Below, one piece after another: positions 1-64,000 of a stretch of DNA of 64,000 bases. Source of the stretch: a virus; IMG/VR virus record IMGVR_UViG_3300025137_000026, positions 12,945 through 76,944 of that record; one strand, 5' to 3'. The notes below the pieces were generated by a model. That model made no database searches and was not told where the DNA came from. It worked only from the letters and a program-made list of their open reading frames with translations. How positions within the stretch are numbered: position 1 is the first letter of the stretch; each line of letters begins with the position of its first letter. Both the position numbers and the translations under genes were made by a program.

Positions 1-45
1 GTTGCATCTAATAACTCCGCAAAGAAAGCCGAGAAGATTCTAGAA

Positions 46-1029
46 ATGATTGAGGCTGATGACTTCTTTAAGAATTATGATAAGGATTTCTTGAGTAAGA
101 ATGGTGTTAAGCCCTACCCCAAGCCCAAGCCCACAGTTACAGGTATGGGTGGAGCAGGAGTCAAAGAATATGTGGAATGGAAACAAGGATTCGATAAGCA
201 CATTGATGCTGAGGTTGCATCAAAGACGAAGACGTTTATTGGGAGGACTAGAAAGCTTCTTGATAAAGCTAGGGGAAATAAATTACTTAAAACCTTAGGT
301 CTTATTGGAGTTGGTGCAGAAGTTATAAGTATTGGTAAGGATGCATTTCAGGCTCTTGGCTTTTATGTCCCTGACGAACTCAAGGCCGCCCAGCACGAAC
401 TTTACAAGTTACAGCAATTTCAGAAATCTAATGAGGAGAAAAGCAAGGCACTTGGGGAAATGCTCATTGAGGCTTCCGAGGATGATAATTCTACGGAGGT
501 TGATAGCAATGCTACCCAAGTTGATGTTAACTCAGGGGCTAACTTAATTAAACCCGAAGTAAATGCTACTGCACCTATGGTTGAATCCAATGCTACAGCA
601 CCCATGCCCGAAGCTAATGCTACTGCACCTATGGTTGAATCCAATGCTACAGCACCCATGCCCGAAGCTAATGCTACTGCACCTATGGTTGAAGCCAATG
701 CTACAGCACCAAGTGCTAGTGTAATTAAGCCTGAGCAACCAATTGCACCTACTTCTATGCCATCGAGAGATAATGCTTCCGATCAACCGCAACCCGACAT
801 AGTTACTTCACAGATGTCTACGATGCTTGGTCAGCAGTTTGATTCTAATAAGATTAGAATTAATGATTTTAAGAGCAATGGTAGAGATTATGGATTTGGA
901 TATTTTGATGAGTCTGGTAGTTCCTACTATACTGGTATGGTTTCTCCCGATGGAAAAATTATTAGTCTCAAGAGGATTCCGATTGATGAGTACGGTAGAC
1001 CTAGTTCAGAGCATGAGAAATTGTTATGA
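46..1029 (+). CDS. Hypothetical virion/injected-type protein with NATAPM(V/P)E repeats (may extend 5' of the window)
   Basis: 327-aa ORF; reading frame is also open from position 1; six 9-aa repeats; co-oriented with and upstream of the giant gene. Confidence 0.6.
   Translation: MIEADDFFKNYDKDFLSKNGVKPYPKPKPTVTGMGGAGVKEYVEWKQGFDKHIDAEVASKTKTFIGRTRKLLDKARGNKLLKTLGLIGVGAEVISIGKDAFQALGFYVPDELKAAQHELYKLQQFQKSNEEKSKALGEMLIEASEDDNSTEVDSNATQVDVNSGANLIKPEVNATAPMVESNATAPMPEANATAPMVESNATAPMPEANATAPMVEANATAPSASVIKPEQPIAPTSMPSRDNASDQPQPDIVTSQMSTMLGQQFDSNKIRINDFKSNGRDYGFGYFDESGSSYYTGMVSPDGKIISLKRIPIDEYGRPSSEHEKLL
562..711 (+). repeat. Coding tandem repeat, 27-bp unit x6 (alternating variants, 54-bp period)
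   Basis: aatgctact/agcacct/catg... recurs at 562, 589, 616, 643, 670, 697. Confidence 0.9.
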
Positions 1030-1649
1030 ATGAAGCCGGAGGCATGTCCTTTGAGGACTATATGAGTAAGCGCCCAGTTTCTGTTGATTCAGAATCGAAC
1101 GCTACAGAAGAGATTGACTATAAGCAATTAGGAGAGCAAATGGTGCAATCTGCTAATGAGCGTTTAGCTCTTCTGGAAGAGCCTCTTACTACTGCTACTG
1201 AGGTATCACAAGAGCAAGGTGCTGAAAGCTTATCCAATAACATGGACACTTTATTTGGTTCAGGTATAAGCGGAATGGGTGCTACAGCACTTGGTGCTAA
1301 TCCAGTAGGGGTGACAATGGCAAGCCTTGCTTATCCAATGCATAAGACTGGGACTCAAGTTATGGAAGAAGAAGGTATACCTCGATCTAGACCATACGAT
1401 GAAAGCATAGATGGTATACCGTTAAATGACGTCGGTATTCCAATTGATATTGGGCGTCCAGTTAAGGCATTTAATGACATGATTAGACCAACTGCTATTG
1501 GGACAATAGAAACCATGAAGGGGTTGGGAGAAATGGTAATGCCAGAAGGCTCACCAGATACTTTTAATTCATCTGCTGAAAGAGAGGATTATTATAGATC
1601 AGATTCAGCATCAACATCACCGTCAGAATTAATTAGGTCTAAAAACTGA
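1026..1649 (+). CDS. Hypothetical protein (acidic, Gly-rich hydrophobic segment; possible ejection protein)
   Basis: 207-aa ORF, ATGA overlap with upstream stop. Confidence 0.6.
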   Translation: MNEAGGMSFEDYMSKRPVSVDSESNATEEIDYKQLGEQMVQSANERLALLEEPLTTATEVSQEQGAESLSNNMDTLFGSGISGMGATALGANPVGVTMASLAYPMHKTGTQVMEEEGIPRSRPYDESIDGIPLNDVGIPIDIGRPVKAFNDMIRPTAIGTIETMKGLGEMVMPEGSPDTFNSSAEREDYYRSDSASTSPSELIRSKN

Positions 1650-1688
1650 TAATCTTTACAACCTAAATATTTAGGTTACAATGTAACT

Positions 1689-4600
1689 ATGCCAAGTGTA
1701 GCCGTATCTAGTTATAGGGAGTTCTTAAGGAATAATGGACAGGTTGATAAAGCTGATAATTATTCTGATGGTGACTTAGCTTTAGAGCTTAAGCAACAGA
1801 TTGAGCAAAGAGGTTGGAACATAGAGGAGTTTGCAGCAGGTCGTGGTGACACCGAGCTTGTTCCTTTAATCAAGGAAGCCTATGGCGCAAATAAGACATA
1901 CTCAGGTATTCTAGATGCCCCTGCACAGCAGTACTACACAAAGAAGCAAGGCTTCAAACAGGGTGCAGCAGCTGGATTAGGTGCTATCGGGATGGATGAA
2001 ACTGAGCGTGACTTAATGAGGTCTGCTCAGAGGGATGCTAGAAAGGGAGCTAGGGCTGGAAGAGAGATATTCGATGATTACACATTGATCGATAGTTTTG
2101 AAGACTTACTTAAGTATGTCGGGCAAGGTGCTACTAGGTCTATTGTAGACATCGTTCCTTCTATGGTAACTGCCGTTGCGGGTAGGGGGGTAGGTTCAAA
2201 AATTCAAAAGACTTTAGAGAAGACGGATAAACTTTCAGACCTTAAAAAGAAAGCCGAGAAATATCTTGGTGAAGACTACGGAGCAAAGGCTGGAATGGGA
2301 GCAGGGGCATTGGGTTCTTCAGCATTGGAGAATACGGGTCATGTTTACGGTGACCTTTATGAGTACACCAAACTTGACCCGACAGATAAAGACTACTTGT
2401 CTCCGGCTGAGGCAAGAGCGTTATCAATGTTTGCAGGTGGTGTATCAGGCGCACTTGATTCGGCATTACCAGTATTCCTTTTAGGGAAACTAAGTAAGTC
2501 AATCGGCAAAGATGCAGCTCAACAAGAGGTGGGTAAGTTATTTAAGTCATTACCAGATGGTATGGTATTTCTTGCACAAGGTGCAGGTGGTGAGGGTATA
2601 ACTGAGGCACTACAAGAGGTGGTGCAGATGGCTACCGTTAAGTACCACACTGGAGAAGAGTGGAATCAGAAGGACTGGGAAAGGATGATCAATGGTGGTC
2701 TTCTTGGTGCAATTGGTGGTGGAACGGTTACAGCTGCGACTGGTGGGGTGGCAAGATTACTCCAGCCTGGGCAACCGAATGAGGATGCAGAACTTTCAGA
2801 TGCACCACTTGAGCAGAGTACTCAAGAGCGAATTGATATTCGCAATAGGTTCGAGGAGAAGAAGCTCAATAAGTTAACTGAAGAGGGATTAGGTACTTTA
2901 GTCACACAGCGTGGATCGAAGCGATCTGCCCGAGTTCTTTCTGTAGATAATAAGGCTAAGGTTGCTGTCGTTGAATATGCCAATGGTAACACTGAGAAGA
3001 TTAATGTAACTGAGCTTACTATATTAGAGGGTAAGACTAAGTTAATTAAGCCCGAGGATTTAAAGGCTATGTCCGATGAAAGGCTTGAGGACTTGAAAGC
3101 TCTAAAGCCAGCAATGGTTCAGGACATTGAAGCTGAGCAAGAGTCTAGGAAAGAAGAGGTTGATGACGATACTATCCAAACACAGACCACACAGCTTGAA
3201 GTCAAAGCAACTAAAGATGGTCAGCTTATAGTAAATGATTTATCTAGTCGTGAGCGTGTATACTCTGCAACTTTTCGGGAAGAGGATGGAGTTCTTTATA
3301 TCGAGAACGAGGCTGTAGATGCCCCTACTGACCAACGTAAGCAACAATCTCAAGACATACTTTATAGGCAAGCTAGGAAGAAGGCTCAGGATGAAGGGCT
3401 TATTTTAAGCTTGGGTGGCAAGGTTGAGTTCCCTGTCCCAAGTTTTGATGCAATGGACTTTGGTGATATGTATACCGAATTTGCTAAAGCTATTCAGGTT
3501 ATCAATTCTCTTGAAGATGGAAGTGATGCACAGAATGCTGTAGTAGATGCATACAGACCATTAATGCAGAGAATGCATACTGAAGGCTTGCTTGAGACTG
3601 ATGGCGGGGCATCGCATCGAATGCTTGATAGCGTTGAGACAAAGAAGAATAACAGTGCTTTTCTAAAGAATAATCCTGTGCTTGCAAGGACTCTAGGACA
3701 TCAGATTTTTACTGATATTGAAGCGGAAATAGAAAACTATGTTGATACACTTTCGCAGGAGCAAATAAACGAGGGTCAAATACAGAAGGATGCAAAAGCA
3801 ATTGCTGATTTATATGTTGAGGAAATAGATGGGCTAAGTACTACTGATGCCCTTACTCTTGCAAGGGCTGCTACTAAGAAATTTGCCGAGCAACATCTTC
3901 AGGATGGTCAGTGGAAGACCGAGACTAATTTTGATATACAGACGAGAGAGGATGAGAAGAAGGCAGAGGAGAATAAAAGACTTCAGACTGCTAAAGATAA
4001 CTTTGATGAACATGAGCCTGAGGTTGGTAAGTTTGTACGACTAGATAAGGATGATAAAACTAAGTTCGTCCGAATTACCTCAGTGGATCCTGATACTAAT
4101 TCTTTTAAGACTGAGGAGACTGGAGACAATTCTGTTTCTGCCTCAGCGATCATCAAGATTGATACGAGAAGGGGGTTAAGGATCGGAGATTTTAATGCCA
4201 TCCAAAAACAGGATGGTAGCATAACTACAAAGCTGACCGTATATGGTAATGATACTGAGAACAAAAAGGGTAGACAGGGAGTTGAGCTTTCAGTCACTGA
4301 GGATGGTAAGGTTACTCATGTCAAGTATGGCGAGAAGACTATTGCTATTGATGAGGACAAGAACCTCACCTTGGAATCTGATAATTTAAAGTCTGAGATT
4401 GGGAATCTTGTACTCGAAGAAAAGAAAGTAAAAACTCCAAGAACCAAGACAATATTTATTGCTCCAGGTATTGCTAAGAAGGGTGACAAGATTCTCATAA
4501 AGCCAATTAAGATAGCAAAATCTAACGGAGCAAAGGGTGGTTTTGAAGTAAAGCCATTGCTTGATACCAATGGAGAGGTGGAGGGCTTCACTGAGGGTGA

Positions 4601-7600
4601 GGATGTATTTGCATTTGATAAGCCAGTACAGCCATCTGAGTGGATAGAAGCTGCACGTTCAAAGCTAGCAGGGGAGGGCAAATTCAAGACTATTCCCACT
4701 CTTACAGCGGAGGAAAAGAAAGCAAGGGCAGAGGCAGAAGCAAATCCTAGTAATGTTCTTTCTTTCTTTAGTCGGCAGAAGAAGAAGTTAATTCCTTCTA
4801 CGGAAATAATTGAAATCCCTGAGGGTGGTATCAAGGATTTTGATACTGCAAATAAGTTTATCAATAGCATTGATCTTGGAAAATCAGGTTCCACAACATC
4901 CAAAAAAGCTTTAGTACTTAGGTATTTCAAGGAAGGTGAAACTGAGAATCCGGTCTACCTTGTGAGAACTATAACTGCCCCCACCGATGCAGATGGTAAT
5001 AAGGGTAGAACAATAGTAGGGATGACCACTCATGCTAGTGGCAAGAATAAGAGTAAAAGGAAGATAACACCCTTAAGTTCTACGAAAGGTGGACTTGATT
5101 TAACAGATGAGAACTTCCAGGAACACTTCGATGATGATACCGATCTAGCTAGGCTTGAGATAGTAGAACTCCTTTCCTTCAGTGAGGAAGCCCGAGTGGA
5201 AGCAAACTTTGAATCCGAAGAAGCTTACAAGCAAGCCATAGAGCAGACAACTGATTACGAATTTATCCGATCCAAGACTACCAAAGAGGTACAAGACTTC
5301 GTTAAACAGGGTAGTGACCGAGCAAAGCGAATTGAGTCATTGGTCATGGACGGAGATAAGTTCAATCCATTACTGAATATTTATGGCCCTGACATTAATG
5401 CTGGAGTATTAAGCGACCTCAAGAAGGATATAAAGGATAGAGCTAGTAAGTCATCCGATAAGGATATAAAGGAGCTTGGTAAGAAGATTTCAAAATCTGA
5501 GCAAATCAGAATCGTTGACTTAGATGCTTTTATTACCCACATACAAGTAGGTGATAAAGGTGAAGTTACCCATGGGTTAGATGTTCTGACTCCCAAGGAG
5601 GGATACTATAATCAAGTAAAGGAAGCCTTAGAGAATTACCGAACAAAAGATGGTAAGGTTCAGAAGAGCGAGTCTAAGAAGAAAGCTAGCGCACAAGGGG
5701 GGGCAACTAACGTAGATCAAGTTAGTGAAAGCGGTATGCAGGGAGAGTCATCCATTCAGGGTTTGAGTCCAGTAGATATTTTAGCCCTCAAGGAAAATAT
5801 AGAATCGAGAGAGAAAGATGAGGAGGAGACACCTGAAGTAGAGGAAGAAGAACCATGGCATGACCCCATGGACTTACAGCAAGATGGTAGAGTATTTTAT
5901 CCGAATGGAGATAGAGCCGAAAGCCCTGTTCATAAAGTTAATATAAATGGAAAAGATACTTATGTTACTTCGGTCATTGAGATGGATGGAAGTAAGACAT
6001 GGTATAGGTATGGGGATAAAGATGGAAACAATGGTAAAGTATATGCTCCTGCTTCTGACTATCCAGTACAGGCAGGAACCAAAAAGGAACTCATTCAAGA
6101 ATTAGAAAAGGAAGAAGCACCTGTTAAGGAATCTGATGAGCTTACAGATACAGAAAGATTATTTAAAGATGAATCTTTCAATCTTGATGGCTTAAGTAGT
6201 CCCGATTTTAAATCAAGTGATACTTCTGAGGGGTCAGCAACTAACGAAGTTAATGAAGAAGCAGTTGAATTCGCAGAGGGAATACTTACGGCAAAAGGAA
6301 TCAGTGAAGCAGATAAAGAAAGGTTAAAAGATAAAATAGCACTACATAAAGATGGTGCAGGCGTAGATGGCAATTCTCTGTACGCTACTGCCATGGATGT
6401 TTTTAATAACACTGAATCTAATAAACTGCTAGAATCAGTAGGTGAAATTGCACATACAGAAGCTGCCTTAGAGGGAGAAATCCAAAGACATATTGATGAG
6501 CCTAAGAACCCGAGGTTAAAGAAGAATCCATTATCGCAAGAACTTCAGCAAGAGAATGAACAAGCCGTCACTGGATTCCTAGATGGCATGAAGGTGGATG
6601 GTGAGCCAGTTAGGTTATCAGCACTTATTAATAGAATGATTCAAGGCATGGACGGATCAACTGAGTTGTCCGGCGCTATCCTTGATATGGCACAGACCTT
6701 ACTTGCTCATCCATTTGCAAAGAAATTAAAGGTAGAGTTTAGATCCTGGGATAACTTTAAGCATGGTATTCAGAATGATGGTAATAATGGCAAACTTACC
6801 CGAGCTTATGTTCGAGGTGATACTATTGTTATGGGGCCATCTTTTAAGTTACAAGCTGACTCCGACCTTAATGCAATGGAATCATTACAGATTACATTTA
6901 TGGAAGAGGTTGCCCACAGGGTTTTGGGTACTGCTGTAGAGGCTGGCATCCAAGCTAAGCGTAAGGGTAAGCTACCTCGAGGTGTGGCTAAGATTATGTC
7001 CCTAAAGCAAGCGACTAAGTTCTATGATGAGACTAAGGAACTCATGGACTGGTTGAGGACAAAAACCGATGGCAAATACTACCATGGACTATTGAATCAG
7101 CACGAGTTCTGGGCAAACTTTGCAACCAATCCCGAGTTTAGAAAGTTCTTGAATCAGCCTATGCCTCAACAGATGAGGCGTAAGTTTAACTCTAGGTTCG
7201 AGAGGGTAATAGATTGGATATTAGACTTAGCTAGTAAGTTATTTGATGTAGACTTTACTCTGAATCGCACAGCATCCACTGAGATTCGTAAACGCTATCG
7301 TACGCTATTACGTACAAGTGATAAGATGGCAGCTAATGATATAGACTTAATGTCACAGAGTCAGAATAAGCTTTATTACAGAGGTGACTCAGCTAACCGA
7401 ACAGACTCAAATGGATTAATAGTTTTTACGGAAAATGAGTTTGATGCACAAGGATATGCTGCTCAAGGGATGGCAGATGAGGATGCAAGTGATGTTGAGC
7501 TAGAAGAAATGGCTGATAAAGCAGAGGCTAATACTCAAGCATTCAATTTGAATGTGAAAAACACTTTGGATTTAACTAAGGGCGTAGAAGGATGGAAAGT

Positions 7601-10600
7601 ACTGCAAAGTCTTGATGATAAAGGTGACCGTAATGTTGGTAATATTCTTAATAAGGGTTGGCAGTTAAATGCAGAAAATGTATCTAATATTAGGTATACA
7701 TGGTGGAGCAATACGACATCTAGCTTCCAGGTTTTTTGGAAGGATGTTATTGTTCCCCAGCTTATCGAAAAGGGTTATGACTCAATAAAGTATAGAGATG
7801 ACAACCATGATACTATAGGAATCTTTGACGCCGAGAATGCTACAGAGATTTCACCTGAGTTACAACAGATGGAATCGGCTGGCTCTATAGATGACTCTGC
7901 TAGTGTCGCACAGGGCACTCTCCGCGCTCACATGGCATCACTCAAGGACTTTGGCTCAGTAGTTAAGGGTGCATTAGCTGACCTAGGTGAAGGGCTAGCT
8001 ATGACACCTGAGAGAATGAAGGAGTTTATAACTATTGAAGGTAGAACAACTCCTGATGTTCTTGCTAAGATACTGGGTAAAAAAGCGAAAGTACTCGCAG
8101 AAGAGGCACAACAGCAACTCGCTGAGGCAACTAGTCCAGACATAAAAGCCCTAGTAGACACAGCAGAGAACATAAACGACTTAGAGACAAGAGCCAACAA
8201 AGACACAGGCGCACGTAACCTATATAACTTGTTAACAGGAGCAAAGGAATCAGTCCAAAAGTTATACAGCGAAATAAAGCATAGTAAGGACACAGCCTTA
8301 AAAACCATAGAAGAGAAGAAGGCTCGTATGGAAGCAATGACTAAGCCTAAGTCTATGTTTGATGCCCAAAAGACTCAGGCAGTATTTGCAAATTACTTCA
8401 AGAAGGCACTTTTCAATAAAACAGAAAAAGGTGAGTACTCTAATGCCCAAGCCTTTGAGGTTGCAATGGGACTGAAGCCTACACCTATTACACTCCTTAG
8501 GGAACTTAAGATAAGCGAGCAGAAGTTATATGAGTTGATGGACAGACTAGCAGAGGCACAAGATGCCAAGGACTTTCTTGAGTTAAAGACAGCTAAAGAG
8601 ATATTCGACCTAATGGATATCAAGGCAGCAGATGTTGGGATAAAGAACCCCGACCTCGACCAAGCTGTTCAAGCTGCAATAGCACTCATGCTAGGTAGTG
8701 ATCAGAAGAATGATGTACCACGTAGTGCATTTACCGTTCGTATGAGGTTAGCCCCAGGGCGAATTGCTGGAACTTCAGTAGAAGAAGCTGTCCAACTTAT
8801 TAAAGCTGCATCCATGGGGCGTCCAACACCTGATGTTAAGGACAAGTCAATGATGTCTATCCTTAAGAATGTTCGTAAGTTGAGAGAGGAGATAGACTCC
8901 ATAGAGGATGACTTAAAGAAAACACTAGAGGAGGAGAAGGTAGCTGAGAAGTTTATAGAAGCTTACAATGACCGGATTGATGACCTAGATGAGTATTTTG
9001 ATAGTACTGCGCCAGTTGAAATACATGAGGGAGCTAAGTACGAGATTCTAAGAATGGATGGAAGTGGCAAGATGATCAGTGAGATGCTTACCTTTTCTTT
9101 AGGTAAAGGGGAAAGCTCTAATGAAGCCAAGATGATGGCAGCCCGAGCTTCTGAGTTATTTAAGATAATGGATACTCAGGAGTATAAGGATCAGTATGAA
9201 GGTAAAGCCAAGGATCGTTACTTCAAGCAACTTGCTAAGGAATTAAGAAAACCTAACTTTGGAATCCAATACACTTCTTCACATGCTGGATTCTTACACG
9301 CAGCTGCATCTGCACTACAAGAGAGATTTGCTAGGCTTGGCCCTCCAGGTAAAGCTATTGCCACGGTGCTAAATGAATACACTCGAGATTACCAATCAGA
9401 AGCAGGTAAAATATTTGGTCAGGGCAGGAGGGTTTCTCAGGCAATGCAAAGACTGCATCGTGAGATGTCTGCTAGTCACGAGAACTTAAATCAATTCATG
9501 AAGGGTTTTGGATCGAAGTTGTTTGATTGGTTCAATGAACGACCCGACCTACAAGGACAAGAAGAGTTAGCTATCAATAAGGTATGGAAGGAGCTTAAGG
9601 AATTAGACCCAACTAGGGAGTATACTGAGGATGGAAGAAAAGCTCTTCGTGCATACCTTAAGCAATGGAGTATACAAAATGAGAACTTTCAAAGGCTCTA
9701 TAAAAAGTACGATATTTCGGTCTTAGATGAAGATGTTGAAAGAGAAAGATTAGCAGGTGGTACTCCAGATGCACTCTATCGTAGATTTGTTGACCAAGGT
9801 GTATTCACAACACCTAGAAGGTTGAACATGGATAAGATAGGTGCAGTTGTTAAACTACTTAAAGTTGATGTAGCAGATAACTTCCAGTTTGAGTCATCCT
9901 TATTTGAGGAAATCTTTGAGGGTATGGGAGAGGCTGAGCAAGAAGGGTCTGATGCGACTGAGAGTTTTACCCAGTCAATGGGCAAGCTAATCGATACGGA
10001 GCTTTCAAATTTATTCTTCAAGCCTTTATTTATGGGCAAGTCAGCCCACACTACACCCTTTAGCCTGACAGCAGACAAGGATGAAGGTAAGAGTGTGCGT
10101 ATACTCCTCCCTGAGGAGCTAGAAAGGGCTTGGAGGAATGCCGAAGGTAAGAACCCTGGTATTAGGGTTGCCAATGCCATACTAAACCTTACTAAAAATC
10201 TACCTGATGCAGACCAAACCACTCTTAAGAGTTTACTTGGTCAATTCGCACATCGTGCAAACGCACTTATAAGTGCAGAGCAAGAAGCTCGTGATGAGCT
10301 AAGGGATATTAGTGAGGAAGTCAGTGGACTAACCACAATGATGCAAGGCTCAAGAATGCACTCCTCGATTCACTCTCGTACATTATATAATATCCTCCCT
10401 GGGGAGTTCTTTGAATATGAGATGTATGATGAGACTTCTTCTGGTCAGTACCTTTCCAAGATTATGATGACTGCCAAGTTTGGTAGAAACGGAGAGAAGA
10501 TTACAGGGAACTATCAAGCAATCCTAGATAACTACAGTGGGTCTTATCGCAAGTATCGAGCCTACATGGGTGAACTTGGTATCCAGCCTAGAGAAGGAGC

Positions 10601-12737
10601 TATGCCAAGCAGAGGTAACAGGATTTGGAACAATAGCGTTAAGAAAAAGATGACTGCCCTCATGGCAAGCAAGGGTGAATCGATGAGCTTCGATCAACTC
10701 GACCTTGAGTCTAGAAATTACATTGATGCGAAGAATGCTATGGCTGCAGCAAGTGCTGCCTTTACTGCGAGAAGCTCAAATAACCAAGATATAGGTTTGG
10801 GGCTAGAGGTCTTGCGCACATTAGCATTTGGAATGGTAAATACAATGAAAGGTGCATGGACAGGTACAATGTCTATCCCTGATATTGGAAAAGCACTTGG
10901 ATTGAATGCCACAATGCTAAGAACGGTAGGTGGAGCTTATGTAAACCTTGCAAAAGAGATGGCTGGTAGCTTACTGGAAAGCTTTGGCATAGAGATGCTC
11001 AGAGCAGACAAGTATGCATCAGACTTGAACGATGTATTTAGTAGAGAAGCCGGAATGTCCACTTTTAGTGAGAATATCACTGAGGTAGGGAAGGAGGGTA
11101 GCTTATCGGGTATGCAACTTGGACTTCGTAAGCTAAAGAACTCCGTAAATGCTATTTCTATGATTGGTGCAGGGCAAAGAAAGAAGACCAGTGGGAATTA
11201 TGTCCCAGCATCCTTACTTACTCCCTTAACTGCACCCTTTACTTACCTTGCTCAAGCAACCAACAAGTCAATAGCCCTGTCTATGGCAAATACAATTGAG
11301 CGTTTTGTAATACAAGCTGCACACGCTCTAGATGCCAAGGGAGTTACCCTAGATAACAACACTTTTGAGATAAAGCCAAGTGACTTAGGTTATGAGGATA
11401 GTAAACTAGATGGCTATATTTTTGGTAACATAGCTATGGTGGAGAAGCTCAATGAAAGACTTGTCTCAGAGGGTATGTCTATAACTCAGCTAGCTCAAGA
11501 TTACAGAAGGCGGACTGCTAATGACCCTGATGCAAAAGCCTTAACCAGAGATGCAGTTTTAGCCTCTTACAATATAGCTATGTCTGAGGTAACTTATGAT
11601 ACTATGTCTGGTAAAGGTTCTTGGACACAGAGTGGTGGAGGTCAGTTCCTTTCCCCACTCGTTGGATGGTCAGTTTCTTCTTATAACAAGAGTATCAATC
11701 AAATGAGAAATAAGGAGGGTAGGCTAGCAATGAGGGAAAGCATTAGGTATATGCTTTTGACTTCTGCATGGCTATTACCTGCTGGTATTGCTTTTACTCT
11801 CTTTACTGATTGGTGGGACGAGGAGATACTGGGTAAACCAAGCTCACTTCGCAAAGTACCTTACAAGGCTGGGCTTCCTATCATGGGATTACCTTTGGCT
11901 ATGACTGACCCTAGGTTTGATGCAATCTCTTTGATGGAAAGGGCAGGTCGAGCAAACAATATCATGGGTATAGCTCAAGAGTTTGTGTCACCCTTACTTA
12001 TCGGGCAACTTGACCCATCATCAATGGCAGGTCGATTTGACCCGACTAGGAGAGTGCTAGCAATATCTACACTAATGAACACCGTTGGTGCAGCTACCAA
12101 TTACTTGAATGCAATCAGGACCAGTAATAAGGAAGCTGATGATTTCGTGCCGGATTACTCTACAGTTGTTAGACCATTAATGTATGCCATGGGATTGAAT
12201 GCAGTTGTACAGAATGCACAGATGGCAACTCACTTAACCGATATAGAAGAACTTGACCCGACTGGATTCCTTTCAACGGAGAGAAGAGTAGCCGATATAA
12301 CAGGCATGAGGAACTCCCTCAGAACATACTCTAAAGTTATGGGCATGGAGATGCGCAAGGGTGGATTCATGACCTATACTGCCACTGCTATGGGTAATGC
12401 CCTTAAGCGAATGGAGCGGGCAGCATACGCAAATGATAAGGAAGAGTTTAAGGAGGCATATAGAAAGGCAGTATCTTTATCTGAGTCAGAAGACCCAAGG
12501 AAGGATGTTATAGATAAATTCAAGAGACGGCATCTTCGTCAGGGAATTACTCGTTACGCTTTAACTGACCGTGACTTGCAGGCTATATTAAGTGTACTGA
12601 GTGACGGAAGAAGAGATAAGCTAACAGACTCTATGAGGAATCATGAATTTTACTTAAGAGGTATAGGGGGCAAGCCTACTGAGTCTAGAGGTAAAGCATC
12701 AAATTACTCAGAGGAACTGAGACGTCTCGCACTATGA
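1689..12737 (+). CDS. Giant polyvalent/internal virion protein with zincin-like and ADP-ribosyltransferase (ART-PolyVal-like) domains
   Basis: 3682 aa; Gly/Ala-rich N-terminus (GGEGITEALQE); EEVAH...HEFWA metallopeptidase-like segment at about 6900-7120; YYRG...VFTENEFDAQGYA...LNVKNTLD...GYDSI...IFD ART-like segment at about 7371-7856. Confidence 0.75.
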   Translation: MPSVAVSSYREFLRNNGQVDKADNYSDGDLALELKQQIEQRGWNIEEFAAGRGDTELVPLIKEAYGANKTYSGILDAPAQQYYTKKQGFKQGAAAGLGAIGMDETERDLMRSAQRDARKGARAGREIFDDYTLIDSFEDLLKYVGQGATRSIVDIVPSMVTAVAGRGVGSKIQKTLEKTDKLSDLKKKAEKYLGEDYGAKAGMGAGALGSSALENTGHVYGDLYEYTKLDPTDKDYLSPAEARALSMFAGGVSGALDSALPVFLLGKLSKSIGKDAAQQEVGKLFKSLPDGMVFLAQGAGGEGITEALQEVVQMATVKYHTGEEWNQKDWERMINGGLLGAIGGGTVTAATGGVARLLQPGQPNEDAELSDAPLEQSTQERIDIRNRFEEKKLNKLTEEGLGTLVTQRGSKRSARVLSVDNKAKVAVVEYANGNTEKINVTELTILEGKTKLIKPEDLKAMSDERLEDLKALKPAMVQDIEAEQESRKEEVDDDTIQTQTTQLEVKATKDGQLIVNDLSSRERVYSATFREEDGVLYIENEAVDAPTDQRKQQSQDILYRQARKKAQDEGLILSLGGKVEFPVPSFDAMDFGDMYTEFAKAIQVINSLEDGSDAQNAVVDAYRPLMQRMHTEGLLETDGGASHRMLDSVETKKNNSAFLKNNPVLARTLGHQIFTDIEAEIENYVDTLSQEQINEGQIQKDAKAIADLYVEEIDGLSTTDALTLARAATKKFAEQHLQDGQWKTETNFDIQTREDEKKAEENKRLQTAKDNFDEHEPEVGKFVRLDKDDKTKFVRITSVDPDTNSFKTEETGDNSVSASAIIKIDTRRGLRIGDFNAIQKQDGSITTKLTVYGNDTENKKGRQGVELSVTEDGKVTHVKYGEKTIAIDEDKNLTLESDNLKSEIGNLVLEEKKVKTPRTKTIFIAPGIAKKGDKILIKPIKIAKSNGAKGGFEVKPLLDTNGEVEGFTEGEDVFAFDKPVQPSEWIEAARSKLAGEGKFKTIPTLTAEEKKARAEAEANPSNVLSFFSRQKKKLIPSTEIIEIPEGGIKDFDTANKFINSIDLGKSGSTTSKKALVLRYFKEGETENPVYLVRTITAPTDADGNKGRTIVGMTTHASGKNKSKRKITPLSSTKGGLDLTDENFQEHFDDDTDLARLEIVELLSFSEEARVEANFESEEAYKQAIEQTTDYEFIRSKTTKEVQDFVKQGSDRAKRIESLVMDGDKFNPLLNIYGPDINAGVLSDLKKDIKDRASKSSDKDIKELGKKISKSEQIRIVDLDAFITHIQVGDKGEVTHGLDVLTPKEGYYNQVKEALENYRTKDGKVQKSESKKKASAQGGATNVDQVSESGMQGESSIQGLSPVDILALKENIESREKDEEETPEVEEEEPWHDPMDLQQDGRVFYPNGDRAESPVHKVNINGKDTYVTSVIEMDGSKTWYRYGDKDGNNGKVYAPASDYPVQAGTKKELIQELEKEEAPVKESDELTDTERLFKDESFNLDGLSSPDFKSSDTSEGSATNEVNEEAVEFAEGILTAKGISEADKERLKDKIALHKDGAGVDGNSLYATAMDVFNNTESNKLLESVGEIAHTEAALEGEIQRHIDEPKNPRLKKNPLSQELQQENEQAVTGFLDGMKVDGEPVRLSALINRMIQGMDGSTELSGAILDMAQTLLAHPFAKKLKVEFRSWDNFKHGIQNDGNNGKLTRAYVRGDTIVMGPSFKLQADSDLNAMESLQITFMEEVAHRVLGTAVEAGIQAKRKGKLPRGVAKIMSLKQATKFYDETKELMDWLRTKTDGKYYHGLLNQHEFWANFATNPEFRKFLNQPMPQQMRRKFNSRFERVIDWILDLASKLFDVDFTLNRTASTEIRKRYRTLLRTSDKMAANDIDLMSQSQNKLYYRGDSANRTDSNGLIVFTENEFDAQGYAAQGMADEDASDVELEEMADKAEANTQAFNLNVKNTLDLTKGVEGWKVLQSLDDKGDRNVGNILNKGWQLNAENVSNIRYTWWSNTTSSFQVFWKDVIVPQLIEKGYDSIKYRDDNHDTIGIFDAENATEISPELQQMESAGSIDDSASVAQGTLRAHMASLKDFGSVVKGALADLGEGLAMTPERMKEFITIEGRTTPDVLAKILGKKAKVLAEEAQQQLAEATSPDIKALVDTAENINDLETRANKDTGARNLYNLLTGAKESVQKLYSEIKHSKDTALKTIEEKKARMEAMTKPKSMFDAQKTQAVFANYFKKALFNKTEKGEYSNAQAFEVAMGLKPTPITLLRELKISEQKLYELMDRLAEAQDAKDFLELKTAKEIFDLMDIKAADVGIKNPDLDQAVQAAIALMLGSDQKNDVPRSAFTVRMRLAPGRIAGTSVEEAVQLIKAASMGRPTPDVKDKSMMSILKNVRKLREEIDSIEDDLKKTLEEEKVAEKFIEAYNDRIDDLDEYFDSTAPVEIHEGAKYEILRMDGSGKMISEMLTFSLGKGESSNEAKMMAARASELFKIMDTQEYKDQYEGKAKDRYFKQLAKELRKPNFGIQYTSSHAGFLHAAASALQERFARLGPPGKAIATVLNEYTRDYQSEAGKIFGQGRRVSQAMQRLHREMSASHENLNQFMKGFGSKLFDWFNERPDLQGQEELAINKVWKELKELDPTREYTEDGRKALRAYLKQWSIQNENFQRLYKKYDISVLDEDVERERLAGGTPDALYRRFVDQGVFTTPRRLNMDKIGAVVKLLKVDVADNFQFESSLFEEIFEGMGEAEQEGSDATESFTQSMGKLIDTELSNLFFKPLFMGKSAHTTPFSLTADKDEGKSVRILLPEELERAWRNAEGKNPGIRVANAILNLTKNLPDADQTTLKSLLGQFAHRANALISAEQEARDELRDISEEVSGLTTMMQGSRMHSSIHSRTLYNILPGEFFEYEMYDETSSGQYLSKIMMTAKFGRNGEKITGNYQAILDNYSGSYRKYRAYMGELGIQPREGAMPSRGNRIWNNSVKKKMTALMASKGESMSFDQLDLESRNYIDAKNAMAAASAAFTARSSNNQDIGLGLEVLRTLAFGMVNTMKGAWTGTMSIPDIGKALGLNATMLRTVGGAYVNLAKEMAGSLLESFGIEMLRADKYASDLNDVFSREAGMSTFSENITEVGKEGSLSGMQLGLRKLKNSVNAISMIGAGQRKKTSGNYVPASLLTPLTAPFTYLAQATNKSIALSMANTIERFVIQAAHALDAKGVTLDNNTFEIKPSDLGYEDSKLDGYIFGNIAMVEKLNERLVSEGMSITQLAQDYRRRTANDPDAKALTRDAVLASYNIAMSEVTYDTMSGKGSWTQSGGGQFLSPLVGWSVSSYNKSINQMRNKEGRLAMRESIRYMLLTSAWLLPAGIAFTLFTDWWDEEILGKPSSLRKVPYKAGLPIMGLPLAMTDPRFDAISLMERAGRANNIMGIAQEFVSPLLIGQLDPSSMAGRFDPTRRVLAISTLMNTVGAATNYLNAIRTSNKEADDFVPDYSTVVRPLMYAMGLNAVVQNAQMATHLTDIEELDPTGFLSTERRVADITGMRNSLRTYSKVMGMEMRKGGFMTYTATAMGNALKRMERAAYANDKEEFKEAYRKAVSLSESEDPRKDVIDKFKRRHLRQGITRYALTDRDLQAILSVLSDGRRDKLTDSMRNHEFYLRGIGGKPTESRGKASNYSEELRRLAL

Positions 12738-13147
12738 GCAAAAATAAAAGGGCCGGTACTTTATATGAAACAATGTTTATCACGGATGCTCTTACTCATG
12801 GACTTGATGTATCAACCACAATCGGGGACTACTCTCAGTACGATTGCATTGTAGATAATGGAGGGAGTCTTACTCGCATACAAGTTAAGGGAACTCAGTA
12901 TAGGCAATCAAAAACTGGCTACAGTATAACAGTTGGAATGGGTGCTAGAACTTCAGAGAAGAATCATTATGCAAAAAATGCATTTGATGTGCTAGCAGCA
13001 TTGGTAATTAGTGGAGGTGAAAGATTTTGGTATTTGATACCCAAGAAGGCAATCGGGAATCGAATAAGTATCAAGCTGTTTCCTAACCCAGAAAGCGAGG
13101 GAATGTGGGAGAAATACAGACATGGCTGGAATTTGATTTGCTCATAG
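12734..13147 (+). CDS. PD-(D/E)XK endonuclease (PDDEXK_5 / group I intron-associated type)
   Basis: GTLYE...IGDYSQYDCIVD...RIQVK pattern. Confidence 0.8.
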   Translation: MSKNKRAGTLYETMFITDALTHGLDVSTTIGDYSQYDCIVDNGGSLTRIQVKGTQYRQSKTGYSITVGMGARTSEKNHYAKNAFDVLAALVISGGERFWYLIPKKAIGNRISIKLFPNPESEGMWEKYRHGWNLICS

Positions 13148-13172
13148 TAACCTAAAGTATTAGGTTACATAT

Positions 13173-13259
13173 ATGGCTATCCCTAATAATTGTAAGAGAA
13201 GAGATTTAAGCATCAATAAACCCAAGAGGAAAATAACCAATGGTAAGAAGAAAACCTAA
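13173..13259 (+). CDS. 28-aa basic peptide (not in ORF track)
   Basis: MAIPNNCKRRDLSINKPKRKITNGKKKT; starts 4 nt after the 22-bp motif. Confidence 0.4.
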   Translation: MAIPNNCKRRDLSINKPKRKITNGKKKT

Positions 13260-13341
13260 GAAGTGTTGCTGTCAGAAAAAGGCAGATAAAACTAAGTTAA
13301 AACTTAACAAGCACATAAAGCGTCGTGGCAAGAAAGCCTAG
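13240..13341 (+). CDS. 33-aa Lys/Cys-rich peptide (not in ORF track)
   Basis: MVRRKPKKCCCQKKADKTKLKLNKHIKRRGKKA; tiles between neighbours. Confidence 0.45.
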   Translation: MVRRKPKKCCCQKKADKTKLKLNKHIKRRGKKA

Positions 13342-13573
13342 AATTTATAAGAAGGGTGCTAAGGACTCTGAGTACGATAGGTACAATGGTAAGCCTGAGC
13401 AAATAAAGCGTCGTGCGCAGAGGAATAAGGCTAGGAAGAAAGCCGGATGTAAGAAAGGGCAAGAGGCTCACCATGTGAAGGGCAAGCGTACAGGAAACCT
13501 TACTGGTCCTGTGAAATGTATTAGCAAGAAGAAGAATCGCTCAATGCAACCCAAGAGAGGGAAGAAGAAATGA
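13325..13573 (+). CDS. Small basic minimal HNH-like protein
   Basis: Y-x-GKPEQIKRRAQRNKAR...AHH...N...KNRS pattern resembling small phage HNH-like proteins. Confidence 0.6.
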   Translation: MARKPRIYKKGAKDSEYDRYNGKPEQIKRRAQRNKARKKAGCKKGQEAHHVKGKRTGNLTGPVKCISKKKNRSMQPKRGKKK

Positions 13574-13779
13574 GCAAAATGGAATACCATGAGCAGGTTG
13601 ATGCTTTTTCCATAGAGCTAGAGAATCTAATTAGTAGATTCCAGAACGAATTTGATCTGACTTTAGAGACAATGATTGGATGCCTTGAGTGTACTAAATC
13701 AATATTATCACAACCTATGATCATAGATATGGGTTCAGAAATTTTAGAGGAAGATGGCGAAGAAGAAACAGAAGTCTAA
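13570..13779 (+). CDS. Small acidic hypothetical protein
   Basis: 69-aa ORF with ATGA coupling. Confidence 0.6.
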   Translation: MSKMEYHEQVDAFSIELENLISRFQNEFDLTLETMIGCLECTKSILSQPMIIDMGSEILEEDGEEETEV

Positions 13780-13915
13780 GAAAGACGCTTGCTACCATAA
13801 GGTTAAGAAGCGCTACACTAAGTGGCCTAGTGCATATGCATCAGGTGCATTAGTTAAATGCCGAAAGTCAGGAGCTAAGAACTGGGGGAACAAGTCCAAG
13901 AAGAAAAAGAAGTAA
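13754..13915 (+). CDS. 53-aa basic protein with KDACYHKVK..WPSAYASGALVKCRK motif (not in ORF track)
   Basis: Manual translation; motif recalled from marine phage proteins; TAATG coupling to next gene. Confidence 0.75.
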   Translation: MAKKKQKSKKDACYHKVKKRYTKWPSAYASGALVKCRKSGAKNWGNKSKKKKK

Positions 13916-14142
13916 TGGCTAAAGAGGGATTAAAGAAATGGTTCTCTAGAAATGGGGGCAAGGGATGGATAGATTGTCGCACTGGAAAGCCTTGTGGAAG
14001 GAAGTCAGCAAAGAAAGGGAAAAGTAAAAGACCATACCCAGCATGTAGACCAACTAAGTCCCAATGTAACTCTAGCATGAAGAAGAAGACTGGACCTAAA
14101 AGAATTTCGTGGAAGAAAAAAACTAAAAAACGAGGAAAATAA
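13915..14142 (+). CDS. Small basic Cys-containing protein (DUF5872-like)
   Basis: GLKKWF...W.D..TGKPCGRK...YPACRP motif. Confidence 0.7.
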   Translation: MAKEGLKKWFSRNGGKGWIDCRTGKPCGRKSAKKGKSKRPYPACRPTKSQCNSSMKKKTGPKRISWKKKTKKRGK

Positions 14143-14143
14143 A

Positions 14144-14275
14144 ATGCCAAATATAAATGGGAAAAAATTCCCTTACACTAAAAAAGGAAAAGCCGCTGCT
14201 AAAGCATATAAAGCAAAGAAACCTGCCGGAAAGAAACCTATGGGGAAGAAGCCTATGGGAAGAAAGAAGTACTAA
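14144..14275 (+). CDS. 43-aa basic peptide (GKKFPYTKKGK type; not in ORF track)
   Basis: MPNINGKKFPYTKKGKAAAKAYKAKK...; GAGG upstream; TAATG coupling. Confidence 0.7.
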   Translation: MPNINGKKFPYTKKGKAAAKAYKAKKPAGKKPMGKKPMGRKKY

Positions 14276-14526
14276 TGCCAGCTAAGAAGAAAGCTTGTAA
14301 GCCCACGAAGGGTAAGCGCTTTGCTAAGAGAGTAAAGGGCAAGTGTCGTTCTTTCGGGCAGAAGGGTCAAGCCAAGGGTGGGGGTGACCGAATACGTCCT
14401 GGGACAAAGAAGGGTGATGCCTATTGCGCACGTTCTGCTGGTATAAAGAAATGCAAGAAGCCTCCCTGTGCTAATGCACTCTCGAGAAAGAAATGGAAAT
14501 GTAGAGGCAAGAAATCAATGAAATGA
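14275..14526 (+). CDS. Small basic Cys-rich protein (YCARS...SRKKWKC family)
   Basis: FGQKG...PGTKKGDAYCARSAG...LSRKKWKC. Confidence 0.7.
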   Translation: MPAKKKACKPTKGKRFAKRVKGKCRSFGQKGQAKGGGDRIRPGTKKGDAYCARSAGIKKCKKPPCANALSRKKWKCRGKKSMK

Positions 14527-14657
14527 AGAAGACAAGAACTCAAGTTAATAACATCAAGGAAAAGAATAAGTGCGGTATTAAAGCTAAGAATTCATTCAAG
14601 GCAGGAATGAGCATTGGGCGAAATATGAAAAAGCCTAAAGGTAAAAAGAAGAAATGA
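14523..14657 (+). CDS. 44-aa basic peptide (not in ORF track)
   Basis: MKKTRTQVNNIKEKNKCGIK...PKGKKKK; ATGA overlaps at both ends. Confidence 0.55.
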   Translation: MKKTRTQVNNIKEKNKCGIKAKNSFKAGMSIGRNMKKPKGKKKK

Positions 14658-14875
14658 TTGACTCTCCTTTCGTCTTACTTGGCATTGGTGCTGCTGTATC
14701 TGTGCTTGGATTCTTTATTAAGAGGATGAAGGAGGAGATAGATGTGCTTAAATCTAAGAACACTAGGCTTGAGATTAATCAGGCAAGAAACTACGAGAAG
14801 ATAATTAACCTAGAGAAGGTAACTGAAGACCGAAGGGAAGATATAAAGCGTTTATTTGATGTACTGGGCAAGTAG
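14654..14875 (+). CDS. Small membrane protein, N-terminal TM helix plus coiled coil (holin/hemolysin-like)
   Basis: FVLLGIGAAVSVLGFFI followed by a charged heptad region. Confidence 0.55.
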   Translation: MIDSPFVLLGIGAAVSVLGFFIKRMKEEIDVLKSKNTRLEINQARNYEKIINLEKVTEDRREDIKRLFDVLGK

Positions 14876-15916
14876 TTACTTGTGTACATATCCTTCGGTA
14901 GTCTTGGTATTAGAATGACCTACAGCCTTACCAATCTCCTCTAAGCTAAGTCCTTGCTTCTCTAGTCTAGTGATACATGAGTGCCTCAGGGAGTGAAAGC
15001 TACGACCTACTATATTTAGCCTTTCGCAGAATCTAGAAAAGTAAACACTAGCCTTTGATCTTTTCTTAGGATCAGTAGTATCTTTATGCCATTCAGGAAA
15101 GCAGTAGATTTCATCTTCTACATCTATTTCGGATAGAACTTTTTTAAGGATTCCTCCACCAAAGTTTTCATTTGTGGTATCAATTGATACCATTTTATCA
15201 CGCTTTTCTGTCCATACTACCATTCGGTTTCTATCCTTTATACTAGCCCACTCCAAGCTAGCAATGTCACCAAGCCTAAGACCAGTCCAATAAGATATTG
15301 CGATTGCCTGTCTAAAGAAATACGGAGCATGCTTGATCATCTTATCGACCTCTGCTTCCTTGAAGACTCTCTTCTTCTTGGGTGTTTTTTGATTATGAAG
15401 TAATTTAGATTTATCTATCTTGATGAACATTATTGGGTTAGTAATAACATACATCTTTATCTGTGCGAAGTTCCACAACTGATTAAGACTAGACCTGCGT
15501 AGCGCTCGATTACCCAAGCTTGTACCATCATCAGCATTAATGAAATTAAAGATATTGCTTTCATTGATCATAGCCATTGGTTTATCATTAAGCTTATAAT
15601 CACGACCGAATTGATCGTATATTGACATCATGGTGTAGATCGAATTATCGGAGTTAGCCGAAAGCCTCATGTGCTGTTCATACTCTTTCAACACATCTTT
15701 ATACTTCATTGACTTACTGCCAATTATTTTAGTTATTACATCGGAGGATAGAACACCTATCTTCCCAGCATTCTCTAGCTCTTCGATCTTTAAGTCTTTA
15801 ATTAATTGCCTAGCTTCTTTTTTATCTTTAGTCCTCAGATTAGTTGATCTTTGTGAGCCATTCACATCTCGGAAACGCACTGAATAGTTCCCACTCTCAC
15901 TCTTTATTAATTTCAT
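14876..15916 (-). CDS. Tyrosine recombinase (second, no adjacent tRNA att site)
   Basis: TGLRLGD, FHSLRHS, VGHS, TEGY catalytic R-H-R-H-Y set; N-terminal arm-binding-like domain. Confidence 0.92.
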   Translation of the reverse strand: MKLIKSESGNYSVRFRDVNGSQRSTNLRTKDKKEARQLIKDLKIEELENAGKIGVLSSDVITKIIGSKSMKYKDVLKEYEQHMRLSANSDNSIYTMMSIYDQFGRDYKLNDKPMAMINESNIFNFINADDGTSLGNRALRRSSLNQLWNFAQIKMYVITNPIMFIKIDKSKLLHNQKTPKKKRVFKEAEVDKMIKHAPYFFRQAIAISYWTGLRLGDIASLEWASIKDRNRMVVWTEKRDKMVSIDTTNENFGGGILKKVLSEIDVEDEIYCFPEWHKDTTDPKKRSKASVYFSRFCERLNIVGRSFHSLRHSCITRLEKQGLSLEEIGKAVGHSNTKTTEGYVHK

Positions 15917-15950
15917 TTTGTTACACTTCTATTAATTAGGTTACACTTAA

Positions 15951-18437
15951 TCAAGCTAATTGTTTATCTTGTATTTCAACATCAGCTTGTACGGCTAGCT
16001 TGCCTTTTAGCTTATGCCACTTGGCTTCCATTTTAATTTCAGGCTCAGTATCGACACGCTCACTATCGAAGCTAAGGAAATGCTCAGCGAATATTTCACT
16101 GGCAGAACCCTCCTTGAAGTCAGCAGGTACATACTCACCTAGTAGGCAGATAGTTGCTGCATCCCTCTTGTCTGCAAGCTTATCGAACATTGCTTCCTCG
16201 ATGGTATCTTGATTGAGCAGAACCTTGATATTCACATCCTTGGTTGAATTGAGTCTGTATACTCTACCCATAGCCTGATGAAATGCACCATAGCTCCAGT
16301 CAAACGAGCCTATGATCATATTGTTACACTCATTGAAACTATGACCAACTGCACATCTTGAACCAAAGGCAAGAACTCTAGTCTTACCACTCTTAAAGTT
16401 GTTAGCTTCCCTTACATGGTTACTAGCCTCTGAATCAATTCTTGAGCATTCTATACCAGCTTCACCAAGCCTCTTGATTAACTCCGTTGTCTGCCCGCAT
16501 GAGGACGAGACATGGATAATCTGCTCACCTCGCTCTAGTGTCTCTCCGATAAGTTCAAGAGTAGTGATCAGCTTGGGATTGAAGTTAGAGTTTACCCATC
16601 CGTTATTGAAGTATCTACCAACAGGATCCGCGCAGATACCTCTGAGTCTTTGTAACTGCACACCATACTTAGTCTTGGGGTCACGGAATGGAATATTTCT
16701 AATGTCAAGGTTGTGGGCATAGAGTTTCTTCTGTGCAAACCCAAGTGGTACACGGATAGTCTCAACATTGCAGTCAACCACATCAGGATTGCACTCCTCC
16801 TTGGATATGTAGGCAACGATAGATTTAAGTACCTTGAGCAATCTTTGAGTCTGACTGATTGTTGGTGAAGTCTTTTGGCATACTGACCCATTGCCACGTA
16901 AGGACTCCTCGGTGTAGTCTCGCTCTTGAGTTAGAAATGTAGTTCTGAATGCAGTTTCAGACTCAATAGTGTAAGGCCATCTAGGATTACTTTTCTCTCC
17001 ATGATACCAATTAGGAACTGCTAACCATCCGGCAAGTGGGAAAATATTGGGTAACATGTTCGGCACTGGTGTAGCTGTTAAGCAGTAACGATACTTAGGT
17101 TGTAATCGTATTAAGCAACTAGTGATTGCTGAATCTAAGTTCTGCATGATATGTGCCTCATCAATCAGAGCCATATCAAACTGATGCTTAGTTAGAGTGC
17201 AGAGGCTAGGCTTAACAATACAAGTGAATCCATTGCGAGTCTGACCTACACCTCTATGCCATTGATTTTCTGTAGCAGGTGGCTTCTCCTTGTCAAAGGG
17301 TGCATCAAGGTCAAAGTCTCTGAGCCGTGCGCGAAACTTCTCCTCACGCTTATTAGCAGCCCAAGCCTTAGGTATCTTCTCGAATGCCTTAGTAGTACAG
17401 AATGCATTAGGGTAAGTAATATAAACTCCTGGGGGAAGAGTACCACTCGGTCTAAGTAAAGACTTGTAATCATCCAATGTAAAAAGGTTATGCACCTTAG
17501 TATCAGGAGAGAACTTATTAATCTCTGCTACCCACTGGGCAGGATCATGCTTAGTGGAATTACCCGAAGCATCCTTCACCGTACCCTTAGGAGCAACAAT
17601 CAGACATCTCTTAGAGTTCTTAGCATTCTTTATGGCAATAGCCATGCAAGTCTTACCAGTGCCTACATCACCACTTACCATAGCCTCATCCACACAAAGG
17701 ACTCGAGCAATGTAATCCTTCTGCCCAGGGTAGAACGGAATACCATTCAACTCTTCCAACTGCGTGAGCTTATGGTTGTAGTGTTCAAACAGCTTTGGTC
17801 TTAGTTCAGCAACCGTCTTAATATCTAGCATATCAAAGAAGCTCCACACCTTTGTACTAGGGAACTCACCTTGTCCGACTGGATTATCTCGGAATGTGAA
17901 CTCTTGGTTATCATCATCCTTGAATACATAACCAGCATCCACTCCATATCTCTCAATCTCATGATCAATGACATAGGTTCTGCCGTCTGCATCGGTATGC
18001 ATCTTCTTGCTAGATAACGGACGAGTATAAGAGTACTTGAGCCTACGGAACTTGTACTTATTTCCCTTAGTTATCTTTGGCCATGAGCCTTCACCGAAGA
18101 ACTTAAAGTCCTTGGGGCGCTCAGGTTGCTCGAGTGCTTCCAGTACTTTCACTTCATCAATCATGCCAACCATCTCATAGGGAGTCATTGGGCGTATTGG
18201 TGGAGAGGTGAACTTGGATTCATTTAAAGCCTCATTGATTGAAGCTTTGGAGTTAGGCTCGATGTCTACGGAATCATGGTTGTATAACTCCTGTAGTACT
18301 CGTCTGTCTGTAGACACTACTACTAGTGCCATTGGAGTCATGCCATCCACATAGGACAGCTTAGCATCGATGCTTTTATTTTTGGTAGGCTTGGTACGTA
18401 TAGCACCAAGTGGGTTAAGCCACATATTATATTTCAT
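15951..18437 (-). CDS. SNF2-like SF2 helicase/ATPase
   Basis: GDVGTGKT, LIDEAH, LTATP, QAMGRVYR motifs. Confidence 0.9.
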   Translation of the reverse strand: MKYNMWLNPLGAIRTKPTKNKSIDAKLSYVDGMTPMALVVVSTDRRVLQELYNHDSVDIEPNSKASINEALNESKFTSPPIRPMTPYEMVGMIDEVKVLEALEQPERPKDFKFFGEGSWPKITKGNKYKFRRLKYSYTRPLSSKKMHTDADGRTYVIDHEIERYGVDAGYVFKDDDNQEFTFRDNPVGQGEFPSTKVWSFFDMLDIKTVAELRPKLFEHYNHKLTQLEELNGIPFYPGQKDYIARVLCVDEAMVSGDVGTGKTCMAIAIKNAKNSKRCLIVAPKGTVKDASGNSTKHDPAQWVAEINKFSPDTKVHNLFTLDDYKSLLRPSGTLPPGVYITYPNAFCTTKAFEKIPKAWAANKREEKFRARLRDFDLDAPFDKEKPPATENQWHRGVGQTRNGFTCIVKPSLCTLTKHQFDMALIDEAHIMQNLDSAITSCLIRLQPKYRYCLTATPVPNMLPNIFPLAGWLAVPNWYHGEKSNPRWPYTIESETAFRTTFLTQERDYTEESLRGNGSVCQKTSPTISQTQRLLKVLKSIVAYISKEECNPDVVDCNVETIRVPLGFAQKKLYAHNLDIRNIPFRDPKTKYGVQLQRLRGICADPVGRYFNNGWVNSNFNPKLITTLELIGETLERGEQIIHVSSSCGQTTELIKRLGEAGIECSRIDSEASNHVREANNFKSGKTRVLAFGSRCAVGHSFNECNNMIIGSFDWSYGAFHQAMGRVYRLNSTKDVNIKVLLNQDTIEEAMFDKLADKRDAATICLLGEYVPADFKEGSASEIFAEHFLSFDSERVDTEPEIKMEAKWHKLKGKLAVQADVEIQDKQLA

Positions 18438-18694
18438 TATGTTTTCTTTCTGTTAGCGGGTTATTATTAAGCGGCCAAGGCTTTTGGTTTCTTTGGGTTT
18501 GGTTAACGCAACCAATAAGGGCAGGTTTCGGGTCTTCACATGGATTTGATGCCCATGCTCGCCATATCCCTTCTCTCCGCATCCGCAGATTCCCCCGACT
18601 CGGGTAGCACAATACAAATGCTCCTTCGTCATAAAATGGGGGTATAGACGGAGAGTCTATAGAACCCTCTGGTTACAAATTTATTTAATGCGGA

Positions 18695-18970
18695 CTATTC
18701 TTCTTCTGGCATCTTATGTAGGGCATAACCAAGTTGTCCTTGGTCATTCATTTCCCATATCATAAGCATAGCTCCACCCTCTAGTTGAGTGTAGCAATCA
18801 GGGTACAAATCAATGGGCAGTTTAAGCTCCTCGAACCTATGCATAAGTGCTTCATTCTTATTCCACTTATCCATAGGAATTGCGTTATGCATAAACTGAT
18901 CATAGGTTGCCTCGATGTTGAAGGGTGGGGGGGCAGGTAGTTCCTGCGCACCATCTATACGATTACTCAT
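18695..18970 (-). CDS. Hypothetical protein
   Basis: 91-aa ORF, ATGA-coupled. Confidence 0.6.
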   Translation of the reverse strand: MSNRIDGAQELPAPPPFNIEATYDQFMHNAIPMDKWNKNEALMHRFEELKLPIDLYPDCYTQLEGGAMLMIWEMNDQGQLGYALHKMPEEE

Positions 18971-19494
18971 TCTGCTATAGAGATATACATGGATTCAACA
19001 GCGTTAGACATTTCCTCTCGGACAACCTCTCGCACTATCTCCCTTACCCTCTCCTCGGTTATACCAGCATTGTTATGCTTAAGTAATGTAGATATAGCAG
19101 AAGCTATCTCTAGTTGCTCTGGCTCCCTCTTGGTAACCTTACCACTCTTGGTTACCTTTGTAGGCTTAGGCTTCTCCTCAACGATAGGCTGAGTAGGATC
19201 GGAAACCTCAACATATGCCTCGCGATCAATAGGATTACCCTTAATGAACGAGAGTATATCCTTGTAGACCTTCTCCTTTGATGCGTCCAACTGATCATTG
19301 AACTCATCATTATCCTCATGCCAACCACCCTTGGGTACAGGGAGGAAGTCTCCATCTGTATCCATGACTAAGGCTTGCAGAGACTCTGCATCCTCATGGA
19401 GGTTATCTTGAAGCCATGCATTGACTGCACCTCTGACGTTATTATTAGCCTTTTGAAGGGCAATTATCTTTTTGTATGTATCACTCGTAGTCAT
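18967..19494 (-). CDS. Hypothetical protein (probable start MTTSD at 19494)
   Basis: ORF track 18967..19554; internal ATG lies right after the 22-bp motif and avoids overlap with the MTase. Confidence 0.6.
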   Translation of the reverse strand: MTTSDTYKKIIALQKANNNVRGAVNAWLQDNLHEDAESLQALVMDTDGDFLPVPKGGWHEDNDEFNDQLDASKEKVYKDILSFIKGNPIDREAYVEVSDPTQPIVEEKPKPTKVTKSGKVTKREPEQLEIASAISTLLKHNNAGITEERVREIVREVVREEMSNAVESMYISIAE

Positions 19495-19513
19495 AGTTAT
19501 TTTTATTTTTGGG

Positions 19514-21145
19514 TTACATTTTAATGAACTCTGCAAACAATATTCTGTATGCACGTTCAGCTTGGGCTGGCACTATGCCATTCCCTAAGAGTCTGAGTCT
19601 TGGGACTCGTAGAGCCATGATTTCGGGAGAAGCGTAGTATTCTTGTGGAGTCCTTGGATTTGCTCCACCCATGCCGGATTCAACTTGCCGTGTATATTGA
19701 GTCTCCCCAAGTTCCTCGCTAGTGATGCTTGATTGCTGTTCACTTCGCTCTTCGGATTCTTGTTGTGATCGTACTGGGCTGGCGTCCCCCATTGTGGTAG
19801 ACGAGCTAAGTCCCGACCCAGGCACTTCTGATTCGAGTCCGTTGCTGTCCTTGCTCCCTCCACATGATCCGATGCTTGTGGGGTTGCCCACTTCTCGGGA
19901 TTCTCCATATGTTCCACTGCGTCCCTCAGTTTCGCTCCGTACTTCGTTCCGTTCTCCCTCGTTGCCGTGAAGCCCGTGTCCGTCATCTTCACATCCTTGG
20001 CTACTCCTCCTTCTACTAGTCCTGCTACCGTTGGTGTTGGGAACATTATCTCGGGATTCATCTCGGGATTCACTACATCTTCCCTCAGATTCTTGCATCC
20101 TCCCTTCTTCTTGTTGCGAGCAAGTGCTTCCCCTGTCTTCGGTGGAAGTACATCCATCGTGTTTGGGGTTGCCCATGCTTTGGCGGATGCTTCCTTCGAT
20201 TGTTGAATAGCCGTCTCCGTTATCGCCACATGGCTGAGCATCTTCTGCTTCTGATTGCCCAACGGACGAGTTGCTTTCTCCTCCCCCGTGGTTGGAGTTG
20301 GCCAAGTCTTCTGATCCGATAGAGCTACTGCCGACAGACTTGGATTCTGTCTGTTCTTCTCCGACTCGGGAGTCCCATCCGTCTTCCCCGTCCTTGGGGT
20401 AGGCCATGATGACCCTTGGTTCTTCCCATCCGTGCTGAGCTTCCCCTGGACGTGAAGGCCATGTACCTGCTCGCCAAGGTTGCTCTTCCCCCGATCCGTC
20501 AAGCAAGCTCGGGAGTCTTGCTCCTTCGGTGTCCCCCACTGATCGTTCAGACTCATCTGGGTTTGCGTTTCGGAAGAGCATGAAGACACGCTTACGTTGG
20601 TGAGGCGCGCCTTCTTCACTCGCGCTGACCACTGTGAACGCACCCTCGTAACCAATTTCTTCCATTCGTCCCAAGACATATTTGAGTACGCTTGTGTTCT
20701 GCTCGCCACCGAACTTACAACTGATGATGCCCTCGACATTTTCGAGTGCGACCCAGTTGGGACGGCAAAGATCAACTCCGTTTGCAATGAAGGGGAAGAG
20801 GTGTCTTGGGTCTTCAGTTCCTTTCCGAATCCCTGACGATGAGAAGGGCTGGCAAGGGAAGCCCGCAGATAAGATGTCCACGCATCCACGGAACTTTCCG
20901 TATGGGAACTCTTTAACATCCGTAAAGACAGGAGCCTCAGCCAATTCACCCTCTTCAATCTTAGCAACCAAGTTCGCGCAAGCGTATCCTTCCCGTTCCA
21001 CGTATGCGATTTCTCGCAAGTTTGGGAATATTCCTCTAAGTCCTCTGCCCATTCCTTCGTATCCCGAACACATAGAGAGGTGAGTAACGACGTTATTGGT
21101 AAGTATACCTTGTATTTGCTTTTCTTCATAGTTTTCATCATTCAT
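19514..21145 (-). CDS. C5 cytosine DNA methyltransferase, catalytic (alpha) chain lacking motif IX
   Basis: Motif I LSMCSGYEG, IV AGFPCQPFS, VI LENV, VIII HQRKRVF, X RLLGNGIVP; about 300-aa disordered G/S/E/R-rich middle. Confidence 0.9.
   Translation of the reverse strand: MNDENYEEKQIQGILTNNVVTHLSMCSGYEGMGRGLRGIFPNLREIAYVEREGYACANLVAKIEEGELAEAPVFTDVKEFPYGKFRGCVDILSAGFPCQPFSSSGIRKGTEDPRHLFPFIANGVDLCRPNWVALENVEGIISCKFGGEQNTSVLKYVLGRMEEIGYEGAFTVVSASEEGAPHQRKRVFMLFRNANPDESERSVGDTEGARLPSLLDGSGEEQPWRAGTWPSRPGEAQHGWEEPRVIMAYPKDGEDGWDSRVGEEQTESKSVGSSSIGSEDLANSNHGGGESNSSVGQSEAEDAQPCGDNGDGYSTIEGSIRQSMGNPKHDGCTSTEDRGSTCSQQEEGRMQESEGRCSESRDESRDNVPNTNGSRTSRRRSSQGCEDDGHGLHGNEGERNEVRSETEGRSGTYGESREVGNPTSIGSCGGSKDSNGLESEVPGSGLSSSTTMGDASPVRSQQESEERSEQQSSITSEELGETQYTRQVESGMGGANPRTPQEYYASPEIMALRVPRLRLLGNGIVPAQAERAYRILFAEFIKM
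19585..21141 (-). CDS. Overlapping-frame second (beta) chain of the MTase: seven W/F-x-T-P units plus motif IX
   Basis: 518 open codons nested in the MTase gene; ends in LNPAWVEQIQGL (motif IX-like). Confidence 0.8.
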   Translation of the reverse strand: MMKTMKKSKYKVYLPITSLLTSLCVRDTKEWAEDLEEYSQTCEKSHTWNGKDTLARTWLLRLKRVNWLRLLSLRMLKSSHTESSVDAWTSYLRASLASPSHRQGFGKELKTQDTSSPSLQTELIFAVPTGSHSKMSRASSVVSSVASRTQAYSNMSWDEWKKLVTRVRSQWSARVKKARLTNVSVSSCSSETQTQMSLNDQWGTPKEQDSRACLTDRGKSNLGEQVHGLHVQGKLSTDGKNQGSSWPTPRTGKTDGTPESEKNRQNPSLSAVALSDQKTWPTPTTGEEKATRPLGNQKQKMLSHVAITETAIQQSKEASAKAWATPNTMDVLPPKTGEALARNKKKGGCKNLREDVVNPEMNPEIMFPTPTVAGLVEGGVAKDVKMTDTGFTATRENGTKYGAKLRDAVEHMENPEKWATPQASDHVEGARTATDSNQKCLGRDLARLPQWGTPAQYDHNKNPKSEVNSNQASLARNLGRLNIHGKLNPAWVEQIQGLHKNTTLLPKSWLYESQDSDS

Positions 21146-21191
21146 TTTATTTATTGTTATATTTATATTTAGGTTACAATCTTATTATTCC

Positions 21192-21569
21192 TTATAGTCC
21201 GTACCTCGCTAGTTCAGCCTCTTCCTTGGCAGATTCCATGGCAGACTCTATAGCATCCTCAAGTTCAACTTGCATAGCTATAGACTCCATCACTTTATCC
21301 TTACCCTCTTTGAGCAGAGTAAAGATATTTACCTCGCAAGCATCCAGCAGGCACTTCCCATCTTTATATTTACCACTGACATTAAGCTCAGATAAATCTG
21401 TTAGCTTTACATCAACAGCTTGATGTCCATTACCAGGGTGCCACACATAAGTGTCTCCATAAGGGAGAGAACCCACAGCAGTATCCTCGACACCAAACTC
21501 CACCGTACCCGAAGCGATTACATCGATTCCAAACACGGTCATTTCTTCTTGTTCAAACGTATGTTCCAT
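21192..21569 (-). CDS. Acidic hypothetical protein
   Basis: 125 aa, flanked on both sides by the 22-bp motif. Confidence 0.65.
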   Translation of the reverse strand: MEHTFEQEEMTVFGIDVIASGTVEFGVEDTAVGSLPYGDTYVWHPGNGHQAVDVKLTDLSELNVSGKYKDGKCLLDACEVNIFTLLKEGKDKVMESIAMQVELEDAIESAMESAKEEAELARYGL

Positions 21570-21622
21570 ATGTTATATATTATATTAGGTTACAATTATA
21601 AAAAAAGCAGCTAGTTTCTTAA

Positions 21623-21958
21623 TCATTCTGCTGCCCATCCAACGAAGTAGTATAGTTTACTCTTCTTGGTACTCTGCTTCGAGGGGAACTCAATGCCATA
21701 GCACTCTCTCTTGTCGCACTCCTCAATGGCTTTTTCCTCGAACTTTTCTTTGCACTCCTTTAGAAACTTCTGAGTCTTCCGGCGAGTACCTAGTAGTTCA
21801 TTGAACCACTTGCTCATATCTCTGAACCCGTCACAAGTGCTGATCGTTCCGTTGTATGGATCATGTCCTGATTCATACTCTGCGCTCTTTACTAGTTGAT
21901 TAAAGGCAGTACTCATATCGACTGCTCTTGTTGATGTGTATATATCTGATGCTCCCAT
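21623..21958 (-). CDS. Hypothetical protein
   Basis: 111 aa, TAATG coupling, AGGAG upstream. Confidence 0.65.
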   Translation of the reverse strand: MGASDIYTSTRAVDMSTAFNQLVKSAEYESGHDPYNGTISTCDGFRDMSKWFNELLGTRRKTQKFLKECKEKFEEKAIEECDKRECYGIEFPSKQSTKKSKLYYFVGWAAE

Positions 21959-22374
21959 TATTCTGTTTCTCCTTTGTTTAGTATTACGTGGTTAATATCC
22001 ATTTCAAGCCTATCGGCTCTGGCATTTAGTTCTTCTCTCATTTGACTAGCAAACTTGCCAAACTCATCAGTTGATTTCTCTCTCAATAGATGAACTACAT
22101 CTTCCCAGGCAGTCATGCCCCGATCATAAACCTCTGACTCGACGTGTCGCTTTCCACCAATGATGTCAGAAGGGCCTTGATGTAATTTGACTATAGCATT
22201 AGCCATATCTTGAGACATGTAGGGCGTTGGTTTTACACCTGTCTGTCCTCGCTTATTCATATTCGTCCCACGTTTCACTTGGTATGCTTGGTACATTTTA
22301 GCATACTCATCCATTCTCACTAGGTTGCCCCCACAAAAGGGGACATACGTTTTAGTTATTGTTATTGTTTCCAT
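21958..22374 (-). CDS. Hypothetical protein
   Basis: 138 aa, AAGGAGG upstream. Confidence 0.65.
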   Translation of the reverse strand: METITITKTYVPFCGGNLVRMDEYAKMYQAYQVKRGTNMNKRGQTGVKPTPYMSQDMANAIVKLHQGPSDIIGGKRHVESEVYDRGMTAWEDVVHLLREKSTDEFGKFASQMREELNARADRLEMDINHVILNKGETE

Positions 22375-22502
22375 TATTTATTTCCTCCTTGGTTATTTTG
22401 ATTTTGATTCCTTTTTCATAGCTTATCCACATGATCGTCTGACCACGCTTAACTTGTAGGCATTCATCATGTGTTAGTTTTATTTCTAGTTCTTCCATTT
22501 CT

Positions 22503-22802
22503 TTATTTCCTCCATTGGTTTAATCTATTGTCGTGCCATTGATTCCAGTCATCACTTATTGCTTTGTTCATTCCCTCAAGGATTCTATCGAAGTCCCCGT
22601 ACTTTTCGGAATAACTCCACCTTAAGAAGTCTTCAGATGCGTGTAGTTCACCCGTTAGGCTTAGTTGCCTCCATGTGCATACTATTCGGTCATTCCAATC
22701 CACAGGGTAACTTCCGCATGATAACTTTAAGTCACCATTGGTATGCCTTTGGATTAGGATACTGAAGTTATCATCAATGTGATGGTGTATTGTTCTCATC
22801 AT
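22503..22802 (-). CDS. Hypothetical protein
   Basis: 99 aa, AGAAAGGA upstream. Confidence 0.6.
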   Translation of the reverse strand: MMRTIHHHIDDNFSILIQRHTNGDLKLSCGSYPVDWNDRIVCTWRQLSLTGELHASEDFLRWSYSEKYGDFDRILEGMNKAISDDWNQWHDNRLNQWRK

Positions 22803-23040
22803 TTATCCTTTCTGTATCGTAATTAGAGTCTCCGTCTTCTGTTATGAATCCAGCCTCTATAGCGAATCCTCGCCATTTTCGTGGGACTTTTACTGCATCG
22901 ACAATTTCTCCTCTATCTAAAGTAAGGCCTAATTGACACGCCTCCCGAATATTTGCTCCATCATCAATCAACTTTGTTACAAACTTTAGGGTTTCCTTGC
23001 TTAACATACTTAATGGCCCAGTTCTTGTTCTCTTACTCAT
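22774..23040 (-). CDS. Hypothetical protein
   Basis: 88 aa, AGAAAGGA upstream. Confidence 0.6.
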   Translation of the reverse strand: MSKRTRTGPLSMLSKETLKFVTKLIDDGANIREACQLGLTLDRGEIVDAVKVPRKWRGFAIEAGFITEDGDSNYDTERINDENNTPSH

Positions 23041-23191
23041 TATTTATCCTTTCTGTTGTGTAATTGAAGTCTCCGTCTTCTAGGAAATCTCCATTACTTA
23101 GTTCTTGTACTTGTTGTATTGCATCGTCTTCATTCTCTGCATCCACCTCATGGGACACATAGACTTTCACTAAGACCCTGTACTTACTCAT
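23033..23191 (-). CDS. 52-aa acidic protein (not in ORF track)
   Basis: MSKYRVLVKVYVSHEVDAENEDDAIQQV...; GGAGG upstream. Confidence 0.6.
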   Translation of the reverse strand: MSKYRVLVKVYVSHEVDAENEDDAIQQVQELSNGDFLEDGDFNYTTERINNE

Positions 23192-23411
23192 TGTTTTTCC
23201 TCCTTCCTCTCATCGACCTTGCTCCTTATTGGGGCATTCATAGTCGCAACCTCAATGAACTCACGACATGCGTTGACTAAGTCTTGCCACTCTGGGCAAT
23301 CAGTATCCTCGCCATCTCTGATGCGTTCATTCTGTTTAGTTTCCCATTCGGAGAGGAGGCTACAGATTAAATCTGTAACCTCCTCCTCGGAGATGTGTTC
23401 GTAATTAAGAC

Positions 23412-23774
23412 TCATTCTTCTTCCTCCTCTTCGTCTTCCCACACGGACTCATCATAGAAGTATCCTTGATCGGGGCAGTCTTCTGGTTTCTTGAAGAAGT
23501 AAGCACCGCATTCACTTAGGCTAGGGTACTTAACGTCATCATTATCATTGAAGAACAGATCAATGCCACGCATACGATCACCTGTCCCTCCGTTCATTTC
23601 ATCAAGGAGAGCATAGTAATCTTTACCTCCGAAGACTCCATAGCCCTCGTAATTACTTTCCTCCCATTGATTCTCTTTATTGTCTGTCATGATTACCTTG
23701 AAGGTATTCTTGTTTGAGTAAGTATTTGGTATACTCTTACCCGTGTCTTGTGTTATCCAGCTGAAGAAGCCCAT
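23412..23774 (-). CDS. Hypothetical phage protein (MGFFSW...YEGYGVFGGKDYY...CPDQGYF)
   Basis: 120 aa, GGAGG upstream. Confidence 0.65.
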   Translation of the reverse strand: MGFFSWITQDTGKSIPNTYSNKNTFKVIMTDNKENQWEESNYEGYGVFGGKDYYALLDEMNGGTGDRMRGIDLFFNDNDDVKYPSLSECGAYFFKKPEDCPDQGYFYDESVWEDEEEEEE

Positions 23775-24287
23775 GTTATTTACCCTCCTCTGTATTAATA
23801 TCTGCGTCTAGGTGACTAGCTAGGTCTGCGAAGGTGCTGTCACTGTTGAAGAATTTATATGCATACTGCAATAAGGCCCGTATCTTGTCTTTGGGGTAGT
23901 CTTGAATCTCATCGTAAATCTCGAATTGATTAAGATTCCAATTCCAGCCCTCGACTTGTTTCTTGATGTCAGCATCAACCTCTAGTTGCTGTTCTGCTTG
24001 TTCTATTGTTATATCACTCATTTTATTATCCTTTTGTTGTTGTTACTTTTGCATCGCGGACGTTGACCTCAACTACCGCAGTTAGATTGTCTTTCTTGTA
24101 CTTGAGAAAGAATGTGTTGTTCTTGTTTTCCAGTGAGATAAACTCAGCCTTAAGTGACTCAGTTACACGCTTTGCTGAAGCAATGTACTCGCTCCACTCC
24201 TCACCATCGTACCCTTGTTCATCTTGCCATCTATCGAACAAGGTCATGGTATGATTGGCTAATGTCTCAGCTACTTCTTCGTTTGAA

Positions 24288-24659
24288 TTACTCACTTGGT
24301 AACCCCCTTGCTTCTGCTACTTCAGTGCCGGACTCTTCTTGATCAAGGATGCCTTGCTCGACATAGAGTTTATCCTCGAAGTTCTTCAATGCATTAGCAA
24401 TTGACCCATCTATATCCTTCGGCTTGAAGTCCCTCATAAGAAGGATCGCTCCCCAGGCACAGAAGCCATGAAGCTCACTAGAAGAATGCCCATTGAACTC
24501 CTCGGCAACTCGTTGAATGGATATGCACAAGCCACGCACCATACCACGAGAGGTGTCAGTATATTGCATGGGCTTTAAGTTGCTTAATTCCAAGGTCTGC
24601 TGGATATCCTTGATGGCGTTAATAATGAATTTGATTATTAGTATTTTATTTTCACTCAT
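24288..24659 (-). CDS. Hypothetical protein
   Basis: 123 aa in a tightly packed minus-strand run (with 23188, 23776, 24026, 24676 ORFs). Confidence 0.55.
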   Translation of the reverse strand: MSENKILIIKFIINAIKDIQQTLELSNLKPMQYTDTSRGMVRGLCISIQRVAEEFNGHSSSELHGFCAWGAILLMRDFKPKDIDGSIANALKNFEDKLYVEQGILDQEESGTEVAEARGLPSE

Positions 24660-24894
24660 GTTATTTATTTCTATTTTAGTATGCGTTTAGTATTCCTCCG
24701 CCTGATCTGTTTTGTTTTCTGTAAAGTGCAGAAACATACGCCATTGCCTGTGATACAGGTGAAGGATGTTTGCCACTTACATTTACGCTATGGGTTATGC
24801 CATCAGTCGTTTTAACTGTGACAGCTACGGTATTTTTCATATGGGAATCATCCCAATTATTTTCACTCATGTTATCTATTTATTTTGGTTACAA

Positions 24895-25653
24895 TTATGC
24901 CACAAGAAGGTGGCGGTTAGCGTTGCGACTAGACACAACAAATGGATCATTAGAACCCTTAGCATCACCCTTAGCCTTAAGAGCGATAACATCATTCTTC
25001 TTAGTAAGATTAAACAAGTCTGACTTATCTCCATCATGTACTACACGACCAAGGAACTCCTTAGGGAACTCACAATCAAACACCACTGCCATAGGGGCAT
25101 CAGTCTTTAAGGCACGTTGTACAGAAGGTTGGTAGTTAGGCATACCACTCCAAGAGAACATCAATGGATAGTTATCAGGAGTCTTACCAATCCGACTAGA
25201 CATCTTAGTGTAGTCATAGAAGAAAAGGTTAGGGAACTGCTGCGGTATCTCATATCTTTTATTCTCCCATACAATATCGGAGATAACATTGAGACGTACA
25301 ACTCCTTGTACACCTTGCTTGGTAGTCAGTTTCTCGAAGTTATGTAACTCCTTAGTCAACTGAGCCAAGAAAGACTCACGATCATCCCTAAGCCAATCAC
25401 GTTTCTTTTCACGACCTATCCGTACATTGTCGAACTTGCCATAGCCTGCTGACATGAGGCATGGTTTCTGACAACCTGCCAACCTAGAAGCTGGACAAGC
25501 CCAATCCGATGGAGCTAGGCTCAATCCGGCTACCCTCATTCCAGTAGGCTTCTTGCTCATAACCTTGCCGATCATAGTAAAGATACCATCACTGATATTT
25601 GCGTTATTCTTACGGAGCTTTGTGTTGCCCCCACCTGTATCTAATAGTTTCAT
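24895..25653 (-). CDS. GP88-like protein (Cys motif, radical-SAM-like fold); probable start MKLLD at 25653
   Basis: CPASRLAGCQKPC, RLNVISD, FYDYTK, GDKSDL, LKAKG; GAAAGGA upstream of internal ATG. Confidence 0.75.
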   Translation of the reverse strand: MKLLDTGGGNTKLRKNNANISDGIFTMIGKVMSKKPTGMRVAGLSLAPSDWACPASRLAGCQKPCLMSAGYGKFDNVRIGREKKRDWLRDDRESFLAQLTKELHNFEKLTTKQGVQGVVRLNVISDIVWENKRYEIPQQFPNLFFYDYTKMSSRIGKTPDNYPLMFSWSGMPNYQPSVQRALKTDAPMAVVFDCEFPKEFLGRVVHDGDKSDLFNLTKKNDVIALKAKGDAKGSNDPFVVSSRNANRHLLVA

Positions 25654-26529
25654 ATTATTTATCCTTTCATTATACTTGGTTTCCGATTTCACAGAACTCT
25701 GTTCCAGTATCATCTGCCCAGCAGTTCAGCAAATCCTCTTCCACTAGCTCTTCCCATCCATCTTGCGTGTCGAAATCTGACTTGCGAGCAAGATCACCTT
25801 CGATCAAGATTCTAGTAAAAAGATTTTTAGCGTTATCAGAAAGATCACGGATTGTTTTTAGTGTGTTATTCATAGTATTTATTTAGTTAATTTGCTTCTT
25901 GTTTCTTTTATTAGTTCTTCTCCAATATTGGGCGGCGGACCTCGTCGCGACCTCATTGGCAGAACCTGTTCTTAAGTTAATCCATGCCCAACAAACCTTG
26001 TTGATTACTTCCATCATACTACCTTCCACTATCTTATGTTCTAAGATAGTCTTATGGAGTGCAGATAGTGCAGGGTCTGCTTTGCCATAGTCCTTTTGAA
26101 ACAGATCGTAGTCATGTCCTTGCATGAAATTCAGACCGATGATCGTTCCTTCGTAGTCCCTCACAATCAGGATCCACCGATCATTCTCGGCATCCCAATA
26201 GTGTTCGTTTTGTTTTATTAATTTACTCATTCCATTAACCTTTCTATTTTTTGTTTTACTGCTTTAGCTAGCGCTAGTTTATCCTCACCATGATCAGGAT
26301 CCTCGGGCAGATTCATCTCAAGACTTTCAATCTCGAACTCCATAGCCACTTGAATGGCATTGAGTTGCTTGTCTGTTAGGAACAATGCATGAGGGTGATC
26401 TTGTACCTCACGGATTACCTTATCGATAGTCGGCAGACGCACTTCATAGGTCTTGCACGATGAGTTGTGATACTTCCACGCAAGTTCATTGAGTCCTTGG
26501 TAGATTAGTTTCTGTATTAGTTTCATTAT

Positions 26530-27063
26530 TTATTCTCCTTTGTTTGGTTGTTTTGATTGCTTCCTCTCATCGAGGACTTGCTCGTAGTTCTCTTCGAGCC
26601 ATAGTTTCGCTCGGTATCTGTTGTCGAATGGCCCCTTGATATGCTCGACTTCGTTCTCTTCCCTGGAGAGCCATCTTCTAACGACTTCATATGTGCCATC
26701 CTCATGATCAATGACATAGAATAGACCATCTTTAGTCTCTACCTCATCGATCTTGAAGGTGTAGCACCATGCCTCAACAGACCAAGTACTATTCAGCCCA
26801 CACATATACCATCTGCATGAGTTGAATAGGTCATTGATGATGCGTTCGATTGAACTGATCGCATTCATACCAAGATGATATCTGTCGGTTGAAACCTCAC
26901 GCTCTGATGCGTTCCATTGGTCATACATATAATTCATGACTCGCCCTTGGTTCAGTAGCAGACGTCTGTTCCATGTATGTACGTTAATTAAGTCGGAGAA
27001 CTTCTTAGCTTCGATAGCTACCATCTCCATGAATGATATTGGGTTTATTGTTTTCTTACTCAT
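26530..27063 (-). CDS. Hypothetical protein
   Basis: 177 aa, coupled to neighbours (25883, 26227, 27060 ORFs). Confidence 0.55.
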   Translation of the reverse strand: MSKKTINPISFMEMVAIEAKKFSDLINVHTWNRRLLLNQGRVMNYMYDQWNASEREVSTDRYHLGMNAISSIERIINDLFNSCRWYMCGLNSTWSVEAWCYTFKIDEVETKDGLFYVIDHEDGTYEVVRRWLSREENEVEHIKGPFDNRYRAKLWLEENYEQVLDERKQSKQPNKGE

Positions 27064-27596
27064 TTGATTTTTCCTATTTTTATTGATGTTAATTTGAGGT
27101 CTACGAATTTGCCGTCTCTGTTGAATACTTCTAGGTCTGCTACCTTAATTGCATTATCCCATCCTATGATGCTTGGGTGTTGGAGATAGACTCCAAACTG
27201 ATCCTGACCTTCATCTCTCAGCCTTAATGTATCCAAGTATCCAAACTGCTTATGGATGAGTTCATTTTGCTCTTCTTGGGGAAGATCGAAGTGTAAGGTT
27301 TCGACAACAAGTGCTATTGTCTCGACATGACCATCACGCAACCAATTGACTCTTCTACTTATACCAATTACGGCAGAGTCCTCGACTGCTTGCCCTCTAT
27401 CTTCAAGAGGTACTGCAAAGAGCCTATCGAAGTGAGACTTTATCTCACTAGCTACATCCTTAGGTAGCTCCTCGTAAGGTGTATCATTGGGTTGTGCCTC
27501 AATGGTATCTTCGTTTATATATATGTATCGCTCCTCCTTACCATCGGTAAAGAGGAGGCATATGCTAGCTATATTACTTGCTTTTATTATAATCAT
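27060..27596 (-). CDS. Hypothetical protein
   Basis: 178 aa, starts 4 nt after the 22-bp motif. Confidence 0.6.
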   Translation of the reverse strand: MIIIKASNIASICLLFTDGKEERYIYINEDTIEAQPNDTPYEELPKDVASEIKSHFDRLFAVPLEDRGQAVEDSAVIGISRRVNWLRDGHVETIALVVETLHFDLPQEEQNELIHKQFGYLDTLRLRDEGQDQFGVYLQHPSIIGWDNAIKVADLEVFNRDGKFVDLKLTSIKIGKIK

Positions 27597-27618
27597 AATT
27601 GTTTCCTATATTTATGGG

Positions 27619-28332
27619 TTACTTTATTACTTCGTGGAAGAATGTGTAGAAGTCCCCGAAGGATACTTGTACGTTGAAGAACTTGCTTCCATTGCCTGTG
27701 TCTCCAAACCACTTGGATACTGCAATCTGTTCTTCATGCTGACCATCTTGATGATCCATTGGTGCGATCCACCACTCGCCATACTCTTCTCCACGAGAGT
27801 CTTCAAGACGATAGATGTATTGAGTATCATTATCTCTGTACCAAGTGGGTACTAGCTCAGCCACAAGCCCAAGGTTACCCTCAAGCAATTTCCTTACAAC
27901 CTTGTGTCCGTTTTGCGATGCATCAAACCAAGTCGGCATGAACCTTGGGTCACCATAGCAAGAGTCAGCATAATCCATCATATGATTAATCCATTTATAT
28001 ATATGAATATCACTATCCAAATCTCTCTGCTTCATGGTAAGAGCATCATCAAGTAATGCATGAGGTTCATGGGAAGCATCGCCACCATCCCTCGATGCCT
28101 CTAGAATCCATTTCTCATCTTCAAATCCAAGGTAACGAGTAGCCTTATCGCCACAAGTTTCCCCTATGAATGATTGCAGATCATAGTATTCTTCATTAAT
28201 AATTGCGCCGACGTCTGGAGAGGTATCACTCTCCAATGCCTTCTGTAATTTTCTTACTGCACGACGTGCAAGCTTGATTACATACTGATATGTAGTGCTA
28301 TGTTTATATGGTGTGTATTTATTTTCGTTCAT
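27619..28332 (-). CDS. Acidic hypothetical protein
   Basis: 237 aa; stop codon lies inside the 22-bp motif. Confidence 0.65.
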   Translation of the reverse strand: MNENKYTPYKHSTTYQYVIKLARRAVRKLQKALESDTSPDVGAIINEEYYDLQSFIGETCGDKATRYLGFEDEKWILEASRDGGDASHEPHALLDDALTMKQRDLDSDIHIYKWINHMMDYADSCYGDPRFMPTWFDASQNGHKVVRKLLEGNLGLVAELVPTWYRDNDTQYIYRLEDSRGEEYGEWWIAPMDHQDGQHEEQIAVSKWFGDTGNGSKFFNVQVSFGDFYTFFHEVIK

Positions 28333-28593
28333 GTTGATTATCCTTTTTTATATTGTTGTAGGTTTAGGTTAAATTCATCTTCAAGTAGTTCTAGAATCAC
28401 ATTGCTCGTTATGATTTCATAATGCTTATCCAAGATAGTCAGAGCTTCAACCAAGGCATCCCCAACCTCCTTCCTCTTATCATCACCGATCCATCTTAGA
28501 TTTTCAGATTGTAGTTTTAGTTTACCAATGGAAATGGTGAATGTGTGAAACCCATCCTCATCTCCGATTAGTTCTAATTTAATTTCACTCATA

Positions 28594-29295
28594 TTATTTA
28601 CTTTCTATTTTTAGTTTTAGTTGATTAGGATGATCCTTGAATAGGTTTAGCATCCTTGGGTTTTCTTCATCATCAATCCATGCCGTAGCATCATAGTCGC
28701 CAATTCTTTTTATCTCCCATGCCTCCTCTTCGATAGTCTCACCGACATCCAAGCCACGTGCTATCTCAATGAGCCGATCCTTGACATAGACATTCCATTG
28801 AGCATCCCTCATCTCTTCATCGGAAGGTGAGCTATTCTCATCATGGCAGTATCCATTATCTGTTAGATGTGAGTACATATCAGAGAAGTCATCCAATCCC
28901 TCACCAATCTCGAACCATGAATCAATGCAGTTCTCGATAGTCCTCAAGGCATCCTCATACTCACGCTCTGAGTAATCTTCGTCATTAAGAATAGGATAGT
29001 TGGCAAGCGATGCTTCAATCTCTTCTGCCAACTTGTAAGCCTCAGGTATATTGATATCTACAGATAGATACTCAACCCAACCACAAGCCCAATGACCGAC
29101 GCGAGTAATATCATACTCAAGTTTTGCTTCATCAAACATCTTGATGGCACAATCCCAATTAGAATTAGATGCCAAACTAGAGTCACGATTACGACCAAGT
29201 ACCACATATAGTTCTTGGCTAGGTCTTTCACCCATGTAGTTACCCCAAGAATCCATACCACTTGGGTTTTGCATTACATCATATAGTTTATCCAT
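28594..29295 (-). CDS. Very acidic hypothetical phage protein (GHWACGWVE...YPILNDEDYSERE)
   Basis: 233 aa, GGAGG upstream. Confidence 0.65.
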   Translation of the reverse strand: MDKLYDVMQNPSGMDSWGNYMGERPSQELYVVLGRNRDSSLASNSNWDCAIKMFDEAKLEYDITRVGHWACGWVEYLSVDINIPEAYKLAEEIEASLANYPILNDEDYSEREYEDALRTIENCIDSWFEIGEGLDDFSDMYSHLTDNGYCHDENSSPSDEEMRDAQWNVYVKDRLIEIARGLDVGETIEEEAWEIKRIGDYDATAWIDDEENPRMLNLFKDHPNQLKLKIESK

Positions 29296-29299
29296 TATT

Positions 29300-29680
29300 T
29301 TATCCCTCCTCGTTGGTTATCTCAGCACCCTCATAGTATCTTGAGCCGAATACATTCTCGTATCCGTACTGCCAAAGAAGGTCTGATATTTTGTTAGGTA
29401 AGTCTCTTTTATCCCATTCATCCTTGGTGCATCCGAAGCTACTCAACAGAGACGCGAAGTCTGCCCAAGAATACTCTTCATAGATATCCATATTCTTATT
29501 ATGTTCAGTCTTTTGGAATCTATTGTACTCACTTCCATCCATAGCCACGCCATAGATAAAGATGTACTCTTCATCAGTCTCCTTCCATGCTAGTCCGTAC
29601 TCAAAGAGGGATATATCTAGGCTTGCATCGCAACCCATATAGCCCTCTGTTTTTAATTTAGTTATACTTGTATCTTCCAT
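29300..29680 (-). CDS. Acidic hypothetical phage protein
   Basis: 126 aa, TAATG coupling. Confidence 0.6.
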   Translation of the reverse strand: MEDTSITKLKTEGYMGCDASLDISLFEYGLAWKETDEEYIFIYGVAMDGSEYNRFQKTEHNKNMDIYEEYSWADFASLLSSFGCTKDEWDKRDLPNKISDLLWQYGYENVFGSRYYEGAEITNEEG

Positions 29681-30186
29681 TATTTTATTACCTTTCCTTT
29701 GTTAGATATGAGCAGACCCTTAGTGTGGTCACACTCATGTTGAAATACACGTGCTAAGTCTCCACTCATCCACGCAGTACATAAGTTCCCTCTCGTGTTG
29801 TACCAATTAGCACGAATCCTTTTGGATCGGCTTACCTTGTACTTGCCATCCAAGGATAGGCATCCCTCTGCCTTGCGAGAAATACCTCTGTGTTGATCCA
29901 CCCACGATGGATTACAGAATATAATATACTTACCTCTCTCAAAGGGATTAGCATATTCTCCACTACTACGAATAAGCATCCTTGAGCTATAGTATTCGTT
30001 ATCAATTATGAATGATGCACAATCGACACCGACTTGGTTCATAGCCAAGCCGACACCATTATTTTCCTTCATCACCTGAAAAGCTTCATCTGCCATGCCT
30101 TCCAGTACGTTTTTATCCCATTTATCCTTCCTCCAAGGACTAGACTTAGCTAAGAGGAGAGGATGATCTGAATTAATAAGGTTCAT
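29680..30186 (-). CDS. def: Peptide deformylase (probable start MNLIN at 30186)
   Basis: All three PDF motifs: GVGLAMNQVG, EGCLS, QHECDH. Confidence 0.9.
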   Translation of the reverse strand: MNLINSDHPLLLAKSSPWRKDKWDKNVLEGMADEAFQVMKENNGVGLAMNQVGVDCASFIIDNEYYSSRMLIRSSGEYANPFERGKYIIFCNPSWVDQHRGISRKAEGCLSLDGKYKVSRSKRIRANWYNTRGNLCTAWMSGDLARVFQHECDHTKGLLISNKGKVIK

Positions 30187-30674
30187 CTTCTTACTTTGTT
30201 GCGAGGCAAGTGATGCCTCATGGTTTGTGACTTTCTTGCGATGAAGTTCTGACGAACCCCAGCCCAAGTATTATTACGCTCGGTCAGTTCATGGATGAAC
30301 CAAACCAAGTACTGCTCAATGTCCCTCAATCTGAACTTCATGCTTTCCCTTTCCTTGCCCACTTTAAGCGAGTCTTCGAGTTAGGTTGCCCATGATGAGG
30401 GCGGTAAGATTTAGTCTTGCCCTTACGAATAGGAGGAACGAGTGACTCGTCCCCAACATTCATGTCGAGATGGAAGTAATCAGAGTACTGACCTCTGATC
30501 ATTCCATCGATGTGACTCAGGTTTTTGCGCTGACCATTGTATACTACTTTCATTTTATTGTATCCTAGTTATTTGGGTTACAGAAGGCCATCTAAAATGA
30601 TGGCAAGAATCCCCATGCCAAATAGCATAGGGACGAGAATGTTTGGTTTATTCAATAAAGATTCAATCATGGTC

Positions 30675-31100
30675 TTACCTAGTTTGATCGATGACTGCTC
30701 CTTTAGTGGCAACCAACTGATAGTTGATATGATCGCGCTTGGCATCACACAAAATGGTGCAACCAATGATATGGGCTAACTCCATTGCCTCGGTCATGAT
30801 GTTCTTTGCCTCTTCCTCTAAGAGATGCCTCAATTCGGCATACTCATAACCTTGTCCCATATCAGCATCCCACATATCGTGACATGCAGTGGTTATTTTC
30901 TCGTTTACCTTGATGAGTTTATTCAGAAGCCCCATGATCTTTGGCAAGGGACGTTCAGGTTCTGCAACACAGGGAAGCAGATTTGCAAGTTGGTAGAATG
31001 AATCATCCATATGTATTTTGTCTGTTTTAACGAGTAGACCTCTCGATTGAATTAATTTGTTAGTGAATGCAAGGGACGAACAAAGTATTATTTTGCTCAT
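30675..31100 (-). CDS. Hypothetical protein
   Basis: 141 aa ORF; start uncertain. Confidence 0.5.
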   Translation of the reverse strand: MSKIILCSSLAFTNKLIQSRGLLVKTDKIHMDDSFYQLANLLPCVAEPERPLPKIMGLLNKLIKVNEKITTACHDMWDADMGQGYEYAELRHLLEEEAKNIMTEAMELAHIIGCTILCDAKRDHINYQLVATKGAVIDQTR

Positions 31101-31109
31101 CTCCTAAGG

Positions 31110-31153
31110 AAAATGAAAAAGCCCTCCCAGAACGTTTAGCTCTGGAAGGGCTT
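31110..31153 (-). terminator. Rho-independent terminator
   Basis: Minus strand AAGCCCTTCCAGA-loop-TCTGGGAGGGC followed by TTTTTCATTTT. Confidence 0.7.
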
Positions 31154-32361
31154 AGTTTTGCATCGCATATGTAGCGTCAGCGAGATACGACAGCCATACA
31201 TACCGAATACGTGTTGGATACGTATAATCTACGTAGCGTACTACGTAACAAATACGTATCGATTAACGATGTGATCGCAGATATTGCACTGCGGTTAATA
31301 TGAACACCCTCTAAGGTAGCTCCCTAGTTATAGTACTAGTTACTTCACTCTTTCATGGTTAACAACTCCACTAGGCATTGAATGATACCTAAGCATTTTT
31401 TCCGTTAGTCTAACGTTCTATCCCAAAGTTGCATACGGATTACTAATCTAGACAAGTTCATTGATCCACGTAGAGACTCACGTGTATGTACCCCATTAAA
31501 TTCACATAGCGTGCTAATAGCCATGCTTCGCCCCCTTCCTCTCATCGACTACGTCCATAAGAAGTAGGTTGGGTGGGAGATTGAAATATTCGATCAATGC
31601 ACCAAATTGTAGAAATTATAGCCATGCTCCGAACATGATTCTAATATACTTATCTATACGACTGCCCTTTTTCCAACTAGTTGTAACTAGTCGAGACTTT
31701 ATCGCAATGCGGTTCGCGCATCGAACTCAATCAAAGTCTTTTCGTCCGCCCATGAGGAATTTTCCCCCACACTTGGACACCGCCATTCTTGACGCTTTGA
31801 TTAAGCTAAATTCTGTGATTGATCCTAAGAGACAATCCTTTCGGGATTGATAACACAACGAGTTGTTTCTGCCATGCTTATTCTTCTACGCGTGTCGCTA
31901 TAAGTTTATTTGCTTTGTTCTTTAATGGTACGGAGTACTAGGTTAAGTCCGACTATTTGCACCGACTTTGCAGATCGTACTAGTTTATTAAAAAACCGAT
32001 CCTTTGATGGCAAAGCCTTTGCAACATGACGCTTTCACGCTAAATCCTAAGATATACCGAACGCTACAAATTTCTGCGTCGATTGATCACAATTTATAAT
32101 TGCTACATAGATAATTTTTATTCCATTGAAATAAAAATGTTTAACTTTCAAAGAGCATCACAAGCCCCAATTTTTGGGGAACAAATCGAAAAAGTTTTAT
32201 CTCAAATTTTGAGCAATTTCGATTTGCTATGATATAAAAAGAACATGACTCACAATCATCTAAATTTTAGACTTGCGGGCTTGCCAACCGCTTAAAGCTT
32301 GTTTGCTATTCTCTTTGCCTTTGCCTAGTCCAACGCTAGGCAAAGGACATCTTCGCAGCGC

Positions 32362-32991
32362 TTAGCTATTTTCGAGCGCTTCGAGCCGTGCCATTAGATC
32401 GGCGTTGGCTTGTTGCAATTCGTCAATCTTTTGTTGCGCACTTCTATTGTTAGCCATGTCATGATTTTTGTGGGTAACTTTTTTCAGTCGCTGATATTTT
32501 GCGACTGACTCGCCATTATTTTTTACCTTCATTCCTGTAAGGATTAATCCTTCTCTTTCCTCAATTTCCGCTCTGTAGGCGTTGGCTAAGTTTTTAAGAT
32601 AGTTAACGCCATTGTAGAATCCATTTATATATCTATTCTTTACTGATAGCGTTAAACGTTTTCCACCGCCGTTCTTTGGTTCTTTGCCAAACTCGTTAGC
32701 TAGCTCTTCATTTAGCGCTTTGCCGATTTCAGTCGGCGTGAGGTTTTTCAATTTTGGCTCAATCTTTCGAAAGGCATCCCAATGATAATTCGCGCTTGTA
32801 TCTTTGTTTTCAATTTCAGTAACTTGCTCATTAGTTAGGCAATTTAGATTCGAGAATTTAATCTCATAGCCAACTTGATTGCCTCCACTTTGAACTAACG
32901 TTTCCTTGTTAGTTGTAACTTTACTCAGTAACATTGTAGTAGTAAAGCCATTGGTTTGACTTTGTTTATTTTCTTGGATTGTAAGGCTCAT
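32362..32991 (-). CDS. Hypothetical protein, first gene of the minus-strand arm (probable start MSLTI at 32991)
   Basis: ORF track 32362..33081; A-rich leader before internal ATG; hairpin 32318-32346 follows the stop. Confidence 0.6.
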   Translation of the reverse strand: MSLTIQENKQSQTNGFTTTMLLSKVTTNKETLVQSGGNQVGYEIKFSNLNCLTNEQVTEIENKDTSANYHWDAFRKIEPKLKNLTPTEIGKALNEELANEFGKEPKNGGGKRLTLSVKNRYINGFYNGVNYLKNLANAYRAEIEEREGLILTGMKVKNNGESVAKYQRLKKVTHKNHDMANNRSAQQKIDELQQANADLMARLEALENS

Positions 32992-33246
32992 AACTTTTAT
33001 ATTTTGATTTGATTTGGTTATTGTTGATATACATAAGTGTACACTAAGGATATTGCCACAAGCAAAAGCTTTGCCTATCAATGACTTATGTAATATGTGT
33101 TACCTTATGCCCATAAGGTTACAAAGGGGGGCTTGGGGGGGAGCCGGGCCGGCCTGTATATTATATATATGCACCGTTTCTGAACTTTCCTTATTCCAGC
33201 ACAATCCGACTTGCAGCTTTGTTAGTTACCAAGTAATATAAGTTAC

Positions 33247-35310
33247 ATGCAAATAAAAGCGGACAGTGGAGGAGGTCATTACGATGGAGTTACTGCATAT
33301 GAGCCACGAGATATGTTTAAAGACACTTGGGCTGGTAGAACCTTTGGAGGTGATGGTAATTATAATTTCGCTGAAACCTTAAGTGCCAATCAAAATCTAT
33401 TTAGGGACTATAATGTACCTAAACAAAACTACATCCTTGATCCTAGTGTGCAGGAGGGTTTGTTTGGGGAACAGCCGGATACATTTAACTGGCTAGATGG
33501 TGTACTTAACAGTGAGGGGGGATATGACTCTAGTTGGTGGGAAAACAACTTTAATAAAGAAGAAGATTTCATAAATACTGATTTTTTTGACCCTGCACTA
33601 GGTTATACTAACGAAGAAGCAGCAATGCTTGAGGACATAACCTCTATTAATCCGAACGAGAAGAATTATTTAGATGATTACGGATTAATTAGCTACAATG
33701 ATGATGGTACAGTCAATGCCCTTGATACAAATGAGGCTATAGCTAAGTTAACTGAAGCGGCAAACAACACTGATCTGTCTGCATACGAACGTAAGGAAAT
33801 TTTAGACCTTGCGGGTCAACTTTCAGCCGCTGCGGATGCAGATTTGGACAGATTTGACTTAACTACTCCTGATGAATCGTATGGAGTATACGATACTCAA
33901 TATATTGAGGATTATAGCACTCCTGATTTACCTATTGGCGCATATCCGTATGAAACCATGGGAGGTACAGTTTATGCTGATCCTACTTCACCTGAATACA
34001 TTCCCCAGGGGGCATATGTTGCTGGGCCTAATGGTAAAGTGCCGTTCTTGGGTAGTATGGCTAGTAATTACCTTGGTTCTGTTGGTGCTAATGGTTATGT
34101 GTCGGATCCTGCTACTAATGGTGGCTATGTTTTTCCCCAGCAGACACAGACAATGGGACAGGCAATGAATTACCAAACCCCAGAAGGTTTTGTTTCTCAG
34201 AATCCCTTGACTGCTGGTGATCTTGCCCGTTCTCCAATGCTAAGTAAAATTGCAGCAGATAAATACGGAACAAATAGTAGGGGAGAGCCTAATCAGATGA
34301 TTCCTGGGCAGAGGTACACACCTCAACCTACTATGGCATCTCGTGTTGATGACTTCACAGATGGTGTAAGAAATATTGGAGGTATGCTTCTAAAGCCGTT
34401 AAACTGGACAACTGACTTGATTGGTGGGGGTCTTAGTTCAGTTGGTCAAATGGTTGGAGATAACAAAATAGGTAATGGCATTCTGAATTTTGGAAATTTA
34501 GTGGATGGCACTGGGGATTATTTATTTGGAGATAGTAACAAAACTAGTTTACTTGGAAACGTATTGAGTATGCCTGACTCTTTAGCTAGAGTGGGTCAGG
34601 GCTTAGCATATGGCGATATGGATATGGCTAAGAGTAGTGCTTTAGGGTTATTGGGCGCACCACTTAATATATTAGGTAACTTAGCCAGTCCATTAGTTAG
34701 TGGTCTTGTGGATGTTGCCGGAATTGATGAACTTAGGTTAAGTGTCGGAGGCAAGGGTGGATCAGGGAACAGAGGACAAAGAAAAGGTTCTAGTAGTACT
34801 AAAGCACGTAAGAGCATACCAATCAGAAACACTGGTAAAATAGATAAAGGCAGTAATTCATCGAAATCTAACATACCAACAGGCAAGGGAAGTGGAGGAA
34901 GTATCAGTGAGGGTGGCTCACAATATGATTTAACTGAATCAGATGGTAGGGATAGTTATGCTGAGGAATTTGGTGAGGATGCATTAGCTAGAAGACTAAA
35001 AGACTTAAACATAGTCGGAGGTGGTTCTGGATTGGGTCAAAATACACCTGCTTTTAAATCATCTGATGCTGATAAGAGTAATTTGGTTTCATCCATTGCT
35101 CAGAACCAAGGAAATCCAAGTGGTGTAAGAAGAGCTGCTTCACCAAAGGTCTATGATCATATAGACACTATTGCTGGTGCCGGCCCGCAAGTTGATCAAG
35201 ACTCGGCATCTAGTAATGTTGCATTTCAAGGTGAGCGAGAAGATATATTTAAAGAACCTGAAGAAACAGCCGAATTTGAGTACAAGAAAGGCGACAAAGC
35301 CTTTGCATGA
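33247..35310 (+). CDS. Hypothetical protein (acidic N-terminus, Gly-rich amphipathic region; possible injected protein)
   Basis: 687 aa; ATG abuts the 22-bp motif. Confidence 0.6.
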   Translation: MQIKADSGGGHYDGVTAYEPRDMFKDTWAGRTFGGDGNYNFAETLSANQNLFRDYNVPKQNYILDPSVQEGLFGEQPDTFNWLDGVLNSEGGYDSSWWENNFNKEEDFINTDFFDPALGYTNEEAAMLEDITSINPNEKNYLDDYGLISYNDDGTVNALDTNEAIAKLTEAANNTDLSAYERKEILDLAGQLSAAADADLDRFDLTTPDESYGVYDTQYIEDYSTPDLPIGAYPYETMGGTVYADPTSPEYIPQGAYVAGPNGKVPFLGSMASNYLGSVGANGYVSDPATNGGYVFPQQTQTMGQAMNYQTPEGFVSQNPLTAGDLARSPMLSKIAADKYGTNSRGEPNQMIPGQRYTPQPTMASRVDDFTDGVRNIGGMLLKPLNWTTDLIGGGLSSVGQMVGDNKIGNGILNFGNLVDGTGDYLFGDSNKTSLLGNVLSMPDSLARVGQGLAYGDMDMAKSSALGLLGAPLNILGNLASPLVSGLVDVAGIDELRLSVGGKGGSGNRGQRKGSSSTKARKSIPIRNTGKIDKGSNSSKSNIPTGKGSGGSISEGGSQYDLTESDGRDSYAEEFGEDALARRLKDLNIVGGGSGLGQNTPAFKSSDADKSNLVSSIAQNQGNPSGVRRAASPKVYDHIDTIAGAGPQVDQDSASSNVAFQGEREDIFKEPEETAEFEYKKGDKAFA

Positions 35311-35684
35311 AGCGCATAAAAGAGTTTATTAGGGTGTTTCGTATAGAAAACCCAAGCCTACTGGCTACTTATCGTATATTTTTAGGTATATCCAAGGTTT
35401 TGCCCTATATATCATTCAAATCAGCCGAAGACATCAATGAATGGAAGAGAAGGTTCAAGATATGCCTTAAATGCCCGATATATGATGCAGAATTAAAAAG
35501 ATGCCGACCATTTAACGGATCGGGTAGGGGATGTGGGTGCTATGTACCTTTTAGTAATATAATTTATGACAAATGCTGGGGAAGAAACTATTATGGAAGA
35601 CCATTCGGATGGGGAGCTTCGGATAAGCTCAAAAGGATTAAGCGTATTCGTAGAGGAAGAAGAAATCCAATTCTCGGAAGATAA
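35307..35684 (+). CDS. Cys-rich putative Zn-binding protein
   Basis: CLKCP...RC...CGC...KC. Confidence 0.55.
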   Translation: MKRIKEFIRVFRIENPSLLATYRIFLGISKVLPYISFKSAEDINEWKRRFKICLKCPIYDAELKRCRPFNGSGRGCGCYVPFSNIIYDKCWGRNYYGRPFGWGASDKLKRIKRIRRGRRNPILGR

Positions 35685-35746
35685 ATGGAATAACGCATCA
35701 GGAGGTTTTAATACCTTAGAAGAAGCAGTAAGGGAGGCTATGGCTC

Positions 35747-36016
35747 GTGCGAGGAGTTAAAGCCCCTAGTTACATCCGTGAGTTCAGAGCAGTTCCTGAG
35801 GGGGACGGGGTGGCAGTAAAGTACTTCTCTGAGATAATGGGTTATCAAAATATCGGATTAAAATTAAGTAAGACTGGCAAATTACCAGATTTTTCAAGAA
35901 AGGCCGACAACCAGGGTGACGCTCTAGTATTATTAGGGCAATGGAACAAGTGGCTAAAGGAAGAGTCCATACATTCATCTGGGACTCGGAAGAAACGTAC
36001 ATCGAGGCAAAGGTAA
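35747..36016 (+). CDS. Hypothetical protein
   Basis: 89 aa, GGAGG upstream. Confidence 0.45.
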   Translation: MRGVKAPSYIREFRAVPEGDGVAVKYFSEIMGYQNIGLKLSKTGKLPDFSRKADNQGDALVLLGQWNKWLKEESIHSSGTRKKRTSRQR

Positions 36017-36134
36017 ACGCTGAAACCTTTGACTGGAGAACTTTTTGGTATTTTTACGAAATCAGCGTTGAGCATGCTTTAGCAGTCATGCCACAAATAA
36101 TTAGCGTATTAGATTTACACTATATTGAAGAAGA

Positions 36135-36449
36135 ATGAAAAGAACTCCTCTAAAAAGAAAGACTCCTATGAAAAGAGTGTCGAAGAAGAGACAGCAGGAA
36201 TCAAAAGAATACTCGAGACTGCGAAAGAACTTCCTACAGGAATTGCCGTACTGCGAGGTCTGTGCAAAATCAAAAAGTACAGACATACATCACCGAAAGG
36301 GAAGAGGTAAGTATTATCTGGATGTGGAGAGTTGGCTTTCTACGTGCCGAAGTTGCCACGACCGGATTCACAGGAATCCGATTTGGGCTAGAGAAAAAGG
36401 TTTTCTGCTAGAGCCTAGCGACAAGGTAGAAACAAATAGTAAGAGTTAA
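36135..36449 (+). CDS. HNH endonuclease
   Basis: MKRTPLKRKTP, CEVC, DIHH, CRSCHDRIH. Confidence 0.85.
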   Translation: MKRTPLKRKTPMKRVSKKRQQESKEYSRLRKNFLQELPYCEVCAKSKSTDIHHRKGRGKYYLDVESWLSTCRSCHDRIHRNPIWAREKGFLLEPSDKVETNSKS

Positions 36450-36631
36450 GACGGTGATAACCATTAAGTCATAATTCATCGTCTTCACAGTTATTAAACT
36501 CTGGTTTTAATTTAACCAGTTCCTCACGAATCTCCTTTGCTTTTCTACGAGCATCGGTTTCGATGTCCGTGATTAAGCGAAGGTAATTCGCAAGAGCAAC
36601 AACTCGCTCCTGTATAGTTTCCCCTGGCGCA

Positions 36632-37141
36632 TCAACTGCATAAGTTGCTACGTTCATGATTGGGCATTGGTTTTAACTCTTTGATAGTTAAAGCATAAAC
36701 CAAAGACCTTAATGTTAGCAAGTTTTTTGGGTTACAAATGTCTTCTTTTTTAGCAAACCCACGAAAGATATAATATGGTAGTTTGCCAGTAGCTAAGACA
36801 TAGGAGTCACATACTTTCTTATCTTCCATTTTATATGGAGGTACAATTAAACGAGCATTGTCATAGTCAGATTGCTTAACATCTATTGTTTTACCTTTAA
36901 TTACGAAGTCGGCAGAGCCGCTCCTCGGATGAACATCCATGGGTGGGTAAAGATTATATATCTTTGCAAATGCAAATTCTGCACCAATGCCTTCAATATC
37001 CCTCTGGAGAGGGTCTTCTTTAGCTACCAGCTTGTCTGTAACACCCTTGGAGCGGTTCTGCCTTCGTCTAGCATCACCAAGGTATCTCACGACTTCGCAC
37101 TCCTCCCTACTGAGATTTACCTTGATTTGACCATTCATCAA
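36632..37141 (-). CDS. Putative PD-(D/E)XK-fold nuclease-like protein
   Basis: GIGAE...ADF....KTIDVK. Confidence 0.55.
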   Translation of the reverse strand: MMNGQIKVNLSREECEVVRYLGDARRRQNRSKGVTDKLVAKEDPLQRDIEGIGAEFAFAKIYNLYPPMDVHPRSGSADFVIKGKTIDVKQSDYDNARLIVPPYKMEDKKVCDSYVLATGKLPYYIFRGFAKKEDICNPKNLLTLRSLVYALTIKELKPMPNHERSNLCS

Positions 37142-37317
37142 CCAATAACGCCATTTTTCTTAAGCAAGTCCCTCATGAACCGCGAAACACTTTTCCTTTT
37201 CCTGTGGGCATAATTAATTAACTCCTTCTTTTGATCCTTCGTCATGCTAATACTTAGCTGACTGGTCCTGGGGAGTTTTTGACCCTCGCAAAAATCTGTG
37301 GATTTGTACCGTGCCAT
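37138..37317 (-). CDS. 59-aa ribbon-helix-helix-like DNA-binding protein (not in ORF track)
   Basis: QLSISMTKDQKKELINYAHRKRKSVSRFMRDLL. Confidence 0.55.
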   Translation of the reverse strand: MARYKSTDFCEGQKLPRTSQLSISMTKDQKKELINYAHRKRKSVSRFMRDLLKKNGVIG

Positions 37318-37618
37318 CAGCTTGCAAGTAAATAACTAGCTGCCATAACCAAGCCTAGGCATAACAAAATAAACATCCAATCTTTTGTTACTTCATTCAT
37401 ATTTTATTTTTTCTATATACTTTCTGGGAATCGCTTTATACTCCACGCTTCATTTAGTTCTGATATATCTATTTTAACTATTGGGATGCCACCTAACTCC
37501 ATTAAGTATTCCCTCGCCTCAGCCTTAGTCTGGAAGAAGGCTTTAGTAACACCCCACTCGCTTATCAACTCCCAAGCTCCTCTATTCGGCCCTAAACCTT
37601 TCCTGTACTTTATCGTGA

Positions 37619-38152
37619 TCATATTATAATCTCCTTATCTATATGCTCTTCCGGCAGTCCATCCTCGGAACAATGATTGTCCTCCTTGGTTGAATAACCT
37701 TTTCGTTTTAACTTCCAAACCTCTCCACCTAGCTCATGGATCATTTCTGCTTCATTCTTGAATCGAATATCATCAATGATTACTCGTGCGTCTACTAGTC
37801 CAGTAGCTTCGTAAGCCTTGAGCCTTCTGTTTGCTTCAACCTTGGCAATGTTAACCCAAATTAATGGGTGACACTCCCTTCCAAACTCAGTCCCAAGTCG
37901 TTGCATTAATACTCTCGATGTAATTCCATCAGGAAACCCAGGTATCTGCTTTTCCTTTTCCTCGTAGATGTAAATTCTAGGAACTATGAGTTCAAGCATC
38001 TGCTTGATTGGCGTTGCTAAACTTAGAATTTCTCCCCCAATTTGTTGGGCAAAGGTGGTCTTGCCCATGCCCTTAGGTGCTGTAAGCCCAATCAATCTTG
38101 GGAAGGCAAATTCTGGCGAATTAATGTCTTCACTGTACGTAAGTGTCTGCAT
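37619..38152 (-). CDS. Deoxynucleoside monophosphate kinase
   Basis: IGLTAPKGMGKTT P-loop, RVLMQRLGTEFGR, IIDDIRFKNEA. Confidence 0.85.
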   Translation of the reverse strand: MQTLTYSEDINSPEFAFPRLIGLTAPKGMGKTTFAQQIGGEILSLATPIKQMLELIVPRIYIYEEKEKQIPGFPDGITSRVLMQRLGTEFGRECHPLIWVNIAKVEANRRLKAYEATGLVDARVIIDDIRFKNEAEMIHELGGEVWKLKRKGYSTKEDNHCSEDGLPEEHIDKEIII

Positions 38153-38334
38153 TGTTTTAATGGTTTTTTTCCTTTTTTTAATTGTGGCCCCATCTTAAAG
38201 GTAAAGTATTCACATGAGCATTCCCCATAGCCGTCATACTCGTCTAAATCGACAAGGTGGACATTCTCAGGATTCGATAAACTAGTTAGCAAAAATCTTT
38301 TTGCCTCTAGGTATTGAATCTCGAATTTCTTCAC
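38092..38334 (-). CDS. SWIM-type zinc finger protein
   Basis: CSCEYF...CRH. Confidence 0.65.
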   Translation of the reverse strand: MKKFEIQYLEAKRFLLTSLSNPENVHLVDLDEYDGYGECSCEYFTFKMGPQLKKGKKPLKQCRHLRTVKTLIRQNLPSQD

Positions 38335-39040
38335 AGGGAATATTCATGCTTCCATACATTTGGTCTTTCTCTAGGAATGCCAGTGCCTATCCGTTTTCCG
38401 TCTTCTGTGAACCCACACACTTGATCTTTTCTCCAGAATCTCTCAAACCCTTCCTCAACTGCAATTTTTAAGCTAGCCATCTCATCTTTCCAAGGGTTGT
38501 AATCAAGCTGGGAGAGGAGAAAATCGTCTCCTCCCCCATGCTCAAGTGAATATTCTTTCCTATCGTCTTTCAACAATCTGTTGAAGGCTTGCTGGCTGGG
38601 ATCGGAGTTAGAATTATTCCGACTCACCACCTTGAGCCTGAAGCTTTTGCTTAAGCTCAAGATTCTCGAGGCGGAGAGCTATAGTCTCTACCCTTTCCAG
38701 TATTTGCTCCATTCGTTGTATGCCCTCTTGGCGAGACATTGCGTTATTGGCAACTACGTTGATCTTTTCTTCAGCGCTCATTGCTTCCCATTTTGCTTTA
38801 GCTTCATCCTCTTCAGGATTAGCTACTTCTTCTTTTTTTTCTTCGCTCATATAGTTTGTGCGTTTTTTATCAGTTGGTAAACTTTTGACATCGGCATTGT
38901 AACCTTGGCTTTCGCAGTTCGACCCTTCGGCTTAAATTCAATCTCATTAGTTTCAGAGTTTAATGTGACAATCAGGAGACGCCCGTTTCCGTCATCAACG
39001 GACGTCTCCCTGCAAATGTTCTTCAGTAACTTAGTTGCCA

Positions 39041-39472
39041 TTACCAAGGTACATCGTCGCCAGCAGGATCCTCTACCTTATCGGCAGTCTGAGGCTTACG
39101 AGCTTTGGGTTCAGAACGCTGATCAGTTCCTTCGGAACTGATCTCACCTTTAGAGGTGCTGCCAGATTGAAAACCGAAAGTCATCGGAATGACAATGAAC
39201 TTAATCTTTTTCTGGGTTTTTCCGTTCTTGTCCTCGTAATGGCTATTGCGAACTTGTGCGTCGAGGAAAACAGCATCTCCTTTTTTTGCAAACTTGGAAA
39301 TGTATTCTCCTGCTCCGCGCCAAGCTTCAAAGTCAAAGAAGTGAGCAATTTTCTCACCACCTTTCCCTGGGAGATTAACTGCTAAGCTAAATGTCGTGAG
39401 AGTAGTCTCACCTATCGTTTTTGTTTCAGGATCAGCCGTGAGGCGTCCTAACCAATTTGAATCTGCTTTCAT
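39041..39472 (-). CDS. ssb: Single-stranded DNA-binding protein (probable start 39472)
   Basis: GRLTADPE, FSLAVN, KKGD, acidic tail DDVPW. Confidence 0.9.
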   Translation of the reverse strand: MKADSNWLGRLTADPETKTIGETTLTTFSLAVNLPGKGGEKIAHFFDFEAWRGAGEYISKFAKKGDAVFLDAQVRNSHYEDKNGKTQKKIKFIVIPMTFGFQSGSTSKGEISSEGTDQRSEPKARKPQTADKVEDPAGDDVPW

Positions 39473-40737
39473 GATAATACTGGGCGTGGTGTGAATTTTT
39501 GTATCTTTGGTTTGAAGCAAACTTCCACGTCACCACATCGTCCGTTTCGTTGCTTACTTATTGAAATTATTGTTTCGTCAGGATCATCGTTCTTTCTCCA
39601 TAGAAGGGCGCATAAGTCGGCATCTTGTTCCAATGCACCTGACTCCCTCATATCGGAAAGACGAGGCTTTCTGTTTAATTCATCTGCCCCTCGGTTTAGC
39701 TGACTGAGAAGGATGACTGGAATATTTAATTCCATCGCCAAATTCTTCATGGACCCTGCGATTTCTGCTACTTGTTGCTCCCTTGGAATCCGTGGGTCTA
39801 AAGCAGACATCTTTTGGGCATAATCGACAACGATCATATCTAAGCCTTTTCGCGCAAATTTCCTAGATTTAGCTCTGACTTGGGCTGAATTAATCATTCC
39901 TCGATCATCAATCCAAAAATCTTTACCGCGCATCCAGTGCATTGCTTGCCTGTATGCATCAACATCCTTTTGGACGGCTGTTTTATCTACTATATAGCCA
40001 AGTGGAACTTCGGAGAGATTTGAAACTAGTCTTTGCATCACTGCTTCGGCTTTCATTTCTAGGCTGAAAAAGAGGACTTTATTCCCAGTCTTCAATGCAT
40101 TTAATGCTAACTCACATCCGAAAGCTGTTTTTCCTACTGAGGTTCTAGCTGCTAGAACGATAAGGTCTGCTGGTTGCCATCCATTGGTCATCTGGTCGAT
40201 TCGATGTAACCCTGAAGGTATTCCATTCATTCCACCGCACTCCATCCTTTTTTGAATGTCTGCCCACATAGAGTCTATTACCTCATCGGCTTTACGGACT
40301 GCATCGGAATTTTCTACTGCAATGGATGTTAGCTCCTTATCAGCCTTCTCCATGATTCTCTTTGCTGACTCGTTTTCTCGCAAGGCGTCCTCGATGCCTA
40401 ATCCAACGAGCCGGAGCTTTCTTTTGTAAAAATCTTCCCTAATTTTCTCGAAGAAAGAATTATAAGGAGCAGAAGTTTCGCAGGCCTCAGCAATATATTT
40501 TGATCTGTCTCTGTCCTCCTGATCATCAAACGACAGCATTATATCAATGTCCATCATGTCTGACGGCTCTTCCACAGCTAAAATAGCTTCCCAAAATTTC
40601 TGATGGAAAGGTTCAGTAAACCAATCTTTGTTAACCCCAGCGTCCAGGGCATCCGAAAAATTATTTACATTTTTGCAGACGCAGGATAAAAATCCGCGCT
40701 CTGAGGTTACATCACTATTGGTTGTCAGCAAATTCAT
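39469..40737 (-). CDS. dnaB: DnaB-like replicative helicase
   Basis: AARTSVGKT, FSLEM, VVDY, LSQLNR, DMRESGALEQDAD, KQRNG. Confidence 0.95.
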   Translation of the reverse strand: MNLLTTNSDVTSERGFLSCVCKNVNNFSDALDAGVNKDWFTEPFHQKFWEAILAVEEPSDMMDIDIMLSFDDQEDRDRSKYIAEACETSAPYNSFFEKIREDFYKRKLRLVGLGIEDALRENESAKRIMEKADKELTSIAVENSDAVRKADEVIDSMWADIQKRMECGGMNGIPSGLHRIDQMTNGWQPADLIVLAARTSVGKTAFGCELALNALKTGNKVLFFSLEMKAEAVMQRLVSNLSEVPLGYIVDKTAVQKDVDAYRQAMHWMRGKDFWIDDRGMINSAQVRAKSRKFARKGLDMIVVDYAQKMSALDPRIPREQQVAEIAGSMKNLAMELNIPVILLSQLNRGADELNRKPRLSDMRESGALEQDADLCALLWRKNDDPDETIISISKQRNGRCGDVEVCFKPKIQKFTPRPVLS

Positions 40738-41275
40738 CTATGTAAAGTTGGTCTATGTCACTAATTGACTTGGCGCTTCTGTATTTATCGAAAACAGGTG
40801 GACGCTTATCCTCTGCCCATTCTAGAAATTCATTAAGTGAGACGGTTTCCTTTTTCGTGGAAGGAACAGGACGCCACTCGGGGTTATTTCTAAGCCAAAT
40901 AGTTAGGCATGAACCCCAGTGCTTCACAGGGGATTTTCCTACCACCCACCCTTTACTCATGTAATGGTCATAAAATAACTCAGCTTTTGGCTCTAAAGGC
41001 TCAGCCACCTGACGCTGTTTGAAGTATTCCACTACCTCTTTCTTATCCTTTGGCTTATTCCCTTCACCTAGGCTGTCCACATTCTTAGAGCGTCTTTTGC
41101 GAGTGGTTGCAGGTTTTGATTTAGGCTGAATGTTTGGCATGTACTGGGCAAAGGCGGCTAATAATACTTGTGTCCTTTCCATGCCAAACATCTCAGCCAT
41201 CATGTCCAACCGAACATCAACCGTATCCGTAATTCTAACTTCCATCCGCTTCATCAATTTCCTCCAAATGAACAT
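40715..41275 (-). CDS. Putative replication initiator / helicase-loader-like protein
   Basis: FYDHY..KGWVVGKSPVKHW domain; immediately upstream of dnaB; RHH-like N-terminus. Confidence 0.55.
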   Translation of the reverse strand: MFIWRKLMKRMEVRITDTVDVRLDMMAEMFGMERTQVLLAAFAQYMPNIQPKSKPATTRKRRSKNVDSLGEGNKPKDKKEVVEYFKQRQVAEPLEPKAELFYDHYMSKGWVVGKSPVKHWGSCLTIWLRNNPEWRPVPSTKKETVSLNEFLEWAEDKRPPVFDKYRSAKSISDIDQLYIDEFADNQ

Positions 41276-41669
41276 AAATACCTGCTGACTCTGCTCGCCT
41301 TTTAGTAAACCTTAATACCACAACTTGAGCGTCATCATTCCAAAAGAGGAGCTTCCCCATAGCGTCTAGAAACATTTTGCACAAATTATCTGCATCAGGT
41401 TTCTTCGAATGGTATGCCCATCCCCTTATCTTTATTTCCTTTTTTTCATTAGAGAGAAAAGGGAAGCTGTAATGTATCGTAAGCCTAAGAGGCCCCTCGC
41501 AAGGTTTCTCAGGGACAAACGGCATAAGCAGTGACAAAAAGTCGGCTTCTTGCTGTTTTCCTTTGGCTGTAGTGAATGAAAATGGCTTTCCATCTTTTTT
41601 AACTCCTACTCTTTTTGCCGACTGAGCAGTACTCCGCGGCGGGTTACATTTTACGAAAAAGGCTTTCAT
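41235..41669 (-). CDS. rusA: RusA-family Holliday junction resolvase
   Basis: KKPDADNLCK..LDAM....WNDDAQV. Confidence 0.88.
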   Translation of the reverse strand: MKAFFVKCNPPRSTAQSAKRVGVKKDGKPFSFTTAKGKQQEADFLSLLMPFVPEKPCEGPLRLTIHYSFPFLSNEKKEIKIRGWAYHSKKPDADNLCKMFLDAMGKLLFWNDDAQVVVLRFTKRRAESAGIYVHLEEIDEADGS

Positions 41670-42748
41670 TCTGCTGAAACGGACTTAGCCTTATCCTTTT
41701 GAAACATTACTTGCTCTAGCTTCTGACGAAGGTCTTTTCGGGCATCACCTTTTTTCTGACCAGTGTATTCTGACCAAATGGTAACTAAGTCCGGCTCCGA
41801 TATTTTCGTAGCTTTAATAAAGTCCTCGATAGGAAGATTTGCGCTGAAAAGAATTTTTGATGCCCCCACTGCATCAAACGACGTAGTTTTTCCAGTATTA
41901 CGCAACCTGTACCCAGGAACATCAACACCAGCCTCAAGACGCCCCTTAAGGGCAGATTTAACACTCTTGCCAAAACGCTCAATAAGCCCGACAAGCCCCA
42001 TCTTTTCAGACAATTCTTCATTTGAAATATTTTCCATATCAATCTCTTTGGTTTCATTTTTTAAGTATTCGTAGGCAGTTTGGCAGTGTGCCAATGCCTT
42101 GCAGTATTTACATTGTTTCGGGCCGGCAGTAGCTTTGGCATCTTCATCCTCAACTTTTTCTGCTAGCTCCTGAATTAACTTTTTAAGCATTAAGCCTAAG
42201 TCTCGGTGCATAACACCTGTGGTCATCTTGCCCAAAGCAGGTTGTAGTAATGCTAATTGAATTACTTGCACCTCGGGGTAATTCTCGAAGATTAGAGTAG
42301 CATATACTTGTAGCTGTTTGTTTTTGTGAGCTGGTTCATAAGCACCATACAGCATTTTGTAGTCAATGATGGAGGCATTCTCTCCGTCAATTTCTAACCG
42401 ATCAATCTGACCAGAGAGAATGCCATCCTCACCTTTCTCGTCATATAACCATAAACGAGGCTCTCTACTAACTACACCACACAACCCAAATTTCTTGGTT
42501 ACACTTTCTTCCATTCTACGGCACTCTCTAATGATGAACTGATCGCTAGGATCAGGGATTTCATCAATGTCAGTTCCGTTTTCCATATGCTCATGAAGCA
42601 TTGTCCCCGTCGTAGCATCAGATGTGTCATAGTCTTTAAATTTCTTACTAGCATTAAAGCGAGCTAGGCAAAGCATGTTCTCAAAAACAGAACTTCCCGA
42701 CATCTTGGGAGTTCCCTTCCATGCTCTCTCGTCCTTAGTTATTGCCAT
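41666..42748 (-). CDS. PD-(D/E)XK exonuclease (DUF2800/Cas4-like)
   Basis: GTMLHE, GQIDR, IIDYK, QLQVYA, CKYCKALAHC. Confidence 0.8.
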   Translation of the reverse strand: MAITKDERAWKGTPKMSGSSVFENMLCLARFNASKKFKDYDTSDATTGTMLHEHMENGTDIDEIPDPSDQFIIRECRRMEESVTKKFGLCGVVSREPRLWLYDEKGEDGILSGQIDRLEIDGENASIIDYKMLYGAYEPAHKNKQLQVYATLIFENYPEVQVIQLALLQPALGKMTTGVMHRDLGLMLKKLIQELAEKVEDEDAKATAGPKQCKYCKALAHCQTAYEYLKNETKEIDMENISNEELSEKMGLVGLIERFGKSVKSALKGRLEAGVDVPGYRLRNTGKTTSFDAVGASKILFSANLPIEDFIKATKISEPDLVTIWSEYTGQKKGDARKDLRQKLEQVMFQKDKAKSVSAE

Positions 42749-43212
42749 CCTGTAAGCTCTGCTTTCTTTTCGGAAGTAAGATTCTTAGGTAATGCCCACG
42801 AGGGAAGGGTAGGAGGGTTCTCGATTTGGCGATACTTATTCATTTCTACCCACTTCACAGGTAAATAATAAAGGTATCTTCCGATTCCCCATCGTACAGC
42901 TGCTCTTTTCAATGCATCACTTATTCCGCCCTTTGCACCTTCAATTGCAGAATCTCCTGCACCATCTGCTTTCCCTATCCATTCACCATCGATGCGAATA
43001 TATAAAGTGCAAATTAATCTTCCTGAAGAAAATTCCTCGTATGAATCTTTCCAATTCTCAGGGCCAACTGCTTCATCGAGACGTTTCATAACATCTCTGG
43101 CATCAACGTAAGCTAATGCTATGCATTTTGTTTTATCCTTGTTGGTCGATCCTGGACGCCAATGAATGACGTTGGCCGCAAAAGGTTCTTTAAATTGCTT
43201 TTCTAAACACAT
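42739..43212 (-). CDS. Rad52/Rad22-like single-strand annealing protein (Sak-type)
   Basis: AYVDARDVMKRLD...KGGISDALKRAAVRWGIGRYLY. Confidence 0.85.
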   Translation of the reverse strand: MCLEKQFKEPFAANVIHWRPGSTNKDKTKCIALAYVDARDVMKRLDEAVGPENWKDSYEEFSSGRLICTLYIRIDGEWIGKADGAGDSAIEGAKGGISDALKRAAVRWGIGRYLYYLPVKWVEMNKYRQIENPPTLPSWALPKNLTSEKKAELTGWQ

Positions 43213-43424
43213 TAGCTGATTTCCTCCATAATGGTTAATGCCTCAACTTCAGATTTGAGGACGCGTTTATTTCGGCTGTATGGAGTGCGAAAACTTTTCA
43301 ACTTTTTCTTACGAATCAATTCATTAATTGATCGGAAGGAGTCGAATTTTAAGACCATAGCAGCTTCGCTAAGGCTTAATGTTTCGTCCAATCTTATTTT
43401 TTTATCACCACTTTTTTCACTCAT
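43212..43424 (-). CDS. Excisionase-like HTH protein (probable start MSEKS at 43424)
   Basis: LSLSEAAMVL....SINELIRKKKLKS...RVLKSEV winged-HTH pattern. Confidence 0.65.
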   Translation of the reverse strand: MSEKSGDKKIRLDETLSLSEAAMVLKFDSFRSINELIRKKKLKSFRTPYSRNKRVLKSEVEALTIMEEIS

Positions 43425-43614
43425 GCTCAAGGTTTTAGCGGATATTGATTTACAAGAAAAGAAAAAAAATAGCAAAATGCAAAATAAAATAGCAAACTCT
43501 ATAATTGAGTGTAATAAAATGATAAAAAGTATTGACATGTTACTTATTTTTACATTTTTATGTGTGAGCTTCTGCCTAAGTATTGCATCAAAAAAACAAA
43601 CAAACTATGTAAGA
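43425..43614. promoter_or_regulatory. AT-rich divergent promoter region (candidate genetic switch)
   Basis: Between divergent small DNA-binding genes; TTGACA at 43533. Confidence 0.5.
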
Positions 43615-43838
43615 TGAAAAAAGAATTAGAAAAATCAATCGGAGTTAGAGTTAGCCCTGAACTCTACTCTAGAATATCAGAACTTTGCGAGAAGTTGGAG
43701 GGCATACCAATTAATAATTTCGCGCAAAATTCCATGGAGGTGGCAATTCAATTACTCACACAACAAGAACCAACGATGCCAAAGTGGATTGCGGTAGGAC
43801 GCTACGCTTTGGATTTTAAAAAAGGACAAAAACTATAA
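43615..43838 (+). CDS. Ribbon-helix-helix-like regulator (probable start MKKEL)
   Basis: KSIGVRVSPELYSRISELCEK. Confidence 0.55.
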
Positions 43839-44153
43839 ATGAAAGAAATTGAAGTAAAACTACGAGGTGAAACTCGTTATGTTGAATTTGATAAGCCCGT
43901 GCTTAGTTTTGATATCCCGACTACGGGGTTTTATCGATCAAGGAATTTTTGGCTTGGAGTTCTTATTGGAATTTTCATTACAGCTATTTTGATTTTCAAG
44001 TTTTTCCCAAATGAGAAAGGAGGAACTTCAGATGTTTACGAGAATCGGATTAATCAACTTGAACAAACTAGAAAAATTTATGCCACTAAGCTCAAACAAG
44101 AAGGCTGGCATTGGTACAATGGTAAGTGGATAAAAAAACATCCCTCTCCTTAA
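43839..44153 (+). CDS. Small single-TM membrane protein
   Basis: FWLGVLIGIFITAILIF. Confidence 0.55.
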   Translation: MKEIEVKLRGETRYVEFDKPVLSFDIPTTGFYRSRNFWLGVLIGIFITAILIFKFFPNEKGGTSDVYENRINQLEQTRKIYATKLKQEGWHWYNGKWIKKHPSP

Positions 44154-44640
44154 CAATCCTCTCCCTTGTATATATGCTATTCCTTTAATATATATACTTT
44201 ACTTTATGCTATGCAGGAGAACCTCCTTAATCCCCCCCTATAGTCCCCCCCTTAATGGTTCCAGAATCGGCTGAAATCGTGATCAATAAAGGGTTCTTAA
44301 ATCTTCCAAAAACCTAATTTCCGGTAATGTTACGTAGTGACTACGTAGTGACTACGTAACATTACCGTAGTCTGACCGGATTATGAGTTAGGTAAATGTA
44401 CAAAAACAACGGCTAAAGCAGGCCCCCTTTAGCGAACTTAGGAACTTAGCTCTGGAGTTGGGGTGCAAGTAGCTGATATGAAGTACTTTACGGAAACTGA
44501 GCAAAATTGACATTTGGCAGAGAGCTTGACTTCTATGCTTCTATGCTTCTGTGCTTCTGTGTTGTTTTTTATAACTTGTGATATAGGTATAGCATATAGT
44601 TATAGTCATAGATACAGAATCAGACTCAGATTCATACAAA
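44140..44640. repeat. Non-coding repeat/palindrome block, candidate replication origin
   Basis: C-tracts 44232-44252, palindrome 44322-44367, TTCT(A/G)TGC x4 at 44531-44561, 6-mer-periodic run 44580-44637. Confidence 0.5.
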
Positions 44641-44644
44641 TATC

Positions 44645-45649
44645 TTAAGGGCATATTTTAAAAAAGTCGTTCGCTTCTTCCGGCCCAACTCCTGTATTCA
44701 AATAATGTTTGTTGAATACCTTTTCATTGCTGTGTCCCATACACCGCATAGCCCAGCTTTTACCACCATAAAAATATCCGTAAGTTCCAAATGAATGCCT
44801 AGCTCCGTCATGAGGGTAAATTATCCCTGAGGCAACTATTGCTTTCTTTCTATTCTTCGCAAAGACACGATACCGATTAAGCGGGCCAATTTTGCCCAAA
44901 CAATGTTTTTTATACTTCCCGATCCAATCCCATAGATTCGGTGGAAGGTCAGTTAGTTTCCGATTCTTTCGTGTTTTGGAAGACTTACCCTCAATGATAA
45001 TTAAGTTTTTCTCAGGGTAAAATAATTCCCATTTTAATCGATCCAATTCATAAGGTCTTATTCCTGCAAAAAAGGAAAGTGCAGTTGCTACTTTATAGCG
45101 ATCCATTGTGTTAGATAAAAGCTCTGCTGTTTCCTCAGGAGTTAGGATTCCGATTAATTCTTCGTCCTCAAACTTAGACTCCCATTTTACTTTGTAGAAA
45201 TGAGTTTGAGTTAAATCCGATTCATGGCACCAGTTAAGAAAACCACCGACCTCTGACCGAGTAGTTTTTCGAGTAGTTTCTGTATTTCCTAAAAGAATAT
45301 ATTCCTTAAAAATCTGCCGTGTGACCTTAGATAATCGAGCGTCCTTCATCCACCTGACAAAATGATTACATTTAGTTCTTCTGGAGGTTATTGTAATGGG
45401 TCTAGCACCTAGGTCAGATAAGTTATCTAAGTGGTTTTTTAAAGCCGTAGATAGCAATATAGCGCTAGGCTCAGACTCTTCATGGTAACCCTCTATGAAA
45501 GGTTTTTCTAGTTCACGTTTATATTCGTAAGCTATTTCCCTGGACGAAAGATATTTTCTTTTTCTTTTTTTTCCAATTTTTAGTTCAACACACCAAGCAC
45601 TTTCACCTAAATCTTTTTTCCTCTGATCAATGTAGACTCTTATTTTCAT
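44645..45649 (-). CDS. int: Phage integrase (tyrosine recombinase); probable start MKIRV at 45649
   Basis: FAGIRPYE, SKT, HDGARHSF, MGHS, KHY; adjacent to tRNA-derived att core. Confidence 0.9.
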   Translation of the reverse strand: MKIRVYIDQRKKDLGESAWCVELKIGKKRKRKYLSSREIAYEYKRELEKPFIEGYHEESEPSAILLSTALKNHLDNLSDLGARPITITSRRTKCNHFVRWMKDARLSKVTRQIFKEYILLGNTETTRKTTRSEVGGFLNWCHESDLTQTHFYKVKWESKFEDEELIGILTPEETAELLSNTMDRYKVATALSFFAGIRPYELDRLKWELFYPEKNLIIIEGKSSKTRKNRKLTDLPPNLWDWIGKYKKHCLGKIGPLNRYRVFAKNRKKAIVASGIIYPHDGARHSFGTYGYFYGGKSWAMRCMGHSNEKVFNKHYLNTGVGPEEANDFFKICP

Positions 45650-45756
45650 GCTTTTCCCGTGACAAAACCCGTGACAAATTTTACGGAAAACAGCTTCCCG
45701 TGACAAAATCGTGACAGATTTTTCGCATAACCATATTACACTAGTCAACATAAAAA

Positions 45757-45795
45757 AACACCCCAAGCCCTTTGTTTATAGGGGCTTGAGGTGTT
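45757..45795 (-). terminator. Terminator downstream of the tRNA 3' fragment
   Basis: Minus strand AACACCTCAAGCCC...GGGCTTGGGGTGTT followed by a T run. Confidence 0.7.
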
Positions 45796-45801
45796 AAAAA
45801 G

Positions 45802-45848
<47 letters not shown>

Positions 45849-46139
45849 GTAGTGCTATGCCTTATAAATAAAGGCTTTTAGCCTATTCGTGACAATTCGT
45901 GACATAGACCTTGCATTATCAAATGCACGAGTTTATTATCAAAAATGTGAAGGATGAAGAAATATTGGACAGGCTTGAGCCGATTATAAAAGAATACTTT
46001 TCTAATTTTTTATTAGTGGGTTTCCACGCTGACACTGGGAAAGTGGGATGCATCGGTGAAATTGGAAAGGTTGGCTCACAGAGTCGAAGGAGGTTGAAGA
46101 GAGTTCATTCAGAAATTCAAATGATGATAAATATAGAAA

Positions 46140-46532
46140 ATGAGAAAAATCCGTAAAGGCTGGGCAGTATTCGATGAGTTCCCTCCTATTTTTGTAAGGC
46201 TACTTGCTAGGGAAAGAATTTTAAATAGTAACGGAAAAACGAGTGTTGTTAGAGTTTTATCTGACGAAGAAATTGCAATCAACTCAGAGCTAGACATTGA
46301 CCGAGTTAAGAGTCTTAGCTCGAGGCACAACTGGAATGATGTGGAAGTAGGTGAAGCTAAGAGTTTCTGTCTAGGGTGCAATTTTGATTTATTTGACTGG
46401 CAGGTACGAAACTCAGCCTACGCTTTAGCTTCTAATGGCAGCTTTGCTTATCTTCGATCTAGTTCGGATTGGGGCAAAAAGTATAAGCCAATGTTAATGT
46501 CTTTTTTCAATGCCCAGACGCAGAAAGTATAG
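46140..46532 (+). CDS. Hypothetical protein
   Basis: 130 aa upstream of terminase genes. Confidence 0.6.
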   Translation: MRKIRKGWAVFDEFPPIFVRLLARERILNSNGKTSVVRVLSDEEIAINSELDIDRVKSLSSRHNWNDVEVGEAKSFCLGCNFDLFDWQVRNSAYALASNGSFAYLRSSSDWGKKYKPMLMSFFNAQTQKV

Positions 46533-47181
46533 CACCGATGAGCTGGCTACCCTCATGCGTAAGCATGATGGAAACTACGGATCGGCATCTAAGGAATTAG
46601 GTATAGGTGAGCATAACCTTCGTGAGAAGGTGAGGCGTGACCCGAAGCTTAAAGCTTTATGGCAGGTTGCTGGAGAGCAAGGTCATGCTCCAACCGAAGT
46701 TGAGTTAATGGCTAGATCGGAACCGCCGGAAGCTCCAAGCCATAAGGATTTTATTGGAGCTTTAAAGAAAAACGGCAAAGAAGTCTTCATGAACGATATC
46801 GAAGGGATGCTTAAAAATCCTGACAATATTGAGAAGCTAAAAGTATTTGAGAACTTACAGGGAGGTATAGGACGCTTGATGTCCAATGCCCTAGAGGTAA
46901 CACAAAAGATTGCGATTCGTCAGAATATGGCTTTGTTCGAGGTAGCAGAGAAATTAAGGGACGATATCTCTGGCGGTGGATTAGATCCTGAGGAAGAATT
47001 ATTAAGGACTAAATTATTTCTTCAAACGGCTGAGCAACAAGGCAAGTTTTACGACAGGTTGCTACATGGGTTGGATTTAATGATTAAGATGTCCGAAAAA
47101 GACAAAAAGGAAGATAAGCGTAAGCCTGGGTTCAGACCACTCAAAGAAATGCAAGCAGATGCCAAGGCTGAAGAAGATTGA
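46510..47181 (+). CDS. Putative terminase small subunit (N-terminal HTH)
   Basis: GNYGSASKELGIGEHNLREKV HTH; overlaps terL start. Confidence 0.6.
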   Translation: MPRRRKYSTDELATLMRKHDGNYGSASKELGIGEHNLREKVRRDPKLKALWQVAGEQGHAPTEVELMARSEPPEAPSHKDFIGALKKNGKEVFMNDIEGMLKNPDNIEKLKVFENLQGGIGRLMSNALEVTQKIAIRQNMALFEVAEKLRDDISGGGLDPEEELLRTKLFLQTAEQQGKFYDRLLHGLDLMIKMSEKDKKEDKRKPGFRPLKEMQADAKAEED

Positions 47182-48697
47182 TCCTAAGGCTTTTCTTGGT
47201 GCTTTTGACGAAGAAGAAGAAGAGCAAGTAGAGCAGGAACCATGGAGTCCTTCACTATCTGGAAGCCAGCAGGAATTATTTGAGAGCAGAGCTAAGTATG
47301 TCCTTGCCTATGGAGAAAGAGCATCGGGTAAAACTTTTGTATTAGGTGGTCATAAATTGGTTCGTCATGCCTATGAGAATTTCAATGCTCTGTGTTTAAT
47401 AGTTGTTGGAGTTAAGTCACAAGCAACCCAAGGGGGAGTTTGGCATAAATTGCAGACAGAAATATTACCTGAGTGGAAAGAGGGTCTTGGGCTTGAGCAT
47501 ACGGACGAGAAAATGGATTTACAGAAAGCACCATATATTGATGTGCAGAACCGATATGGTGGTTGGTCTAGAATAAGTCTTATGTCTGCACCATTTGGGA
47601 ACATTTTGTCTGATCGAATAAAAGGTTTTGAGCCTAGCTATGTTTTCGTGGATGAGCTAACAAACCTAGAGTCTCCGGCTTATTTCAATGCCATCGTTCA
47701 GCAGTTGGGAAGGCGTCAAGGAATTGAGGGCTGTCAACAATACTGCGCTGCCTGCAATCCGAGTGGCCCGTCTCACTGGGTGTACAAAAGATTCTTTGAG
47801 TCACCATTAGATGAATACGGTAATTACAATAAAGCCTACCATGTAGTACATGTTAGGATTGCCGAGAATGTAGATAACTTACCCGAGGGTTACTATGACC
47901 GAGTTATGGAAGCGGTTTCTAATGACCCAATTGAAGCAAAACGAATGCTTGAGGGTGAGTGGGTAGATAGACCATCGGGCGATGCTATATTAGCTCCGTA
48001 CTTTTCAAAACCTTTACATGTCGTAGGTGATTCTCGAAAGGGAATAGTTCCCAACCCAAGTTTTCCTGTAATAATTGGATATGACCCTGGGGCAGTAAAC
48101 AATGCGATGATATTTATGCAGTGCCTGATTGGGAAAGAGAAATCGATTTGGACGGTATTTGATGAATTAGTTACTATAAATAAGAAGATTCCTTACACCA
48201 CAATAATCCCTCTTATATACAGGAAGATGGCATATTGGAATGAACGTGTCGGTCAAAAGCTAAAATTCGTACACATTTCAGATAACTCAGCTTTCAACCA
48301 GTACCGAGCAAAAACAGGATCCTACGATGTTCGAGACTTTGAGGAAATATCAAAGGAGAAGTGTGACCATTTTGACCTTGAGCCTATTCGTATGAAGGCA
48401 GCTCCAAAATTCCAAGGTTCAGTCGAGGGTAGGGTGAGGCTAATGATTGCCAAACTTGTGCAGGAGGAAATAATATTTTCAGCCCAATGCACTGAGTCTT
48501 TAAAAAGTATTCGTCACCTTTCTTCAGAAAAACAAAAAGATGGCAAGTATGACCCTACACTAGGCTTAAAACCAAGGCGTTCAGTCTATATTCATGCCTT
48601 CGATGCACTGACATATCCAATTATGTATTATGATGTTAAATCAGGAACACCATATGCTAATGTGAAAACCTCAAGTATAATAGAAATTAATGCTTGA
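47159..48697 (+). CDS. terL: Terminase large subunit
   Basis: YGERASGKT, VFVDEL, ACNP, IGYDPG, HAFDALTY. Confidence 0.92.
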   Translation: MPRLKKIDPKAFLGAFDEEEEEQVEQEPWSPSLSGSQQELFESRAKYVLAYGERASGKTFVLGGHKLVRHAYENFNALCLIVVGVKSQATQGGVWHKLQTEILPEWKEGLGLEHTDEKMDLQKAPYIDVQNRYGGWSRISLMSAPFGNILSDRIKGFEPSYVFVDELTNLESPAYFNAIVQQLGRRQGIEGCQQYCAACNPSGPSHWVYKRFFESPLDEYGNYNKAYHVVHVRIAENVDNLPEGYYDRVMEAVSNDPIEAKRMLEGEWVDRPSGDAILAPYFSKPLHVVGDSRKGIVPNPSFPVIIGYDPGAVNNAMIFMQCLIGKEKSIWTVFDELVTINKKIPYTTIIPLIYRKMAYWNERVGQKLKFVHISDNSAFNQYRAKTGSYDVRDFEEISKEKCDHFDLEPIRMKAAPKFQGSVEGRVRLMIAKLVQEEIIFSAQCTESLKSIRHLSSEKQKDGKYDPTLGLKPRRSVYIHAFDALTYPIMYYDVKSGTPYANVKTSSIIEINA

Positions 48698-48728
48698 GTA
48701 ACCTAACCTTTTGGGTTACAAAAGACAT

Positions 48729-49001
48729 ATGCAGGATTTACTTCAATTAGGACTAGGGGACGAAGAGGTTGCTGAACTTTTCGAGGGTGTTTCAGCAGGA
48801 TCAAAAATTAAATTAACGCTGGAAGTTACCGTTTCCGAAATCGATGATGAGAGAGTCAACTCTACTGTTGATTTAGTACACGATGAAGTTGAAGTACTAG
48901 ATGATGGTGAAGACCTCGAGGACGAGGATGATTACGAGGAAGAAGAAGATGATGAAGACGAGGTTGAGGAATACGAGGAAGACGAGGCTGAAGAAGAGTG
49001 A
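48729..49001 (+). CDS. Highly acidic small protein (probable start MQDLL)
   Basis: D/E-rich C-terminus; follows the 22-bp motif. Confidence 0.55.
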   Translation: MQDLLQLGLGDEEVAELFEGVSAGSKIKLTLEVTVSEIDDERVNSTVDLVHDEVEVLDDGEDLEDEDDYEEEEDDEDEVEEYEEDEAEEE

Positions 49002-49273
49002 TTACTCTCCAGCTTCACTCTTAATATCGACTCACTATAAGCACTGTAGGGTAAACGAGATATGGGACAGAAACAGGGTACAACGATTACTTGGGTATCT
49101 CCGTATGTCCGAAAAGGAATTGGTGGCGTTACTAAACACTACTATCAGCAGTTTCAAATCAAGTTATCTCCGAGGAAGCATCACTGGGCCATGTGCGCTT
49201 CTTCTGACCGTTCTAGAACAAAACTACATGGGGGACTTTGTAACAGACTCAGTACCCAATCTATTTAATTTTT

Positions 49274-51577
49274 ATGGTTCATCCGGACATACTTCTCAAA
49301 ACAAACACGACTCAAGCGCGGCTTAGGGAAGTATTTACCTGCAAAAAGTCAGACTCCAAGGATTGGAAAATCAGGGAGCGTCTTACTGATTTAGTCCGAA
49401 GTCGAGTCCACGAGGGGATTTATCACTCATGCAAAAATCACTCTTTGTACCTCTCTGTGGACTTGGCTTGGGATAGCCTTCCTATTAATAAGTTTACGAT
49501 TCCATTGCTACAGTATGCACAAGGTAAAATCAATATTGAGCAATGTGGGCAGAAACTTGAGGGTATAGACCCAGACTTAAAAGATAAGTTTGTAGAGTAT
49601 GACGATGAAGGTGCAGTTAAGGATATTAATCTTATGCGTCTTTATGAGGTTTCGGTTTCATTAATTCGTTCTTATGTGACTCGAAGAGTCGCTGCTCAGA
49701 CGTCGAGATTTTCAAACCTATTCCCATACTTTAAGTATGAGGCAAGAGGTACTGACATACCCTCTAGGGTTAGGGCGGAAGTTCTTTCTCAACGAGTTGA
49801 AATGATGGCCGAGCAGTTTGGATACAGGCATCAGTTTGAGCAAAGCATTCGTTCGATGTTTATGTATGGTTACTCTCTGATGTTTCCATCTGAGCCTTGG
49901 ACTCGTGAAGTTCACTGGAGAGATTCACCTGATGGAATGGAATCTTATGTTGAGAAAGAAGGTATACATTTTGTTAGCCCACACCCAACTCGTACATTTT
50001 GGGATAACTCAGCACCTTTAGCTGCAGTTAACACTAATCTTGGCCCGACTTGGTTGGGGTATTGGGACATAGTCAGGTATTCAACGGTTAGAGATAACCC
50101 AGGATATTGGAACATGGATGATATAGCATATACCAATTCACTTCATGGTTTAGTTAATAGCTACAAAGACTTCTTTGATTATTATTTTGATGGCTCAGTC
50201 ATGGCTTTCCCAAAGAAAACTGATTGGTTTCCATTTGGTAACGACAGAACATCTAATAAGGGTATATATGCAGGTGAGGACGAAGATAAAGCTATGTTCG
50301 TCTCTACTATGTACATGAAATTAAACCCGAAGGCTGAAGGGCTAGGGGATTATCCTTTTGACTGCTGGTTAAAAGTAATTGTGGCATCTGATGAAACAAT
50401 TATCTATGCCGAGTGGATGCCCTCAATTCCGGCTATTTATGGTGGAATTAACCAAAACGATGATCGAATGGCTAACTGCTCGTTCGCTCATGACTTGATG
50501 CCTTATCAGGACCAGATGAATAACATCGTCTATGCGATGCTTCATCATATGAAAATATCTATGTTTAAGATTCTGACTATTGATCAGGATGCACTGGATG
50601 AAGATGTAAAGGAATACTTACAGGCATCGTTAGCAGAAGATAATTTCTATCAAAAGCCTAAGGCTATGTTCTACTCAGGAGCTAAAGCTGCAGACTTAGG
50701 AATTGATACAAAGAATATAATAAATGTGGTAGATGTATCACAAGAGTTAGCTCAAGGCATTAGTATGTCTCTTAATTCTTTGTTCCAATTACTTAATTTA
50801 GTTGAGAAGCTGATGATTCTTTCTCCACAAGAGTTGGGTCAAGCTGCACAAAGAGAAATATCTGCAACGGAGGTTAGTGAAATAGCTAACACGACTAACA
50901 CGATTTACGCATTTATATCAGAAGGTATTGATGAGATGCGCGCTGCAGCCAAGAAGATGATTTACGAGCATCTAGTATGCTGTAGCACCACAGAGTTTAA
51001 TGTACCTGTAAAGCAAAGGTTCTCACTGAAAACAATTACCGATGCAGGGCTTGAGATAGAGGACACAGGTGACCAAGATGAGAAGCCTCGAGGTAGGAAT
51101 ATAATAGGTACACCTAATAACCTAGTACACGAATATTTATTCTCAGGCAGAGATGGTTCAGAAAGGTCAAGAGATACTCAAGCTGCTCAGACCTTAACCC
51201 AGTTATTCTCACAAGTAATGGGCATGAAGCCAATTGCCGAAGCATTAGGTAAGGAAAGGATGTTTGGGATTTTAAATGAGATATTCCGTATGTCAGGTGC
51301 AGGCTATGACCTTAATCTTGAAATGGATGAAGAGGATGAGTCAGAAGATTTAAGCATGGAAGATGAGCAGTTCTTAGCTCAACTTAAACAAAAGTTCCCT
51401 CAGATGGAACAGATGTTGATGACCATGATGCAACAAATGGGAGGAGGGCAAGGAGGCCCGCCGCAACCTGGTCAACCACCACAGGCTGGAGGCCCGCCAC
51501 AGCAAGCTTTGCCCCCTGGGCAAGCAGCTCAAGAAGCAGGAGCGCCACCACCACAGGGACAGCCTATCCCACAATAA
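49274..51577 (+). CDS. Portal protein
   Basis: 767 aa after terL; ISATEV motif; Q/P/G-rich C-tail typical of podovirus portals. Confidence 0.75.
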   Translation: MVHPDILLKTNTTQARLREVFTCKKSDSKDWKIRERLTDLVRSRVHEGIYHSCKNHSLYLSVDLAWDSLPINKFTIPLLQYAQGKINIEQCGQKLEGIDPDLKDKFVEYDDEGAVKDINLMRLYEVSVSLIRSYVTRRVAAQTSRFSNLFPYFKYEARGTDIPSRVRAEVLSQRVEMMAEQFGYRHQFEQSIRSMFMYGYSLMFPSEPWTREVHWRDSPDGMESYVEKEGIHFVSPHPTRTFWDNSAPLAAVNTNLGPTWLGYWDIVRYSTVRDNPGYWNMDDIAYTNSLHGLVNSYKDFFDYYFDGSVMAFPKKTDWFPFGNDRTSNKGIYAGEDEDKAMFVSTMYMKLNPKAEGLGDYPFDCWLKVIVASDETIIYAEWMPSIPAIYGGINQNDDRMANCSFAHDLMPYQDQMNNIVYAMLHHMKISMFKILTIDQDALDEDVKEYLQASLAEDNFYQKPKAMFYSGAKAADLGIDTKNIINVVDVSQELAQGISMSLNSLFQLLNLVEKLMILSPQELGQAAQREISATEVSEIANTTNTIYAFISEGIDEMRAAAKKMIYEHLVCCSTTEFNVPVKQRFSLKTITDAGLEIEDTGDQDEKPRGRNIIGTPNNLVHEYLFSGRDGSERSRDTQAAQTLTQLFSQVMGMKPIAEALGKERMFGILNEIFRMSGAGYDLNLEMDEEDESEDLSMEDEQFLAQLKQKFPQMEQMLMTMMQQMGGGQGGPPQPGQPPQAGGPPQQALPPGQAAQEAGAPPPQGQPIPQ

Positions 51578-51580
51578 TTT

Positions 51581-52894
51581 ATGAGCGAAGAAGAAGTTAA
51601 AGAGAATGTGGAAGAAACGCCGGAAGTCGGAGAACAAGAGGAATCTGATAATCCGATTTTTAACGCTTTATTTAAAGCTGTTGAAGGAGAAGGGGAGGAA
51701 GAGGAAGAGGAGCAAGAAGAGTTTACTCCTCCTAGTTCCCTCCAGAGTGCCTTACATGACATAGAGCAAGGGGTTGAGTCGGAGAAGCAAGAAGAGTCTC
51801 AAGAAGAAGAATCAACTGAAGGAATCACAGAAGAAGTACCCGAAAAAAAGAAAAGGGTAGCCCGAAAGAAAAAAATAGTAGACCCAGAGTTTACTCCTAG
51901 GCAAACAGTTGCTCAAAAAACTCCTGTTCCTGTAAGGCAGCATGACACTAGTCAGTTAAACGAACATGAGAAGGAGAGATATAACTTAGCTAAGTGGGCA
52001 TCTGAAAATGTTGAAGGCTTTAAGGATAAAGATACTGAGTACCTTAAGTTTTTCAAAGAGCATAAATCTTACTTAGATAAGAGGCTGATGGAAGATCCTG
52101 ATATAAATCTAGAGGATGACGAGGAGTACAGAAGGTTTTTATCACAAAACAGACCGAATTTTAATGTAGATCAGATTAAGAATGCTCGCATACAGAAATT
52201 GGCAGAAGCTAATGCTATCAAAAAGCTGTCTCCTGAAATAGAGAAGCAGAAGAAAGAATTAGCTAGACTTAGAGCAGAACCTAAAGTCAAGGTCGCCAAG
52301 GCACAGTCCAAGAAACTTATTGCTCAATCAGTCCCTAAGGAAATAATGGATAGTTTTAGGGCTGACCCTGACTTCAGTAAGACCCATGCCCTAGAAGCAG
52401 AAATAGTTGATAGAATATTAGGGGACGCCAATGCGATGGCTGAGGCTTTTCACAACATTGCAAGCGATCTAGAGGATTACAATCCTAGCAATAAAGTTCA
52501 TGTTCAGTTGTCAAAATGGATTGACCAAGAGCAAAGTGCGTTTATTCAAGGCGGAAAAACAAAAAGACAAGGTAAAATATTCGTAAGAAGAGAGAGATAT
52601 CCTAGTGTGCCTGCAGCAGATAGGGATAAATACTACACTTTTTCTGATGCAGACATGATTAAGATTCTAGCTCAGAGGGCAGGGGAATCAATGAACAATC
52701 AGATAAAAAGTAGCTTATCTAGGTTGGAGAGGTCTGGGTTTACTAGAAGTAAGGGTCAGATAAAAAATTCACAAACACCTGATGTGAAGCAACCTACGAA
52801 AGCCCCAGCCCCTAGCCCCCGTCCCGGCCCATCTGTTGATAGCCCTCCATCAGGGGAGAGTGAGAACAAAGTCTTGAGCTTACTTGGGTTATAA
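51581..52894 (+). CDS. Putative scaffolding protein
   Basis: Acidic, helical, between portal and capsid genes. Confidence 0.6.
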   Translation: MSEEEVKENVEETPEVGEQEESDNPIFNALFKAVEGEGEEEEEEQEEFTPPSSLQSALHDIEQGVESEKQEESQEEESTEGITEEVPEKKKRVARKKKIVDPEFTPRQTVAQKTPVPVRQHDTSQLNEHEKERYNLAKWASENVEGFKDKDTEYLKFFKEHKSYLDKRLMEDPDINLEDDEEYRRFLSQNRPNFNVDQIKNARIQKLAEANAIKKLSPEIEKQKKELARLRAEPKVKVAKAQSKKLIAQSVPKEIMDSFRADPDFSKTHALEAEIVDRILGDANAMAEAFHNIASDLEDYNPSNKVHVQLSKWIDQEQSAFIQGGKTKRQGKIFVRRERYPSVPAADRDKYYTFSDADMIKILAQRAGESMNNQIKSSLSRLERSGFTRSKGQIKNSQTPDVKQPTKAPAPSPRPGPSVDSPPSGESENKVLSLLGL

Positions 52895-53034
52895 AATCTA
52901 TGTTTTGGCTTTCAATTAAGAAAGCAATTATGGGTTAAGGGATAGTAAATCAGGCAAAAAAACGCCTGTTCTAGATTAAGGTAATTTGGAACGCTAAATT
53001 AATTGTAACTTATTAATCTTAGTTACAAATAATT

Positions 53035-54912
53035 ATGGCAAACAATATATCTAATTCGGGACAATTTACTACTTCTGGGTATCAAAACACTCAAATGGCG
53101 CAACCGACTGCGTCCTCAGCGAGTTCTTTAATACCTGGGTCACAAGGATCGGGCTATGACGCTCTTCCTAGAATTATTAAAGTCGATAGCTCAACGGGCT
53201 GTACTCTTACTAAGGCGCACGTTAAAGGTTTAACACCTGGCGAATTTGAAGCCCTAGGTAATAAAGAAACTGATCTTGCAAGAGTTATTGCATCTGCTGC
53301 TGAAGCTAAAACTCTTGGAGTTGAAGAGCGTGGTCTTACTACACTCCTAACATCTTCAGTGCAGAATATTAAGCCTTTGATAAATAAGCAGAATGTTGCT
53401 GAGCAATCGATCATTCTTCCTTATATCCAGCGTCGCCAGCGTTCAGTCATCAATGCAAATTACTTCGCAATTGAAGCCGGACAACCAGCAACAGGATCCG
53501 ATGCCTACGATCCTTCTTACACCAATAAGAGCGGGGATTTTAAGATTACCGTAAACTTGGGTGGTTCTGATTGGGTTACTCCTCTGAATGGACTTGAGCG
53601 TTATTTCCTTCCTGGTGGTTTCGTAATCGTAAATCACTGGACAAGTGGCGGGGCAGTTGTAGAAGTACAATTCCAAATCGTTGGTTCAACAAATGCTGAT
53701 GCAGCAAACTCTGGTGCAACAGGCACAATTGCTAAAGCCGATGTTATTCTTCGTCCTACAGGTAAAGAAGTTCCTGCTTCTGCTGCATTCTCAACCTTGC
53801 CACAAGCTGAGCAAGATAAGTTTGCACCAACTGCTGGTATCCTTCAAACCATTGCCAATAACGTAAACGACTACGAATCATGGTGCAGGAACCAACCAAC
53901 CGACATGAGCGTACGCTTGCTTGTCAACTGGCTGCAAACTACTCGTGAATCACGTGAGGTTAATGACAGCTACAAGAAAACTCTTGAGAGCATCATGTCT
54001 GGCAAGGTTAACCCTTATCTTTCTTCCATGGTCTATCAGCCTTTGGCAGAGCAAAACAAGATTGCTTCCAAAGTTTCTCAAGATCAGTGGAATCGCGCAG
54101 TTTGGTACAACCAAGCACTTAACGACGCTCAGAAACCTGAGACTTACATGCAGCTCCCAGGAGTCACTGACCCCGAGGATACTAACTGCACATTGGAATA
54201 CAAAGCCAACGCTTTGGGAATTAAGTCCTTATTGCGTGAAGGTGGTCGTATCAAGGACAACGGAGGTAATAACCTCGACTTGGACTCCTTGTTCAGCGAC
54301 TTGTACTTCCTTAAGCGTAATCGCGAGCAGGACGGAGATACCATTTCGGTAATCGACGTAATGACCGACCGCTTAACCGCAGTCAAAATCTTCGAGGCAT
54401 TCAACTCATATTACAAACTCCGTTACGGATGGGAGACTCAGCGCAATGCCAACATCAATCAGACGATTGAGCATAACGGCATTATCCTCTTTAACTATAA
54501 CGTGTACGACATTCCTGATGTTGGAGTTCAATTGGCTGTCTTCCATGACCCAATGTTTGATGACCTCCTTAATGTTGGTTCTGGTCAGAAGTATCTTGTT
54601 GATGGAACTCGCTCCGGCGATGCAGTCTTCAGTGATGCAGCTACCTTTGCTAAGACTCAGCGTATGTTATGGCTCGTTGACTGGAGTGACGTTAAGATCG
54701 GAATTGCTGGTACAAACAGCATTACTCGCACTCAGCCTCATCCTGAAGTTGATCGCTTGTATAGCTGCCGTATGGATTCCGTGAAGAGAACCTTCAATCT
54801 TCGTTCCACAAAATGGACAACGATGATGGATCGTCCTCACCGTCACCTTATCTTGGAAAACATCTCCGATATCGTTCAGTTTACGTTGGGTGGTACTACC
54901 CACACGTTCTGA
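53035..54912 (+). CDS. Putative major capsid protein
   Basis: Position after portal/scaffold, own upstream motif, downstream terminator, codon use suggesting high expression; unusually long (625 aa). Confidence 0.7.
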   Translation: MANNISNSGQFTTSGYQNTQMAQPTASSASSLIPGSQGSGYDALPRIIKVDSSTGCTLTKAHVKGLTPGEFEALGNKETDLARVIASAAEAKTLGVEERGLTTLLTSSVQNIKPLINKQNVAEQSIILPYIQRRQRSVINANYFAIEAGQPATGSDAYDPSYTNKSGDFKITVNLGGSDWVTPLNGLERYFLPGGFVIVNHWTSGGAVVEVQFQIVGSTNADAANSGATGTIAKADVILRPTGKEVPASAAFSTLPQAEQDKFAPTAGILQTIANNVNDYESWCRNQPTDMSVRLLVNWLQTTRESREVNDSYKKTLESIMSGKVNPYLSSMVYQPLAEQNKIASKVSQDQWNRAVWYNQALNDAQKPETYMQLPGVTDPEDTNCTLEYKANALGIKSLLREGGRIKDNGGNNLDLDSLFSDLYFLKRNREQDGDTISVIDVMTDRLTAVKIFEAFNSYYKLRYGWETQRNANINQTIEHNGIILFNYNVYDIPDVGVQLAVFHDPMFDDLLNVGSGQKYLVDGTRSGDAVFSDAATFAKTQRMLWLVDWSDVKIGIAGTNSITRTQPHPEVDRLYSCRMDSVKRTFNLRSTKWTTMMDRPHRHLILENISDIVQFTLGGTTHTF

Positions 54913-54945
54913 TCATTTAAGCCTTCCACATCTCATCACTCATAT

Positions 54946-54985
54946 GGCGGGAGGCACTGCGTATGCGGGGCCTCCCGTCTTATTT
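54946..54985 (+). terminator. Rho-independent terminator after capsid gene
   Basis: GGCGGGAGGC...GCCTCCCGTC then TTATTT. Confidence 0.7.
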
Positions 54986-54993
54986 ATAAGACT

Positions 54994-55410
54994 ATGAAGA
55001 AATTACACTTTGAAAATGCGAATAAAGATTATGATGGTTACGAGGGTTTCATACCTGTTTTAGTTGGATCATCTTGGATTGGTCTTGCCGAAGTTGAAGA
55101 CAAGGTTGCAGACAAACTTAAAGATGTCCCAGGAGTTACAATCCTTAGCGACAAGGATTGGGACTGGTACAAAAAAAAAGTGGGGGAGGAAAAGATAGCT
55201 TTCCGACAGTTCGCAACAGTTCAGCAAGAGCCGGAGAAAAACCCAAATGCAAACTATGCGGAGGAAGTAAAGAGCGAAGCTGGAAAACAATCTTCATCGG
55301 ATGATCCAAAGGACTTAATTGAAGTAGATGCAGTTGAGGTAACTGATCCTCTTTCAGAAGAGGAAGAGAAACCTGCCCCAAAGCCTAGAGCTAAGAAAGG
55401 CAAAAAGTAA
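54994..55410 (+). CDS. Hypothetical head-associated protein
   Basis: 138 aa, basic C-tail. Confidence 0.55.
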   Translation: MKKLHFENANKDYDGYEGFIPVLVGSSWIGLAEVEDKVADKLKDVPGVTILSDKDWDWYKKKVGEEKIAFRQFATVQQEPEKNPNANYAEEVKSEAGKQSSSDDPKDLIEVDAVEVTDPLSEEEEKPAPKPRAKKGKK

Positions 55411-55557
55411 ATGGATCAGCATACCACAGTCGGAGTAATCGGCTGGGCAACTGCGTGGGGCTTAGCTGACTATCATCTGATTTCGGCTAGCGTTGCAGCA
55501 ACATTAACTGCTGTCTACATGTCTATCGCAATCTATAAGAAACTTACGGAAAAATGA
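55411..55557 (+). CDS. 48-aa holin-like membrane peptide (not in ORF track)
   Basis: MDQHTTVGVIGWATAWGL...ISASVAATLTAVYMSIAIYKKLTEK. Confidence 0.5.
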   Translation: MDQHTTVGVIGWATAWGLADYHLISASVAATLTAVYMSIAIYKKLTEK

Positions 55558-56525
55558 AAACTATTGATTTAAAATCCTATGGTCGAGATAAGTTTTCCTC
55601 AGATGACTTTGATCCTTTAGTAGCAGTATCAGATGGTCGATTGGTAGTAACTAATCAACCTGCTAGAAGTGGTGTTTTTTCAACTAATTCACACCCACTT
55701 GTTGCACCGCTACCATCAATTAATGCCAAGTCCTTCCGACTTACAAATTCGGGTTCTAGCAATATTGATGTAAGTCAAAAAAGTATAATACATTCTCGAT
55801 ACTTTGATGAGACTAGTGTTGGGGTAATACCAGACTCTCCCAGTCTAAACATGAAGACCTTAATGGATGAAACGCCTTTAGGTAATTCACAGGTTTTACA
55901 AGTTACCCACACAGATGATACTGCTGTTTTTACAACAGTTCCAGTTTTGGCTAATCAATCTAACTTAACCTATGTTATTTATTTCAAAATGAGTTCCGTA
56001 GATTCCGAGCTTACACCTCTTGGGATATATAATAATAGGGCAAGCATAGATATTAATCATCCTGCTGCAGCTATAAGGGTTTTGCCTGACTTAAGCTTAA
56101 AGGTGAGGGTTGGTTATAATGATCATATTCCAATACAGAACGAACTTGTTCAGTTAAACAAATGGCATCGTGCAACTATCGGAACTAATGGAGTTGATTT
56201 CTCAATTAGCGTACAGCGGTATGAAGCTGGAGGTTATGTTGATCTAGTTCCATCGTTTGACTCTTATTCTCTATCTGGTAATCCTGTAGAGTCTTGGACA
56301 TCCCATGGCGTTGGGTTACTTAGCGAAATTTTAAATGATCCAGACTATGTAATAGCTGTAGCTTCTGAGGGGGCAGGGGTACAAACCGTGGATTCCCTTG
56401 AGGTTTATACTCAATCAGATCGATCAGAAGTTTTAATTGCAGGAACTACTAAAGAATATTTTTGCCATCGTTCACTCGATGAATTTTCCGTATCTGGAGA
56501 TGTATCAGGATACTATAGATCATGA
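55554..56525 (+). CDS. Beta-rich structural protein (lectin/LamG-like possible)
   Basis: 323 aa; LNKWHRATI motif. Confidence 0.45.
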   Translation: MKTIDLKSYGRDKFSSDDFDPLVAVSDGRLVVTNQPARSGVFSTNSHPLVAPLPSINAKSFRLTNSGSSNIDVSQKSIIHSRYFDETSVGVIPDSPSLNMKTLMDETPLGNSQVLQVTHTDDTAVFTTVPVLANQSNLTYVIYFKMSSVDSELTPLGIYNNRASIDINHPAAAIRVLPDLSLKVRVGYNDHIPIQNELVQLNKWHRATIGTNGVDFSISVQRYEAGGYVDLVPSFDSYSLSGNPVESWTSHGVGLLSEILNDPDYVIAVASEGAGVQTVDSLEVYTQSDRSEVLIAGTTKEYFCHRSLDEFSVSGDVSGYYRS

Positions 56526-56528
56526 TAA

Positions 56529-56972
56529 ATGAGGTATCTGATTTATAGTATTATGCTGTTCTTGTTTACGAGCTGCTCGCTAAAAAAATTCTATCCGCTT
56601 GGTGGAGCTATGGTCGGTGGTTCGGCAGGATCATTAGGTGGCCCGGTGACAGCTGGTCTTGGCGCAGGTGCAGGATGGGCAACAGGAGAAATAGCTAAGG
56701 GAGATGAAGAATTGACAGAAGCCAAGGAGACTATTGAGGCTCTTTCGCATGGTGATGTAGAAAAATTACTTGAGATTGAGCGAAAAGGACAGAAGGGAAT
56801 CTTACAGCAGATTGAAGATGGCATTTGGAATACCGTGAAGATTGTCGGTCTAATTATTTTATTACTTGTGGGAGGAACAATTTTTTACACTAGGATTAAG
56901 TGTAAGAAGACTCTCGAAATGCTAGGAATTATCAATGAAGACGTGGATCGAGTTCAACGAAACGGTAAATGA
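56529..56972 (+). CDS. Lipoprotein with glycine zipper and C-terminal TM (spanin-like)
   Basis: Lipobox FTSC, GGAMVGGSAGSLGG, TM IVGLIILLLVGGTIFY. Confidence 0.55.
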   Translation: MRYLIYSIMLFLFTSCSLKKFYPLGGAMVGGSAGSLGGPVTAGLGAGAGWATGEIAKGDEELTEAKETIEALSHGDVEKLLEIERKGQKGILQQIEDGIWNTVKIVGLIILLLVGGTIFYTRIKCKKTLEMLGIINEDVDRVQRNGK

Positions 56973-57669
56973 TTTATTGCTTATAGACGGCCTTAGAAGG
57001 GGTCGTGGAGTAGAGAAATTTCGTGATCGCATGATCGTGGCAGGTGTTCGTGACCTTCAGTCTTATATACCTGAGCTAAGAACAACACCAACCGAAGCTA
57101 ATTTTACTACATCCGATCTAACTGAGCATGGTGAAAAACAATGTCAGGTTGGAGATTTTGATATCGAAGCATCTAGAATTATGGATGTAGTGGTTAGGCA
57201 ATTACCAACAGGTGATGAAACTGTATCAAAGTATTATCGATTAAATATTTACTCTGCCTACAAAAGACATTCAATTCTAGATGGTGGGCATGCGAAGAGG
57301 TCAATTAACTTCCCTGGGAAGATTACTTTTGATCGTGGTCAATTTTACACTGCACCTATTTTAGAGGACAATGAAACATTAAGTATATTGTTCAACCAAG
57401 AATATGCATTTAAGCCTATGTTTGAATGCACTCCTGACCAAAAAGCGTACAAAACTAACTTAAGTGATGATGCTGCGCTTGCCGTTCATTACTTCGTAAA
57501 GTATCATTTTGAAAAGGATGTTAACGATGATACCAATCAAGCTCAGACTAATTTACAGAACTATCAGAGAGAGCGCAGAAAAATTGCAGTCAATCGACCT
57601 GAAATACTTACCACTAATAACCCAACCGAGTCTCTAGGAGAGGGAGGCTTTACTATAGGAAATGGCTAA
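56935..57669 (+). CDS. Putative head-tail adaptor / tail tubular protein A
   Basis: 244 aa, position and size. Confidence 0.45.
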   Translation: MKTWIEFNETVNDLLLIDGLRRGRGVEKFRDRMIVAGVRDLQSYIPELRTTPTEANFTTSDLTEHGEKQCQVGDFDIEASRIMDVVVRQLPTGDETVSKYYRLNIYSAYKRHSILDGGHAKRSINFPGKITFDRGQFYTAPILEDNETLSILFNQEYAFKPMFECTPDQKAYKTNLSDDAALAVHYFVKYHFEKDVNDDTNQAQTNLQNYQRERRKIAVNRPEILTTNNPTESLGEGGFTIGNG

Positions 57670-59236
57670 TAGAACTACATTAAAAGCTCAATTCTCTGCT
57701 GGTCAATCTGTCGTAGAGTCAGACTTTACCACACTAATAGATAGTCTTGCTCACCTTACTGATGATGTGGCAAGTGGCGCATTAGCAAGTGGTAGCGACA
57801 TAACTGCACTAAATGCATCTATTGCTTCCCTTCAAGCATTAGCAAATACAACTAAGGATGAACTAGATAATTATGTTGGTGAGCATCCTACTCTTGCAGA
57901 AGTTCAAGCAGCAGATTCTTCTCTTTCCAATTCAATAAATTCTAGCATACAGACTTTAGCTATTCTTAGTGACAGCCAGCATCGGGAATTAGAAAGCTCA
58001 CTAGGTACACTGCTGAGTAACTTTACTAATTTATCGTATGATTTAAATGAAAAGTGGAGCATTGCAGATCAAGCAATAAGTGCCGTACCTTCAACTTATG
58101 CAACTATTGCAGACCTTAATACTCGAGAAGCAAACCTTGAGATTTTAGCTAACTCAAAGGCTGATTCTTCGCACACGCATAGTGAATATGCGACTAAATC
58201 AAGTATTGCTGATTTCATAACTGCTAGTGATATTCCAGTATACGCTCCAGCGTCCCACCAGCATACAGCATCAGACATTTCTGGATTAGGGAGTCTGTTC
58301 ATTAGCCAAGTTGAAGCACAGGCTTTGATTGACGCCAGCAAAGTAGAGTTCGATTTTGAGACTGCTCTGTATGATAATTTCTACGATAAGGAGGAGGTTG
58401 ACCAGAAGTTCATTGTGGCACGATGGAGGACAGATCAAGTTAGTTTATTCAGTGAGTCTATCGTTAGTATTGCTCAGCCATTTGTTGATCTTGCAAGGCA
58501 GAAACTAGAAGTATCAATTTCACAAGTTAGGACTTCTCTTTTTGCAGACAAGACTAGCATCCTAGGTGAACTTTCTCAGACAAGGGCAGAGATAGAGGTT
58601 TCCATAAATAATACTAATTCTACCGTTGAACTTAATAGATTGTACTCACAATTAAAAAGAGTTTCTATTCAAGGAGGAATTAATGAGGTCAAGGCTAGCA
58701 TTGGAGCTTTAAATTCAAACCTAAAGTTATCGATTAGCACAACCAGAACAGATGCGTTAGCCGCTGTATCTAGTCTTAGAGCAGACGCTGGGGCAGACGA
58801 TGCAACCACGCTTAGTTCTGCTAATACCTATACTGATACTAAAATAAGCGGTTTACTAAATGGGGCAGGGGATGCATACAATACCTTAAAGGAACTACAG
58901 GAGCACATAACTTCAAATGATTCCTCCGCCGCTCAAGCCCTTACTACTCAAGTTGGATTACTCCAAGGTCAAATTACAGCCAACGATGGAGATTTAAGCG
59001 GAGTAGTGGTAAGTCTAGGTAATATACACGGCTTAATAGATACGGTTGAGCTTAGAGCTACCACGCTAGAATCCCAAGATGTAACATTTCAGAATAACTT
59101 GGATGCATTTCAAGCTACTTACGACACTCTCATTGCATCGAATAATGCAATGACTACTGCATATAACGATTTACTTTCAAGAGTTACGACACTTGAAAAC
59201 ACGGCATATGCCCAAGCAGGCTATGTGTTCCCATAA
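57662..59236 (+). CDS. Coiled-coil tail fibre-like protein
   Basis: KADSSHTHSEY, HQHTASDI, GAGDAYNTLKEL fibre motifs. Confidence 0.65.
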   Translation: MANRTTLKAQFSAGQSVVESDFTTLIDSLAHLTDDVASGALASGSDITALNASIASLQALANTTKDELDNYVGEHPTLAEVQAADSSLSNSINSSIQTLAILSDSQHRELESSLGTLLSNFTNLSYDLNEKWSIADQAISAVPSTYATIADLNTREANLEILANSKADSSHTHSEYATKSSIADFITASDIPVYAPASHQHTASDISGLGSLFISQVEAQALIDASKVEFDFETALYDNFYDKEEVDQKFIVARWRTDQVSLFSESIVSIAQPFVDLARQKLEVSISQVRTSLFADKTSILGELSQTRAEIEVSINNTNSTVELNRLYSQLKRVSIQGGINEVKASIGALNSNLKLSISTTRTDALAAVSSLRADAGADDATTLSSANTYTDTKISGLLNGAGDAYNTLKELQEHITSNDSSAAQALTTQVGLLQGQITANDGDLSGVVVSLGNIHGLIDTVELRATTLESQDVTFQNNLDAFQATYDTLIASNNAMTTAYNDLLSRVTTLENTAYAQAGYVFP

Positions 59237-61617
59237 TGGCAAAAAAAAAGGCATACAAACACTACTCCTTAATGGTGCCGGAGGGTGGGCAACTAATATC
59301 AGGCTCTAATTCTCAGGACACTGCTGGCGCAAGTAACTATGTTGAAAAGATTAACTTCCGCAGAGAGACTGATGGGGAAGTAAGAAGAGAGGGTTGGAGT
59401 CGAGTGAATTCAGGTGGGTATGATGTTTCAAAATTAGATACTGATGATGCACCAATTAGATTATTACATCAGTTCGAGTCAGAAGGAGAAAAAATATTAG
59501 TAGCAGGGGCTGGCGATAAGCTTTATTCATTTAGTGAGTCAACCCACACTTGGTCGGTTATAGCAGAAGAGTTATTTAATTTAGATGAGATAAATTACAC
59601 TCAGGCCATGACTAATGCATCTGGGCTTTATGGACTAAAAGCAAAACGATGGGAAGTGGTCACAATCGATGGGTACTGCATATTTAACAATGGAGTGGAC
59701 TTGCCCTTATTTTATAGAAATGGATGGCCGTGCGCGTTTCCATTATTCTCTCTTAGAGAAAGAGGTATAGTAAGAGTGGGAACAATATCTGAATTTGACG
59801 GAAGATTATTTATTGCTGATGTTGAGTACTTTGATGAAACAATAGAGAACAACTTCAGTTATTTTATGGGAGCATCTTCCTTTCCATATTATTTACCAGA
59901 ATCCTTTTCTGATTATTTCCACTACACTACAACCTACACAGTCCCTCATATAATAGAGTTCTCTGCTTGGAGGCTAGCAGACGATCAGAGAGAGGCTAGG
60001 GCAGCGCCCAATCTTTTCGGGCAGACATATAATGGTGAGGTGAATGCAATGCAGAGTGGTAATATCACGACAATAACTTTACCCTATGTTCTTGGTGGCA
60101 CGAATGACACTAGTGGATCAGGATATGAGAGCTTTACTCATAATCCTTACTATACCATGACACCGACAGAGTTAGCTTTGTTGAATTACGAACACTCTAC
60201 ATTTGTTGCAGGTGATTCAATTAGAATGACCGTTACCGATCAAGCTGGAGTAGTCAAAGTCTACGATGCTGATGTTGTTTCAATAAGCTCCAACTGGCTG
60301 CAAAGCAAAACATTCATTGTTTTACAGGGAGCATATAACAACACTTCTACTGGAGTAGTTACAAACACTGGTGACCCAGAGTCGGAATCCACTCAAAGTG
60401 TAGCAATTGGAGACTCTCTTGATTTTATATTACTCAAGGAGCCTGATACTTTTAGTGCAGATCCTGAGATGACTCGTGAATCATCGGATTCAATAGCATT
60501 CCCTGAGGATGGATCGAATATCAATAAGATGGTAAAGCTAGGGGACAAGCTAATGGTTCACAGGCAGACTGGATACTTAGCCGTTAGTCGTGGGGATAAG
60601 TATACTGCATTTTATTACGAAGAGAGATACAAGGGTGAAAGAGTGGCAGACTTTAGGCACACCGTTATTAACATTGATGAACAAAGACAAATGTTTGCAG
60701 GTTTCAATGGAGTCTATGTAATTAGCCCTGCATCGGTTGAGCCTGTTCCGTTTCCAACATTTATGATGGGGCCAGAGTTTTGGAGGTTAATAACAAACGA
60801 TGAGGTGGAGTATGTTTACTCACGTGAGAACCCATTAACACAAGAGATTTTCTTAGTTTCTCCGATTGGCTACACTGAAAATGAGGGTTCTATTCAGTTG
60901 AACTGGGGAGTCATTGCTTACGATTTAATTCAAGGAACTCTCTCACAGATAGACCATGCTTTTACTGCCATGGTTAGTACTTTTCCTACATCTGAATTTC
61001 AAAGTAGAAGATTCATGATGGCAGTTCACTTCTTAAGTAAGTCAGTTAGCAGTGAGGGAGTAGTATCTTATGCACCTGTAAGTTCTAGAATTGATTCCGA
61101 ATCGATTGAGCCTGAAGCGAATAAAGCTTATAATTTTGGCGCAATGATAATGAGGTATGGCTATGGTTCGAGCGAAGCTTTCCGCGGGCCATACCGAGAG
61201 TTCTCAAGGGACGGAGTCGATTATGAATGCATTCTAAAGTTTGGAAAGACTGACCTTCAGGATAAGTTTTCAGAAAAAAAGATGCGTTCCTACGCTTTAC
61301 ACATGTCCGACATTTTTGATTACTCTACCTATATGACTGGAGATTATGTAGATGATAATTTTACCGATATTTCTGTCGTGGCAAATTTTAAACTTTCTAC
61401 CTTTAGTACGACTCAGCAAACTGAAGTAGAGGAGGTGACACAGGATTTAGAGGACTTAAGCAATGAGGTTATGATTCCAGTCTTTGCCCAGGGTAATTAT
61501 TTTCAAGATGCAATTAAGTTAACTGGGCTAGATCAGCCTTTCAAAGTTCTAGGAAGAACATTGGAGGTTTCAGGAGTCAGGACAAAGATGACATCGGAGG
61601 TAGTCCATGGCTCGTAG
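59236..61617 (+). CDS. Putative tail nozzle / tubular protein B (beta-propeller)
   Basis: 793 aa beta-rich; N-terminal NFRRETDGEVRREGW pattern. Confidence 0.55.
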   Translation: MAKKKAYKHYSLMVPEGGQLISGSNSQDTAGASNYVEKINFRRETDGEVRREGWSRVNSGGYDVSKLDTDDAPIRLLHQFESEGEKILVAGAGDKLYSFSESTHTWSVIAEELFNLDEINYTQAMTNASGLYGLKAKRWEVVTIDGYCIFNNGVDLPLFYRNGWPCAFPLFSLRERGIVRVGTISEFDGRLFIADVEYFDETIENNFSYFMGASSFPYYLPESFSDYFHYTTTYTVPHIIEFSAWRLADDQREARAAPNLFGQTYNGEVNAMQSGNITTITLPYVLGGTNDTSGSGYESFTHNPYYTMTPTELALLNYEHSTFVAGDSIRMTVTDQAGVVKVYDADVVSISSNWLQSKTFIVLQGAYNNTSTGVVTNTGDPESESTQSVAIGDSLDFILLKEPDTFSADPEMTRESSDSIAFPEDGSNINKMVKLGDKLMVHRQTGYLAVSRGDKYTAFYYEERYKGERVADFRHTVINIDEQRQMFAGFNGVYVISPASVEPVPFPTFMMGPEFWRLITNDEVEYVYSRENPLTQEIFLVSPIGYTENEGSIQLNWGVIAYDLIQGTLSQIDHAFTAMVSTFPTSEFQSRRFMMAVHFLSKSVSSEGVVSYAPVSSRIDSESIEPEANKAYNFGAMIMRYGYGSSEAFRGPYREFSRDGVDYECILKFGKTDLQDKFSEKKMRSYALHMSDIFDYSTYMTGDYVDDNFTDISVVANFKLSTFSTTQQTEVEEVTQDLEDLSNEVMIPVFAQGNYFQDAIKLTGLDQPFKVLGRTLEVSGVRTKMTSEVVHGS

Positions 61618-62104
61618 GAAACAAAGCGGAAGAGTTCGGTATGATATGAATGTGGCTTTTAAAAATGGTCAAAATAACTTACCCGAAATATTGACTAGGC
61701 TAAAAGAGAAAGTTAATAGAAAGCAAGATTCCTCCGACTTAGAGCAGATAGTTGGAGCTAATAATGCTTATGCAGGTATCCAATTGGGTGAAATTCAAAG
61801 GCAGATAGATGAACTTGTAAGTGAAAATGCAGTAATGCCCACTGATCAGATTACCTCTACTGGAGCATCAACTTACACGGTGGGATTTGATATGACTAGT
61901 GACTCAGTAGCTAATTATGATGTTAGCATAAATGGATTGGTTCAGGATCCACTTTCGGACTATTCTATAGACCTTTCTGCAAACACCTTAACATTAACAT
62001 CTCCACCCAATGTAGGGGATGACATTGTGATAACCCAGCGTGACACATCTACATTTGATGCCGAGGCAGCAATTAATGATTTTCTTAGTGCGTTACAAAG
62101 TTAA
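61607..62104 (+). CDS. Tail-associated protein
   Basis: VSINGLVQDP..DYSI....LTLTSPP..GDDIVI domain. Confidence 0.6.
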   Translation: MARRKQSGRVRYDMNVAFKNGQNNLPEILTRLKEKVNRKQDSSDLEQIVGANNAYAGIQLGEIQRQIDELVSENAVMPTDQITSTGASTYTVGFDMTSDSVANYDVSINGLVQDPLSDYSIDLSANTLTLTSPPNVGDDIVITQRDTSTFDAEAAINDFLSALQS

Positions 62105-62122
62105 ATAGGTTACAATATTTTT

Positions 62123-62368
62123 ATGTCTAATATTCTGTCAGAGATAGGGAATCAATTTTCTTTACTGAAAAAGAGAATATCTGACCTAAGGCTAGTTGAC
62201 TTAAGTGACACAGTTAGTAATCCACAGAATTTAGGAGTTCTTCAGTACAACTCGTTTTCAGGATTATGGACAGCACAGTCTCCTGAAGTTATAGAAGCAG
62301 CCCTTGATGGAGGACGTGCAGGCACTATTCATTTAGATATTCTAGAAATTGATGGAGGTGGTGCGTGA
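62123..62368 (+). CDS. Small tail fibre-associated protein
   Basis: LVDLSDT...VLQYN....W, IDGGGA. Confidence 0.55.
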   Translation: MSNILSEIGNQFSLLKKRISDLRLVDLSDTVSNPQNLGVLQYNSFSGLWTAQSPEVIEAALDGGRAGTIHLDILEIDGGGA

Positions 62369-62607
62369 CAACTCTTAGGCGCATTTTGGTGCGCCGCGAT
62401 ACTGCTAGTTCCTGGAGTCAGGTTAATCCTGCCCTACACCAAGGTGAAATTGGAATGGATTTAACTAACAGGAGAATGAAGGTAGGTGACGGCTTCAATA
62501 ATTGGAACGACTTACCATATGTAGATGATGCCGGACTAGATATAATCCGTGCAGAGTACGGAGATGATGTAACTTTTAATCTAAACTTTGACTTACATAG
62601 GTCATAA
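62365..62607 (+). CDS. Mtd N-terminal / hyaluronidase-type fibre domain protein
   Basis: RRDTASSW...NPALHQGEIG...MKVGDG...WNDLPY. Confidence 0.75.
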   Translation: MTTLRRILVRRDTASSWSQVNPALHQGEIGMDLTNRRMKVGDGFNNWNDLPYVDDAGLDIIRAEYGDDVTFNLNFDLHRS

Positions 62608-62625
62608 ACTCAAAACACTAATAAT

Positions 62626-63537
62626 ATGCCAGCTACAGATATACTTGGAAAAATCGGAGAAAAGGTCGGGGGTCAAATTAAGACTCTCGAGACATCATTA
62701 ACGGGAGACTATGCGACTAAAGTGTCGCTTGGTTCAGTACAAACTAACTTAGGGAATGTTCGTGCAAGCGTAGGGCTTGATTCAAGTGGTACGTACACTG
62801 CTAATGGAAGTTCAAATTACCTAAGCTCAGTCACTACTCTACAGGGTGCTGATAACGCTCTTGATGCACAGGCTAAGACTAATGCCGATGCAATCTCAAC
62901 TAATGCAGATGCAATTAACACTATTGAAGCAAGCGCTGGATTAAGTGCTGCTGGAGCGTATCAAGCTGACTCAAGTGCAGATTACATATCTGGTGCTTCT
63001 AGTTTAGCTGGAGCAGACTCTTTGCTTGATGACCAAATCAAAACTAATGCCGATGCCATTGCTGTGAACGCAAGTGATATCTCTGATCTTGATTCCAATA
63101 AGTTAGATAAGACTGGTGGTACAATTTCAAGTAATCTAATTATCTCAGGTAACTTGCAAGTTGATGGAACAACAACCACTGTTAATTCCACCACCGTTGA
63201 GGTTGAGGATAACGCGATTGAAGTTAATCTTGGGAGTTCTGGTGCAGCAACTGCTAACACTGCTGGTCTAATCGTCAATAGAGGTGCTGGAGTTGATAAG
63301 GCTCAATTCCTTTTTGATGATACAGTTGACAAGTTCACTCTAAAGGTAGGGAGTGCTGAGGGTAACCTTAAGGTTTCTGGTATCGAGGGCGCTCTGACTG
63401 GTGATGTATCAGGTAATGTTACAGGTAATGTTTCTGGTGTTGTTACCGTTCCAAATGCTAACGGCTTAATTGTTAACACAACCGCGCTTGGTGATTACTC
63501 AACTTTTGAATCAGCTTTCAATACTGCTATAGCCTGA
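62626..63537 (+). CDS. Tail fibre protein
   Basis: GNLQVDGTTTTVNSTT...DN.I; internal 44-aa duplication (GL...G.Y.A...Y.S...L.GAD..LD.Q.KTNADAI). Confidence 0.7.
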   Translation: MPATDILGKIGEKVGGQIKTLETSLTGDYATKVSLGSVQTNLGNVRASVGLDSSGTYTANGSSNYLSSVTTLQGADNALDAQAKTNADAISTNADAINTIEASAGLSAAGAYQADSSADYISGASSLAGADSLLDDQIKTNADAIAVNASDISDLDSNKLDKTGGTISSNLIISGNLQVDGTTTTVNSTTVEVEDNAIEVNLGSSGAATANTAGLIVNRGAGVDKAQFLFDDTVDKFTLKVGSAEGNLKVSGIEGALTGDVSGNVTGNVSGVVTVPNANGLIVNTTALGDYSTFESAFNTAIA

Positions 63538-63872
63538 TGACTGACATCTTAGCCCAAATTGGCGACAAGCTGGGTTCTAAGATCAAGGAACTTGAGGCTT
63601 TAATTAATTCTGGTGGAGGAGGTGGGGGCAACCCCACTTCCCCAACGGATGACTACACGGAGTCTACATTTAGTAGTGGGGTTCTTACGGCAATGACAAC
63701 TTGGACAAGTAGCTTGAAGAGTACTTTAGTTAGTAGTAAGGCATTCACCTATACAAATGGTGCGCTTACTCAGGTTGTTGAGTCGGATGAAAATGGGGCA
63801 ACGCATCTAACGACTACGATCACTTATAATTCCGGCGGAGACTTGGAGTCTATAAATAAGGATTACGCATAA
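63537..63872 (+). CDS. Small tail-associated protein
   Basis: 111 aa; N-terminus paralogous to 62626 and 62123 genes. Confidence 0.55.
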   Translation: MTDILAQIGDKLGSKIKELEALINSGGGGGGNPTSPTDDYTESTFSSGVLTAMTTWTSSLKSTLVSSKAFTYTNGALTQVVESDENGATHLTTTITYNSGGDLESINKDYA

Positions 63873-64000
63873 TGGCACTTTCAACTCCGTATAAGTCTGG
63901 TTCAATATCTAGCGTGAGTGGAACTACATTGGTTGGCACAGGTATTACTTTTGATTCCGCTGATATAGGTAGGCTTATCATTCTAACGGATGGTAATGGG
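63872..64000 (+). CDS. Tail-associated protein, truncated by window end
   Basis: TAATG coupling; MALSTPYKSGSISSVSGTTLVGTG... open to the edge. Confidence 0.5.
   Translation, partial: MALSTPYKSGSISSVSGTTLVGTGITFDSADIGRLIILTDGNG

What the first reader, a model, noticed from the sequence alone, without database searches (positions are those of the whole stretch)
19514..21145. Dual-frame C5 methyltransferase: second chain carries seven tandem putative target-recognition modules
Seen: two same-strand frames are open over the same 1.55 kb (543 aa from 21145; 518 aa from 21141, starts 4 nt apart in ATGAATGATG). Frame A has motifs I, IV, VI, VIII and X, but between VIII and X it is only disordered G/S/E/R-rich sequence, with no motif IX or recognisable TRD. 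Over that interval frame B has seven units beginning WGTP (20538), WPTP (20406), WPTP (20304), WATP (20175), FPTP (20043), WATP (19890) and WGTP (19791). Each unit has a variable middle and ends in an L-x-x-x-V/L helix (NLGEQV, SLSAVA, MLSHVA, NLREDV, KLRDAV, CLGRDL, SLARNL). Frame B then ends with motif IX-like LNPAWVEQIQGL. The locus also looks more GC-rich than its flanks. Known: M.EcoHK31I is a two-chain C5 MTase whose motif IX chain is encoded in an alternative frame, and Bacillus phage multispecific MTases (SPR, phi3T) use tandem TRDs. Inference: this combines both features, giving an expandable array of specificity modules in an overprinted frame that could protect the phage against several restriction systems.
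Basis: partly seen in the sequence, partly recalled or inferred. Interest (0 to 1): 0.9.

Follow-up and report, generated by a model that had tools for sequence, protein, structure and literature searches.

The report
Two-frame split phage cytosine methyltransferase gene
One phage gene is read in two overlapping frames from almost the same start: one frame gives the catalytic half of a DNA cytosine methyltransferase, the other gives its DNA-recognition half as a shuffled array of small modules, and about 80 related viral contigs share this design, which I found described in no paper.

Summary
Frame A (21145..19514, 543 aa) carries C5-methyltransferase motifs I-VIII and X. Frame B (+1, 21141..19585, 518 aa) carries seven WxTP units at the stated coordinates, then a motif IX-like sequence.

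This is not chance or sequencing error. In 72 related viral loci, motif IX lies in the +1 frame relative to I-VIII. Frame A has 0 stops across the middle, against about 6 expected from synonymous codon shuffles. Frame B is open from a twin start next to A's start. Frame C carries the expected number of stops.

Substitution periodicity switches from A (N-terminus) to B (middle and IX) and back to A (tail). A's middle is an unconstrained, stop-free linker. A's synonymous sites in the N-terminal 190 codons are strongly constrained, so B's leader also appears to be under selection. Relatives with motif X in frame B let frame A terminate early.

Best reading: a two-chain enzyme made by dual initiation, closest to M.EcoHK31I and M.AquI but overlapping along its whole length. 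The units fall into about 25 recurrent types, combined in different numbers (1-7) and orders. That fits swappable target-recognition modules, but multispecificity is untested.

Expression and assembly are inferred. The scan noted a similar hidden-frame WxTP array in another genome (e1-6049192).

The parts
19514..21145 (-). Frame A ORF (543 aa), chain A: catalytic domain (motifs I-VIII), WPSRPG..EEPRV motif, long unconstrained linker, motif X
   Evidence: ORF. PF00145 on residues 22-190, E 2.9e-28; phrog_363 on residues 20-534. M.HhaI, E 6e-20.
19585..21141 (-). Frame B ORF (518 aa, +1 relative to A), chain B: basic leader, seven WxTP units, motif IX-like end
   Evidence: ORF; 481 homologues, mostly without any Pfam domain; 607 cluster representatives; codon periodicity in the middle follows frame B.
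21136..21145 (-). Twin start ATGAATGATG: A starts at ATG 21145; B starts at ATG 21141 or 21138
   Evidence: In relatives, 51 of 68 distinct start regions have [AG]TGTGGA, with B's ATG first and A's GTG 2 nt later. The others have a B-frame ATG from 11 nt upstream to 13 nt downstream of A's ATG.
20582..21076 (-). Doubly constrained stretch: A motifs I (21076-21053), IV (20863-20840), VI (20743-20729) and VIII (20599-20582), overprinted by B leader residues about 22-187
   Evidence: coordinates. A's 4-fold sites have a mean third-position entropy of 0.58 bit, against 1.44 bit in the A-only tail (p = 4e-4). A-pos3 differences are 14% here against 33-35% elsewhere in the same gene pair.
20557..20679 (-). 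B residues 155-195: conserved basic helix (M155, W160, V164, R168, S172, R174 and K176 invariant) just before the first unit. M155 may be an internal start.
   Evidence: invariant columns; helix 157-181 at pLDDT about 70. A's Tyr156 is TAT in 66 of 66 sequences, which keeps the ATG in frame B.
20411..20461 (-). Frame A motif WPSRPGEAQHGWEEPRV (A residues 229-245), nearly invariant in relatives; it overlaps the end of B's first unit
   Evidence: In type-2 relatives, frame A stops right after this motif. In some relatives an equivalent W..WE..PRV lies between IX and X in a single frame.
19684..20538 (-). Seven WxTP units in frame B, of types G, J, Q, D, B, K and R, starting at 20538, 20406, 20304, 20175, 20043, 19890 and 19791. 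Over the same bases frame A gives only an S/G/E/R-rich linker (A residues 246-490, 19676-20410).
   Evidence: unit typing. B's synonymous sites are near saturation, so A is not constrained at the amino-acid level here; frame A has 0 stops against about 10 expected.
19648..19683 (-). Motif IX-like LNPAWVEQIQGL in frame B, overlapping frame A's conserved L-G-x5-RVxRL stretch ahead of motif X
   Evidence: motif IX is in the +1 frame in essentially all loci; codon entropy is near zero here in both frames; 127 of 148 representatives carry the motif.
19514..19591 (-). Motif X (LLGNGIVP, 19591-19568) and the A-only C-terminal tail. B's stop codon (19587-19585) lies inside motif X.
   Evidence: synonymous sites become free (1.2-2.0 bit) just after B's stop.

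Best explanation
The locus encodes a heterodimeric phage DNA cytosine-5 methyltransferase from two same-strand reading frames that overlap along almost the whole gene. Ribosomes start at either of two start codons a few bases apart. Frame A gives the catalytic large domain (motifs I-VIII plus a WPSRPG..EEPRV motif). It then runs through about 245 residues of sequence-unconstrained, stop-free linker whose only role is to reach motif X, the C-terminal helix that completes the AdoMet-binding domain. Frame B gives a basic leader of about 190 residues overprinted on the catalytic domain. After the leader come an array of WxTP modules of 35-50 aa, which stand in for the target-recognition domain, and then motif IX. 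The two chains are inferred to assemble into one HhaI-like enzyme, as in M.EcoHK31I and M.AquI. The WxTP modules are shuffled cassettes. The most likely role of a multi-unit array is to let one catalytic core methylate several target sequences and so protect the phage genome from several restriction systems. What the data show: both frames are conserved and kept open, purifying selection alternates between them, and the module types are mosaic. What is inferred: translation of both chains, their assembly, and one specificity per module.
For: (1) Conservation. Among 80 viral loci found with A's N-terminus, motif IX is in frame +1 and motif X is back in frame 0 in essentially every complete locus. 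GenBank phage C75C1 has the same design, as do contigs from Opitutae, Planctomycetota and Thiohalomonadaceae MAGs.
(2) Stop avoidance. Frame A has 0 stops over the middle in 72 of 72 loci against a mean of 6.0 expected. Frame B is open from the shared start against about 3.4 expected. Frame C matches expectation.
(3) Periodicity, window against L002. Differences at A codon positions 1/2/3 are 9/2/27 in the N-terminus, 96/30/22 in the middle (the pattern of frame B), 15/7/8 at IX and 2/1/8 in the tail.
(4) The A linker is unconstrained. B's synonymous sites in the units have 1.3-1.7 bit of entropy.
(5) The B leader is constrained. A's 4-fold sites have 0.58 bit against 1.44 bit in the A-only tail (p = 4e-4), with many invariant 4-fold codons next to saturated ones.
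(6) A natural control. In L082/L083, and in 14 of 148 representatives, motif X is in frame with IX. In L082 frame A then stops right after the EPPRV motif and carries 14 further stops.
(7) Twin starts are conserved and compensated.
(8) Only 3 of 148 B-family representatives carry PF00145 in the same frame, so the split is the rule.
(9) Precedent: M.EcoHK31I and M.AquI are active two-chain C5 methyltransferases (PMC2836561, PMC3404938).
(10) Modules: 218 units are all distant paralogues. They fall into about 25 recurrent types, combined as 1-7 units in different orders.
Against: No protein, ribosome-profiling or methylation data exist for any member. AlphaFold2 gave low confidence for B alone (mean pLDDT 41). 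It also gave low confidence for the unit region of a natural in-frame A-to-B fusion, so no fold-level link of the units to a TRD was obtained. B shows no sequence similarity to any solved structure. The window's own start region has no obvious Shine-Dalgarno sequence. One MAG relative (L095) has a stop inside the B leader, followed by a Met, so a full-length leader is not absolutely required. A 190-aa leader and a 245-aa linker are costly, and no function is known for the leader. The low synonymous divergence of the N-terminus could partly reflect recent exchange of that segment, although saturated sites are interspersed with invariant ones. The loci are related to one another, so the 72 are not independent observations.
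Confidence: 0.65

Rival explanations
1. A single canonical methyltransferase is made by two programmed ribosomal frameshifts: +1 just after motif VIII and -1 just after motif IX. These join A(I-VIII), B(units and IX) and A(X) into one chain.
For: The joined product would have the textbook motif order. In most loci B's stop lies only 53-56 nt before A's stop, and the first unit begins about 12 codons after motif VIII. In the type-2 relatives a single +1 shift would be enough. Natural in-frame A-to-B fusions such as P0082 and P0217 occur in metagenomes.
Against: Frameshifting does not need frame B to be open and constrained across the 190 upstream codons. It does not need frame A to be open across the middle either. 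Both hold in about 72 loci. It also gives no reason for the conserved twin start codons. There is no zero-frame stop or other recognisable shift site after motif VIII. In L082 frame A's stop lies downstream of two conserved B units. Two shifts in series would give a low yield.
Confidence: 0.12
2. There are two chains, but the WxTP array is one composite DNA-binding domain with a single or relaxed specificity. On this reading it is repeats that add affinity or processivity, not a set of independent target-recognition domains.
For: All the units are paralogues sharing a WxTP...L-x-x-x-V frame. No similarity to the Bacillus-phage TRDs or to any solved TRD was found. The structure models were uninformative. 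Members with a single unit exist, so one unit is presumably enough for activity.
Against: Unit types are individually conserved at 50-90% identity across distant loci while their number and order vary, for example GJQDBKR, GJDBAK, BAC, DAC and BPFDMEC. That is the pattern expected of autonomous cassettes. A repeat domain that folds cooperatively would not be expected to tolerate deletion and reordering.
Confidence: 0.3
3. Chain B starts at an internal codon (invariant Met155, just before the conserved helix). The upstream part of frame B is not translated or has no function.
For: Met155 is invariant in the main clade. It is held by an otherwise unusual TAT codon for A's Tyr156, in 66 of 66 sequences. 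L095 has a stop in the leader followed by a Met. The leader gets low model confidence.
Against: Frame B is open from the twin start in nearly all loci, against 3-5 stops expected. A's synonymous sites are constrained from codon 28 onward. Met155 is absent in divergent relatives (L082, L085, L090, L091), which still keep the frame open and the leader sequence similar. Both forms could coexist.
Confidence: 0.15
4. The second open frame is an accident of T-poor composition, a pseudogene or an assembly error.
For: The coding strand has only 13% T in the middle. Some database proteins are A/B chimeras that could arise from indels. L053 has a broken frame.
Against: Frame C, with the same composition, carries the expected 10-40 stops. 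The design recurs in independent assemblies that differ by 30-40% at the amino-acid level. Frame B encodes conserved motifs and shows its own codon periodicity.
Confidence: 0.02

Closest known systems
M.EcoHK31I (two-chain C5 methyltransferase, YGGCCR)
   Same: The alpha chain carries motifs I-VIII and X. The beta chain carries motif IX and is encoded in another reading frame inside the alpha gene. Both chains are needed for activity (PMC2836561, PMC3404938).
   Different: In M.EcoHK31I the TRD stays in alpha, and beta is a short ORF wholly inside the alpha gene (I recall about 61 aa; not checked here). Here the whole recognition region sits with motif IX in the second frame. That frame spans almost the whole gene from a twin start. 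About 190 codons appear to be selected in both frames, and the first chain needs a long junk linker to reach motif X.
M.AquI (two-chain C5 methyltransferase, CYCGRG)
   Same: The split falls in the variable region after motif VIII. The small chain carries motifs IX and X (PMC3404938). The type-2 relatives found here (L082/L083 and 14 of 148 representatives) have exactly this division of motifs.
   Different: As I recall it (not checked here), the two M.AquI genes lie one after the other with a short overlap. Here the second ORF overlaps the entire first gene. In the window itself, motif X belongs to the first chain.
Multispecific Bacillus phage C5 methyltransferases (M.SPRI, M.Phi3TI, M.H2I, M.Rho11sI, M.phiBssHII)
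   Same: These are phage-encoded enzymes with several short (about 40-50 aa) recognition domains in tandem between motifs VIII and IX. Each domain gives one specificity and can be swapped or deleted. This description rests on my own knowledge and on the Wilke 1988 and Sethmann 1999 references listed in PMC8936443; those papers were not held in the library.
   Different: Those enzymes are single polypeptides in one frame. No sequence similarity between their TRDs and the WxTP units was found or could be tested. Independent specificity of each unit is not shown here.
PHROG 363 'DNA methyltransferase' and the single-CDS annotation of phage C75C1 (WJE88153.1)
   Same: Frame A matches phrog_363 over residues 20-534. 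Databases therefore already hold members, annotated as ordinary one-chain methyltransferases.
   Different: The annotation ignores frame B. B-frame ORFs sit in protein databases as hypothetical proteins without a domain.

Membership tests
DNA cytosine-5 methyltransferase (Pfam PF00145, HhaI-like) | Catalytic large-domain motifs I (FxGxG-like), IV (PCQ), VI (ENV) and VIII (QxRxR) | tested here: met
   Frame A: PF00145 E 2.9e-28 on residues 22-190. A profile of A homologues hits M.HhaI at E 6e-20. The model of a relative's N-terminus matches HaeIII and HhaI.
DNA cytosine-5 methyltransferase (Pfam PF00145, HhaI-like) | TRD, motif IX and motif X follow in the same polypeptide | tested here: not met
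   Motif X is in frame A. The TRD-like units and motif IX are in frame +1. Only 3 of 148 B-family representatives have PF00145 in frame.
M.EcoHK31I-type overlapping two-chain methyltransferase | Large chain with I-VIII and X; motif IX on a second chain encoded in another frame of the same DNA | tested here: met
   The family definition comes from PMC2836561 and PMC3404938.
M.EcoHK31I-type overlapping two-chain methyltransferase | TRD located on the large (alpha) chain; beta is a short internal ORF | tested here: not met
   The units lie in frame B, and B spans 518 codons from a twin start.
M.EcoHK31I-type overlapping two-chain methyltransferase | Both chains are made and both are required for methylation | not testable with these tools
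   Only comparative evidence is available. Complex prediction closed before its result could be collected.
M.AquI-type split (alpha I-VIII, beta IX-X) | Motifs IX and X together on the second chain | tested here: not met
   Not met in the window, where motif X is in frame A. Met in relatives L082/L083 and in 14 of 148 representatives.
Multispecific phage C5 methyltransferases (SPR / phi3T type) | Several tandem recognition modules between motifs VIII and IX | tested here: met
   There are seven units of 33-51 aa between VIII and IX, though in frame B. Relatives have 1-7 units.
Multispecific phage C5 methyltransferases (SPR / phi3T type) | Each module confers its own target sequence; modules are exchangeable | not testable with these tools
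   Shuffling of about 25 unit types among loci is consistent with this, but no methylation data exist.
Multispecific phage C5 methyltransferases (SPR / phi3T type) | Homology of the modules to known TRDs | tested here: inconclusive
   There was no hit to any solved chain at E <= 10. The models of the units have pLDDT below 50. Sequences of the Bacillus phage TRDs were not available for comparison.
Programmed ribosomal frameshift gene | A conserved shift site with a zero-frame stop or slippery motif, and no need for the alternative frames to stay open outside the used parts | tested here: not met
   There is no zero-frame stop after motif VIII. Both frames are open and selected well beyond the parts a shifted product would use. 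The shift-site search was by eye only.

The most novel reading that the evidence does not exclude
This is a family of phage genes in which two full-length proteins are read from one mRNA stretch in two frames, starting at twin start codons. About 190 codons are under purifying selection in both frames. The second protein carries a recombining cassette array of target-recognition modules. One catalytic core could then be re-aimed at many restriction sites by cassette gain, loss and reordering, giving a natural, programmable, multispecific anti-restriction methyltransferase.
Probability: 0.35. Interest if true: 0.9.

Novelty: new variant of a known kind. Interest (0 to 1): 0.8.

Why it matters
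Same-strand overlaps of about 500 codons, with both frames selected, are very rare in phages and bacteria. Here the overlap is conserved across hundreds of sequence clusters: 607 representatives at 50% identity.

Gene callers report only one of the two frames. As a result, databases hold the catalytic halves as ordinary 'DNA methyltransferase' entries and the recognition halves as domain-less hypothetical proteins.

If the two chains assemble, this would be a third natural architecture for split C5 methyltransferases. Natural variants that place motif X on either chain suggest it may tolerate different split points.

If each WxTP cassette sets one target sequence, the family would be a library of small, portable specificity modules. 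It would also be a model for how phages diversify protection against restriction. Its own relatives supply the comparisons: arrays of one to seven units, and type 1 against type 2 splits.

Tried and rejected
- AlphaFold2 of B alone gave mean pLDDT 41. A model of P0082, a natural in-frame A-to-B fusion, used a block alignment. Only its catalytic domain was confident, and Foldseek aligned only about 170 N-terminal residues to HaeIII and HhaI. Neither model says anything for or against the units being TRDs.
- B against solved structures, Pfam, NCBIfam and PHROGs gave nothing meaningful.
- tblastn of the unit region against 50,697 GenBank phages found nothing. Full-length B found only phage C75C1, so no cultured host is known.
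- Literature searches for an overlapping-frame or frameshifted phage C5 methyltransferase found nothing describing this family. A search for C75C1 was uninformative. The classic TRD papers (PMC457134, PMC1171429) are not held.
- Single-linkage clustering of the units merged 188 of 218 into one group. It was replaced by a threshold of at least 50% identity and 70% coverage.
- The chance-open-frame and sequencing-error readings were rejected.
Full report
**Observation**

The minus strand of the window holds two ORFs over the same DNA. Frame A runs 21145..19514 (543 aa). Frame B runs 21141..19585 (518 aa) and is +1 relative to A.
- Pfam sees a C5 DNA methylase only in A residues 22-190 (E 2.9e-28).
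- PHROG 363 'DNA methyltransferase' aligns A from residue 20 to 534.
- A profile of A homologues hits M.HhaI motifs IV-VIII at E 6e-20.
- A residues 246-490 are rich in S/G/E/R and acidic.
- GC rises to 0.50-0.55 against 0.40-0.45 in the flanks, and T falls to 13% on the coding strand.

The window is part of a 76.9-kb IMG/VR virus record rated complete. It also carries an integrase, helicases, an exonuclease, a terminase and a portal.

**Is the design more than chance?**

GenBank phage C75C1 is annotated with a single 'DNA methyltransferase' CDS, yet it has the same two frames, 480 and 459 aa. A search of viral contigs with A's N-terminus returned 80 loci at 61-97% identity.
- In essentially every complete locus, motifs I-VIII are in frame 0, motif IX is in frame +1 and motif X is back in frame 0.
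- Both ORFs span the gene, while frame C has 10-40 stops.
- Permuting synonymous codons in the selected frame predicts a mean of 6.0 stops in frame A across the middle. The observed count is 0 in 72 of 72 loci.
- The same test predicts about 3.4 stops in frame B across the N-terminus. None is seen inside the genes.
- Frame C matches its expectation.

The loci are related, so they are not 72 independent trials. However, unconstrained synonymous sites in the same alignments are near saturation, so stops would have accumulated without selection.

**Which frame is selected where?**

Between the window and its close relative L002, differences at A codon positions 1/2/3 are as follows.

| Region | Pos 1 | Pos 2 | Pos 3 | Sites per position | Pattern |
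|---|---|---|---|---|---|
| N-terminus | 9 | 2 | 27 | 190 | frame A |
| Middle | 96 | 30 | 22 | 290 | frame B (A pos 1 = B pos 3) |
| Motif IX | 15 | 7 | 8 | 35 | frame B |
| Tail after B's stop | 2 | 1 | 8 | 23 | frame A |

- B's synonymous sites inside the four commonest unit types carry 0.95-1.73 bit of codon entropy, at least 1.3 bit in three of the four. Frame A is therefore not constrained at the amino-acid level in the middle; it is only kept free of stops.
- A's 4-fold sites in the N-terminal 190 codons carry only 0.58 bit, against 1.44 bit in the A-only tail (Mann-Whitney p = 4e-4).
- Invariant 4-fold codons (for example Gly53 GGA, Pro72 CCT, Val77 GTT, Gly165 GGT, Ala175 GCG) sit next to saturated ones (Leu25, Ser27, Val137, Ser142).
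- In the window-L002 pair, A-pos3 divergence is 14% in the N-terminus against 33-35% in the rest of the gene.

The simplest reading is that B's leader is itself under purifying selection. About 190 codons would then be truly dual-coding.

**Starts**

In 51 of 68 distinct start regions the sequence is [AG]TGTGGA. There B's ATG comes first (protein MWILPKQ...), and A's GTG begins 2 nt later (protein VDTTKT..HLSLCSGYEG).

The remaining lineages have an ATG for A and a B-frame ATG between 11 nt upstream and 13 nt downstream of it. Often a B-frame stop lies just before that ATG. The window has ATGAATGATG. Where the overlapping ATG/GTG pair is lost (L021, L022), a new B-frame ATG appears four codons upstream.

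**A natural control**

In divergent relatives L082/L083 (protein P0079), motif X lies in the same frame as IX. Frame A then stops immediately after its WPSRPG..EPPRV motif and carries 14 further stops in the next 338 codons. Frame B is still open from the shared start.

Fourteen of 148 family representatives have this AquI-like division. Frame A is therefore kept open only where it must reach motif X. That is what translation of two separate chains predicts.

**Size of the family**

- The B region (aa 150-518) hits 607 representatives of 50%-identity clusters at E <= 1e-3, and 159 at E <= 1e-10.
- Of 148 representatives scanned, 127 have motif IX and only 3 have PF00145 in frame. The 2 of those 3 that I identified look like deletion or indel chimeras.
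- Only phage C75C1 among 50,697 GenBank phage records carries the family.
- MAG contigs of Opitutae, Blastopirellula and other Planctomycetota, Kiritimatiellia and Thiohalomonadaceae matched the B query. The three I read (Opitutae, Blastopirellula, Thiohalomonadaceae) show the two-frame design. This is a weak hint about hosts.

**The units**

I extracted 218 units from 59 distinct loci. All are distant paralogues. At 50% identity or more they form about 25 recurrent types. The commonest occur in 23-37 loci.

Types are combined as 1-7 units in different orders. The window and L002 read G-J-Q-D-B-K-R, and L003/L005 read G-J-D-B-A-K. Other loci read BAC, DAC, BFDAV or BPFDMEC, and some have a single unit.

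This mosaic is what autonomous cassettes would give. It resembles the tandem target-recognizing domains of the multispecific Bacillus phage enzymes; that comparison rests on my own knowledge, because the primary papers were not held. It does not show that each unit has its own target.

**Mechanism and rivals**

The best-supported model is dual initiation giving two chains that assemble. M.EcoHK31I and M.AquI are precedents (PMC2836561, PMC3404938).

- *Double frameshift.* This would also give a canonical enzyme. It explains neither the open, constrained B leader, nor the open A linker, nor the twin starts, and I saw no shift site by eye.
- *Internal start at Met155.* Met155 is invariant in the main clade and is held by a fixed TAT codon in A. 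Such a start may add a shorter B form. Met155 is missing in divergent members, which still keep the leader.
- *Full-length leader not always required.* One MAG relative has a stop in the leader.

**Limits**

- There are no expression or methylation data.
- AlphaFold2 gave low confidence for B and for the unit part of a natural fusion.
- B matches nothing solved.
- Literature searches found no description of this family. The library lacks most subscription journals and REBASE.

**Verdict**

Multispecificity is plausible but open.

Noticed in passing
window 1689-12737 (+): A single ORF of 3682 aa, very large for a 77-kb phage genome. I did not examine it.
   Followed up: no
window 14876-18437 (-): A tyrosine integrase (phrog_1, E 5e-41) and an 828-aa DNA helicase lie just downstream of the methyltransferase on the same strand.
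   Followed up: no
L082:1100-3150 and L083 (IMG/VR 3300033518_000022, 3300033564_000219): These are type-2 relatives. Motif X is in frame with IX in the B frame, which carries nine units. Frame A stops right after its WPSRPG..EPPRV motif. They may represent an evolutionary intermediate between AquI-like and EcoHK31I-like splits.
   Followed up: partly
P0082, P0217, P0003, P0011, P0019: Metagenome proteins in which frames A and B are joined in one frame at various points. P0082 and P0217 switch right after motif VIII, and P0082 stands for 7 member sequences. These could be real single-chain variants or indel errors.
   Followed up: partly
L053:2994-3900; L095:1000-2500: L053 has an extra frame change, with IX in frame +2, X in frame +1 and both ORFs truncated. 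L095 (Blastopirellula MAG) has one stop in the B leader followed by a Met. These are possible decaying copies or copies using an internal start.
   Followed up: no
L094 (Opitutae MAG), L095, L096, L100-L102 (Planctomycetota), L098 (Kiritimatiellia), L097 (Thiohalomonadaceae): The few cellular-genome hits are mostly MAG contigs from the PVC superphylum. This hints at hosts for this marine phage group, but the contigs could be binned phage DNA.
   Followed up: no
alignment A4: One B-family representative also carries HNH_3 and NUMOD4 domains, which are homing-endonuclease-like. This may be an endonuclease inserted in or fused to the recognition chain.
   Followed up: no
window 20411-20461 and the equivalent in relatives: The doubly conserved segment (A: WPSRPGExQxxWEEPRV; B: ..DQANxNTxGKSQES) sits at different places relative to the units. 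It follows unit 1 in the window, unit 2 in L082 and the last unit in C75C1. Units therefore seem to be gained and lost on both sides of it.
   Followed up: partly
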